DNA of 64,000 bases. Source: Nemertoderma westbladi (taxonomy: Eukaryota > Animalia > Xenacoelomorpha). Below the pieces are notes generated by a model. It did not search any database and was not told where the DNA came from. It worked only from the letters and a program-made list of their open reading frames with translations. Shown here one piece after another: positions 1 to 64,000 of this stretch. Made by a program: the position numbers and the translations under genes. The stretch's first letter is position 1. Every line of letters begins with the position of its first letter. Location: contig JAUCBJ010007881.1 of NCBI GenBank assembly GCA_032718475.1, positions 1 to 64,000 of the forward strand. Direction: 5' to 3'.

Positions 1-418
1 ACTGTACTCGCATCTGCTCTCTCATTGGCTGCTCGATGCCTCCGATTAAGGGTCTAAGGCCTTCAAGCTGGTCATTTGCTTAGTTTTATAATTAGAAGGT
101 CGTGAGTTCGAGCCCTGGAAGAGCATTTTTCTTTTTCCTAGCTCTTGGATAACTCTAGCATACACTCTAGCTTTGACTCTCCCGCCGGCTATAGTGATAG
201 TATGCAACCTTGGGAGTTAATGTGAGTAAAGACCAAGAGATTAGACTTCAGGCTCCCTCTATTGGTTCATTCTTCTTAACTTTATAAAATAACTCAACCC
301 GTATTTAAAGTTTTGAAAATTATGACTTAGTCGACTAATTTTCCAAAGTATATTATAAAAACATATAATTTCTTGAATAAATAGACCTAATAGTAATAAA
401 TATTGTGGGGTAAATACA

Positions 419-535
419 TTTATAATACTAATATAATTATTATGGATAAATAGTCCTAATACTATTATAATTGTTATGGATAAATAGTCCTAATACTAAT
501 ATAATTGTTTTGGATAAATAGCCCTAACACTATTA
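419..535. repeat. ~34-bp AT-rich tandem repeat, about 3 copies
   Basis: TGGATAAATAGTCCTAATACTA(A/T)TATAATT recurs. Confidence 0.7.
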
Positions 536-560
536 TGAAAGGAACTCAAACAAACAAATG

Positions 561-1613
561 TCAATAGCGTCGTCCTGCGCGGGCATTTACTGAACGAGAG
601 TTTTTTATCATAGGTCTTCGAAAATTAGTAAAAGCTGGTTGATTTACTTTACTTTCATCTTCCTCGTTACCCAACTGTTTCTTAATTTTATTCAATTGTT
701 CATTAATTTTCAGTAATTTACTTTTATTTCCCAGAACCTGTCTTAATATCTCTTCTCTATTTTCCTCATTTTCTTCCATTTGTTTAATAAATTTCCGCAT
801 TTGATTTTTGTTTCCTAATATTTGTCTCAATATCTCTTCTTTATTTTCATCATTCTCTTCTAAATGTTTAATAAATTTCTGTAATTTAATTTTACTTCCT
901 AGAACTTGGGTCAATGTCGCCTCTTTATTTTCTTCATTTTCCTTCAAATGTTTAATAATTTTCCGCAATTGATTCTTATTTCCAAGTAATTGCCTCTTTA
1001 TTTCCTCATTATCATCATTTTCATCCTCTTCTCCACTTTCCTGATCTTCACTTTCTTCACCCTCTTTCTGACCTTCACTTTCTTCATCCTCTTCCCCGCC
1101 TTCACTTTCTTCATCGTCTTCCTGTTCTTCACTTTCTTCATCCTCTTCCTGTTCTTCACTTTCTTCATTCTCTTCCTGACCTTCGCTATCTTCACCCTCT
1201 TCTTGACCTTCACTTTCTTCATCATCATCCTGATCTTCACTTTCTTCGTTCTCAACCTCACTCTCTTCAACTTCATCCTGACCCTCACTATTTTCATTCT
1301 CCATCTCATCATCCTCTTCTTCTCCATCTTTCTCACTCAAATTTTCCTCATTTTCTAGGGGTAACTGTTTTTGTATCCCTTTCAAAATATTCATAACTTT
1401 ATGAAATTTACTTTCCATTGTCTGTTTTATATTTAATATATCACGCTCATCTCTCTTTTTCTTTTCATCTTCACTAAAAATATCTTCGGATTTTTTAAAT
1501 TTTTTTGGTAATGGAGCCATTAGTTTTTCCTTTCCATGTGTTTCCATATGACGAGATAAATTGTCTTGTCTCATTTCTTTATTACAGACCAAACAAGTTT
1601 CATGTCTATGCAT
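561..1613 (-). CDS. Intronless 350-aa protein: N-terminal C2H2 finger, long Glu/Asp tract, C-terminal helical repeats
   Basis: CLVC..RQDNLSRHMETH finger; EDDEESEGQE-type acidic repeats; four ~28-aa repeats of type (L/K)RQ(I/V/L)LGNKN(Q/K)L; ATG in TATATAATG context. Confidence 0.6.
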   Translation of the reverse strand: MHRHETCLVCNKEMRQDNLSRHMETHGKEKLMAPLPKKFKKSEDIFSEDEKKKRDERDILNIKQTMESKFHKVMNILKGIQKQLPLENEENLSEKDGEEEDDEMENENSEGQDEVEESEVENEESEDQDDDEESEGQEEGEDSEGQEENEESEEQEEDEESEEQEDDEESEGGEEDEESEGQKEGEESEDQESGEEDENDDNEEIKRQLLGNKNQLRKIIKHLKENEENKEATLTQVLGSKIKLQKFIKHLEENDENKEEILRQILGNKNQMRKFIKQMEENEENREEILRQVLGNKSKLLKINEQLNKIKKQLGNEEDESKVNQPAFTNFRRPMIKNSRSVNARAGRRY

Positions 1614-1753
1614 TATATAGCAATGTCAATTGATAATATTGAATTTTAGCTAAATGATTTTACAAAATTTTAAATAAATTAAACTTTTATGAAAATAAAT
1701 AAAACTTTTTAATATAAAACTTAGAGAATGACTGGGAATGCGTTGAACGGGGG

Positions 1754-1852
1754 TTATTATAGAGGGAGGCTAGAATGGATTATCCAATCAGAGTGCGAGG
1801 GTGAGTTAGGCAGCCAATCAGGACTCGAGGGAGGAAAGTTAAACAGCCAATG
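1754..1852 (-). promoter_or_regulatory. Putative promoter of the 350-aa ORF: three CCAAT boxes and a TATA-like element
   Basis: CCAAT at ~1786, ~1814 and ~1847 (about 30-bp spacing); minus-strand CTATAATAA at ~1754-1762, about 140 bp upstream of the ATG. Confidence 0.35.
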
Positions 1853-2068
1853 AGAGAGCAGATGCGAGTACAGGGGTAAAGTGCCCGCCCATCCATGGTG
1901 AGATAACGTCACACTAACTCTCAAGGATAGTTATACTCACCATTCAAATATCCCTCGCAAACCAGATTCCCCCCAGCATCTAACGTATTCCACTTCAATG
2001 CAAAATATATAGAGCTTTAGTTGGATTTGAACCTGTGCTTGTAAACTTTTTTGTGCTCGTATATTGAA

Positions 2069-3273
2069 GTGAGGCATAGACTATGCCTCACTGAGGCATA
2101 GTCTATGCCTCAGTGCCTCAGTGAGGCATAGTCTATGCCTCAATGAGTCATAGTCTATGCCTCAGTGCCTCAGTGAGGCATAGTCTATGCCTCAGTGAGT
2201 CATAGTCTATGCCTCAGTGCCTCAGTGAGGCATAGTCTATGCCTCAGTGAGGCCTAGTCTATGCCTCAGTGAGGCAGAGTCTATCCCTCACTGCCTCAGT
2301 GAGGCACTGAGTGAGGCATAGACTATGCCTCAGTGAGTCATAGTCTATGCCTCAATGCCTCAGTGAGGCATAGTCTATGCCTCAGTGAGGCATAGTCTAT
2401 GCCTCAGTGAGTCATAGTCTATGCCTCAGTGCCTCAGTGAGGCAGTGAGGCATAGTCTATGCCTCAGTGAGGCATAGTCTATGCCTCAGTGAGTCATAGT
2501 CTATGCCTCAGTGAGTCATAGTCTCTGCCTCAGTGCCTCAGTGAGGCCTAGTCTATGCCTCAGTGAGGCCTAGTCTATGCCTCAGTGAGGCATAGTCTAT
2601 GCCTCAATGAGTCATAGTCTATGCCTCAGTGCCCCAGTGAGGCATAGTCTATGCCTCAGTGCCTCAGTGAGGCATAGTCTATGCCTCAGTGAGGCATAGT
2701 CTATGCCTCAGTGAGTCATAGTCTATGCCTCAGTGCCTCAGTGAGGCATAGTCTATGCCTCAGTGAGGCATAGTCTATGCCTCAGTGAGGCATAGTCTAT
2801 GCCTCAGTGCCCCAGTGAGGCATAGTCTATGCCTCAGTGAGGCATAGTCTATGCCTCAGTGAGGCATAGTCTATGCCTCAGTGCCTCAGTGAGGCCTAGT
2901 CTATGCCTCAGTGAGGCCTAGTCTATGCCTCAGTGAGGCATAGTCTATGCCTCAGTGAGTCATAGTCTATGCCTCAGTGCCTCAGTGAGGCAGTGAGGCA
3001 TAGTCTATGCCTCAGTGAGGCATAGTCTATGCCTCAGTGAGTCATAGTCTATGCCTCAGTGAGTCATAGTCTATGCCTCAGTGCCTCAGTGAGACCTAGT
3101 CTATGCCTCAGTGAGGCCTAGTCTATGCCTCAGTGAGGCATAGTCTATGCCTCAGTGAGGCATAGTCTATGCCTCAGTGCCTCAGTGAGGCATAGTCTAT
3201 GCCTCAGTGCCTCAATGAGGCATAGTCTATGCCTCAGTGAGTCATAGACTATGCCTCGGTGAGGCATAGTCTG
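2069..3273. repeat. Palindromic 22-bp satellite with occasional 8-bp TGCCTCAG inserts, about 50 units
   Basis: Unit is TGAGGCATAGTCTATGCCTCAG; TGAGGCATAG and CTATGCCTCA are reverse complements. Confidence 0.95.
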
Positions 3274-3338
3274 TGTCAAGTCTTAAATGAGAGTCTTACA
3301 AATTCGAACGTCAACGAACAAATTCGAAGGTTACTGTT

Positions 3339-3420
3339 CCACCTTGGTGTAGTGGTTGCGTAGAATTCACGTCTCTCGTATGTCATGGGTTCGACCCCTG
3401 CATGAACCAGGGCAGTTTTC
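3339..3420 (+). other. tRNA-derived (SINE-head-like) segment with Pol III A and B boxes
   Basis: A box TGGTGTAGTGG (~3345) and B box GGTTCGACCCC (~3388); no complete cloverleaf. Confidence 0.4.
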
Positions 3421-4701
3421 GTTCGGTCAGCAATAGGCCTAACGTTGCAAAATGCAGTATTATTGCCTAGTAACCAATTCATGGCTACCGTATGGTTTTC
3501 ACTTTGAGACATTAAGCCCTCTAGCGGCAGACTGGGGAACTTCATACTACTCTGTGACTCTGCAAAAGATATAGCCTATGCCATAGTAGATGCCGATTGG
3601 GGGGTCAAATTAAGTAATAATATATCTAAATAAGTCTCAAACATCTTGCCTCATGGCTCGCCCCTTAGAACTCTTGAGCAATATAACTTCATAGTTTTTA
3701 AGGAAAACTGGTAAATGAGATGTGTTAATTACGCAACCTCGCAGTCTTAAGTAATTAATTATACAGTAGGTTAGATCGTTTTGAGAATAGGACCATTGGA
3801 AAGAGCGCCCTCGATAACCTCAGTACAAAGAAAATTAATACGGATTAACCGGATATAGCTTGTTATTATAAAACATAAATTACAGTAGAACAATTAGGGT
3901 TGTAAATAAAAACAAATTAAATTGAAGATAAACTGTATATATATATATATAAACTTATGTATTAAAAGAGGGCCCTATTTAATTATACAGTATACTGAAA
4001 ATGGTTAGCGATACCATAATTAGATTATCGATAGGGATGCGTGGCTGTATAACAGAAGCAGGTCTGGTGCAAAGGAAAGGGATTAGTAGAGAGGAATGCG
4101 TGATTAGAGGCGCTTCATTGTTATGATACGGGCTGCCTGGATATAGGAAAGGGATAAAGCGATGCCGGCTATAATGAGAACAATAGAGGGCCGCTGGAGC
4201 ATTAGCCTTGGGCGATATACGGATTTGCTGTAGTCAAGGCCGCGATGGGATTATTAGTGAGTCAACGATGGGGCTGCTAACAGACGGGACCGCTCATTTA
4301 TATTTGCTTTGGGGTATACGTGTAGATTCACTGCCTGTCGTATCTAGTTAATGAATAATGAGGACAGAGGAGGGGCCCCCGCCGATGAACGTAGTTGATA
4401 GTTGCCGGGAATGTGGTGAACGGGGGATGCAATAGGTAATTATATAGCTAAATATAGACATGATGTCATAGTGATCTCATTGGTAATATAAAAACTACTT
4501 AATCTAAAAATAGAAATCAATGTATAAAGTAAAAGTAATATATACAATTAATTAATTTAAAATAAAGTACAAATGAATAATTAATTTAGAATTAAATACA
4601 AATAAAATAAAATGCAAATAATTAATTAAAATTAGGTATAAATAAATAAGTATTAATGAATAAAAGAGCCGCGGTGTCACTTATGACACCCTCTTGGGCC
4701 T

Positions 4702-4972
4702 CTCGGCGACAGTTAGACCCAACTCATGACTCATCGCTTAGGAATGTGACGCCTTGGGTGTCATTGGCGCCAGACTGTCTGGGTGACACCTCCCAATTAG
4801 ACTAATTAGACCCCTATTAGGGTTTAATTGTACTAATTAATTGATGACACCTGTCAATTAGGGTCTAATTAGCCTAATTGGGAGGTGTCACCCAGACAGT
4901 CTGGCGCCAATGACACCCAAGGCGTCACATTCCTAAGCGATGAGTCATGAGTTGGGTCTAACTGTCGCCGAG
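4702..4972. repeat. Near-perfect long inverted repeat: ~114-bp arms, ~43-bp spacer
   Basis: 4702-4815 is the reverse complement of 4859-4972 with one visible mismatch. Confidence 0.95.
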
Positions 4973-5047
4973 CCGGCCAAGACCCTACTACTGACCTTAC
5001 TGAGCGCATTAGGAGTATGTGTACAAATAACCGGTCCTTATAAGGGT

Positions 5048-8000
5048 TCAATTGTATAAATTAATAATAAATAAGGTTGTATAATATTCAGCAGGCCGTT
5101 TCTCTAATGTCTCCAGCGCCTCATGCGCGTTTTGGCCGATGAGTATTTGCACTCCAGGGTAATCAGTCTGGAATCGAGGTATGTTAAGATGTTGGATGCT
5201 CTCATCCTCGTCCCAATTATAAAGGTCTGCTTGAGTAGTAGCGAAGTTCTTTATAGCCACCATTTTCACTGACCTTATGCTATGTTCTCCTAGTTCGTCT
5301 TGTGGGGTGGACAACGCGCCTACATAATAATCAGCTGTTATTGTAGATTTCCAAACTTGCATAATGCCTGACATGTTGAGCTTAGTTTGGAACTTGGGTT
5401 GTCCAGCAAATATATCTTCGGCTAGCTCTTTATCGATGAATGTTCCTGTGCTGCCGGAGTCCAGGAGGGCGTTCACTACATAACTCCGTTTAGGTCCGTG
5501 CACCCTTACCTGCACCACAGGAAACTCTCGGATTCCTATATTGGAAGTTGGCGCTTTCCAAGATGGTTGTTGATCGGAAGTAGTTAAGGTAAGGTCGCTG
5601 TCTGTGTCTTTCTCATGTACGAGTGCTCGATACACTGCGGTGGTGTTTATTAGGTAACAGGATTCGTTTTGGTCGGAGAACTCGTCCGTATAGAATCCTT
5701 CCATCTCAGATTGATCAGTGTCGTTCACATCACTGAATTGGACATGTAGTTCGGACTCACTTACCTGACTCGGGCTGTTTCGTTCGAATTCCGTGTGCAA
5801 CAAGATATGATGTTTTGCGCCGCACTTTGCACACCTTGCGTCGGAGTTACAGGTTCGCCGTTGGTGTCCTCGTCTGAGGCAATTATAACACAACCGCTTA
5901 TCCCACATGACTTCACGTCTATCCTCGAGTGATTTCCTCAGGAATTTATCACACGCATTTAAACGGTGGGGCCCGTCGCACAGCACACATTTCGGCTTGA
6001 TGTTACTTACTTTAACCTGTGCTATGTGGTGCACACTTGTTCTTTCCTCGGGCTTTCTCACCTGAATTCCTTTAGGAGACGTAGGAGGGGTTTTTTGTAC
6101 CGGTTCCCTTCTGTCATTGGGTCGAGACTTGGATTTACTTACCTGTTCTTTAGGCATTTTATTGACATAATAAGGCCTGTCAGTGTCTTTCCCGCTGTCC
6201 TCTCCTTGAGAGGTTTGGCTTTCACCGTCGTCGGTATAACATACTGGTGTTACCCTTCTCCTAGAAACGGGTTTCTCACTTACCTTGTTTTCCAATGTCT
6301 TCTCTCTGGACTGCCTTAGGAGCTGTAATTTCACTTCTCTATCTAAGAATGACATGAGATCAGTCATCGTAGGGTCTCGTCGTTGTTGTTCCATCATATA
6401 TAACACCTTCTTATCCCAGCGTGTACCTACTCCACCCTTGGGCAAAGCAGATGCTAAGGCTCTTACAACCATAGAATTCTGGTATTCATGAGACTTACCT
6501 AGCCAATCTAATTGTCTACAGATCTCCTGAATCTCATCAGAAAACTCTATAATCCCGCTGCTAAGAAACTTTCGGGGCGCCATTAATTTTGCATACAAAT
6601 ACCCAGCTATGTCATTCCTATTACCATACCTGATGTTTAGTGTATCCCAAACTTGTCTTAATCCGTCTGGATGTCCAATAAACTTTAACGCCATTAACTT
6701 GGGAGATCCTTCCAAGCACTCGATGAGGTATCTAAGTTTTTCTACATTAGATAGTACAGAGTTCTGTATGTTATCTTTGTAATATTCATTAAAAGGTAAC
6801 CATTTCATCTCATCTCCATTGAACTTGACGATCTCTCCAACCTTTACCGCTTGCCGGGCTTCGGTTCTAGCCATTTGACGCGTAAAACTTTCTTGGGCCA
6901 TCGTGCTATTTAATATCGAGTTATCGGTATATAAATTTCTCGGATTATGATCAGTTCTATAGGGAATATCATTATCAACAGGTCTATAATTACCCTTAAT
7001 AGGGTTCACTATAGGAGTTTCTACTTCGCTAGCAGTATATATGCGTGTAGGCTCCACACCTTGCGCATGCAATACTTCAGACCTAACGGGTTGACACATT
7101 GTTACAGAGGGTGGTGGTATACCTCTTTGAGTATTTACTAATTTATCGCGCTCTAGCGCGATACTTTGCTGCACTTCTTGCAACTCTAGTCTACTTTCCC
7201 TTACTGTGCCCTTGAATTGCTGGACAGTCTCCTGCATCTGCCCGAGCAGGATATCCATCCCCCGCCGTCTCTCGTCCACCCATTCGACCGCCGAAGCGGG
7301 AGTCGCCAACGTTGTAGCGGGCGGACGAGGGACAACGGGCGACAAATTGTGAATATTTCGCTCGGGGTCCAGGACCTGAACTGTCTCCTGGGCAGTTCTG
7401 CGGGGCACAGGTAGCTTAGTGCTATGCAGAGGGAATTTAGAGGTAGTTTCAGGGAGCACAGGTATGTCTATCACCGAAGGGGTGATTTCAAGAACAGGCC
7501 TAATTATTTCAGGCTCATCTACTATAGTAGGGAGTCTTTCTATTTTAATTATTTGGTCTGTGGGCTCTGTACTACCTAAGTTGGTGTTATTTAGTTGCCT
7601 TCTAACGGCTGGAGGCAAATCAGGCAATTTCTGACGGTGGAATGTTCTTTTACGTCTACTTAGACGAGATCTATTTCCTTTGCCTTCAGTATCGGTGGTA
7701 TCGCCTTCCTCCGATGATGTATATCCCTGTCTTTTGGGAGTAGATCGATCCATCATCCGCATATTGCTAGCCGTTAACTGTTTATTTATGCAGTCTTGAT
7801 TCTCCTGAATGTTTTCCAATTCTAACTGGGTGGTTTCTTCAGTCGCTCTCCGTTCTGCTTCTGCCACTGCCTCTGCCGCCTTTCTTTCAGCTGCTGCTTC
7901 TGCCAAGGTCGCCTTTGCTTCTGCCGCTGCCTCTGCCGCCTTTGCCTCTGCCGCTGCCGCTTTTGCCCCTGCTGCTGCCTCTGCCGCTGCCACTTTTCTT

Positions 8001-9205
8001 TCTGCTTCTGCAGCTACCACTGCTGCTTTCTTTCTGTCTTCTATGCGTTTTTTCTTTACTTGTTCTTCCCTTTCTCTAGCGATGCGGAGTTGTTCATCGA
8101 ATTTAGCTTGGTTCGCCGCTAACCTATCCACATCAATCGCATCTAACACAAGTTTGGCTCCTTCGCTATTAGGGCTAAGTCCCTCTAGCCTTCTCCTCAA
8201 CTCTTCATCTCCCACAAAACGCTGATAGTCTGACAGATAGATATCAATGGCATCCTTCTTATGCGGTTTCTCTGCCGTCGCTTCACTTTCCACTTGGGAA
8301 AAAGTAGCGTCTGTTGATTCTCCATGGGTTGAGCGCTCCTCCAACTGAGCCTTCCACTGAGCTGCTCCTTGAACCTGGCGACTCACCCGTTGAAACCAAG
8401 TCTTTACGGCAACTTGCAACGACGTGTCTTGTCTTCTTTTAGAAGCCTCCTCAAAGGCGGATAAGATTAGCCTAATTCGTAGAACTCTTTCTCTAACTTG
8501 ATAAAGCAGCGATCCCTGCTCTTGAGGTCCTTGAGGTTGTTTAAACAGTTGTCTTTCTACTCGCTCCATAGAGCTGAAGAATCCATGGGCGTATCCGGCT
8601 GCGGACCTCTTCCATACAGCTGGATCGATGGTTTCCTTGGCTACTCCCATCCGGTGTATGTCTTCCCAGGCAGCTTCTGATAAATCAAACGGGAGTCCGG
8701 GTCCGGGGAAGTTCCATTGCGACTCGACAATAGACTTCAGTTCTTCACTAGTGTATCCCGCGTAACTATCTCTAGTTGACTGTTGACTTCTCGCCCAATC
8801 GATCTGGTGTTCTTCCACCGCGATCAATAACCCAGCGAGCACGGCTGCAGGAAGGATGAGAAGGGGATCCGTATAAACCGCATCCGTCATCTCTGCTCCG
8901 CTCTCGGGTGTCAGCTCTACAGTATCCTCACTACTGGAGCTGCTGGGCCGCTGAGGAATAAGTTCTTGACTAGTGGGTTGTTGCTGTTCCGCTGCCTTTT
9001 GGTCCCGCTTGACCTGAGCTCGAGTGCCTATGATAGACCTACGATGTTGGACCAGCCTAGGTTCTGTTATTACTACTGGAGGGATGACCTTCCTCACAGT
9101 GGGAGGTGAACTGGATTTACGACCAGACGTTTGTACGTCTCTATCTGAGTCGCAGATAGTTACATCTAATAAACTGTCTGACAGGTTCTGCTTAGTATCA
9201 GACAT
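5048..9205 (-). CDS. BEL/Pao Gag-protease polyprotein, 1385 aa, truncated after the protease
   Basis: DUF1759-like KFNGDEMKWLPF...EKLRYL; three BEL-type Cys/His knuckles (CVLC..H..C, CYNC..GH..C, CAKC..HH..LH); aspartic protease ALLDSGS; the last ~13 codons come from flanking DNA. Confidence 0.9.
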   Translation of the reverse strand: MSDTKQNLSDSLLDVTICDSDRDVQTSGRKSSSPPTVRKVIPPVVITEPRLVQHRRSIIGTRAQVKRDQKAAEQQQPTSQELIPQRPSSSSSEDTVELTPESGAEMTDAVYTDPLLILPAAVLAGLLIAVEEHQIDWARSQQSTRDSYAGYTSEELKSIVESQWNFPGPGLPFDLSEAAWEDIHRMGVAKETIDPAVWKRSAAGYAHGFFSSMERVERQLFKQPQGPQEQGSLLYQVRERVLRIRLILSAFEEASKRRQDTSLQVAVKTWFQRVSRQVQGAAQWKAQLEERSTHGESTDATFSQVESEATAEKPHKKDAIDIYLSDYQRFVGDEELRRRLEGLSPNSEGAKLVLDAIDVDRLAANQAKFDEQLRIAREREEQVKKKRIEDRKKAAVVAAEAERKVAAAEAAAGAKAAAAEAKAAEAAAEAKATLAEAAAERKAAEAVAEAERRATEETTQLELENIQENQDCINKQLTASNMRMMDRSTPKRQGYTSSEEGDTTDTEGKGNRSRLSRRKRTFHRQKLPDLPPAVRRQLNNTNLGSTEPTDQIIKIERLPTIVDEPEIIRPVLEITPSVIDIPVLPETTSKFPLHSTKLPVPRRTAQETVQVLDPERNIHNLSPVVPRPPATTLATPASAVEWVDERRRGMDILLGQMQETVQQFKGTVRESRLELQEVQQSIALERDKLVNTQRGIPPPSVTMCQPVRSEVLHAQGVEPTRIYTASEVETPIVNPIKGNYRPVDNDIPYRTDHNPRNLYTDNSILNSTMAQESFTRQMARTEARQAVKVGEIVKFNGDEMKWLPFNEYYKDNIQNSVLSNVEKLRYLIECLEGSPKLMALKFIGHPDGLRQVWDTLNIRYGNRNDIAGYLYAKLMAPRKFLSSGIIEFSDEIQEICRQLDWLGKSHEYQNSMVVRALASALPKGGVGTRWDKKVLYMMEQQRRDPTMTDLMSFLDREVKLQLLRQSREKTLENKVSEKPVSRRRVTPVCYTDDGESQTSQGEDSGKDTDRPYYVNKMPKEQVSKSKSRPNDRREPVQKTPPTSPKGIQVRKPEERTSVHHIAQVKVSNIKPKCVLCDGPHRLNACDKFLRKSLEDRREVMWDKRLCYNCLRRGHQRRTCNSDARCAKCGAKHHILLHTEFERNSPSQVSESELHVQFSDVNDTDQSEMEGFYTDEFSDQNESCYLINTTAVYRALVHEKDTDSDLTLTTSDQQPSWKAPTSNIGIREFPVVQVRVHGPKRSYVVNALLDSGSTGTFIDKELAEDIFAGQPKFQTKLNMSGIMQVWKSTITADYYVGALSTPQDELGEHSIRSVKMVAIKNFATTQADLYNWDEDESIQHLNIPRFQTDYPGVQILIGQNAHEALETLEKRPAEYYTTLFIINLYN

Positions 9206-10613
9206 GACTATGTATACCGTTGAATGTCTACTGCTGTATTACAGTCTGAGTAAGTCTAATAACTCAGTATTAACTGCTAGCCTAGTAATTAATTACCGTT
9301 ACTGCTACTCAGTGTAGCGTGATATATATATAATATATTAGAATACCGGTATACTTATAGTATATATAACTATATAAGTATTATTACAGACTAGGTTTAT
9401 CACAGAATACCGGTATAATTTTAGCACAAATATATATAAATATATAATAGGCCTATCGGAATACCGGTATACAGCTTACAGTTTGTAGGATATATAATTC
9501 TGAAATAGAATTAATTACAAGTACCGGTATAATTTCAGCCTAGATTTATAGAAATAAAGATAATAGGCCTATCGTAAATACCGGTATATCAATTATTTCA
9601 AATAATTGAATTTCTGTTACTTTAGGGTTACTTTGTTACTTTACTTACTTTATTACCGTTATTTGAGCAGTAATCCAACTGATATTGGGACCTAATGGTT
9701 GTATGGTAGGCCTACTATTTATAAATCGTTAGATTTGATTTATAATATATATACCCGTTTTAGTGGGTTTTGTCAATGTTTGAAATAAATGTTATTATTT
9801 CTGGGGTAATCACTACACAAAGCGGTGCGCTTTCAATGAAGTGTTACTTATGAGACACTAAAACAAATATTACTAATTTACCTAAGTTACTTAATACTAC
9901 AAATTACTTACAATTCGGGTGAGATTACAATCTCTAAATAAATGCAAAAATTTACAAAAAACACAAAATACGAATTTTTAGGGTAATTTTACAAGAAGTC
10001 TACAAACCAGCCTAACAAAGGGTTAGAATACCGGTTATTACAACGGACAGGGTACTACGGTATTTGAAATAATAAGTAGTAGTAAATACACTGCGTTGTC
10101 TAGATAGGAAAATACCACCGCCTGACGACCTATAGCCGTATCGCTATAGGTTCTACGTTATGTATCACGGAGTGTTCCTACCTAGAAGTTAATAGAGCTA
10201 ATCGAATGTGCCTATCAACCACTTTACAACACAAATATAATGCCTACAATTATTACTTCCGGAAAGCACTGTACACTAAACCCTAAATTAGGTACGAGTA
10301 CTTGTACAACAAATAATCAGTAGTTAAATATACTTGAACAGCTAAAAGAACCACGGCATCTGCTGGAGTGACCGATGCACAAAATCACCAGTCTTTACCT
10401 ACGCCGAGCAGCCCGTGTAGTACCGAGGTTAATTTAACTATAGCGGTATGTATAACAAACACAATTACTGTAGGAACAAACTTAGGGAATGAATGTTGCG
10501 AATAATCGCATAAACTCTGAATAATAAATATTACGCTACGCGTACAAACTACTCAAACAAAATACAGACCGAACACTGACAGACTACTATCAAACCTAAA
10601 CAAACCACGGTAT

Positions 10614-11023
10614 ATGCAGACTCCGAAATGATTAGGGAGTATGCGCTCTAACCCAGTAGTGCGACTTATTCTTTAGTTGGGGGATTACCTTACAGCGTTC
10701 GCTGCCCCTACTGCCTAATCGTACTTAATCGGACAGATGATCTACACACGCGGCAATCCGTTCAGACCTAATAACAGCCAGACAACTATCCAGCCTACAA
10801 ATTATCTAAATAAAATTATACGCTACCCGTACAGACTTACACAAACAAAGTACAGACTAAACGATGGCAGACCACTCTCAAGCCTAAATAAACCACAGGA
10901 CATGCAGACTCCGAAATGATTAGGGAGTATGCGCTCTAACCCAGTAGTGCGACTTATTCTTTAGTTGGGGGATTACCTTACAGCGTTCGCTGCCCCTACT
11001 GCCTAATCGTACTTAATCGGACA
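10614..11023 (-). repeat. Direct repeat in the leader of A: 122-bp identical core, 288-bp period
   Basis: 10614-10735 matches 10902-11023 exactly; the flanks of each unit are diverged. Confidence 0.9.
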
Positions 11024-11373
11024 AGTGCTCTACACACACTGCAATTCGTTCGGACCTAACAGCAATCAGACAACAGCTCAGCCTACAAATTGTCTGTCCA
11101 ATCTGATCAGGTTTACACGCCTTCTGTTCAATACTGGCCTACAAACAAATAAAACTGACAGAAATAAGTAAGCTCCAAAAGAAACAAGGGGTGTACAGTC
11201 CCTAATCTCTTAAACAGCCTACCGGTATACAACAATCAAATCGAATAATACTAGTGTACTTATACGAAAGTAGGTACCGGTCCGGATGATCAGGCAGTCA
11301 GGCCTACTGGTTACCGGTCGACCGGTACTTTCGACTTTATTGCTTACTGCAATAAAGAAGCGATATCCTTTAA

Positions 11374-12598
11374 TGTTCGCGCTTTCAGACCTTTGGCAGT
11401 TTAACCCACCAAATTAAGATGTCTTCTAGATATTAAATCTGCTTTTAGTCTATGACAAGTATTTGATTCACTACACTAGTCGAAACCAATCCGTGCGCGA
11501 CCATTCACCCGCTGGATATTCCCGGGAGATTGGGTTCGACGGTTTAATTTTATTGCTATGTAAGCCTAATGTATTATTCGACTGACAGTATTATATAATC
11601 TCTGACAATATTATTCACCTTCGGTAATATTAACAGTTCCTTTAGGACGTGGCGCTTTATCTATATAAACAGAGTTATGACTTAAACTACTCACAACGAT
11701 ATGGCTTAATTATAATTCACATATATGGCGCATTCTTTAGGAATTGCTTCTTTAACAGACTCACTCATACACAATGCTGCACAATACTGCACACTAATCT
11801 GCCAATCTTCACTGATTTTAGTCACATATAAAAGGAACACAGGCTGACTCATGTAGGGTCTATCAAATAACATTAGATTCACTTCAAACCACTTTAACAT
11901 AAGTCACAATCGTTATTGGTAACCTTTCTCTCTTACCTTCGGTATATCAAGAATATTGGGTTGCGGGGTTATTTATCGTTATTCCAAATATAATAATTCA
12001 TCAACCATATTATGAAGAACTGACAGTAAATAGCAGTATAAACAACAACTGAACAGTTAGGTATATCGGTACATCAGTACCGGTATGTCAGCATTGAGAT
12101 ATTTACAGAGATATTCAAGTTAAAGGATATATGCCCTTTATAATTAAACCTACTAGTGTAAGACTAAAAAGCAGTACAGCACAAAATACTTCCAAGCCGT
12201 TCTTTCTTTGGCTCAAGACTGAATGTAAACACTGCACATAGGCATTGCGTCATTTCTCGGAAATTTTCTGTACAAGGAGCCACAAAAACGCTCTCATTGG
12301 CTGACTGAACTGAGAGACGCCGTAGAACAAAGGAAATCAACACGTATGAATGTCAGCTGTTAACCGTAGTCATAGTAACTACTGTTCAAGAGTAGCTATC
12401 ACCCCTTTGCGTCACGAATTGCCATAGAATCATAAAATATGCCTTTCACAGTACACATACGGAGGAAATAGGTCTTAGATCCTCTAAAAACACCGATACA
12501 GCAATAATACGGTCTCTTACACCTACCAAATCAACTACAAAGTATTTTAATGTAAAAGATAATAAAAATAACGGGGCAATTCAGCAAAGGCTTTTACA
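11374..12598 (-). repeat. 5' LTR of element A (~1225 bp)
   Basis: Minus strand begins TGTAAAAGC and ends GCGCGAACA, the same termini as the LTR at 42942-44111. Confidence 0.85.
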
Positions 12599-12906
12599 GT
12601 GCCAGCCTGCAGTGGAGGTGGGCCAGCCTGCGGTGGAAGTGGGCCATCCTGCAGTGGAGGTGGGCCAGCCTGCAGTGGAGGTGGGCCAGCCTACAGTGGA
12701 GGTGGGCCAGCCTTCAGTGGAGGTGAGCCAGCCTGCAGTGGAGGTGGGCCAGCCTGCAGTAGAGGTGGGCCAGCCTGCGGTGGAGGTGGGCCAGCCTTCA
12801 GTGGAGGTGGGCCCGCCTACAGTGGAGGTGGGCCAGCCTGCGGTGGAGGTGGGCCAGTCTGCGGTGGAGGTGGGCCAGCCTGCGGTGGAGGTGGGCCAGC
12901 CTGCGG
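12599..12906. repeat. GC-rich 21-bp minisatellite, about 14 copies
   Basis: Unit GTGGAGGTGGGCCAGCCTGC(A/G), directly abutting the LTR end. Confidence 0.95.
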
Positions 12907-14004
12907 TACATCGAGGTGGTGTGGAGAATGTCTGTAATTATAATCATGAATAGGATTTAGATTAATTATTGAGTAATGTTTATTAATTAACTGTAATCTA
13001 CTACAAAATGCAATGATCTCAAAGTCCTCTTGTAGTCGAGTTAGCTACTGTATATAGTCCTACATATACATACATAGTCTAACAATGGGAACAATTTAAT
13101 TCAAATTTCTATATTGTTTATTGTTGCCAATTGAATATTGTGCAAATATTTGTTTTCTCTATTTAATAATAAGTTTATGTGCTATGGTCATGTGCCAGCA
13201 GGGCTGTGAAGAAAATAAATGCAATGCTTTAAATGTAATGCAATTCACGTTACTCAACTCCTGTTTTTGGAAGTTTCTATAAAAATCCTTCGAATTGGAG
13301 CGCGATTCGCATGAGCTATTTACTGCGTTCTCATTAGAAATGTTAATTTTATGATACAATAAATTATTTTCGCACGTGTGGCGCGAAGAGTAAATCGGCC
13401 TCCTGGCCTCTCCTGACAAACTGTTTAACTTCATTAAATACCCATGGTATAGCGTCTGTCTATAAAATTTCGATAAAATTTATTGGATATACTTTACCCA
13501 CGTACTCCTATGCTCCTATGTTAAAGAATCACTGTGCAAAACTTTGGAAAAATTAGAGGTCAAATTTGGGAAGGTTTTTTTTTACTGTAGGAACTAGAAA
13601 TTGTATCCACCACGCAGTCTTTAGCCTTACACATATTCACATCTGTCTAAAATTAGCAGTATTTGTGAATATGTTGTCCGTAGAGGCTGACGGATAGAGA
13701 CAGATAGCGGTGTAGGCTGGTTAAAAACTGTAAGTAAAATGTTTATTAAATGGATATGTGTAAGAAGGTTATGCACAACTTTTGAAAATTTTGCAAAAAT
13801 CCTGCCTAAATTAGTAGTTAGAATATGTATTATTAATTATAGCGGCGGTGATGGTTCATGGTTATGGCTAATTACTCCACCCTTTCATTGTAGCCAGTCT
13901 TTTAAGACGGCCATTGGCCAAGTACATTTGGGTTGATCACAGTGGATATAAATTGCGGACATACAAAATAACAGGTAGTATTTCCAGGTCTACCTTTTAT
14001 CTGA

Positions 14005-14075
14005 CACGCTATCGGAATGGTTAGAGCACCAGACTTCCATCCTGGAGGTCACCAGTTCGACACCACATGTACGTC
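14005..14075 (+). pseudogene. Degenerate tRNA-like or SINE-head sequence (TCC in the anticodon-like loop)
   Basis: TGGTTAGAGCA, CCAG-ACTTCCATC-CTGG arm, AGGTC, AGTTCGACACC; acceptor and T stems do not pair. Confidence 0.35.
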
Positions 14076-15269
14076 AATGCCGAATTTTCTATGCTATCTC
14101 AACAAAAATATAAAAATAAATCCTGTACGATGTTGATTCTGCTGTTTATTGGCGATTCAGTGGACATACAATTTGTAGTAAATTATATTTGTGGATTATA
14201 ATTATTTAAACCTTGCTAAGCACGATGAACTGGAGCTGACAATTCGCCCCCTAGCGACAGAGAGAGGAACTGTAAAAGTCTGTCTGTATGTAGAATTTAT
14301 AAATAAGCAATGCTCCTAGGTTACTATTACCAAATTTCAGATAAATCTGATGGTTGGTTCTACTTTTACGTTTCTGTCAATTCTCCCACTTGCGGCAGAC
14401 AGAGGAACTATGGAAGTCTGTCTGTGTGAAGAACATCTAAACTATTGATAGACTACATGTGTACAAAGTTTAGTTCCATTTCATCCATGATTGACCGACT
14501 TATTAGCGTTCAAACATAGCCAGCCACAAACATAGCCAGCCACAAACATAGCCAAGCCAGCCACAAACAAACAAACTAATAATAGCTGCAGGAACTCGAG
14601 CAGAGCACCAGTGATTTTTTTATGGACTTCTCTATGGACATATAATTTTTATTATATTTAATTTGCGAAATATCTTTGAATACGACTATAAGATATGAAG
14701 GAAATAAAGTCAGTTCACGGATTATTGCACCAACGATATTTTCACCACTTAACTTCTGAAAGTTTTGTTTTCGGATTAACTCTCGAAATAAGAAGATTGA
14801 AATACAATCCCAATGGAATAGCGTGCCGAAATAAATGGGTTGTAAACTTTTACTGAGTGTGAGTGGGTATAAGCCTATTGGGATTCAAATAAGATTAACT
14901 AAAAGAATATAACGAGCATTCCGTTGCTTCCATTGTATAGGCAACATAACATATTGGCCGTGGATGACCTCACATCAATGAGCACACCAAGTATCACAAT
15001 AACCCTGGGGCATACCATCTAATTAGATGTTCGTTATAGCATGCATAGTACATGTGAATTAGATCATCGCGGAAATACCGCGCAATTTGAACAATTATTT
15101 TTTGATTCGGTGTCATTTGGCTTGCTGAATTTAATTGACTAATAATAGAAGGCATTTTTGCCAAACTGGTAATCAATAATTACTAGAAATTCTGCAACAA
15201 AGAGACCAACCATTTAACAGTCAATTCTGGTAGATACACCAAACGTATTGTAGTAATTGTAGTGAGTTT

Positions 15270-18200
15270 TAGTTCTGTAGGTTGGTCCCTAGGTTGTACA
15301 CAGTCCTGTAGGTCGGCCCCTGGGTTGTACACAGTTCTGTAGGTCGGCCCCTAGGTTGTACACAGTTCTGTAGGTCTGCCCCTGGGTTGTACACAGTTCT
15401 TTAGGTCGGCCCCTCGGTTGTACACAGTTCTGTAGGTCGGCCCCTAGGTTGTACACAGTTCTGTAGGTCGGCCCCTAGGTTGTACACAGTTCTGTAGGTC
15501 TGCCCCTCGGTTGTACACAGTTCTGTAGGTCGGCCCCTGGGTTGTACACAGTTCTGTAGGTCGGCCCCTCGGTTGTACACAGTTCTGTAGGTCGGCCCCT
15601 CGGTTGTACATAGTTCAGTAGGTCGGCCCCTCGGTTGTATACAGTTCTTTAGGTCGGCCCCTGGGTTGTACACAGTTCTTTAGGTCGGCCCCTCGGTTGT
15701 ACACAGTTCTGTAGGTCTGCCCCTCGGTTGTACACAGTTCTGTAGGTCGGCCCCTAGGTTGTACACAGTTCTGTAGGTCGGCCCATAGGTTGTACACAGT
15801 TCAGTAGGTCGGTCCCTAGGTTGTACACAGTTCTGTAGGTCTGCCCCTCGGTTGTACACAGTTCTGTAGGTCGGCCCCTGGGTTGTACGCAGTTCTTTAG
15901 GTCGGCCCCTCGGTGGTACACAGTTCAGTAGGTCGGTCCCTAGGTTGTACACAGTTCTGTAGGTCTGCCCCTCGGTTGTACACAGTTCTGTAGGTCGGCC
16001 CCTCGGTTGTACACAGTTCTTTAGGTCGGCCCCTCGGTTTTACATAGTTCTGTAGGTCGGTCCCTCGGTTTTACATAGTTCTGTAGGTCGGCCCCTAGGT
16101 TGTACACAGTTCTGTAGGTCGGCCCCTCGGTTGTACATAATTCTGTAGGTCGGCCCCTCGGTTGTACACAGTTCTGTAGGTCTGCCCCTCGGTTGTACAT
16201 AGTTCTGTAGGTCGGCCCCTCGGTTTTACACAGTTCTGTAGGTCGGTCCCTCGGTTGTATACAGTTCTGTAGGTCGGCCCCTCGGTTGTACACAGTTCTG
16301 TAGGTCTGCCCCTCGGTTGTACACAGTTCTGTAGGTCGGCCCCTCGGTTTTACACAGTTCTGTAGGTCGGCCCCTGGGTTGTACACAGTTCTGTAGGTCT
16401 GCCCCTCGGTTGTACACAGTTCTGTAGGTCGGTCCCTCGGTTGTATACAGTTCTGTAGGTCGGCCCCTCGGTTGTACACAGTTCTGTAGGTCTGCCCCTC
16501 GGTTGTACACAGTTATGTAGGTCGGCCCCTCGGTTGTACATAGTTCTGTAGGTCGGCCCCTCGGTTGTACATAGTTCTGTAGGTCGGTCCCTCGGTTGTA
16601 CACAGTTCTGTAGGTCGGCCCCTCGGTTGTACACAGTTCTTTAGGTCGGCCCCTCGGTTGTACATAGTTCTGTAGGTCGGTCCCTCGGTTGTACATAGTT
16701 ATGTAGGTCGGTCCCTCGGTTGTATACAGTTCTGTAGGTCGGCCCCTCGGTTGTACACAGTTCTGTAGGTCGGCCCCTCGGTTGTACACAGTTCTGTAGG
16801 TCGGCCCCTCGGTTGTACACAGTTCTGTAGGTCGGCCCCTCGGTTGTACACAGTTCTTTAGGTCGGCCCCTCGGTTGTACATAGTTCTGTAGGTCGGTCC
16901 CTCGGTTGTACATAGTTATGTAGGTCGGTCCCTCGGTTGTACACAGTTCTGTAGGTCGGCCCCTCGGTTGTACACAGTTCTGTAGGTCGGCCCCTCGGTT
17001 GTACACAGTTCTTTAGGTCGGCCCCTCGGTTGTACATAGTTCTGTAGGTCGGTCCCTCGGTTGTACATAGTTATGTAGGTCGGCCCCTCGGTTGTACACA
17101 GTTCTGTAGGTCGGCCCCTCGGTTGTACATAGTTCTGTAGGTCGGTCCCTCGGTTGTACATAGTTATGTAGGTCGGCCCCTCGGTTGTACACAGTTCTGT
17201 AGGTCGGCCCCTCGGTTGTACACAGTTCTGTAGGTCGGCCCCTCGGTTGTACACAGTTCTGTAGGTCGGCCCCTCGGTTGTACACAGTTCTTTAGGTCGG
17301 CCCCTCGGTTGTACATAGTTCTGTAGGTCGGTCCCTCGGTTGTACATAGTTATGTAGGTCGGTCCCTCGGTTGTACACAGTTCTGTAGGTCGGCCCCTCG
17401 GTTGTACACAGTTCTGTAGGTCGGCCCCTCGGTTGTACACAGTTCTTTAGGTCGGCCCCTCGGTTGTACATAGTTCTGTAGGTCGGTCCCTCGGTTGTAC
17501 ATAGTTATGTAGGTCGGCCCCTCGGTTGTACACAGTTCTGTAGCTCGGCCCCTCGGTTGTACATAGTTCTGTATGTCGGCCCCTGGGTTGTACACAGTTC
17601 TGTAGGTCGGCCCCTCGGTTTTACACAGTTCTGTAGGTCGGTCCCTCGGTTGTATACAGTTCTGTAGGTCGGCCCCTCGGTTGTACACAGTTCTGTAGGT
17701 CTGCCCCTCGGTTGTATACAGTTCTTTAGGTCGGCCCCTCAGTTGTACACAGTTCTTTAGGTCGGCCCCTCGGTTGTACACAGTTCTGTAGGTCTGCCCC
17801 TCGGTTGTACACAGTTCTGTAGGTCGGTCCCTCGGTTGTATACAGTTCTGTAGGTCGGCCCCTCGGTTGTACACAGTTCTGTAGGTCGGCCCCTCGGTTG
17901 TACATAGTTCTGTAGGTCGGCCCCTCGGTTGTACACAGTTCTTTAGGTTGGCCCCTCGGTTTTACATAGTTCTGTAGGTCGGTCCCTCGGTTTTACATAG
18001 TTCTGTAGGTCGTCCCCTCGGTTGTACATAGTTCTATAGGTCGGTCCCTCGGTTGTACACAGTTCTGTAGGTCGGTCCCTCGGTTGTACATAGTTTTTTA
18101 GGTGGGCCCCTGCGTTGTACATAGTTCTGTAGTTCTGCCCCTCGGTTGTACACAGCTCTTTAGGTCGGCCCCTCGGTTGTACACAGTTCTTTAGGTCGGC

Positions 18201-18594
18201 CCCTCGGTTGTACACAGTTCAGTAGGTCGGCCCCTCGGTTGTATACAGTTCTGTAGGTCGGCCCCTCGGTTGTACACAGTTCTTTAGGTCGGCCCCTCGG
18301 TTGTACACAGTTCTGTAGGTCGGCCCCTCAGTTGTACACAGTTCTGTAGGTCGGCCCCTCGGTTGTACACAGTTCTGTAGGTCGGCCCCTCGGTTGTACA
18401 CAGTTCTGTAGGTCGATCCCTCGGTTGTAAACAGTTCTTTAGGTCGGCCCCTGGCTTGTACATAGTTATGTAGGTCTGCCCCTCGGTTGTACACAGTTCT
18501 GTAGGTCGGTCCCTCGGTTGTACACAGTTCTGTAGGTCGGCCCCTCAGTTGTACACAGTTCTGTAGGTCGGCCCCTCGGTTGTACACAGTTCTG
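15270..18594. repeat. 31-bp satellite, about 107 copies
   Basis: Unit GTAGGTCGGCCCCTCGGTTGTACACAGTTCT with recurring point variants. Confidence 0.97.
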
Positions 18595-19729
18595 CAGTCT
18601 GCAGCTAGAGGAAGAAGTGTGTGAAAGTGAAAACCTTGGCCCATTTTGTTGTCCTGGTTCTTGGCAGATATGGACTAAAGCATAACAAAGTTAGCAGTTA
18701 GCAGTTAGCAGTTAGGAGGAATTTGAGGTTTTCGCTTTCGGACTTTTCGCACTCTTAGTACCCTTCTAGAGGGCTGGATTCTGGATGTACCAGTCTTTTA
18801 GTAAAGTTGTCGTTAATACTAACTACCTATACTGAACAGTACCGTCACTTATACAGCTGTAAGTACGGTACTGAACAATAAACTAGCAGAATGATGGATA
18901 CGTTTTTATATTACTTCAGTGGCGGGAGTGAGACACGCGATAGCCCAGTTTCGGCACATATATGTGGCGAAATTTTCGATATATAGAAAAATGTGGCGGG
19001 TATGGTACAAAGTTCTTTATGCCTACGACTACTGTATAAGTAATCATTATTTTAGAAGGAAAATAATTATAAAATCTTCCTACGATTTAGTTTTTGGATA
19101 TAGACAGTTTTTAAATTCTGCTGTTTGTAGACTTTCTCATTTTTATGTGGCTAAAATTAGGCATTTTAAAAATAAATTTAAGAATAGAGAGTATTCAGCT
19201 ATCTATTCTGACAATTAATTAAATCGATTTTTCAAAAATTTTCTATATTTTTGCTCTCGGCCCACGTGGTTTTGACGCTTACCAATGTAAGGATGTATAA
19301 ATGAATACCTTTTTATTAAAAATCGAAGCAAGAAAATCGTAATTCAGAATAGTCATCCAGAAGTTCCGATGTGCAATATAATTACAATCACCTTAAGGCA
19401 TGCGATAAAATGTCTTTATAGGATTTTTGTAGCTCATGATAATGATAACGATTATTTGGAGTAACATTTAATCAATAACATAAACCTCATGGGGTGAGCC
19501 CTCAAAAACATCTGCTTGCCGATTGTTAAGTCTAAGTGGCCAGTAGTGGTGGAGATAATCTGAAAGGCGACCAAATGGGAATAAGATAGTGGTGTAAGAT
19601 GCAAGATGCAATAATTTCGCTCCCATTGCTTCACACATTAATGGGGCCGTAGACAATATGTGATGAAGACGTGTCTTTAAACAATTAGGGGGGAGTAAAC
19701 GCGAAAGTGTTAGCGTCAAAATACCCATC

Positions 19730-20545
19730 TAGAGTATAGTGATCAATGAGTACTGGCCAGAACACAGCCAAATGAGACAGTGAAGTGGCGAGGTGAAACG
19801 GCGAAAGCAATGTCCTTCAAATCGGAGGCGACTTTGTTCCAGTGTCAAGCTTGGGGGAACCAATGAGACACCTCCAATGTTATATAGTGTCTGGTTGGAG
19901 ATGTGTGCATTGTACTTGACACAATGAACCTGGCGTAGCATTCTTGTGAATGTGCCATCCAGAGATTTAGTGTCCTCCGCAGTTAGAGCCCAGCATGGAC
20001 TCCCATAGAGGAGTACTGGAATTACTGCTGCTCTAAATAATCGGACCTTAAGATTCCGATTAATTCTGTGTGACTTCCAAATCCTGGAAAGCCTATTCAG
20101 GGCTGCCCATGCCTTTCCCTTACGTATTTGAAGGTCCTAACTTCCTAATCCTAACTAACTAAAAATTAAAACTAACTTCCGGATCCATGATCCCAGGTAA
20201 CAGAAGTCATCCACAGGCTCAAGCGTACCATCCTTTGAGCTTATGCGCATCCGGTCAGTGACTTGCTGAGGACTTTCAAAGTTAACTGTCAAAATTTTGG
20301 TCTTTTTGGAGTTAATAAAACCAACACTAGAAGCAGCCTGTTCTAATGAGCTGAGGAGCCGTTGGGCTCCCTCTAGTGGTTCTGAGAGTACTCCTAAGTC
20401 ATCAGCTAAGTCTAGATCAGTTAGGTACTTGGCAGGATTTCCTCGACTTTTGTAGCCAGTAGGTGGAGTAACCATCACCCCATCATTATTATGATGATTT
20501 AAGTACATGCGTAGAACATAGCCAACCACAATTATGAACAAGAAT
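19730..20545 (-). mobile_element. Degenerate RTE-like non-LTR retrotransposon fragment (RT and C-terminus)
   Basis: LTDLDLADDL (FADD box), DDFCYLGSWI, AWAALNRLSRIWKS, LFRAAVIPVLLYG, with frameshifts. Confidence 0.85.
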
Positions 20546-21157
20546 GGCGCAAGATAGTGATACTTTAAACGTAGAAAGGAAAATTAGAGAGATTTGTTTC
20601 TTAGAGAAATCATCGCTACATTTAGGGCGTCCAATTGAAGATTTCCAAAGAGCTGTGGAATAGGTTTCCAGTTGAGATGTGAATTTGCTAAAGCAATTGA
20701 GCACTACCTGTTACAACTGTTATAGTAGATGATTGAGATTAATGACCAACTGCTAACTTATGCAGTTAACCAAACACTGCAACTAGAACGCCATCAAGAT
20801 GGCTTTAAACGAACCTGTCTTACACAGACTCCAAGAAACAGATGGGATTGGAAGATGCAAACCAAGAATGACTTGCATCAACCAAAAAACTGCCTCCCAT
20901 CTAATGTAATACACATTCGCCTAGGCAAACAAATCATAATCACAATTACTACGATGATGTGTGAAATGGTATCCATATCCGCAACCTGAGAAACGGCCCA
21001 AAAGAGCAGTTTATTCTGCGGAGGGGTCTTTTCTGTATTAGATAAATAAAATAAAGAACACTATAATTACAGTATTTATACCTGATACATTCTCAGTTAG
21101 CCTAATAAAAACATCGGAGCAACCAATATAATGTACATGTACAAGCATCCTATGAAA

Positions 21158-22220
21158 GGTGTTCGGACACTTCCCCCCCGGACACTTCCCCCCCGCGGAC
21201 ACTTCCCCCCCGACTCGACTGTTCTTAACTTCGCACATTCGTATTTTTCATTTTGTAAGGTAAACGGACCGCTTGTATCCAGATAAGTTGTATCCAATTT
21301 TCCTTTCGTAGCGCAGAAAGTGATCTTTTGCATCCCGATTTTACATTTTATATCCAAGTTTTATTTATGGGTTTTATCAATGCAATTACATCGTATTGTT
21401 TGCTAATCTTCAAACAATTAATTATATTAGATGACCTATAAATTCCATCCCCGGAATGATATACTGTTTTTATTAACTATAGAATTATAAAAATTAATTG
21501 TTTTAATTATAGGTATTATTATGTAATAGTCTTCTTCAAATTGTAGCAGATGGGGATGAATATTATTGTTGCAATCAAAATTATACCTCTCCAGGGTAAA
21601 ATCGGTGTGCGTCGACCTGTATTCTGTGTTCAGCATTACTTATTGATATATATATTACTACTATACATACTATATAGATATTATACACACTACATATTAA
21701 ATTTCCTGGTTACTTGCAATATTTTTAATAGGATTTTGTTGAATTATATAATATTGTAGTAATTTATATATTAAATTGGTTAACATTCAATACAGCTCCT
21801 ACTTTAGGCTTAGTCAATTTATTATCTGATGATACAAACATGAATTAATTATTTCAAAGAAGCGGGGGTTTGGGGGCGGTAGCCCCCAACAAAAGAAGCG
21901 GGGGTTTGGGGGCGGCAGCCCCCAATTAAAAGAAATTAAAAGAATTAAAGGAATTAAAAGAAAAACAAACAAAATTTGACTATAAAAATGTTTCTTTTAT
22001 AATTTTGAAAAAACTTGTCTAGATACAACTTGTCCTGTAACCATCTTTAACTTTTGTTTATTGCTTTGATGCACCCAGATTAATTTTAACACTTTAACTG
22101 GGGGGGAAGTGTCCGGGGGGCAAGTGTCCGGGGGGGAAGTGTCCGGGGGGGAAGTGTCCTACTTGGGCGGGGGGGAAGTGTCCGGGGGGGAAGTGTCCGG
22201 GGGGGAAGTGTCCTAGATCC
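21158..22220. mobile_element. Mutator/foldback-like MITE with a 9-bp TSD
   Basis: CCTATGAAA at 21149-21157 and 22221-22229; termini built from tandem GGACACTTCCCCCC(C) units in inverted orientation. Confidence 0.85.
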
Positions 22221-23293
22221 CCTATGAAAGTTTGTGAAATGTTCCCTTAAGTCTACCCAACAGCCGTTGGTACCCGGCTGGCAGCCACCCTGGTTCAGTT
22301 TTATGGTTTTGTTAGTTTAATCGACAGCTGTTGTAAACGTATATACAAAACCTACTAAGCCTTTGCATTCCAATTGAGCTTAGCCTAAGTTGATGACAGT
22401 ATTATAACGATGACAATTAGGCCCTATAGATACATACGATATATAAATGATGTACTGCTTGACATTACACTAACTGGCTGAATAGAGATAGAACTATAAT
22501 AATACGTTTGGCATTCTGTCAGATTTCAGTAGTAAGTAACCTCATAATAATTGCTAAATATCAATCACCTGAAAAACATTTCAAGCAAGGGAGTTGTGGG
22601 TATTTAATTTCGCGTTCAATAATGTTGAAAATATGCAAATATTTCGAATATCGCACTTCGAATCGTTCCCAACTTTTTTATTCAACAACTAGACAACAAT
22701 TGATAAATACTTGCGTTTACAATTTTACAATGCATGCAAGTGGTTTCAAGCCATTTGGTGAACATACATAGTGACATATATAGTGATATAGGTAAATATA
22801 TCCATCGTGTTTTTGCCGGCCTCAGCTTTAGACAAAAACTACCCAGTCTAAAGACAGGTTCGTTATTACCGAGCTTTCGATTTGCACTTTAAAAATGTAA
22901 GAATTGAGAATACTCGAAACGTGTCCCAGAAGTCACTTTGCAGCGTAACAAAATTCATTAATAGTACTAATTAATTGTAAGCTGGGATAATATCACTGGG
23001 ACAATCACTCCCGAAGTTATATTCTGTGTATTATCGCAGACTGATGATGATGTCAGATAGTGGCTCAAATTGCCTGCAAGTTAAATACAGTTTATTTTAT
23101 TGTTTTGGTTAGAAAACACAGCCACTGTAATCTGCTCCTTTCTATTAGATAGTTTCAGTGGGATAACAATGTGCGCAACCTGTTGAATTTTAAAAGCTAT
23201 GAAACAAAAAAAAATACGACAAAACCTGTCTCACAGAAACAATCAACAGTGAAACCTTAGCTATAAATGAAATATATATAAAAAATATATGTA

Positions 23294-23323
23294 TCTATAC
23301 CTATAAAAATCAAATTCTGTCTG

Positions 23324-23360
<37 letters not shown>

Positions 23361-23588
23361 GTGTTCGAACTCCTCCAAAACGGGCAGAGGGATTGCGCTG
23401 GGACTTGGCATGTGTGTATAACTTTAACCAGCGGTCGTTATAGGCCACTTTTCGAAAAGTATAATTCACGTTCGGTACCGGTACTGGGTACCGGTACGTC
23501 AGTAGGCCTATACCGGTACCAGTACGCCAGTAGGCATATGCCGGTAGCGGGAAATACCGGGTAACATGCCTCGGGTATTGCCTGCTAG
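23294..23588 (+). mobile_element. Non-autonomous Helitron-like element containing a (CT)n microsatellite
   Basis: A|TCTATACCTATAAAA start; GC-rich subterminal hairpin; CTAG|T end; no TSD. Confidence 0.65.
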
Positions 23589-23983
23589 TAAAACATAATA
23601 ATAAAAATTCAAATTAAATTTGAAATTGAAGAAAATTAAGAGTGTTAATTTCAAAAATATAAGTTATATTTTTGACGTGTTATAGCCCAATCATATTCAG
23701 AAGAGACAATTATTGTGTGAACAGAAAAGATAATGAAGTAAATATTGCACCTTCAAAGTATCGTATGCGTTCATTAACAACAGCAAAATCCTGGCTGCTG
23801 TGGGAGTTTGAAATGAACAACTACGACATTAATGACATTTACATTTCAAGATAAATTCGTTTATTAACACAATACAATTATGCTAAATTTAATTGTTCTT
23901 CGTATTGAAATAAATCCGCCTTAATATTTTTTTGTAATCATTGACTAACATTTAATATCATTATAAATTATCTATTCCTTTAG

Positions 23984-24124
23984 ATGAAGAGTTACATTTT
24001 GTGTGCAGTTATTTGTGTTGTAGTACTGAGCTGTACACTGACAAATGCGCAGCCAAATATGCATAGCTTCTCTGCGCCAATGTCCCATGTCCAATGGCTT
24101 AAACGGAATGGACAAGGAGTCAAG
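23984..24124 (+). CDS. Neuropeptide-like precursor, coding exon 1 (signal peptide, peptide, KR site)
   Basis: Acceptor TTTAG directly before ATG; MKSYILCAVICVVVLSCTLTNA|QPNMHSFSAPMSHVQWL-KR-NGQGVK; phase-0 donor AAG|GTAATG. Confidence 0.75.
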
Positions 24125-25029
24125 GTAATGTGTAGTTAGTTTACTTGGTATAATAATAGACCAATATATATATTATAGTTTAATTATTGAAAGTAAAACT
24201 TACAGTTAGTTATACCATAGAAGGCGGACTAGCTCAGTTGGGCATTATATGTGTAAATATGACTAGATGTTGCATTTTGTTCCTGAAATGAAACAAATGT
24301 CACCATTTGGTTTTCCACTAATTGTTGGGGCCTGTGGTAATCAGGTATCTGGAGCAAACGGCTGAAACTCCACACAGGAGTTGCAGGGATCACGTTCTCT
24401 GGCCACTGCCAACATAACAACAAACTTTAGGATATCTAAATTATCGTATTTTTGTGACATATTATGTAAATTACTATTTTAAGTCAGGGGTTATGAACAG
24501 AGCAAGAAGCGTAATGCACAGCATGTGAAGTTTAAATGAAAGTATTTGCATGGGATCATTTCTTGCCCATAATATGATTTTCAGCATCAAGATATATCAA
24601 GGCAGTCCAGTGAAGGGCGCCAGAAGTTGTAAGTTATACGTAATTATGATGGAGACCATTTGAAAGAATGAAAAAGAACACCACAGCGCTGTCAATGGCT
24701 ACTAAGGTTGCCGAGATTGATCTCCGGGCCAGTGGGTGTTTGGGGGTGATCGTGATCAACTGCGATGAGGATAGCAGTGGTCGAGGAATACTTCGATACT
24801 CCACACCACAGCTTCCAGAAGAAGGCTTATGTGATCGAGCTCCTCCAGTGTGCCCGAGTTAATCACGCCAAACCGGAGGAGATATGGCAGGGATAATTAC
24901 CGTGAGCCACAGTTTATTAGCAGTGGCTAAGTTTGTTGAAGTGAGATTAACTTTTGATAATAGAAGAAAACAGCACGCGATTTTCTTTTATACTTTTCAT
25001 TGTAGTGGCCGCTTGCGACTATTGTAGTG

Positions 25030-25130
25030 GTCAGTCGCGTGGTGTCCAACAAGGAGACGGACTCAGTCCATATCTATTCATCCTTTACATCACCGATTTG
25101 ATCACGTACATCCTGTATAGTCACCGCTTC
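25030..25130 (+). mobile_element. Small LINE reverse-transcriptase fragment
   Basis: GVQQGDGLSPYLFILYITDL matches the non-LTR RT GVPQG..LSP.LF motif. Confidence 0.65.
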
Positions 25131-25792
25131 GCAATGTAGTCAGTCACTCGATTAAGCTGCCACTGATTTCATCACCACATTATGCAGAACTCAAGGATTC
25201 CACCAGTTAGATGAAGGCCGCTGTGTTTGTGTGGGGAACCAACCAGCCACTTATTTCCATCTGATCCAATGCCACCGGAACAAAAGTTCATTGTCATACT
25301 GGGCCTCACTATAGCTTTTGAAAACATATATTATCCAAATTTTAACAACTAATTATTATTATAGGCTATGTTTGTGTTTTATACCTTCCTGTATTTTTCT
25401 TTTAACTTATATTTTATTGCATTGGGGCTTAACCATACTAACACCATGCCACGACCCTGGCATGGCTTCATCCTGATTATATATATTGTAGTGGCCGCTT
25501 GTGACATTCTTAATTGTTAGAGTCACTCCTAGGTAGTTAAATAGGTTCACAAATTCGATTGCTGTGTACCTCTGTAGGTGAGCTTGCCGTTGTTACATAG
25601 GTAGACTCCATGACGAAAAGTGATTGGTTTGGTTTTTGTTGAGTTAACCTTTAGATCATTGGCACAATAAACCGATAGAGTCAATGAGTGTCTGCGCCTC
25701 TATGGAGTTACCAGTTATGGCGACATAACTTTTAACTTTATGTTAATTGCCTTATGGAGTTTTAATTGCCTTATGGGGTGTTAATTGCCTTA

Positions 25793-26419
25793 CTACTACT
25801 ACTACTAGGCCGAGCGAACTCGGACAGTGGAAATGAGATCCTTCCAGGCTTCCCGATTCTCCATAGTTTCTCTCAAGTTCAGTATCCCTTTCAAGCTGGT
25901 CTATATATGTTATAGCCGGTCCTCCACTGGTACGCTTTCCGTGAGTTGGTTGCCAGAAATGTAGGTCTGGAATGACCTCGTCTTTACTTCTCCAGCAGTG
26001 CCCACTGAATTTGAATCTGCGTTCATGGGTGTTGTTGATACAAATGGTATAGTACCATAGAGCTCGGCGTTTGTCATGTGTTGTCTCCAGCTGATGTTTA
26101 GGGCTGCCCTTAGTAGTCTTGTGTAGCAACCATAAATTCGGTGTTCAAGTGATTTCGTCAATGTCCAGGTCTCACCCCCGTATAAAAGTACACTTTCCAC
26201 TGTGGCTCGAAAGAACTTAGTCTTCAGGTGCCTGGAGAGATCTGATTTCCAGATGGTATTCATTTTTGATAGAGCTACCCAAGCCTGTGCTTTCCTAACT
26301 TCTTATGTCCTTTTTGCTACTCTCTATCCATGATCCAAGGTACTGGAAGTCGTCGACCTTCCTTAGTTGATTATTATCAATGGTTGTCAAGTTTCCATCA
26401 TCATTTGGCATCATTAACA
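25793..26419 (-). mobile_element. 5'-truncated RTE-like LINE with (TAG)n tail and 24-bp TSD, in intron 1
   Basis: DDFQYLGSWI, IWKSDLSRHLKTKFFRATVESVLLYG, FSGHCWRS; CCTTATGGGGTGTTAATTGCCTTA at 25769-25792 and 26420-26443. Confidence 0.9.
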
Positions 26420-26505
26420 CCTTATGGGGTGTTAATTGCCTTAATTATGCTAATTGCATTTGGAATAATAATTAATAATTAATATTTTAATTTTTTTACT
26501 TTAAG

Positions 26506-26568
26506 GAAACTGATAAATGTAGCCGTTTAATCGATGCGATGTATTCCTACATTTCTGAAGTAAAGCAG
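26506..26568 (+). CDS. Neuropeptide-like precursor, coding exon 2
   Basis: T-rich tract and AAG acceptor; ETDKCSRLIDAMYSYISEVKQ; consensus donor CAG|GTAAGT; phase 0/0. Confidence 0.7.
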
Positions 26569-27940
26569 GTAAGTTCATAGAAAACCTAACATAACAAAAA
26601 TATCAAAATCTTTACTCCAACAGCAGCAGTAGCCAGCTTCACCTATTGTAGCATGGTCAATTACGAATTTGTACCTGACCCATGGAATTTAAATTTACCA
26701 CTTTATAACAAGGGCTAAAATAGTCCAACCTATACTCAGATATATTGTATTACAAGGTAGAAGAGAAAAGAGTTAAGGTAGAAAAATGCAGTGACGTAGT
26801 TGCTGAGACATTGTATTAGCTATTATTCTTTTTCCATCGATTAATATCATGGCCAACATGGGTCGAAAGCTTTTACAGTTAAACAATACTAGTGCATGCT
26901 ATCTATATGGACAGAATAGTATAGTGATTGTAGACATTGATACCAAGATCTATACAGCCTAATAGAAACTCTATATATATGTTTCCTATCATTTAACGTT
27001 AAAGTATTATTTTACTGGTTAGTCACTAGAAAGCCAGCAAGCTGGCTTTAAACGAACCTGCCCCTCAAACCAGTACACTGAGTGAGCGAAAATGAAAACA
27101 CGAAAATTGCCATCAACTCAATGATAGAAACACCAGCTGCTGGTACTCATGAGGGCCTAGTAAGCTACTACTATTTATTGAATGGATAGCCCAAACTGCA
27201 CAGAAGTAGGCCTATATTACTTGCTAAATTTATTACTCTCTCACTCTATCTCAGACAGTAATCAAACATCAACTGTTAGTTTGTATAATATATTACCCCG
27301 CCAGCTGAATAGCTCTTCCCAGTGGATCCTATGGGAATATCATTGTAAGCACAGGGCCGTTCAAATGTTTTATAGGTTGATGATAATGAATGATGAGGGA
27401 CCCAACTACACTACGTTTGTCTATATGGACGGTCTCCTTACAGCCAGCTGACTGGCTTTTCTAATTTAATCATATTATTCTGCAACCAATAGTTTACTCA
27501 TTTAGACGAATTAGTGCGTTTTTTTGCCGGACTAACAAATTTTGGCGACGTTCTGTGCGAGATTGGCGATATTTGAAAAGATTCTGAGGCTCAAATATGT
27601 TGCTCAAATGACTGAATAGCCCAAATAAAAAAGTTGGTGCATACTCGACGAGATGAAATCGGTGAAATTCGACTTTAAAGTTTCAAAATTTTATTTTTCA
27701 CTATTTTTCAGTGACCCCGTGATCGAAACGCCACAAAAAATATACAGTCTTGTGCGCAACCAAAATTTTTGTTGAGTTTCTTATTAAAATTTTTGCGTAC
27801 CTTCTTGAGTTTTTGAGATATTGGATGGTTATACATACACACACACACACAACAACGTCGTGTTTTTGAACGGCTCAACTCTTGACTTGAATCTCAGCTC
27901 TAATATATAATATCTATAATATCTAATAATATCTAAGCTC

Positions 27941-28345
27941 TTGAATCCAATTAGAATAAAATGCAATAAAATAATCCGTGCAATCACTTTTAGTCACTAC
28001 CAAGCGCATGCTGCTCCCTTATATAAACAATTAAATATTCTACCCTTAGGAAAATGCCATGAACTTGAAGTTAATAAATTTATGTTTGATATAACTCACA
28101 AAAAAAAACCGCAACCACTACAACACTTTTTCCAACAAACTGCTAATATCCATCGCTACCACACAAGATCCACAACTTCGCAAAACTTCTACATTCCATA
28201 TGCCAGACTACAGCACACACAAAACTCACTGATGCACACCGGCCCAAAAATCTGGAACAAACTACCCCCCTCATTAAAAAACTCAGTATCTCGTAAATCG
28301 CTTTCTCGAAAACTGAAGAAACATTTCCTATTCGACCTACAGTAA
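27941..28345 (+). mobile_element. CR1/L2-type LINE, 3' end of ORF2
   Basis: NKIIRAITFS..HAAPLYKQLNIL..H.YHTR..GPKIWNKLP C-terminal motifs. Confidence 0.8.
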
Positions 28346-30934
28346 CAATTACTTATTAAACGACTTTACTCTCCCCTCTGTCTTAGTCTGCACCCACACC
28401 CCGGACCCAACTTGTGTCTCTATTAACGATACACAGTGCACTCTGTGCGTCACGTGGAAGATTGGTACACTGCCTCCGCCATGTTGTTTTCGCATGGTAG
28501 ATGGTAAATAATTCTAGATAGCTCCAATAAATTCTAGACAACTTCAATCGTTACACTCTAATCGCAACAATCGCTGCCTCTCCCTTAGTCCCTACCTCTA
28601 CCCCCACCCCCCCCCCCCCCCCTCCCACGCCCCTACCCCCCCCCCCCCCCCCCACCACCCCCTCCCCCTTATTTTAATACACCACATGAACATATAAACA
28701 TATATTATCTCACTGATAGTCTACACTAGCTTCGCTACAGACTACAGTGGGAATAACTAATACTATACTTTCAACATGACTGTGCCACTGCCGATTTAAG
28801 TTTAATGTGTCTAATTGTCTAATATCACATTACCATTGTATATTTACAGTACAGTATGTTGTTCAGTTACATTCAAAATGTTATGCTGTGCTATGTTTTA
28901 TATGTAACTAATATACGAGCTCGCGAGGGCTCATCGAATTGAATTGAATCGAATTGAATTGACAAGAACTACCCTGGCCTATTAGAGGCATGTTCGTTAT
29001 TATAATGTTTGATTTATCTATAATATGGTTACGTGACAATGGTGTATCCACGCAAATAATATAATAATAATATTAAACTGAAAATCGTCTGTCGTCGTCA
29101 TTGTTATACTGGGTGGAGCCGTTATTGTGGGCTTCATAAATCTTTGACTGGGATCTGCGGGCAGTTAATAAATGGGAATTTCCTGCGTTGTATCGTAGTG
29201 ATTTAAGCTGATAAGTAGGTGGTGTATATGATACGTAATGGTATATGTGAAAAATTAGCCTCGTATTCTGTTGTGTGTGGTATTATTATATACAGCGGAC
29301 ATAGATTTTTAGACGAAGATTTTTATTCTGCGCAATAAAGAACCAGCAGCGTATTAAACACATAGTTAACACAGATGCGATCCTGGTAGGATTTAGCCTG
29401 ATCGAATATCAGACACTGCAACCTTGTAATTTACATTCACACAATCCCGGAAGGATTTACCCTGGATAAAGTGTAATGCATCAAACCGGTTAATTTATAT
29501 TTAGACAATCCTTTAAGGATTTATACATTGATCTAAAATGGAATGTTGAGAACCTGTTAATTAAGGATCCAAAGATTGAAAGCCAAACATCAGGTTAATA
29601 TGGGACGAATTTACTCCATTTAATATTACATTGGACTAGTTTTCGGTTTATGCATTGTAGTTCTGTAATAAATGTGGTATTTATTGATTTATATACCAGT
29701 GATTGCGATTGGTCAATAAATACATTATAAAGATATATGTAGTCCATATATATGTCCAATGGATAACTGGTTCCTGATAGGGAAATAAAGAAAAAAGGTT
29801 TGGATAGTTATGATGTGTTCAACCTTTGGAGTTAGTATGCCACCCTCATTGCCTCACGGGTAACAGATGGGCTAAAATGTGGGTCCAGTTTATGACAAAA
29901 CATAATTAAAGTTATTACATTCGAACGTATTGTAGGTGAGAACGATAATAATTTATTTATTTATTCAGTTACAAATCAATTACGATATCTCGATACTGTA
30001 CTGCTGCTTTTTACTTATTGATCAAATATAGGGCCTATATACACAGATAATGCACAAACAATATACAATATGTAATAATAGTGTAGCTCATCTACCCCTG
30101 GAATGCTCAATAATCAAACATAATGGAGAAACCAATTAATATCAGATAGAAAAATAAGTAACCTCGATGCACTTCGTTTCCTAGACAATTCTAATAATGA
30201 TTTTCTTGAGTTGTCCAACGATATCATCATTGACCTCAGACTGAAAAATCATGCTCCAGCAGAATTTACTCTTGACCCGGCTCTTAGAGGTCCAATTGAG
30301 ATATTCCCTCCTAGTACTTTGTCAGAACACATAAACATGAAAGAGATTGGCCCGCAGATCATCAAGCACTTCATTGTGGTTCATCTACATTTCTTGCAGG
30401 ATAGATCATGGTCGTGGTCGTGGTCGGGTGTATTTAAGACATAACAGACACAGGGGGAATGTATTGTATACATGTTTTACGTTGCTTAGTTACAATACAA
30501 GAGTTATCAAATTGAACAGCTGCAGAAGAAGTAGGATTTGTAATCCCAAGACCACCATAGCGCCCTGGTGATCTAATATGTCCTTAAGGCCTGAGTCGCA
30601 AAAGGAACGCAACATAGATGGGATTAATCGCTTATAGATTCTCATCCAAAAAAGATCCTCATCACCTTGAATTGAATGAATAAATTGAATTGAATTGAAG
30701 TCTCTTCTTTATATTAGAATTATTAAAATAAAAACAAATAAGTACGGAAATTTACAATATACATGAATTGAATTGAACGCTGAATCTGAATTTGTTATTA
30801 TTACAAATAACCACATCAAAAGCTACCAGTGCTACCAATAAACTATAAAACATTTTATGTATTTAAAACATTAATGAAAAAGAGGGGAAGCCCACCAAGG
30901 CCAATTGCACTTATTGGGGGCGCTGCGCAGCATC

Positions 30935-31012
30935 ACAAAAGATTTATTAATTTGACTACGTCACTGGGAAGTGAATTCCATAATGGCACTACTCTATTGG
31001 CAAACAAATGTA
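30935..31012 (-). mobile_element. CR1-like LINE 3'-end remnant
   Basis: Minus strand reads LFANRVVPLWNSLPSDVV. Confidence 0.6.
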
Positions 31013-31531
31013 ACACCGCTGGAAAAATATCCATCTAGAACTCAAGCTATGTGTAAATGCAGCATATGCTCCACTTAGCTCAGTTTCAGCTATTTCTCCT
31101 AACTTTTCGATCTGTTCACACCACCCTGCAACCTTACACTTGGCAAACATTGAAATTAAGTCTTGTGAAAGTTCCTATGACACCGACTTCTAAAATTGTT
31201 GGCAAGTAATAATATACTTCTGAATATCATTGTATATATTGAATATCATTATTATCTATTGAATATCATTATTAGGCCCTCTCTATCGATTTTTCAGAAG
31301 CACCAGCTGGTGTTTTTATCATTGTGTCAATGGACGGCGTTTTAAGTCTATATTTCGAGCCCAGAGGCTATGGAGGGAGTAGGCGAGTATGCCAGAGACC
31401 TTAGAATCCTGTCAGCCAGTGGAGTTGCTGTGAAAATTTATCGTTAGCGTTAGAGTAGTTTTGGCTGAAGATGAGTCAGTCAGCCAGTCACGAGCAATAC
31501 TTACAGTTCGTAACCTCTCGGTTCGGTTGGT

Positions 31532-31923
31532 TGAATTCTTAGCCCGCGAGTATTCTTAGACTGACGGTATTCTTAGCCCGCGAGTATTCTTAGCAGTATT
31601 AAAGGAGCAGGTTTCAGAAGCGTATTGGGGGAACCAAAACAATAAACGTTATTGAATGGGAGAATCTTTTGGGCTCGTTAAGCCAAGGAATGCCTATTCA
31701 CCACCATGGGTGATCTTCCACAGTAAACCCTTCCGCTCTGTTTCCCAAGTTGCCTTGGTTCCCATTTATCGACCACTGAAGGATGAAAGCCGGGGTTGGG
31801 CTAGGCTGCAGCATTTAAAGCACTGTGCCCAAACAGTGCTGCCCCATCTAGGGATCGATAAACGTTATTGTTTTGTGGGCTAAGAATACCCACGGGCTAA
31901 GAATACTCGCGGGCTAAGAATTC
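31532..31923. mobile_element. MITE-like element with repeated inverted subterminal units
   Basis: GAATTCTTAGCCCGCGAGTATTCTTAG on the left; its reverse complement at 31897-31923. Confidence 0.6.
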
Positions 31924-33811
31924 CTGAGACCCTCAGTTCCTTTACGTCATTTTATGTTTAATATGTTTTTGCCCTAATAATATAATATAATGTACGTTGT
32001 TTCTATTTTCCAACTCTAAATTCGTTTTTGATTTCACCAATTTTGTTTCATTTACTTCATGGCAATTATTTAAGAAATTGTTTCTATGTAGATCATATTG
32101 TAGATCATATTGTTGATCATTAACTGCAAATTCATTAATCATCAGATCATTAACGTGCTTATATCTTTTTGCATATATTTGCATTTGCAATCATACCCCT
32201 TTTCAGATTTGTACATATTATTATTCATCTATAAATTTATGTATATTTGTCGCGAATTCTCTTGCAGTTATGTATAATGTTTTGAATTTTCATGTTATAT
32301 ATTTAAGGTGTATAAGGGATAATAAAATTAATATCTACATATAAAAAGAAGTAAATAGGACAAAATTATTTATTGCATGGAAAATAAACTATTTTGTCCG
32401 TCGACCTCAATAATATGAATAATAAGCTGATGTCGGTCATGGTTATCGACTTATCATCGGATCAACAACCACCAATCGCTATCATTCAGCTGTTTCATTG
32501 GTCAGCAATGAAAAATCAAGTTCCTCAGAGCAGTCTTCAGTCATAATGGCATTCTATGAAGTATAAAACTACAGGAAGTGACTCATACAATTATTCCAGT
32601 CATTAACTTAAAGTCCTTAGTCTCAAACGACCATTAATTTTCTTCGGTAGCCGTTCGTTATCACAGGTACGTACACACGCATCTACAATCAGTCTCGTTT
32701 ATTACCAGCTGAGCCAAGACTATTAATGGTTGCCGAATTCAGGAAGCTAAGCCGAATGTCCCTAGGGTTTTTTTTTGTAAGATGAAACATGCAGCTTATT
32801 GATTGGCATAGGCAGTTCCTTTTTCCATTACAGGCCTGTAATATACCTGAATACGAGACACTTATGACATGTAAAATGACTAGGCCTCATCTCTACAGGT
32901 AATTAATCTACTTATTTATGGAGCAGGGCACACTTACATATTAAAGTAGCAAATTACATCCAGATTAACTTTATAGTGATTAATTAGACAGAGATAGAAA
33001 ATTGAGTTGATTGAGTGTATAATTAAAGTCCAGGATTGGCTCAAATTAACATAATGACCGGAGTTAACTAGTTGTAAACTTATTTATGTTGCAAACACGC
33101 GTCGTCCAACTGGTGTATGTACTGTGATGTGTAGTGTTATACAGTTATAGGTTCCAATAAGTCGTCTACAGTAGTGTGAAAACGAAAACTTTAAAAAAAA
33201 AAAATTTTAATTTCCTTCTCTCAAAAATTTGTTCCTATGCTTTTCTAAACTTTTCATCAACTACACGCATTTGGAATTTAAAAAATTTTACTGTTGGGGA
33301 AATATTTATTTTAAAATATTGAACCAACCAAATAAATAGCTGGACTGAAAGACAAATCCTATTTGGCCCAGAGACTGCAAACTCCAGTAGTTTGTGGTTC
33401 GCCACACCGCAGCGGCAGCGGTACGCAGAAAATGTTGATGGCACAATAATCATGATCTGATGCTCGCAGCCAGGAAGCTTAAAGTTCGCAATTTCGTTGA
33501 TAAAATCCATGTATTTCCTTTTCGGTTTTCTTTCCCCTTTTTCAATCAATTCCTTTCGGAGTTCCCGTCGCCGCTGCATAGCTAACGGTTCGTCTTGACA
33601 AAAATGCCCGACATTAGGGTTCTAGGTGATCAATTTTTAACAATAATCTGATGTACCTGTAATTGTAAATTGCATTAAATTATTGTCATTACTGTAGCTT
33701 TAATGAATGTAACATCATACCATTTAATTCTTGTAATTTAATTGAAAAGTTATTATATATAACGCAGTTGGAGAATGACAAAATGAAAGTAAATTCAAAT
33801 CTGAACAAAAT

Positions 33812-33982
33812 CCGCACGCATATTTCCAATTGGGATGTCGTTTCAGACTATGGAAGAATTTCAGGGCTGTTAATTGGCTGTTCCTCAAATAAGCTCACCT
33901 CATTGGCTAACACTCTCCCATAGTCAACAGATGTGTCGGTTCGGCCTAATTGCCAGAGGGGGTGTCGGTTGGGGCAAACTAC
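33812..33982 (-). repeat. Dispersed repeat, diverged inverted copy
   Basis: Reverse-complement similarity to 42520-42690 and 34577-34690. Confidence 0.75.
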
Positions 33983-34576
33983 TTATGTTACTGTTATTAA
34001 CAAATCTGCCATACAGGCCCCGATACATACTAACTAATCTACATATTATATAATTAATTCACAATGACATTTGCGCGAGCCACGTAGTGTAGTATGCAAA
34101 GAATTTGTAAACTGACAGTGTTGGGGGAGGGGGGGGGTCAATAAATGGAAATACCTGTGGTCATTAGTTTTTGTAGAGTAAGCCTACAGGCTTATTATTA
34201 TTAAGACACAAAAATATAAAAAAACAATAAATTAATGAAAGTAATATATACAATTTTCATTGGTGCTTCAAAATTAGCTACAGTATTACTGACAACCTAG
34301 GCTAGCCACAAGCAAATCAATTCATGATTTAGTCACAGTTGCAGACACCGCTTTCCTACTGTAATATTGTTCATTGTTGTTCTGCAAATTAACAAACGTT
34401 GTCGGTCGTTCAATTACTAATGTCATTTTGAGATGGAATGTAACGAATATCTGAGTATCTGCCAACCTACTAGAATACAGGCCGTGCAGCCGACTGCAAC
34501 CATAAAACTTATGGACCGACATTTTATGAGTGCTGCTCCTTCAGTGTAACAGAATACTTGCAATTCAGTAATAACG

Positions 34577-35040
34577 ACGGGAGAGTGTTAGCCAATGAGG
34601 AGAGCTTATTTTATTGGAGGAACAGCCAATTAGAAGCCCAGAAATACTCCCATAGGATGAAACGACACCCCAATTGGAAATATACAATCCGTACCTGTGC
34701 TTGAGACTGTAACTAAGGATGTACCGGTACCCCATAGAACACAATATGTTATATATTGAATGTGAGATTGTCGAAGAAATAGGAAAGATGGTAAAATCCC
34801 CCACCCCCCTGAATACTCACATGCTGTAAATCATTATTACATTACATTTTCGGACCTCATTTATACACCATAGAATAATATTGATAATGATTTTCCTTAT
34901 GTAAAACCAAGACAAAAGATTAGCCGTAACGCTTCAAGTAGCCGCAAAGTGACTTTTAGAGTAGCCGTACCGCGACTTGCGCAACTTGCGTGCCACTCTC
35001 CCAAAAAATTAGCCGTAGCGCGACATTAGCCGTATACCAA
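34577..35040 (+). repeat. Dispersed repeat, uninterrupted copy
   Basis: 34577-34926 is near-identical to 42581-42941 and continues TAACGCTTCAAG where the other copy meets an LTR. Confidence 0.85.
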
Positions 35041-36256
35041 GTGTATAGTAACACCATACGCATGCGTATGTCTATTGTTATAATCTGGCGACTTATTTTT
35101 ATTGCGGTCTAACCCACAACTATCTCGTACTCATTTAGCCACTATTATATTCCCGTTCACTTCACATCCAACGGAGAGTGGTAAACTACTGTACATGTTG
35201 ACAGGGGAGTTTGGTTCCAATAGTTAGTCTACTGTACCGGTATTGAAGCGGTATTCATGCGGTACACTACCGCTGAGCCTTTTAGCGGTAGCCCGTTCAC
35301 ACCCAACGGTATCGCGGTAACTGTTGGTCCATTTGTTCACAGTTAACTTAACAGTCTAGAAAGACATTTTATTAACATTATTTCAATGGGCAGCGGTAAA
35401 CAGCGCGGTGTACCGTTCCGTGGAGTGCGAACACACCTTTAAGTTTGCAAGACAGAGATGCGCCCTAGCTAGTCCCTTTAAAGCATTCGTGCCGAATCGA
35501 AACCTACCCTAACCGCCATGCAGGGATCGAACCCACTATTTATTTATATCAAAATTGTGAGAACATCACAAAAAACACCTGTTGTAATCGACATACCATT
35601 GTGATATAAAGGGCTCCTGGAATAGGAGGTAATGGGGGGGGGGGGGGGGGGGGGTAATCGTAATGAAATTAAAATTTATCCCGCTCCAGGGGAAATTCGA
35701 CTGAGATACTACAAAAACTTCAAACTTCAAAAACTACAGTGGATCTAAGTTGTATGTCCTGAATAAATTCCATATTCTAGAAGTCCTTGCTGTATGCTGA
35801 AGCTATAGCACGTAACCTGTTCGGCGGAAGGCAACCATATAAATTTCACTTGAAAATATAAATTCGAATTATTTATAATTATTATAATTAATTATTATTC
35901 TAATTAAATCCACTCCACATATTTGTGTTGTATAGTACTCGTGAAATACGATTCTAATTGGTAAATTGGTAAATATTGTTTTTAAAAATTATAAACTTCA
36001 GTTTAACCTCCAGGAATATACCCCAGGTTATAAAATGTTCATTGATAACAATAAGTCGACATTTTAACAATAAGCTTACATATTGTACTGCAAATAAAGT
36101 AATTTATTTACCGTCACATCCCTCGTTCTATCTTATTGATCTCGCTCCCTGCGCTCGGTCGGTAAATAAGTGCAATGTGCTGTAAATTATGTATATTTTA
36201 TTTACAGTACAATCAACTTCAACCCCAATTTATTTAGTTGATTATATAGGATTCAT

Positions 36257-36873
36257 CTTCATGGATATTACTCCATTCATGGATATTACTCCATTCATGG
36301 ATATTACTCCATTCATGGATATTACTCCGTTCATGGATATTACTCCGTTCATGGATATTACTCCATTCATGGATATTACTCCATTCATGGATATTACTCC
36401 ATTCATGGATATTACTCCATTCATGGATATTACTCCATTCATGGATATTACTCCATTCATGGATATTACTCCATTCATGGATATTACTCCATTCATGGAT
36501 ATTACTCCATTCATGGATATTACTCCATTCATGGATATTACTCCATTCATGGATATTACTCCATTCATGGATATTACTCCATTCATGGATATTACTCCAT
36601 TCATGGATATTACTCCATTCATGGATATTACTCCATTCATGGATATTACTCCATTCATGGATATTACTCCATTCATTGATATTACTCCATTCATAGATAT
36701 TACTCCATTCATGGATATTACTCCATTCATGGATATTACTCCATTCATGGATATTACTCCATTCATGGATATTACTCCATTCATGGATATTACTCCATTC
36801 ATGGATATTATTCCATTCATGGATATTACTCCATTCATGGATATTACTCCATTCATGGATATTACTCCGTTCA
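36257..36873. repeat. Highly homogeneous 18-bp minisatellite, about 34 copies
   Basis: Unit TTCATGGATATTACTCCA. Confidence 0.97.
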
Positions 36874-37025
36874 TTACGTTGTTAACATAACTAACCCTTT
36901 AGGAAAATCCGAAGTACAGCATACCGTTCCACCACTTATAAGGGTGTAGGTGAGGTGTAAAACGTTACATTTGATTTACAATGACATAACACATATTTAA
37001 TATATTTTAACAATATTTATTTCAG

Positions 37026-37055
37026 ATATTAGGAGAAGAAGTACAACGAAAATGA
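37026..37055 (+). CDS. Neuropeptide-like precursor, putative last coding exon
   Basis: TTTATTTCAG acceptor; ILGEEVQRK-stop in phase 0; AATAAA at 37194-37199. Confidence 0.55.
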   Translation: MLGEEVQRK

Positions 37056-37193
37056 AGTTGAAACACACTAGACAACAAGACTCGACTCTACAAAGAATAT
37101 AAAACTGCGTCCATACAAAACTTCTACAAAATAACATTATATAAATACAGAGTAATACAATATTGGGTCGTCAATATATATATAATCATACAA

Positions 37194-37226
37194 AATAAAA
37201 TAATCTTATACTAATAATAATTTATT
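37194..37226. terminator. Facing polyadenylation signals of the two convergent genes
   Basis: AATAAA on + at 37194-37199; TTTATT (AATAAA on -) at 37221-37226. Confidence 0.4.
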
Positions 37227-38215
37227 ATGACCTGTAAAACAATTGAATTAATTAACTGTTGACTTTTGGTTAATTTTAAGTCTTAATTAAATGAACGTTG
37301 AAATGTTTACTCGCAAACAACTCACACAAGGTTTTTTGTGTAAAATTAACCAACTTTGATCACGTCACCCATGCAGCAGTCTGTCACTGGGTCTCTTTTA
37401 CCAGAGGCTGATAGTCAGTCTAGGAACGAGAGTAGGCCTACTGATACACTCTAAATGTTAGGTGGACAGAATTTAAAGAGGTGCCGGGTGAGATAGAGTT
37501 GAATTGTAGAAGAGGTAAAGTAGTTGGTAGTTGGTAGATGGAAGAACCTCTAATATTCCATTCAAAAATATTAATTTCTTTACATCATAACCGCACTTTA
37601 GCCCTTATAAGTATAAAGTATAATCGTTTAATAGTAAGGTAATGAAGATAAGAACTGTCATTGCTAGGTTACGACATATGAAGAACATACTTTTATTCAT
37701 AAATTCGTACATTGTTTCTCAACGATGGAGATGTATTTATATAGGCAGGAATCTGTCAACCCTGATCTCTCGTTCTAAACGAATGCTCTTGCTCAGTTAC
37801 TACCAGCTGACATCCAAATGTAAAAGCGATGCGAAACAAAGTCAATATCCTAGACCTTCCTGATTAATCCAGTCGAGTACGAACTCGATTCGGCATTGCT
37901 AGGAATTAGTCGAAGTGTAAATTTTATACCTAAAATTTCAACAATATTGTGACTCTATAACAATTGTAGTTGGCCTCCTCTCTGGTCAGGAACGACAGCC
38001 AAAACAAGTTAAGAAACTAAAATATCGCCATACCTTAACGTAAGTATCAGTTGACTGCTGCCCGTTGCTCATTGGTTATAGATAATTGTGCTATCATCAG
38101 TACCCTAGCCTTAGTATATTCGATTTTTAGTGAATCATGATTCTTTACTTAACAATTAACAAAATAAGTACAACTAATTACTGTAACTAAATACGACCAA
38201 GTTTTTCACATTAAA

Positions 38216-38569
38216 TTAAACTGTTGAATTAGGATGAGAGGTGTATTTCGGTACTCCATCATATTTCATGAAGGTTACATCCTGATTAGTTAGGAATGTA
38301 TTGCTTTGGTTGGTATAGTTCGCTACATCCGTATAACTGTGACTGGTAGAAGAATCCATCGACGGCTGCATTGAGATGTTTCCCGTAGAGAGGTTAGGGG
38401 CTGACATTGCCAGATACTGGGAGAATGCCGGTACACATGTAACTGGTGTCACATCCATGGGAAGCGGAACTACGAGCGAATCTTGTTTCCTTTGTTTCTG
38501 TTTTGAATGAATTTTGGTATGTCTTTTTTTCTCGTCTGATCGCGCAAACTTCCTTCCACATGTTTCGCA
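38216..38569 (-). CDS. egr: EGR/Krox-20 family transcription factor, last coding exon (zinc finger 3 and C-terminal tail)
   Basis: [25 protein letters not shown] matches EGR finger 3 ([21 protein letters not shown]); TTTTTTAG acceptor at 38570-38577, phase 0; Ser/Thr/Pro-rich tail to TAA. Confidence 0.92.
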
Positions 38570-38862
38570 CTAAAAAATAATAATATCACGGAATATGAGG
38601 CGATATTACAGTCGGAAATCCAATATACAGCAAAGCACACTGTTCAGGGAACTGATAGCACAGATGTAACCAATGACTGACTGTTGATTCTCACCTGACC
38701 TTAGAGAAACAAATATCACTAACGGTGGCCCGCTCTTCATTTTTCCACCTTTGGAATATTTCAAAGATCAAGAGATATTTCTCTGGTAAGATTTCGAAAT
38801 GACAATTCATTCCCTAATAACTAGTAAACTGGACAATTACGGATTACCAAACAAATCTCTAA

Positions 38863-39176
38863 AGGCCATGATACTCCACAGGAGCGGCGAGCGGCCGCGT
38901 CAAGCGGCCACTTTTTAAAAATAGAACACATTACTTTCTATGGGTGTAGATACACCACAAATGGCCGCTGCCGCTCGCCGCTGTTCTGGGTATTATACCA
39001 AAAGTCGCCGTTCACATCGGCCGCTCACATCGGCCGCTCACATCGGCCGCTCACATCGGCCGCTCACATCGGCCGCTCACATCGGCCGCTCACATCGGCC
39101 GCTTATATCGGCCACACGCCGCGGCCGCTCGCCCGTCGCCGCGGCCGCTCGCCGCTCCTGTGGTGTATCATGGTCT
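38863..39176. mobile_element. PIF/Harbinger-like MITE with an internal 13-bp tandem repeat
   Basis: ~37-bp TIRs AGGCCATGATACTCCACAGGAGCGGCGAGCGGCCGCG and near reverse complement; TAA/TTA flanks; (CGCTCACATCGGC)n. Confidence 0.8.
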
Positions 39177-42100
39177 TTAAGAAGCTTCAATATGTTCAGA
39201 ATAGTGCTGAAAGACTACTGTGTGGAATCCGTAAACGGGAACATATAACGCCAGTTAAAAACTCCTTCATTGGCTTCCGATTACTCAGAGAATTTACTAC
39301 AGTATAAAATTGCGTTATATACGGCAAGCGTTGTTTCTTTTAGCGCTGCACACAAAATAGGGAACGCCCTGCCTCTAAAAATTTTATCGACTACGTCAAT
39401 CGATGTAATTAAAAAGAGGTAATTAAAAACACATTATGTAAGTTTGGAATATCGATTTTGATTAGTATGGAATATAAGTTTTTGCAGACAACTCCGTTTA
39501 TGCCAGTATCACACTCATGTTTTTAAAAATTTTTTAATGATTTTTATTTATTGAGCATTATTTATAATAAGTAATCAAACTGAACTACAGTAAATTATTT
39601 TTTGTGACGTCTAGTTTGGTAATTTATTTTTGTTAGAATTATCAAACCATGCCCATATATAATTATGTTTTTGTTTTTTGGTAACATTTCCGTATAGCAC
39701 TACATTTTTGTAACATTAATTATTGTTACCATGGCAACAATGTAGAGTTCTAGAACAAAATATAAATATTATACGCTATTCTAGAACATCAATAAAATAA
39801 AAAATATAAAAAATATAATGTTCTAGAACATATAGCTAGTTATTTTTCAAATTTAAATTTACAAGTGCACAAAAGTCAAATTAAGCAATTAAATGACAAG
39901 TACGGAGAAAAATAAGAAAAATATACGACGCCAGAGCTTTGTGTCAGGAGTGCATTAACTATGAAGAGAAATTATCCCTAAAACTGACAGAATACATGTG
40001 GAGGCTACATATAAGAAAGGGAAAATTGAACGGATTCCATGAGATATTAAAGGCCAACAAAAGCCAATAAATACCCAATGGATAAATAAACTAATTAGTT
40101 ACATCAGTATACAAAAAGTTTAAAATCAATAGGCCTAGTAATTTTAAATGTATTCAGAAATTTATTTAAAAATAAATTTATTCTTAGATTGTTACTTTTT
40201 CGCTCGAATCTAGACCAAAATCGGGAGAAAAAGTCCTAGGGAAAAAAAGTAACCCATAGGATTGCATTGATTTTACTTTTTTCCCGGCGAAAAAAGTAAA
40301 ATAAAATAATTTTGGTGGAATTTCTTAAATTTTGTCAAATGTGTTCAAAGAGCATTGACGTAGAAAAAGTTTGCAAATGATTTGAGCAATTGAGCAAAAT
40401 CCATCCACGCACTCAAAAGTTATGGCAAACTTAGTGCCTGTGCGGCGTACTCAAAAACGGAACTGAATATCCAATATTGTTTTATGTTCTAAAGCGGTTC
40501 TCTACAGTGCAGTAGTTACGTAATAAATATAAGAGAACACTAAATTATTTAACATTGAGTACGGCAGCATCAGGAGTTGAAGAGTACAATAATTTGAATC
40601 ACAGTAACTATGGAAGCAATGTAGTAAAATACTGCAGTTCAATTTATTTTGTAACACTATATCGCTGTAAGGTTTATTAAATAATTAAGTAACATAAAAG
40701 TACCAATTTAAGAATAAAATTACGTATTACATGGAAAAAAAAGTAGGACATTTTTTTTCAATATTCTCCCGACTCTTTATTAACCTCGCTGACGCTCGGT
40801 AAATAAAATGCCTTGAGAATAGTGAAAAAAAGTTCTACTTTTTTCCCATGTAATAGATAATTATTTTATTAAATTTACTACCTATTTTAAAATTTAAAAC
40901 AACAACTTAAAAGGCTATATGTTCTAGAACATTATAATTTGATTTTAAAATTTTTTTATAATTTTTTCTTGTGAAAAAGGCTATTATCATGAGTTTTTTG
41001 TTCTAGATCAAATAATTTTCCTTCTGTAAGTAAGATGGTAGCTAGTAATTTTGATTGTGTTAGCTTAAGTACTTTTTATAAGATATTAAAAATATAACTT
41101 ACTTAATTAGAACATCAAATATCAAACTGTGTGGAGAACGAATTGTGTTTGTGTGTTATTATAAGTTCTATAATTAAAATTCTGCAGTTTCTAAGAGGTC
41201 TAATCATATAAAAAATGACGATATTTTTAATAAGGGTTATATGATGATTCTTGTACTATTTAATTTTTTTCAAAAATGTTCTAGAATTAAAGAAAACTGT
41301 TCTAGAATAAAAATATTTATCAAAATTGATAGCCAACACGTGTTCTATAACATTTATATTTATTAAAAAATAGCAAAATTTAGCTAGTATAAAAAATCTG
41401 GTCAATGAGTACCCAAGGTGTACCAATGCCAACTTTTCAACGTTGCCATATTGTTATTGGAATTTAGAACTGTGCAAGCGCATAGTAGTGGGTCTAATAC
41501 ATTGTACATACACAAACGTAATTAATTATATTAATTATACGAATGTACGAAACGATTGATTATACTGTATGGCACTACTACAGTATGTGTACCCATGACC
41601 ATATTTTTTTACTATAACTAGTTTTGGCTACTTTTTTTTTAGAACTATTCTATTTCATGTTAGCTATTTGTAAGTAAAAAAATTATGTTCTAGAACAAAT
41701 ATTTTTTGTTCTAGAACATTTTTATATAAAAAAAAATTATTAAAAATTTATTATTATGTGTAATAAATTGTTTATTTATCTATAAACATTAAAAAATACA
41801 TATTATCAGGCTAGCTAGTGATTTTCCAAGTTAGCTACTGTATTAAAAAAAAAATGTTTTTTCAAAATTATATACTTTTATTTTATACTATTCTTTGGAA
41901 ATCTCAATAATATATGGATCTTTAGAGCACTTTTGTTTTCGTGACGTGGCATTTTATTTAATGAAAACAGTTAAAGTGTGTAAGCGGATTCAATTCCATA
42001 CATTACCCACCGAAAATGGGATTAGTGGCATTTTACCAATTATAGTTGGCGAGGTGACATTACCAATAATAATGTCACCTCACAACCAAGTAAGGCGATA

Positions 42101-42519
42101 CACGCCGTAAGCCACAGGGATAGTTGAGAGGTCAAACCACCTCAAAGGGGCAAACAAGCTAGTAAAGACGTGAAAGACCTTCGGCCTAGTATATACATAT
42201 CCAGACAACAGCTTCAGCAGCCTACGGACGCGGCAACGCGTCCAACACAAACAACGGTCGGGATGTATACTGCCAACTCAAAGTTCCCGTCACAAAGTGA
42301 ACCTACTGCTGTAAACATTAGAAAACATTCTAGAATAATATTTTGAAGTATTTATTAAAGGCAACATATTATTAACATTTTAAGTGTGTGTGTTAAGTGT
42401 GTGTTATTTAAAGTGTGTGGTAACAAATAACACCAAACATTAATGAATTAGAAAAAATATTCTGATTAATCAGTTTAATACGGAAGGAGTGAGTAAAATA
42501 TACAAGTAGGCCTAACAAA

Positions 42520-42941
42520 AGTGCTTTCCCCGAAACGACATCCCTTTTGGCAATTAGGCCGAACCGACACACCTTTGCCTACGGGAGAGTGTTAGCCAAT
42601 GAGGAGAGCTTATTTTATTGGAGGAACAGCCAATTAGAAGCCCAGAAATACTCCCATAGGATGAAACGACACCCCAATTGGAAATATGCAATCCGTACCT
42701 GTGCTTGAGACTGTAACTAAGGATGTACCGGTACCCCATAGAATACAATATGTTATATATTGAATGTTAGATTGTCGAAGAAATAGGAAAGATGGTAAAA
42801 TCCCCCCACCCCCCTGAATACTCACATGCTGTAAAACATTATTACATTACATTTTCAGACCTCATCTGTACGTATGTATACACCATAGAATAATATTGAT
42901 AATGATTTTCCTTATGTAAAACCAAGACAAAAGATTAGCCG
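42520..42941 (+). repeat. Dispersed repeat copy interrupted by element B
   Basis: Identity to 34577-34926 ends exactly at the LTR terminus TGTTCGCGC. Confidence 0.85.
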
Positions 42942-44111
42942 TGTTCGCGCTTTTAGGCCTTTAGCAGTTTAACCTGCCAATTTTAGTTGTCCTCTTGTTT
43001 ATAAATCGACTTTAGCCTATATCGATTATTTAGTGTACTGAAGTTACATTAGCCGAAGCCAGTCTGTGCGCGATCATTCACCCACAGTTAAGGGAGACTG
43101 GATTCGGGTGCTTTGAAAGTTATTGCAATGTAGACCTACTGTATTATTCGATTGATCGTTACTATATAATCTCTGACAATATATTTATTTTCGGGGAAAT
43201 ATTAACAGTTCCTTTAGGACGTGGCGCTTTAAGTATAAAAACAGAGTTATGACTTATACTAATCACAACGAGATGGCCACAGAGTTTCGTAAAAAGCGCA
43301 TTCTTTAGGAGATGCTTTATTATCTGTCACACTACTTCACACGACTTCACACTACTTCACACTACTTCGCACTGATCTGCCGACCGTCACTGAATTTGAT
43401 CATATATAAGGAGGATCGCAACTGACACATGTAGGGATTATGAAATAGCATTTAATTCACACAAAAACCACTATAATGTAAGTCGCAATTGCTACCGGTA
43501 ACCTGTTCCTCTTACCTTCAGTAATCAAGAAGATTGGGGGTTTTATGATTATTTATCGGTATTCTCCAAATATAACAACATATCCATCAATATAACAACA
43601 ATTAATAACAGACCGTAAACAGAAGTAAAATAATGCGGTGAACAGTCAGTATGTGTTACATAATGCAGTTATGAAATGTGTATCCAAGTAAGGTAGTTGA
43701 ATTGAATTGAGTATGATCAGGTGTGAGCCGGTGCTCCAGGATAATAGATTTACGTTCTTATAATCAAAGCCATCTAATATTTAGGCCAAAGTCTGAAACT
43801 TCCAAAACAGAAGTACAGAAGATTCCAAGCCGGTTCTGAGGCTCAGAAAGGTAAACAAAGACCGTAATTCATTGCGCGGGTTTCCATAGGCCCCTGTCCA
43901 ACATAAAGTGAAAATCACTCTGATTGGCTGAATAGGCAGAACAAAGAGGTTCCACATCTACAGGAAATCAGCTGACAGATTTCGTCATCTGAGCTCCAAT
44001 CTTTTAGAGTATTAGGCGCATTGCGGCAAAAATGACTTGTTATGTCCGCAAAAGCACCTACACTGCACATTGCGGGAAAAATAACTTGTTATGTCCGCAA
44101 AAGCTTTTACA
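42942..44111 (-). repeat. 3' LTR of element B (~1170 bp)
   Basis: TGTAAAAGC...GCGCGAACA termini shared with A's LTR; preceded on the minus strand by the purine-rich GGGAGCGG (PPT-like). Confidence 0.85.
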
Positions 44112-45332
44112 CCGCTCCCAGAAAATGGGATTTAAGTCTATAAAATATAAAAATCACAGTTTCTAAAATATAAAAATACTCTAAACGATTAGTCCTTCTT
44201 ACGTGAACGGCATTTACGAAGTTTTTTGAGGCTAGCAAGAGTCCTTTTCTCTTTGGGGTGAGTCACTTTACTAGGAGGGCTATAACTCCTGGGTGAGGGG
44301 TGCAATACGATTGCATCGGAAGGTTTAGGGTTATGGTCAGTGTATCCACCGTATACAAACGTCCTTGAAAATGGCGAATCCAGCGCTGTCAAACTTCTCA
44401 GCAGCTGAGCCTCTTAGGCTGAGCTTAGTCAGAGCGCGGTCCTTGAACTGACTATCAACGTTATGGAACGGAGTCAGAAAGCGCCTAAAGCATTCGAATT
44501 GGAGGAATTGATTGTATTCCTAATATGTCTTCCATTGATGGTAGAGAGCAGGGGAAGGCCTATGTCGTATTCAGAAATATTCAGAAATACAATCTCAGTA
44601 GGAGGATTCAACATTCGAAGACCATCTCCAAATGAATTTATCCCCAATCATTAAGGAAGGTGAACAACCCGATTTATGACACATAATGGTACCAGTTGTT
44701 CACAGCCTATCAACGTGTCCTTTCAGTCCTTGTATCAATGGCCGTGGACTTGAGGAAATTATTGGTGGTTGATTATCTAATCAACAACAAGAGGAGTAGT
44801 AGTTGATACTATGAATATCAACACAATGGTACATGGACAGGAGGTGCAGACACCAATATAAGCATCCAGATCAATAGTAAGGGATGGGGAGGTTTAGTAG
44901 GAGGCGGTACGATCAATACCACGATACCACTATGATTGATCGATCATCTCCCAAAAGCTCCGAGCGCGTTGGGTAGAAAAGATGGGAAGAAGAGGGTTTC
45001 TCTATCAACGTCTTGTATCCTCGATAGCGATAGATAGAGGGAGAACAGTAGTAGGGAGGAGGAAGGATATGTGGGTAGTATCTATAAGATACCACAATGG
45101 ACATGTTTTCCTTTTACGTCATTACTCATTCTTACTCTTTGATTGTGACACTGATCACAATAATTGCAGGGAGAGGATGAAGTAAGAGGAAATTACAGCC
45201 TCCCGAAGGAGACCGCCCGTGAGCACCCGCGCCCCGGGGAAAAATATTCACATTATGGACCCTGGACATTAACGTATGGTTTTTCTCCAGCTGGTTCTCC
45301 TCTACTTGTCTTTACAAACATTCTTCCACATT

Positions 45333-45698
45333 CTATCTTTCGAGTTGGTTTCGAATAGAATTCTCATGTTCGATTCTCAGTTTATCGTTCGGACTCCGCT
45401 GGGTATGATATTTAAATAGGACCATTTCCCTTTGGGTGTCTACATCGTCCAGGATAGGATGACCAGTAGTTAAGAAGTCCATATACATACCATTACGATG
45501 CATATAGCGAGCGGTGAATTTTCTATAGTTCAATTCACGCGTGAGCTGTTCCTTTGACATTGGCGGTTCGATATAACGGCCATCGTCCTCCGTAGTGGGT
45601 TGACTAGCGTCGCCGCGTATTAAACTATCAACAATCGCTTGCAATGGTAGGGTATATCGCTCCCTGATACCAAGATCATCTTCTATGAACTCAGTCAT
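45333..45698 (-). pseudogene. Possible accessory ORF remnant in the 3' region of B; function unknown
   Basis: 121-aa ATG-initiated ORF in element sense; a broken Cys-rich frame follows (CNYCDQCH). Confidence 0.35.
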
Positions 45699-47458
45699 AG
45701 CTGCTATATGAGTTTATCGATATTATAATTAATTATATTTAGGCTAGCGGTCATCGCTGCCTCCCCCTCAATGCCCCCGGACAGCGCAAGATCCTCAGCG
45801 CTGATGTACTGTCGTCGCTGTGCCTCTTGCCAACGTAGTAGCTACACAACGACAACAATAACCAGCGCGAGTCACTCCACTGTCCGTCCCAAGGGCTTAG
45901 AATTACTTCAGGTTTTTGCTACAGAGGTAGGGTAACTTTCACAACTGCGACTCGCTACTGTAAACACACTTTAGTAGTGACATTCACTTATAAATGCACA
46001 AATTCCACACAACTGTCACAAATTGTACACATTCGGGCCATTTGTCCGTTAGTCAAGTGCCTTCCAGAATGCCACGTTATTATTATGTATCCCTGGATAC
46101 TAGCAGTGTGCTATTTATTCCGTATGCTATTCAATGGGGCAAGCTTTCTATTGTTCTTTTAATTCGCTTCTAATTCTAGCGTGGTTGTTGCTATGGTGAC
46201 ATTATGGAAAGCTAGCAGTAGAATAAGGGTAATTCTCATGCATACAGATCTGGGATGCCATTTAATAGTAATTCTTTAATTGTCAATATTCCCCTAGTTA
46301 TACATGATTTTATGAATTTTATCGGCTATTGACTATACATTGGAGATTCTCTCACACTAATATATTTAATAGGGTGAATCTCCGCTCCCATGATCTATTA
46401 ATTAATGGAATTTTGGGAATGTTATAAATTGTATAAAATGACAATTTATCAAATTCATGAGAGGATATGAATTTAAAATTATTCCCGTAAATTTTATTAT
46501 TTGACACTAAATAGACACAATTTTATTCCAGAGCATGTCTGATCCTAGGACTTCGGATCTCCGGACTAGGATCCTTAATTCTAGGAAATTTGTCCTTTTA
46601 AGAGTATCGGTAAGTGCTACGATATCTTAATCGACTAGAATTTTAAAGGATCTGAATTTTAACAGATTTTGGATTTCTAGATTTCCTTGGTTTACAAACT
46701 CCTTAGAGTTGATTTGTCTGCTTTTTACTCTATTACAACATTTGTTTTAATAGATTTTATAAATATTTATTAAATATTTTATTTTTAAGATGGGCACCGA
46801 TTTATTCCAGAACATGTCTGGGGACGTTAACCACTGATTCTAGAATTTTGTCTTTCAAGTATATCGGCGGGTGCCGCGATATCTTAATCGACTAGAATTG
46901 CAGATGGTCAAAGGGTTTAACAGATTTATTTTGCGTTTTACGGTTTTACGTTAAATGGACATCATTCTACTATATGTATTATTTAATATACGGTATGAGA
47001 GCAATATTGCAAGAAGCAATGTCAGTGAGAAGAGGGAAGTCGTTTCCAAGGTCTACCCAGAGCTTGGTTTAGCCGAGACACGAGGATCTGAACTTTGCAT
47101 TCCTAATACTCTACTTACCAATAATACTTGAGTATAGTAGGGGCAGTATTGTAATTTTAATAAGTACAGACATTTCTTCTTACTGTAGTCACATATTTAT
47201 AATATGATACGGACAGTAAGGAAAGAGAAAATGAATTGTTTCTCGCCGTTAAACTAAATATATAATGTTAAGTAATTAAGTAATAAACACGAATATATAT
47301 ATTGCACTAATCTTCTAAATAATCGCTAAAATAATATTCTGCTAAATAAAATTAAAGAAAACGATTATAATAAAATTACATAATAATACATACATAAATA
47401 TAAAAATAATAAAAAACAGATATAAAATAATGTAGTCACACACCCACTCCAGACTCTC

Positions 47459-50400
47459 TTACGTTGGGGAGTCCCTAGATGTTTGTTGGAATAGGGAGGT
47501 GGTCGTGGGAAGAGTATCTTGCCTTCCATAGTTTCCGGATAGCTCTCGGTCTCTTTCCAGTAAACATAAACGACCAACTGGGCGATTGAGTTGTTGTGTT
47601 TCGAATACAATTCCAGGTTTCTTAAAGTTACGTCGCATGACGACGAGTTCTACTCTGTTGGCCACTCTGTTGGTAACGAAGACGCTGAACTGACAGACTT
47701 CATTGGTTATATACTCCAAAACGAGTAAACTTTAGCAGTTCTCCCTTAAGTGAATCATCCCACGAGTGGTTTTCAAGCCACATTTGTTGCACTAAGCTCC
47801 GAGCAACCAATATAACTGGACTAATAAATCCCAATGGATCGAAATAAGTGCTCAGTATACTTAGGCAAATCCGTTTAGTTCTAACTGGATTCTCTCGCTG
47901 TTTTTACAGGAAAAACAAGATATCTCTCTCCGTGTCCCATTTTAAACCAAGTGTCTTGGTTTCCGGAAGATCGTCCTTGATGAGGTCCAGATCTTTAACA
48001 CCTCGGTCTTCTACCGGGATCGATTCCAAAAACTCACGGGAGTTACTAGTGAATTTGGTTAGTCAAAATCCACCGCGTTGCAAGCACTCCACCGTTCCCT
48101 TGGCAACATCAATGGCTTCTTCCACCGATGGGAGGGACTTTAAATTGTCGTCCATGTATATATCCCGTTTGATGTTGTCGATAACCGCTTTAGAGAAGGC
48201 GTCTCGGTTGTCATCAGCAGTGGTACGCACTACTGAACAAGCGTTCGAGGGGCTTGAGATGATCCTGAAAGCCTGGATGGTCATCCAGTACTCCACCGGT
48301 TTTAGGTTGAGGTCTCCTTCAGGCCACCACAGAAATCGTAGGCTGTCTCGATCCCTATCCAGCGCCTTGACTTGTAAGAACATGCCTTCTATATCCGAAG
48401 CGAAAGCGATAGAATATTGCCGTAATCTTAATAGTATTCCCAACAAGGATTGGAGTAAGTTGGGTCCCGGCAACAATTCGGAGTTCAGGGATTGACCCAT
48501 GTAAAGGGCGGAGCCGTCGAACACTACCCGGACTTCGTTGGGTTTACCGGGTTTGGGAACGTAATGGTGTGTTAGATAATACGTTCTCTCTGTTATGTGT
48601 GTTTCTTCCGGTACTCGCTCCGCGTATCCCTTATCGATAAATTTCTTAGCTGGGTTTTATACATTTCCCTGGCTGAAACATTGGCTGTAAGACGCCAATG
48701 TAGTTGTGCGATTCTCTTTTCCGCTAAAGGTCGGTTATTTATAAAGTTGGGTTCTCGCCGTCGGAACGGAAGACCAATCTCATAGCGACCTTCATCTTTC
48801 AGAAAACGGGTAGTCGTTTCCTGAATCTGCTTGGCTCTCTCTTCCTCGACGGACAAGGCCTTGTCGTAGGAATTGGGCTCTACGGCTTCTTGAGTAAGGA
48901 ATCGTACGGCGTGTTCATCGCGAATTTTGTTATTGTATCGATCTATCACTTCGTTTAATTCGTCGTTATATGTGAATTGTCCACCTTGTTGATCGATGAG
49001 ATGGCACAAGTTTACTTGGTTTACCCAAGTTTGATTTTCGGTGAGGAGGTCGATTGTATTTTCCTCGTCATATCAGTGGTGGTTTCTCCCTCACTGATTT
49101 CTTCTTCCCATTCACTCACCTGATGTATCCTGTCATTAGGGAGTCTTTCCATTAGGGTTCTATGGGAAGGTCCAGTGAAGAACCAACCTACTCTCGTTCT
49201 TCCCGCATACGTTTGTAATGGTTGCGGTCGAGCAGGCCGTTTTTCTAAGGTCTCAAGCGCTTCGTGCGCGTTTTGGCCGATTAATATCTGAACCCCTGGG
49301 TAATCGGTGTTGAATCTAGGGATATCATGTTGCTGGGTAAAATGGTCTTCATCCCAGTTGTAAGGCTCCACTTGGCTAGTAGCAAAGTTCTTTATCGCCA
49401 CCATTTTTACCGACCTTACGCTATGTTCTCCTAGTTCATCCTGGGGAGTGAACAACTCACCCACATAGTAGTCTGTAGCTACTGTGGATTTCCAAACCTG
49501 CATAATTCCTGAAAGGTTCAACTTAGTTCGGAACTTGGGTTGTCCAGCAAAGATGTCTTCGGCTAGTTCTTTGTCGATGAATTTACCTGTACTGCCGGAG
49601 TCAAGGAGGGCGTTTACTATCAGGCTCTTCCCTACACCATGGACTCTCAGTTGCACCACAGGGAATTCCCGGATTCCGACGTTAGAAGTTGGCGCTTTCC
49701 AAGATGGTTGTCGGTCCGGAATAGTCAGTCGAGGCTCTTCATTGTCGGTTTCAGTCTCATATGTAAGTGCTCGATACACCGCGGTGTTTATCATATAACA
49801 GGATTCGTTTTCGTCGGAAAATTCGTCCGTGTAGAATCCTTCCATCTCAGAGCTGTGGTCAGTGTCGTTCACATCACTGAATTGGACATGTAGTTCGGGC
49901 TCACTTACCTGACTCGTGCGGGTTCTGTCAAATTCAGTGTGCAGCAAGATATGATGTTTTGCGCCGCACTTAGCACACCTAGCATCTGAGTAACAGGTCC
50001 ACCGTTGGTGTCCTCGTCTGAGGCAATTATAACACAACCGCTTATCCCACATGACATCACGTCTATCCTTAAGGGATTTCTTCAAGAATTCATCACACCC
50101 ACTCAAGCGATGTGGCCCGTCGCACAATGCACATTAGGGTTTGATATTACTTACTTTAACCTGTGTGGTGTTGTGCAACTTGTTCTTTCTTCGAGCTTTC
50201 TTCCATGAATTCTCTTAGGAGACGTACGAGGAGTTGTTACCTGTTCTCTCCTGTCACTGGTTCGAGACTTAAATTTACTTACGTCCTTTCTCGTTTTATT
50301 GACATAATAAGATCTTTCGGTGTCTTTCCCGCTGTTCTCCTCGTATGAGGTTTGGCTTTCGCCGTCGTCTGTATAACACACTGGTGTTACCTTTCTCCTA

Positions 50401-52342
50401 GAAATGGGTTTTTCACTCACCTTATTTTCCGGTGTCTTCTCTCGGGACTGCTTTAGGAGCTGTAATCTTACCTCTCCATTTAAGAATGACATGAGATCAG
50501 CCATGGTAGGGTCCCTTTGTTGCTGGTCCATCATATAGAGAACCCTTTTGTCCCAATGCATACCTACTCCACCTTTTGGCAAAGTAGATGCTACGGCTCC
50601 AACAACAATAGAACTCTGATATTCCTGAGACTTACCTAGCCAATCTAACTGTCTACATATCTCCTGGATCTCATCGAAAAATTCTATAATCCCGCTGCTA
50701 AGAAACTTTCGGGGCGCTACTAATTTCGCATACAAATACCTAGCTATGTTAGTCCTATTACCATACCTGATGTTTAGTGTATCCCAAACTTGTCTTAATC
50801 CATCTGGATGTCCAATAAACTTTAACGCCATTAACTTGGGAGGTCCATCCAGGCACTCGATAAGGAATCTAAGTTTCTCTCCGTTGGATAGTACAGAGTT
50901 CTGTATATTTTCTTTATAATATTCATTAAAAGGTAACCATTTCATCTCATCTCCATTGAACTTGACGACCTCTCCCACCTTTACCGCTTGACGGGCTTCG
51001 GTTCTAACCATTTGACGCGTAAAACTTTCTTGAGCCATCGTATTATTTAATATCGAGTTATCGGTATATAAATTTCTCGGATTATGATCAGATCTGTATG
51101 GGATATCATTGTCAACAGGTTTATAATTACCCTTAATAGGGTTTACTATAGGAGTTTCTACTTCACTAGCAGTATAGATGCGTGTAGGCTCCACACCTTG
51201 CGCATGAAATACTTCAGACCTAACAGGTTGACACATTGTTACAGGGGGTGGTGGTATACCCATTTGTATATTTACTAATTTATCGCGCTCTAAAGCGATA
51301 CTCTGCTGCACTTCTTGCAACTCTAACCTACTCTCTCTTACTGTTCCCTTTAACTGCTGAACAGTCCCTTCCAACTCTCGGACCTGCTGGGAAGAAAGTC
51401 TTTTATGTTCTTCCAGCTGCCCACGATTCATCCCCCGCCGTCCCTCGTCCACCCACTCAACCGCTGCCGCGGGAGCCGCCAACGTGGTAGCCGGGTGACG
51501 CGTGGGGACGACGGGAGACAAGTCATTTATGTCTTGCTCGGCGTCCAGGACCGGGAGTGATTCAGGGGCTAGTCTACTGGGCACAGGTAGTTTAGTACTG
51601 TGCAAAGGGAATTTAGAGTTAGGTTCTGTAAGTATAGGGGTCTCTATCACTGGAGTGACTTCAATGACAGGCCTAATTATTTCGGGCTCATCTACTATAG
51701 TAGGGAGTCTTTCTATTCTAATAATTTGGTCTGTAGGTTCAGGATTACTTAAATCTACACTAGCTAGTTGCCTTTTCACAGCTGGAGGCAAATTAGGCAA
51801 TTTCTGATGGTGTGGCGTTCTTCTACGTCCGCTGGAACGAGATTTATTTCCTCCACCTTCGGGATCTGTTGTATCACCCTCATCGGAGGAGGTAAATCCC
51901 TGTCTTCTGGGAGTAGATCGACTCAGTAACTGCATCTGAGTAGCTGTCCTTTGTTTCTTCAAGTAATCTTGTTTCGCCTGAAGGTTCTCCAGCTCTAGTT
52001 GGGTAGTCGCTTCAGACGCTTTCAGTACTGCTTCTGCCACTGCCGCCTTTCTTTCAGCCTCTGCAGCTAATGCCTTCCTCTCAGATTCTGCCGCTGTCGC
52101 TGCCGCTGCTGCTTTTCTTTCAGATTCCGCCACTGCTGCTGACCTTCAGTCTTCTATTTGCCGTTTCTTTAATTGTTCTTCTTGATCCATTGCCATGTGG
52201 ATGCTTTCATCATATTTAGCCTGCTCCGTGGCTAATATTTCCGCATCTAACGAGTCCAACACAAATTTGGCTCCCTCACTATTAGGATGAAGTCCAGCTA
52301 GCCGTCTCCTTAGCTCTTTGTCACCTATAAATCGTTGATAGT
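47459..52342 (-). pseudogene. Disrupted gag-pol of B; RNase H core and integrase core deleted
   Basis: Gag 50151-52133; knuckles and protease 49021-50127; RT 48063-48524 (LLPGPNL, SDIEGMF, IYMDD); FDPLG; then VFVTNRV joined directly to RPVGRLCLLE. Confidence 0.88.
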
Positions 52343-52779
52343 TGTTAGCTTATTCAATAAAGTTATAAGCCGATAAGCAATATTGGGAGCCACGAGATTG
52401 GGCAATTAACCAACTCGTGCCATCCCAATAAGAATGGGAAGGAAGCACACAATGAGGGTCAGGGGCCAAACCCCTAACCCAGAGAGAATAGGTGGAGTGA
52501 ATGGGAACACTCCAAAGGGCGCCAACAAGGGTATCAACCAATCAGAGGGGGGAAAGGCATCGATTAGGTAGAGTAACAAGGCCAACCGTGCAATATAGCC
52601 ACTTGGCAGTAATAATACCAATTCAGTTATCTCAGTGCAATACCGGTGCTAGTTTAGGTTATTACATAGTTTTAGATAGGGAAGGACCGGGACTTTAGTT
52701 ACCGTATCCCGCCTTCCATATACGACAATACTATATCTATATCTATATCCGCATATCATATTATATACGACAAACAACA
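52343..52779 (+). repeat. Putative 5' LTR of C (right end uncertain: 52779 or 52863)
   Basis: TGTT start and candidate AACA end; second LTR not available for confirmation. Confidence 0.5.
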
Positions 52780-52931
52780 TCAGAACTCATTCACTCTTTA
52801 TACACGGCGGGGACGCGTGAACTAAAACCGGATAAACCGGGATCCCTCTTGGATGCCGTCACAGTAACTAAACCAGCTGCCGCCCTAGATAAACTCAATA
52901 ACCACTAGCCACCGAAATCTGCAGAAGAGAG

Positions 52932-55900
52932 ATGAGTCGGTCAGGTGACACGACACCGACGCGGACCCCGGACGAAGAGCTAACGATCCGCGAGGCCGCA
53001 ACCAGGCGATACAGGCCCACAACGCCGGACCCATCGGTAACGGGTCATCCGGCAGTTCAGGACGAGGGGGGCCTGGAACCCGAGGTCGAACCGAGAGAAA
53101 GAGAGAGCGAGACGGAGGGAGACGGAGACGAGTCGACACGGGACGGGGGTCGACGCACCGGTGTCGCCGGCCAGCCACAGGCCGAGGGCGACGAGCGGCC
53201 TGCCGAAACGGCGACGGTGGGGCCGACGGTGCGGCCCCGGACGCAGAGAGACGAAGGAGATATCGGTACCGATGTCGCCGGCCAGCCACAGGCTGAGGGC
53301 GACGGACGGCCCGCCGGAACGGCGACGGTGGGGCCGCCGGTATGACGTCGGACCCGGAGAGACGGACGAAAGATCGGCGACGAGGACGTCGGGGTTTCTG
53401 ATCGACTCCGACAGGCCTACAACGCGACCCAAAGACTAATAAAGGACGCTAAGAAGGAAGGGGCGGAGATAGACGAGGTGAGACTGAGGAAACGACTAGG
53501 TGAGTCGGATAGACACTTTAATTACCTAATGCGTTTTGGGCAGAGGGAACTAGCCGAGGAGAGAGCAAAAGGGGTTGCCAGCGAACTGTTTGAACTATGG
53601 GAATGTGGGAGTATGGAACCTAGTGTAGCGTCAGTGTACATAGGGCCATACTTGGTCGATGCCCGGGGAGTAAAATTAGTGGGTTGGAACAGACCTGAGG
53701 AGGGCGAATCCGAGGCTGACCCCGCGGATTCGGTCTCGTCGGTCAGAGGGAGTTCCGGGAGGAGGGGGAGAGCTAGTAGATCGGGAAGGCGGAGGGAATC
53801 CTCCACAACCGATAAGTCTGCTACATCCTCCGCAAAAGAAAGACGGGTGAGAGAGATAGACGCTAGGTACCGTCTCAATCTAGCAGTGCAAGGTAATAGA
53901 GAAGTAGGTAGACGGCTAGAGGAAGGGAGAGTGCTGCTGGAGAGGGAAATGGCGTCGATTGGAGAGATAAGAGAGAGGGCCGAAAGGGCCGTGAGGAGCC
54001 TTAGGGAGTATGATGAAATAGAGTTGAAGGAACAAGAAGAGCGTGTGGCGAGAGAGAAAAGCGAACGCGAGAAGCGTGAAGCGAAGGAGGAAAGTGAACG
54101 CAGAGAGCGTGAAGCGAGGGAGGAGAGTGAGCGTAGAGCGCGTGAGGCGAGGCGAAGGGAGGGGATTAGGAGAGAGATGAAATTGGCCAAGCAGACCGAA
54201 AGGGAGGCTATGGATAAAATAGCAAAAGTGGAGCGTGAGCGAAAAGAATTGGAGAAACAGCGAGACAAACTCGTAGAGTATGAAGCTGTACACACGCGTG
54301 AGGTGGAACTGGCGCAGATGGGGGAGTCTGAGAGCGAGGCTGGCTCGAGTATTTTTGAGGAGCCGGGGGCCGTGGATACATTTATTAATACCCCACTTAC
54401 AGGGACCGCACGACAGACCCAAAACTGGTGTGACCGTACGGGCGGGGGGGGTAATAATGATAATGGTACAGTAGACGTGGTTAATATTAATAGTACCGTA
54501 TGGGACAATTCTAATCAAACCTTTATTGCAGGAAATACTTTACCTAGTGGTAGTAATTTAAATTTAAATCAGAACATTCCTAATATTAATGTAGAAAATA
54601 ATTCTAATATTAATGTAGCTACGCAAAATAATCCAATTAATCAAAGTAATAACCCAAATTCGAACTTACAAAATAATTTTAAGTAATGCAATAACACAAA
54701 ATAATCCAAATAACTTAAATAATTCAGCGAGCCCGAATTTACAAAATAATTCAGATAGTGTAGTCGCGCAAGATAATTCAAATGATTTTATTCCGAACGA
54801 ACAAATTAATTCCGTTTCCAATACGGGTGCTATTAATGTAAACACGTCGGGCGTGTATGGCCAGACAGACGAGGGCCTGGTAGGCCACGTAGTTGGTAGG
54901 CAGGGAATAGCTGGGTTAGGTAGACCCGGCGAGGGCCTGGTAGGCCACGTAGTTGGTAGGCAGGGAGTAGCTGGGTTAGGTAGACCCAGCGAGGGCCTGG
55001 TAGGCCACGTAGTTGGTAGGCAGGGAGTGGCTGGGTTAGGTAGACCCAGCGAGGGCCTGGTAGGCCACATAGTTGGTAGGCAGGGAGTAGAGGGCCTGGT
55101 AGGCCACGCAATAGCAGAGGGAGAGGCGGGGGTGAATAGACCCGACCGCGGTAGGGTTGATGTGTCGACTGGAGAGGGATATAGTAGCGGGGTGAGGAGT
55201 AGCGAAGTTAGATGTGGCGAGTGGGGGGGGGGGGGCTACGAGAACCCCACAACAGCGAGTTAGCGGCGAAAGGGGGGGCAGAGAGTGTCCCACAGCCGTC
55301 AGCGGATAATGCGCGGGCCAAAATAGGTAAACCGCAACAACCGGCGACGGAAAGTAATAGGGGGATTGCGAGTATCCCCAGCGGCGTGCGACCGAGCAGA
55401 GAGAGACAGGTTGACGTCGTAAGAGGGCGGACGAAGCGTCGAGCCCGATCAGAAGAGGGAAGAAGAACAGTGGGGTTTAACCGGGAGGTCGACGAGAGAT
55501 CTCACGAGCGGGAATACTCCACTGAAAGGAGAAGAAGAGAAGACAGTAGTAGAGGTATCGCCGCGAACGATAGAAGAGCGAGGACGGATAGTGAGCCGTC
55601 GGTAGTTGAGATGAGAACGGAGAGTCAGTGGGGTCGGACTCCGGGAGATTGCCGTCGCCCCGGAGAGATGCGACCCGGCGAGGCGCACTACGCGCCGATG
55701 GAGGGGTACGCGATGTACCGGTACGAAGACGAGAACAGTAGAGGGGGGGGGTCGAAGAGAAACTTTCCGATGGAATACACCTATTGATCGAGAATACGGT
55801 AGCCGCGGGGAGGATTATTCGAGAAGAATAAACTTCGATCCCGAGCGACACATGCAGACTGTAGGACATACTGTAGGCCTTACTGCACATACCATAGGCC

Positions 55901-56087
55901 ATACTGAGAGAGGCAATGTAGGCGATAGGATGGCGTGGACAACGTGATTAAACCCGGAAGTCGCGGAATACATACCGGCGAGTAGGCCAGAAGCTGATAG
56001 GCCTATACCGGTACCAGCACAGCAGTATGACTACAGCATGCAGGGACATAACATATACCCAGGGGAGGGGGGAATTATTGCGGATAG
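52932..56087 (+). pseudogene. Long disrupted N-terminal gag extension of C (coiled coil, Asn-rich region, 20-aa repeats)
   Basis: ORFs 52932-53345 and 53478-54686 share a frame across one TGA; later frameshifts fall at T/G homopolymers; 60-bp repeat EGLVGHVVGRQG at 54870-55110. Confidence 0.7.
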
Positions 56088-59000
56088 GTGTATGGGCCCC
56101 AACATATTAACATCAACCCCAGTACCAAACATACCGGTGGGGGGGGGGGACAGGGTGACATTCCCCCATCACAATATCAACAATATACCCCGATAGGGGC
56201 AAGAACAACGAGACCCTTGGATGAGAATAGGTCGTGTGATACAGACATATGGAGGGGGCCGCTACCCCCGATGACATACCCAAGTCAGAGAAAGTCAAGA
56301 AATAGGACAGACGGAACGCACCAGACAGGAGAAACTATGCAGCACCCATCGAATCCATTGGAAGCGCAGGCGATGGGGATGGCCACGTTGATCGATGCGT
56401 TGAAAACGAGGATCGAGTTACCACCCGTGGAACCATTCAAATTCGATGGGAGCAGGCCGGAAGAATATCTACAGTTTCGGCGCATGTATAGTAACGAAAT
56501 ACTAACAAAGAACTTGACGCAGGCGGAGTGCCTAAAGTATCTGCAAGTGTACACGGGAGGCCCAGCATACGACATCGTGAGGCAATATCAAGGAATAGAG
56601 GGCGGCTTCACGACAGCATGGCGGGCACTGGATAGGGAATACGGGCACCCGGCCAAGATCATCAGGCAGACGCTGAGAGGCATAACATCGGGTGGCCTAC
56701 AGGATAATCCCGTTAGCATTAAGACGTTCGCTAACAAAGTCGAAAAGGCGCTAATCGTGCTGAAGACGCTAGACGCGCCGTACGAGCTCAATGCGTCCAA
56801 CAACATCACCACGATAGCGCAGGCACTACCAAACTGGCTGCGCAACAAGTGGAGAAAAATCGCCTTCTCCACTCGAGATAAGAAGGGTGCGGAACCGGGT
56901 TTAGAAGAAATGTCAAACTTCTTAAACTACGAGGCTGAACTAATAACTGACCCAGTCTATAGCGAAGACAGCCTGGGAAAGGGACCGAAGACAGACTACC
57001 ATAGACCGAAACCAGAGCACAACACATCGAACGCATTACCGAGACTCAGGCAATCATTGCCATATGCAGCGACGCAGGGGACTGCAAGTCCACAGCTAGC
57101 CGAGGATAAGACAACATCATGGAACGGACAGGGAAACAATAATAACACGAATAAACATAACCCCAGTACGTCCAATAGGCAAAACCCAAACAATAAGAAT
57201 AGTAGGGACTTTGGTACGAACGCAACTGCGATACGCAATGCACTGTATAAAGAGGGCTACGACCCAAAGAGCAAATGTCAGCTACACGCAAATGCGCTTC
57301 ATCAAACTATGAACTGCAGGTACTGGCAGGCGCTACCTAGGCAAGATCAGATAGACTACGCGTTCAGCAATAAAATCTGCTCGCGATGTGTAATGAGTGG
57401 ACATAGAGCAAGGGAGTGCAAGGAGAAGCCAATGAAATTTGGTCAAAGGAGAGGCCAAACGATGGCGACGAGCACAGTAGGGGCGAAGAAGAGAGGAACG
57501 GTGCTACTTGGAGTAGTACCAGTACGAGTGATCGGGGAAGGCAATCGATCAGTAACAACACTAATGCTGGTTGATAGTGGAGCTGCCTTCACATTAGTCG
57601 AGGAATGGGTGGCCGAGGAGATAGGATTGAGAACGAGGCCAAGCAGGATGGCGGTAACAACCATCTCTAGCAAAGATGAGATCCTGGAGATGAGAACAGG
57701 ACGGTGCGCAATTGCAGCAGTGGCACCAGGATGCGACTATGGGGCAACCATCGACCCCATTCAAGTGATAGAGTCAATTAATATCAATGCCAGGCGGCCA
57801 ACCAACATCGAGGTCGAGCAGTATAAATTCCTGGACAACATTGACTTCTCAATCCCAGACGTGGACGTTAGGAAGGTATCCATCATAGTAGGTATGGACT
57901 GCCCAACGGCCCACGAAAGAATGCAAACGGTCTTCGGCGAAGACAAGCAGAGTGACCCGGTGGCCATATTAACACCATTCGGGTGGACGCTGAGTGGTCC
58001 AATCAAGAGCAAGATACCATTTAGGATGTCGGAGACATCAGGATGCATGTTCGCGGGAACAATGCAGGAAATGGGTGACGAGGGAGCAGAGGAGCAGCTC
58101 AAAAGACTGCTCAGACAAGATTTCGAGGGACTGAAAGAAACCGGGGTCGGGACCTCGGTAGAAGACAAGCAGGCTTTACAAAGCGTGGAGGAATCGATGA
58201 CATGCAATGAGGGGCGGTATACTATAGGAATGGTATGGAAACTACCGAAGATACCGCTGCCCGACAATAGGGGGATGGTACTCACGAGACTCCGCAAGCT
58301 GAAACAAACACTAAAACGGAGCCCCGAGAAGAATGAGTACATCCACAGGACGATTAAGAAGTACGTCGAGAAAGGATGGGCCGTGGAGTTACCGGTCGAC
58401 GAGCCGAACACGGATAGGACATATTACCTGCCACTGCACGTGGCTTTAGATCCAAAGAAAGGTAAACTAAGGATGGTAGTCGACGCATCGGCAAAGACCG
58501 ACGGAAAGTGCTTAAACGACTACCTGTTAGAAGGCCCAAACATATACAATTCGGGCATAGAGGTGTTACTTAGATTTAGAAATGGGAAACACGCCTTCAC
58601 GTGTGACATAGAAGGCATGTTCAACCAAGTCCGTGTAACGGAAGAAGATAGCGACAGTCAACGCTTCTTATGGTATAACGGCGAGGAAGAACCGTCGATA
58701 ATACCGGCATATAAGATGGTAGTACAGAACATGGGGGCCAAGTCGTCTTCATTTACGACGACTATGGCAGTGAGAGACACAGTAAAGGGGAGGGAAGATA
58801 GATACAGCAGTAGGGCCGTCGATATGATTCGACGCGGCTTCTACGTAGACGACGGAATGGAGTCTGGAAATACGGTTAAGGAGATACTGGATACAGGGCG
58901 CGAGGTTCGCGACATCCTAAAAGGATCCGGCTTTAACCTGACCAAATTCCAATCCAGTTCGGAAGAATTTATCAAAGCCATAGAGGACAGGAAACCAGAA

Positions 59001-61481
59001 TCGACCATGGATAATCCCACAACAGCCAAAGGGCAGGACATGGCGATTAAGAGAACGGAATCCCAGCAGAAGGCATTGGGAATCGTGTGGGATAGAAAGA
59101 CAGACGAACTGAAGTATCAGCTGAGCCAGGAGGGCGCAGACATCCACACGAAGAGGGGCTATGTATCGTATATAGCAAGGATATACGATCCCCTAGGCCT
59201 AGCATCCCCATTATTAGTCACGGGGAAACAGATACTCAAGAGAGTATACAAATTGAAAGATGAGTGGGACGTAGAGGTACCAGAGGAAATCAAGAAACAG
59301 TGGAGCAAGTGGACAGGAAACTTGGAGAAGATGGGAACATACAACATGCCAAGGGTGTATTTCCCGGATGGGAACATGACGAATCTGGACCTACACATGT
59401 TCTCCGACGCGTCGTTGGAAGCGTACGGAGCGGCACTCTACTTAGTACAACGAGAGGGGGCTCATAAGCCAAGACTAGCCTTTAGTAAAGCAAAGTCAAC
59501 GCCACCAGATTCAGCATCAGTTCCCAAGTTAGAATTGACAGCTGCGAGACTAGGAGTAAGAGCCACAGCCTACCTAGTGGATACTATTCCCAACATAGTG
59601 GAGACACACTACTGGACGGACTCCATGGTAGTGCTTGGTTGGCTACATAACGAAAGGACGAGATACCCGATATTCGTCGCGAATAGAGTGGACGAAATAA
59701 GGGCGAGCACAGAACTGGAAAGGTGGCACTACTGCCCAACAGACGAGAACCCAGCGGACTTGCTGTCGAGGGGCGTGGAACGCCACACTTTCCTGAAGAA
59801 GGAAGTATTGTGGCAACATGGGCCACAATTTCTGAGCGATAGGGAGGCCTGGCCGCCGATGAGGAAGGTGGACCCGGGCTCGGAAGTAGTATCAGAAGGA
59901 GAAGAGGGAGATTCAGAGGGAGAAGAGATATACTCCCAGATGGTGAGGGAGATTAGGGACGTGCAACCAGGACGGGAACTGTGCGATAACCCGACGGATA
60001 AACTCCTCAGCTACAGTTCTAGTTGGTATAAGACCAAGAAACTAGTGGCGTACTGGAGAGCCTTCGGGAATTTCCTTGCGGGAGTCGGCAAGGACAAGAA
60101 GATCAGGACAACCATAGATCTGGAAGGAGCGGCCAAGGCAGTGATCCGCTATGAACAACGGAAGAACTACGGCGACGAGGTGGAACGCATCGGTAACCAA
60201 CAGCACCTCCGACGGGACAGCGAGCTGATTACGCTGTCGCCACAACTCAATGACGATGGGATTCTAGTAATGAATTCTAGGGTGGGATACAACAACAGCA
60301 TAGTCGTACCACCGAAACCCATCATCATTCCTACAGGATCGCCAATAGTCCACCAGATCATATGGGACTCCCACAAATCGATATTACATGGGGGCACCAA
60401 CCGAACCCTCACAGAGATAAGGAGGACCTATTGGGTCAAACAACTGAGGAAGAAGGTAAAAGCAGTAGTGGGGCAGTGCCAGACCTGCCGACGAGCGAAG
60501 AAGGAGCGAGCTGTACAGGAGATGGCGCCACTACCGGCGAGTAGGGTAAGACAGCACGACCCGCCATTTACGCATTGCGGTGTGGACATGTTCGGGCCGA
60601 TAAAGATCAAAGTGATGCGACACACAGAGAAACGCTACGGCATTATCTTCGTATGCAACAATACGCGGGCGGTAGGGATAGAACTCGCCCAAGATGCAAC
60701 CGCATCAGCGTTCATTAACGCCTTAGAAAGGTTTAGGGACCGCAAAGGTGGGACGATCGCAGTGATATACAGCAACAACGGCACCAACTTTGTGGGCGCA
60801 GAGAGTGAGATGGCAGAGGCCTTGGACATCTTGGAGGGAGAAGAAGTCAAGGCAGCCATGAGGAGACGACAAGTAAAGTGGGAGAGAAGGACGCCGTATG
60901 CACCACATACACTAGGATGCGTCGAGAGACTGGTGGGCAGTTCAAAGCGTCTAATGACGAAGCTAATGAACACCCACATGGTCACTGAGGACGTCTTACG
61001 GACAGTACTTGCGAAGTGCGAGGGGATCATTAATAGCAGACCGCTATATCCGGAGAATGATGACCCTGAGTCACTAGACGTGCTGACGCCTAGCCATTTC
61101 CTGATGGAAAGGCCAGTGACCATCGATATGCGGGGTGTAGACCCAGATGACATACACTCCCGCCAAAGTTGGAAAGTCGCAAAGGCAATAAGCGCAGAGT
61201 ATTGGAGGAGGTGGGTCGAGGAATACCTACCCACACTCCATAAACGAAGCAAGTGGAGGAAGTCAAACAGGGAGTTAAGAGAGGGAGATCTCGAAATCGT
61301 TACGGATGATACTATCATCAACAACCAATGGCGGTTGGCGAGAGTTGTAGGCACCTACTCCGACGAGGACGGAAGAGTCCAATCGGTAGAAGTGCGGATA
61401 GGTGGAAAGATAGGTGCGAAGGACAGAAAAACCTACAGGAGAGCTGTAGGCAAATGCTGTCTATTAGAAGGGGCACCTTAG
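56088..61481 (+). CDS. BEL/Pao Gag-Pol of C (gag core, protease, RT, RNase H, integrase)
   Basis: KFDGSRPEEY; CSRC..GH..C; LVDSGA; YYLPLH..LRMVVDAS..FYVDD; FSDAS..PKLEL; HHCC; GVDMFGP; SNNGTNF; VERL; WVEEYL. Confidence 0.95.
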   Translation: MYGPQHININPSTKHTGGGGGQGDIPPSQYQQYTPIGARTTRPLDENRSCDTDIWRGPLPPMTYPSQRKSRNRTDGTHQTGETMQHPSNPLEAQAMGMATLIDALKTRIELPPVEPFKFDGSRPEEYLQFRRMYSNEILTKNLTQAECLKYLQVYTGGPAYDIVRQYQGIEGGFTTAWRALDREYGHPAKIIRQTLRGITSGGLQDNPVSIKTFANKVEKALIVLKTLDAPYELNASNNITTIAQALPNWLRNKWRKIAFSTRDKKGAEPGLEEMSNFLNYEAELITDPVYSEDSLGKGPKTDYHRPKPEHNTSNALPRLRQSLPYAATQGTASPQLAEDKTTSWNGQGNNNNTNKHNPSTSNRQNPNNKNSRDFGTNATAIRNALYKEGYDPKSKCQLHANALHQTMNCRYWQALPRQDQIDYAFSNKICSRCVMSGHRARECKEKPMKFGQRRGQTMATSTVGAKKRGTVLLGVVPVRVIGEGNRSVTTLMLVDSGAAFTLVEEWVAEEIGLRTRPSRMAVTTISSKDEILEMRTGRCAIAAVAPGCDYGATIDPIQVIESININARRPTNIEVEQYKFLDNIDFSIPDVDVRKVSIIVGMDCPTAHERMQTVFGEDKQSDPVAILTPFGWTLSGPIKSKIPFRMSETSGCMFAGTMQEMGDEGAEEQLKRLLRQDFEGLKETGVGTSVEDKQALQSVEESMTCNEGRYTIGMVWKLPKIPLPDNRGMVLTRLRKLKQTLKRSPEKNEYIHRTIKKYVEKGWAVELPVDEPNTDRTYYLPLHVALDPKKGKLRMVVDASAKTDGKCLNDYLLEGPNIYNSGIEVLLRFRNGKHAFTCDIEGMFNQVRVTEEDSDSQRFLWYNGEEEPSIIPAYKMVVQNMGAKSSSFTTTMAVRDTVKGREDRYSSRAVDMIRRGFYVDDGMESGNTVKEILDTGREVRDILKGSGFNLTKFQSSSEEFIKAIEDRKPESTMDNPTTAKGQDMAIKRTESQQKALGIVWDRKTDELKYQLSQEGADIHTKRGYVSYIARIYDPLGLASPLLVTGKQILKRVYKLKDEWDVEVPEEIKKQWSKWTGNLEKMGTYNMPRVYFPDGNMTNLDLHMFSDASLEAYGAALYLVQREGAHKPRLAFSKAKSTPPDSASVPKLELTAARLGVRATAYLVDTIPNIVETHYWTDSMVVLGWLHNERTRYPIFVANRVDEIRASTELERWHYCPTDENPADLLSRGVERHTFLKKEVLWQHGPQFLSDREAWPPMRKVDPGSEVVSEGEEGDSEGEEIYSQMVREIRDVQPGRELCDNPTDKLLSYSSSWYKTKKLVAYWRAFGNFLAGVGKDKKIRTTIDLEGAAKAVIRYEQRKNYGDEVERIGNQQHLRRDSELITLSPQLNDDGILVMNSRVGYNNSIVVPPKPIIIPTGSPIVHQIIWDSHKSILHGGTNRTLTEIRRTYWVKQLRKKVKAVVGQCQTCRRAKKERAVQEMAPLPASRVRQHDPPFTHCGVDMFGPIKIKVMRHTEKRYGIIFVCNNTRAVGIELAQDATASAFINALERFRDRKGGTIAVIYSNNGTNFVGAESEMAEALDILEGEEVKAAMRRRQVKWERRTPYAPHTLGCVERLVGSSKRLMTKLMNTHMVTEDVLRTVLAKCEGIINSRPLYPENDDPESLDVLTPSHFLMERPVTIDMRGVDPDDIHSRQSWKVAKAISAEYWRRWVEEYLPTLHKRSKWRKSNRELREGDLEIVTDDTIINNQWRLARVVGTYSDEDGRVQSVEVRIGGKIGAKDRKTYRRAVGKCCLLEGAP

Positions 61482-61596
61482 TAAAGTTACAGAAAAGTTT
61501 AGTCGTCCAAGTTTTGGACTGAGGGGGGTGGGATTGAGGGCGAGACGCCCTTCCCACAAACAAAATAATAAAATAAAAAAAAATAAAATAGTACAT

Positions 61597-62212
61597 GGTA
61601 GGTACGCAGTTAGTAGGCAGAGAGTTAGTAAGAAGGTACGTAGTACCTAGTTAGTTAGTTAGTTAGGAGGTACGTAGTACCGCCAGTTAGAGAGTTAGTT
61701 AGAGGGTACGTAAGTACCGTTAGTTAGTTAGTTAGTTAGTTAGGAGCTACGTAGTACCGCCAGTTAGAGAGTTAGTTAGAGGGTACGTAAGTACCGTTAG
61801 TTAGTCAGAGAGTTAGAGGGTACGTAGTACCGCTAGTTAGTTAGAGTTAGAGGGTACGTAGTACTGATAGTTAGTTAGAGAGTTAGAGGGTACGTAAGTA
61901 CCGCTAGTTAGTCAGAGAGTTAGAGGGTACGTAAGTACCGCTAGTTAGTTAGAGAGTTAGAGGGTACGTAGTACCGATAGTTAGTTAGAGAGTTAGAGGG
62001 TACGTAGTACCGATAGTTAGTTAGAGAGTTAGAGGGTACGTAAGTACCGCTAGTTAGTTGGAGGATTAGAGGGTACGTAAGTACCGCTAGTTAGTTAGAG
62101 AGTTAGAGGGTACGTAGTACCGATAGTTAGTTAGAGAGTTAGAGGGTACGTAAGTACCGTTAGTTAGAAGAGTTAGAGTTAGAGGGTACGTAGTACCGTT
62201 AGTTAGAAGAGA
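61597..62212 (+). repeat. ~34-37-bp tandem array, about 16 units, each with a GGTAC-GTA(A)-GTACC hairpin
   Basis: Unit GTTAGTTAGAGAGTTAGAGGGTACGTA(A)GTACCGCTA. Confidence 0.92.
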
Positions 62213-62693
62213 GAGAGTAAGAGGTAAAAGGGGATATAGATATAGGTATTAGTTAGCAGTTAGTAGAGAGAGGGGGGCATATGAGTACAGCTGGATAAAT
62301 CGTGTGGCCACACGACGCATACTGCTGTACTGCATAGACCCACAGAGTAGGCCAGAATGTGGATTAGAGAATAGAATAATCCATAGGCAGTAGTAAGTAG
62401 TAGGACAGTAGAATCAAAGTAAATGGATAAATAAATAGAATAGGGCTGAAAGTTGTAAAATAGTGGCAACATAAGGGAAGTTATTCTAGAACATAATAAA
62501 AGTAACGGACAGAAATTGTAAATTACGCTCATTTACTAGCTTCAAAATTAATTAGGAATAATTTAGGTTAAAAGGCGCAGTTAAGTAGGAAATAGGCCAT
62601 TATCGAACTGTACAGAACATCCTAGATACATCACTCATCTGTATTGCGCCTTGGTAAGGCACCACCTTGCAGGTGAGCGAGTGAACGTTCGGA

Positions 62694-64000
62694 ATGGCGA
62701 GTAAGTTGATCAGAAAGAGAAAGGCGGAGTAAGGAGGAAAGGAGATACTGGTGGATTTCACCGAGAGGCATCCGGAAGAGAAGACGAGAGGATACTACGA
62801 GAGGTTGGAAAGGGGTCACGCGGCACGAGCGCTGCAGGATCACTTCCGGGAGGCGCACGAACAGCGGCTGGTCGGGACCTACGGGACCCCGTCGCTGGAC
62901 AACGCGATCTTCCAACACTTCCACTACGTGGTGAAAGGGGACGAGGCGAAGTTCGGGATTCCGAAATACCCGAGGGAATCACCGAGGAAGGACTGGAAGA
63001 GATTCATAGAGTCCGTCAACAGTGGAGGATATATGATCCTAGATGACGAGGGAACCGTGGAAGACGAAGCGGGTTCGAGACGAGGAACGGCAGGGTCGGC
63101 CAGGACCATACTCCTACATTTGGCCGCGCCAAATGGGGACATCTTCTTATTCGACCTAGGGACGTATGGGAAGAAGGACGGGCCGAAATTAGACCGATTA
63201 CCGAAAGCGGTACAAGTCTTAGTAAGAGAGAAGTCGACGACGAAAGTGGGATCGGCGATTCGCGAGGACGCGGAGAGGATCATCGGTCCGGACGCCACCA
63301 ACCTCCTGGATATGCAGAAAGTCTTTATGGCTATGACGGCACCGGATGGATTGGGGGTAGTCGAAAACGCAGGCCAATGCGGGGCGGTGGCGATGGACCA
63401 ATTATTGGGGCTCGTATGCCACAAACCGATGGACTGGGGGAAGTTTAGGGAAGAATACGGAGCAGAACCAGCGAACTCGCTAAAGTGGGGAGCGAGACAG
63501 GGAAAGCAGGAGGTATATCAGTTCCGCAGGGGAGCGATAAAGGTATATCAGAAGCGATATATCCTGCAGGAGGACTGGATGATGATAAGTTTGCTTAACT
63601 TATTCATGACCGTGATTATCGAGAGGGAACCAGGGGCATTTCTGTTATCGGGATCACCCCTAAGCTACAGGAGAGCCTTTAAAGTGGCCTTTGACGGTCT
63701 GGTAGACCACCCGGGGCTGAAGGGCGAGTCGGTGTACTACAACAGCCGACATCTGGTAGACGGGGAGACAGATACACCGTATCAGAGATGGGAGCAGCTA
63801 GAGACGGATAGACGAGAAGCAAAGCGACTGGAAGAAGTCGCTAGACGGGAGAGGATAGAAGCAGAGGAGAGGGAAGAGGAGGCCAGGACACAGAGTTACG
63901 GCTTCGAGGAACAGGCGGGCCTAGACGAACTTCATTGGACTTCGTCAGGGAGTTCGGGGGAGTCTCTAGGGCGAGAATTGGGATGGACGGTGGGATCGCC
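62694..64000 (+). CDS. Accessory ORF of C: putative DEDDy 3'-5' exonuclease (WRN-exo/RNase D/EXD-like), incomplete at window edge
   Basis: ATG at 62694, one in-frame TAA at 62730, then open from 62733 to 64000; YMILDDEG (Exo I), ILLHLAAPNGDIFLFDL, LPKAVQVLVREKSTTKVGSAIREDAERI (Exo II), NLLDMQ, YQKRYILQED (Exo III). Confidence 0.75.

Follow-up and report, generated by a model that had tools for sequence, protein, structure and literature searches.

What does the long reading frame that follows the pol gene of a BEL/Pao retrotransposon in Nemertoderma westbladi encode, does it belong to that element, and what would the element gain from it? The frame lies at the end of the window, by which we mean the whole 64-kb stretch of DNA that was analyzed. 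There a sense-strand frame, hereafter ORF3, runs for 422 codons without a stop until the window ends (62733 to 63998, plus strand), with an N-terminal part, a putative DEDDy-type exonuclease domain and a charged tail. The first-pass annotation had described it as an extra gene for a 3'-5' exonuclease, and its account of an uninterrupted frame after the pol stop holds. Among 1,000 dinucleotide shuffles, none stayed open for 422 codons in any of its six frames, 327 being the longest run; over ORF3 itself, the remaining five frames contain 7 to 25 stops.

The retrotransposon and the frame that follows it

The element upstream of ORF3 (element C) is assigned to BEL/Pao, as had been proposed, by Pfam matches to three domains specific to BEL elements (Peptidase_A17, E 2.9e-40; DUF1759, 1.1e-10; DUF5641, 4.8e-22) together with matches to protease, reverse transcriptase (RT) and integrase. 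The remainder of its gag-pol frame spans 1797 codons (56088 to 61481, plus strand) and carries, by Pfam, DUF1759, zinc knuckles, protease, RT, RNase H (Peptidase_A17), integrase and DUF5641, with protease, RT, RNase H and integrase in that order at Pfam positions 478, 831, 1021 and 1421. Both the YVDD motif of RT and the FSDAS motif of RNase H are kept; the second acidic position of the integrase is Asn, a residue that none of 120 relatives has there. Across RT to integrase, identity to the closest relatives is 35%; those with a name belong to molluscs, barnacles, fish, a tunicate, a sea urchin and cnidarians. Peptidase_A17 is common to all 120 BEL relatives listed. No viral contigs matching the integrase region were found.

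Ahead of this remainder lies the N-terminal part of gag (52932 to 56087, plus strand), which is low in complexity and charged and is broken at least four times in the window copy: the frame is stopped at 53343, shifts near 54650 and again near 55230, and meets further stops from 55785 on. The copy of element C in the window is broken. This N-terminal part is unusually long and Asn-rich and contains repeats of 111, 33 and 60 bp; if it is continuous in working copies, the gag-pol of element C would reach about 2850 codons.

A likely 5' long terminal repeat (LTR) of 462 bp with TGT...ACA ends lies at 52343 to 52804 (plus strand). It begins exactly where the minus-strand gag of a second element, B, loses its match to the related element A; in each of the three DNA sequencing runs, contigs of the B family part from the window sequence beyond 52342, and near the end of the candidate other contigs differ from the window before 52802. 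Judged from these borders, 52343 to 52804 is likely the 5' LTR of element C, inserted into the gag of element B. No second copy of it was found within the 64-kb window, which would put the 3' LTR past 64000 and give element C a length of at least 11,658 bp. No primer-binding site was identified, and no TGG start follows directly after 52804. The family to which element C belongs is high-copy.

Elements A (5048 to 9238, minus strand) and B (47848 to 52342, minus strand) are two copies of another BEL/Pao family and are 82% identical over 2857 nt. Element A is cut off behind protease; element B, a degraded gag-protease-RT with a DUF1759 match, is high-copy as well and has its gag interrupted at 52342, where element C begins. 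Elsewhere in the window, a 354-codon ORF (561 to 1625, minus strand) combines a C2H2-like finger at its N-terminal end with a long acidic repeat and a charged helical unit that recurs, and has sub-threshold Pfam matches only; it is flanked by a 30-bp perfect inverted repeat (2 to 31 and 1844 to 1873) and may be mobile-element cargo. A satellite at 2068 to 3272 is built of a 22-bp nearly palindromic unit with 52- and 74-bp higher-order repeats and many long inverted repeats, and a tandem array at 15271 to 18594 holds 107 copies of a 31-bp unit with 92% matches.

The pol stop is at 61479 to 61481, and the ORF3 frame begins 1.25 kb downstream. Forty nucleotides past this stop comes a polypurine-tract-like run (61521 to 61533, plus strand), with T-TG behind it; the 5' LTR does not recur downstream of this run within the window. 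By sequence, the run could be a polypurine tract, vestigial or internal, or could open a long LTR. It sits where the polypurine tract of a BEL element normally does and may mark an ancestral 3' end that predates the gain of cargo. A second such run is found in the spacer at 62265 to 62277. Between the two, Tandem Repeats Finder places an array of about 16 copies of a 37-bp unit (61635 to 62213, plus strand), and the number of units differs between copies among the contigs aligned to the window. An RNA hairpin is predicted at 62275 to 62341 (plus strand), some 350 nt before the ATG of ORF3, with a folding energy of -29.1 kcal/mol and a z score of -3.6 that is inflated by the choice of this stretch after its inverted repeat had been seen; none of 200 shuffles was as stable.

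In the window copy, an in-frame ATG and 11 codons (62694 to 62732, plus strand) are stopped by a TAA at 62730, and the next in-frame ATG, at 63033, lies three codons ahead of the first exonuclease motif. The stop at 62730 is plausibly private to a copy that is already broken elsewhere. A splice acceptor ending at 62672 had been suggested for expression in the manner of an env gene, and we find it unsupported: the splice-like site (62665 to 62677, plus strand) has a weak pyrimidine tract, falls outside the set with at least 9 pyrimidines in 13, and reads equally well as a donor, a donor-like site being called at 62673 that overlaps it. The spacer could equally hold an internal promoter for ORF3 in place of splicing; no TATA-like match was found in it. 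One sequencing run (X5) was discarded as evidence of expression because its RNA origin was only guessed, its depth was 1 to 3, and it carried the label of another organism.

By its translation, ORF3 is not env-like. The part in the window has no Pfam match to an env and no hydrophobic segment above a Kyte-Doolittle value of 1.32 (19-residue windows), a peak that falls on the helix of the third exonuclease motif, the scan ending with the window at 64000, ahead of the C-terminus; what can be read gives no sign of a signal peptide, a fusion domain or a transmembrane anchor. The tail contains a charged, Glu/Arg-rich stretch (63810 to 63930, plus strand; roughly residues 360 to 400). It had been described as a charged coiled coil behind the exonuclease motifs; the charge is plain, and the coiling, judged by eye from the translation, is probable.

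Exonuclease-type motifs and predicted fold

The order and spacing of motifs claimed for ORF3 are those of DEDDy exonucleases, as the ESM Atlas, a hidden Markov model (HMM) and an ordered-motif scan bear out, and all residues named in the first-pass annotation (D63042, E63048, D63267, Y63558, E63570 and D63573) are in frame. Our comparison set consisted of bacterial proteins, 22 of them WRN-like and 9 RNase D-like. The ExoI motif, D-x-E (63042 to 63050, plus strand), was placed by MAFFT alignment and the ordered-motif scan; its residues D104 and E106, numbered along the open frame, align with the D and E that are invariant in nine WRN-like exonucleases. The ExoII motif, K-x-G-x5-D with D179 (63243 to 63269, plus strand), is the sole segment picked up by both the HMM and hhalign, and the pattern K-x-G-x(4-5)-D is present in 22/22 WRN-like and 0/9 RNase D-like proteins. 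In the MAFFT alignment, K171, G173 and D179 of this motif, as well as Y276 and W282 of the next, fall on invariant columns.

The ExoIII motif, Y-x3-E-D-W (63558 to 63578, plus strand), has Glu where the family has Asp: all 22 WRN-like proteins read Y-x3-D-x-W and none reads Y-x3-E-x-W. Tyr and Trp are kept in ORF3, the aligned acid is Glu, and an Asp is the next residue, so that of the two acids previously offered for this position the alignment with WRN-like exonucleases favors E63570 and drops D63573. A literature search found no paper on tolerance of Glu at ExoIII in the Klenow fragment. The K-x-G and Y-x3-acid-x-W signatures together, which 22/22 WRN-like and 0/9 RNase D-like proteins carry, place ORF3 with the WRN/EXD2/Mut-7 type.

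Profile scores point the same way. An HMM built from the 22 WRN-like proteins, without ORF3, scored ORF3 at 7.2 bits, a value reached by 0/2000 shuffles (best of the 723 listed, 5.2 bits); the best other ORF of the window scored 6.2 bits among the 141 listed. An HMM of RNase D-like proteins alone does not pick out ORF3, to which it gave -1.6 bits, a score that 132 of 2000 shuffles reached. The hhalign match is weak (probability 13%, E 0.0022, 49 columns). In an ordered scan for five blocks derived from the 22 proteins, with blocks and gaps picked after the alignment had been seen, ORF3 scored 73.4, compared with 23.3 +/- 5.9 for 1,000 shuffles (maximum, 49.2), 26.2 for reversed ORF3 and no more than 32.1 for any of 12 natural decoys; four true members outside the profile scored 63.0 to 104.5.

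Searched in the ESM Atlas with residues 60 to 350, ORF3 matched two unnamed fungal clusters (0.95 and 0.94) and had 24 of 30 matches in PF01612 clusters. With residues 92 to 310, all 30 of the named clusters were PF01612, WRN-like ones included. Scores for PF01612 clusters were 0.92 to 0.94, with 174 to 186 of 256 features in common, figures to be read as one source and beside shuffled proteins that reach 0.9 in 4 to 10 of 100, a rate measured on whole proteins.

Structure prediction with a fold search had been suggested as a route to the fold. The single-sequence model found no fold (pLDDT 30.5). An alignment-guided model (pLDDT 62, pTM 0.64), in which a strand (positions 31 to 37 of the model) ends at the ExoI D-x-E, matched the folds of RNase D, EXD2, Nibbler, NrnC, WRN-exo, EXD1 and Egalitarian, matches that are partly circular in that the model rests on the WRN-like alignment. 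Its comparisons with NrnC, WRN-exo and EXD1 gave Z scores of 11.5 to 12.1 and root mean square deviations of 3.4 to 3.8 over 159 to 179 residues, the highest Z, 12.1, going with a deviation of 3.5 over 159 residues, with the same partial circularity. Taken together, the ESM Atlas, the HMM, the ordered-motif scan and the guided model make a DnaQ-like (DEDDy) fold for ORF3 very likely.

Sequence searches returned no relatives of ORF3. The Pfam match to PF01612 that might have been expected from the earlier description was not found, and ORF3 had no relatives in Pfam, NCBIfam, PDB sequences or 5.8 billion proteins, nor in viral, metagenome and genome contigs, phages, plasmids and six single genomes. 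The sole match among 1.84 billion representatives was to a 14-fold repeat protein over 19 residues and was discarded, and a profile search returned 36 PF01612 proteins, none of them ORF3-like. In the course of these searches we noted that MT837929.1 (816 to 1307), filed as a bacteriophage, matches Bacteroides-type DNA with a WRN-like exonuclease at 100% and is probably mislabelled.

ORF3 resembles the WRN-exo/EXD2/Mut-7/Nibbler branch of PF01612 in its ordered ExoI D-x-E, ExoII K-x-G-x5-D and ExoIII Tyr and Trp, and its nearest Atlas clusters are WRN-like. It differs from that branch in its low identity to bacterial members (about 17 to 19%), its insertions between motifs, its ExoIII Glu and its own N- and C-terminal parts.

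Comparison with known retroelements

Juno and Vesta, LTR elements of bdelloid rotifers, are of Ty3/gypsy type. Both, together with the Athena/Terminon elements, carry DEDDy ORF3s with a DEED motif (PMC5408684, available sections), in agreement with the first-pass annotation's mention of such accessory genes in rotifers; the same cases recur in the available sections of PMC6431247 and PMC6338049, the latter also discussing suppression of silencing by helicase cargo. According to the available sections of PMC5408684, no activity has been demonstrated for the rotifer ORF3s, a role in silencing was raised without a test, their presence does not clearly track copy number, and their evolution is compatible with neutrality; BEL/Pao is unmentioned there. 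The rotifer proteins are described in the same sections as RNase D-like with the motif DEED and as lacking coiled coils, whereas ORF3 of element C reads D-E-D-E, has the WRN-type K-x-G and Y-x3-acid-x-W signatures and ends in a charged tail. On this description, we do not file ORF3 in the rotifer Juno/Vesta/Athena pool, as it does not have the DEED motif. In Laccaria and Ectocarpus, Dada DNA transposons also carry a DEDDy domain, which, from the available part of PMC3706591, is set in the DDE transposase, in contrast to the separate retroelement ORF of element C.

The Belpaoviridae (such as Tas and roo) are described as encoding gag, pol and at most env in 4.2 to 10 kb, with LTRs of 0.2 to 1.2 kb (PMC8742986), which agrees with the earlier statement that canonical BEL elements have gag-pol with or without env. 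Element C is like them in its BEL-specific gag and pol domains, its domain order and a likely TG...CA LTR within the size range; it is unlike them in its predicted length of at least 11.66 kb and in a third ORF that is not env-like. The word "exonuclease" is absent from the available main text of PMC3118150, on BEL/Pao, and no BEL/Pao element with an exonuclease was found in a literature search beyond whose reach lay most subscription papers, Repbase reports and supplements. DEDDy cargo is thus known from rotifer LTR elements, and in BEL/Pao, going by the motifs of ORF3, it appears to be new as far as the literature found extends.

Possible roles of ORF3

The reading that we prefer, to which as a whole we give a probability of about one in three, is that the third gene of a high-copy BEL/Pao element encodes a 3'-5' exonuclease of the WRN/EXD2/Mut-7 type that would shorten host small RNAs, or the precursors of these, from their 3' ends and so weaken the silencing of element C. 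Its parts differ in strength. We consider it fairly probable, from the predicted active-site residues (D104, E106, D179, E280 and Y276), that working copies make an active two-metal nuclease, expressed from a separate subgenomic RNA and perhaps oligomerizing through the charged tail. That its substrate would be a silencing RNA is an analogy we hold with less than even confidence. Nibbler and Mut-7, of the same DEDDy branch, act on small RNAs. This kinship, the retention of the acids and the Tyr, the position of ORF3 as a separate gene and the high copy number of the element lead us to prefer small-RNA trimming. A still more specific proposal, in which this BEL/Pao family acquired, in an event separate from the rotifer and gypsy captures, a nuclease of the small-RNA-trimming branch as a suppressor of silencing by piRNAs or tRNA fragments, seems to us unlikely; if true, such a suppressor would help to account for the very high copy number of element C.

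An active ORF3 nuclease could instead serve replication: within the particle of an unusually long element it would trim cDNA ends, plus-strand flaps left by displacement, or what remains of primers. We regard this as rather unlikely. The length of at least 11,658 bp, compared with the family range of 4.2 to 10 kb (PMC8742986), speaks for it, as does a second polypurine-tract-like run after pol, at which plus strands could start internally; WRN-type exonucleases act on DNA (PMC5408684, available sections), and the DEDDy domain of Dada is thought to process cleaved ends (PMC3706591, available part). Against these points, an exonuclease domain occurs in none of the 120 nearest BEL polyproteins listed, a count that covers the polyproteins themselves and leaves separate neighboring ORFs out of view, so BEL replication generally needs none inside pol, and the product of a separate ORF would need its own way into the particle.

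It is also conceivable, if quite unlikely, that ORF3 is a weak or dead nuclease that, in the manner of EXD1, Egalitarian or Maelstrom, binds RNA as an adaptor, its tail joining the RNA of the element to a host partner. The replacement of the ExoIII Asp by Glu, the coiled-like tail behind the domain and the presence of EXD1 and Egalitarian among the fold matches would suit such a role; four positions that are still acidic and a Tyr that is kept would not. Dead members of the DEDD family usually drop the acids outright.

The preferred role in silencing takes ORF3 to be a gene of element C, and sequencing runs bear on this point. Five of the seven runs listed contain the stretch, among them three DNA runs from two samples and two studies, and over 52000 to 64000 tens of thousands of short contigs aligned, with depth in 30 of 30 bins in all three DNA runs. 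The ratio of summed contig depth of ORF3 to that of pol was 0.73, 1.02 and 0.61 in these runs, of which only the order of magnitude is used, since the depth of contigs does not measure copy number and the stretch itself served to find the runs; pol, spacer and ORF3 are repeated at similar depth. The codon usage of ORF3 correlates with that of the element C pol (0.71) and of the core of its gag (0.54), compared with 0.15 for the broken gag N-terminus and about -0.09 for the gags of A and B. By depth, by codon bias and by the absence of an LTR copy before ORF3, the earlier attribution to the BEL/Pao element stands as probable, and we consider it likely that ORF3 is an internal third gene, flanked by pol on one side and, past the window edge, by a 3' LTR on the other.

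A different anatomy, in which a long LTR beginning after 61521 to 61533 contains ORF3 or in which ORF3 belongs to another high-copy unit traveling with element C, is improbable. A purine tract at the usual place of the BEL polypurine tract, followed by T-TG, would fit it, and the junction between B and C could be explained by a deletion as well. A gene within an LTR, however, would be expected at no less than twice the depth of pol, and the observed ratios are 0.61 to 1.02, with the bin just ahead of ORF3 well below pol. The candidate LTR at 52343 to 52804, moreover, has TGT...ACA ends and begins exactly at the break in B. Among the loose contig ends listed, the B/C junction appears in 3/3 DNA runs, and none that is junction-like occurs between pol and ORF3, whether at 61535 or at 62672.

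Variation among copies gives a hint of constraint on ORF3. At least three contigs over it carry 11 to 27 substitutions each and no gap; 10 of the 12 indels listed fall in the spacer and none in ORF3, and of the 40 substitutions listed 2 fall in ORF3, one silent and one conservative. That ORF3 is a passenger with no present function, or resembles DEDDy enzymes by chance, is very doubtful: the lack of a database relative, the weak HMM and hhalign scores and the stop near the start in the window copy would agree with it, but stand against 422 open codons, three motifs in order with a score at the level of true members, and a pol-like codon bias that suggests long residence in the element.

With element C, the pattern of DEDDy-type cargo known from rotifer LTR and Penelope-like elements would extend to a second LTR superfamily. 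No function of DEDDy cargo ORFs has been demonstrated in the literature found; that a second superfamily would be involved, with another subtype of exonuclease, points to capture on more than one occasion and thus to a recurring advantage. Being single-domain and coming from a high-copy family, such an enzyme would allow a direct test of enzymatic counter-defence against small RNAs by animal retrotransposons.
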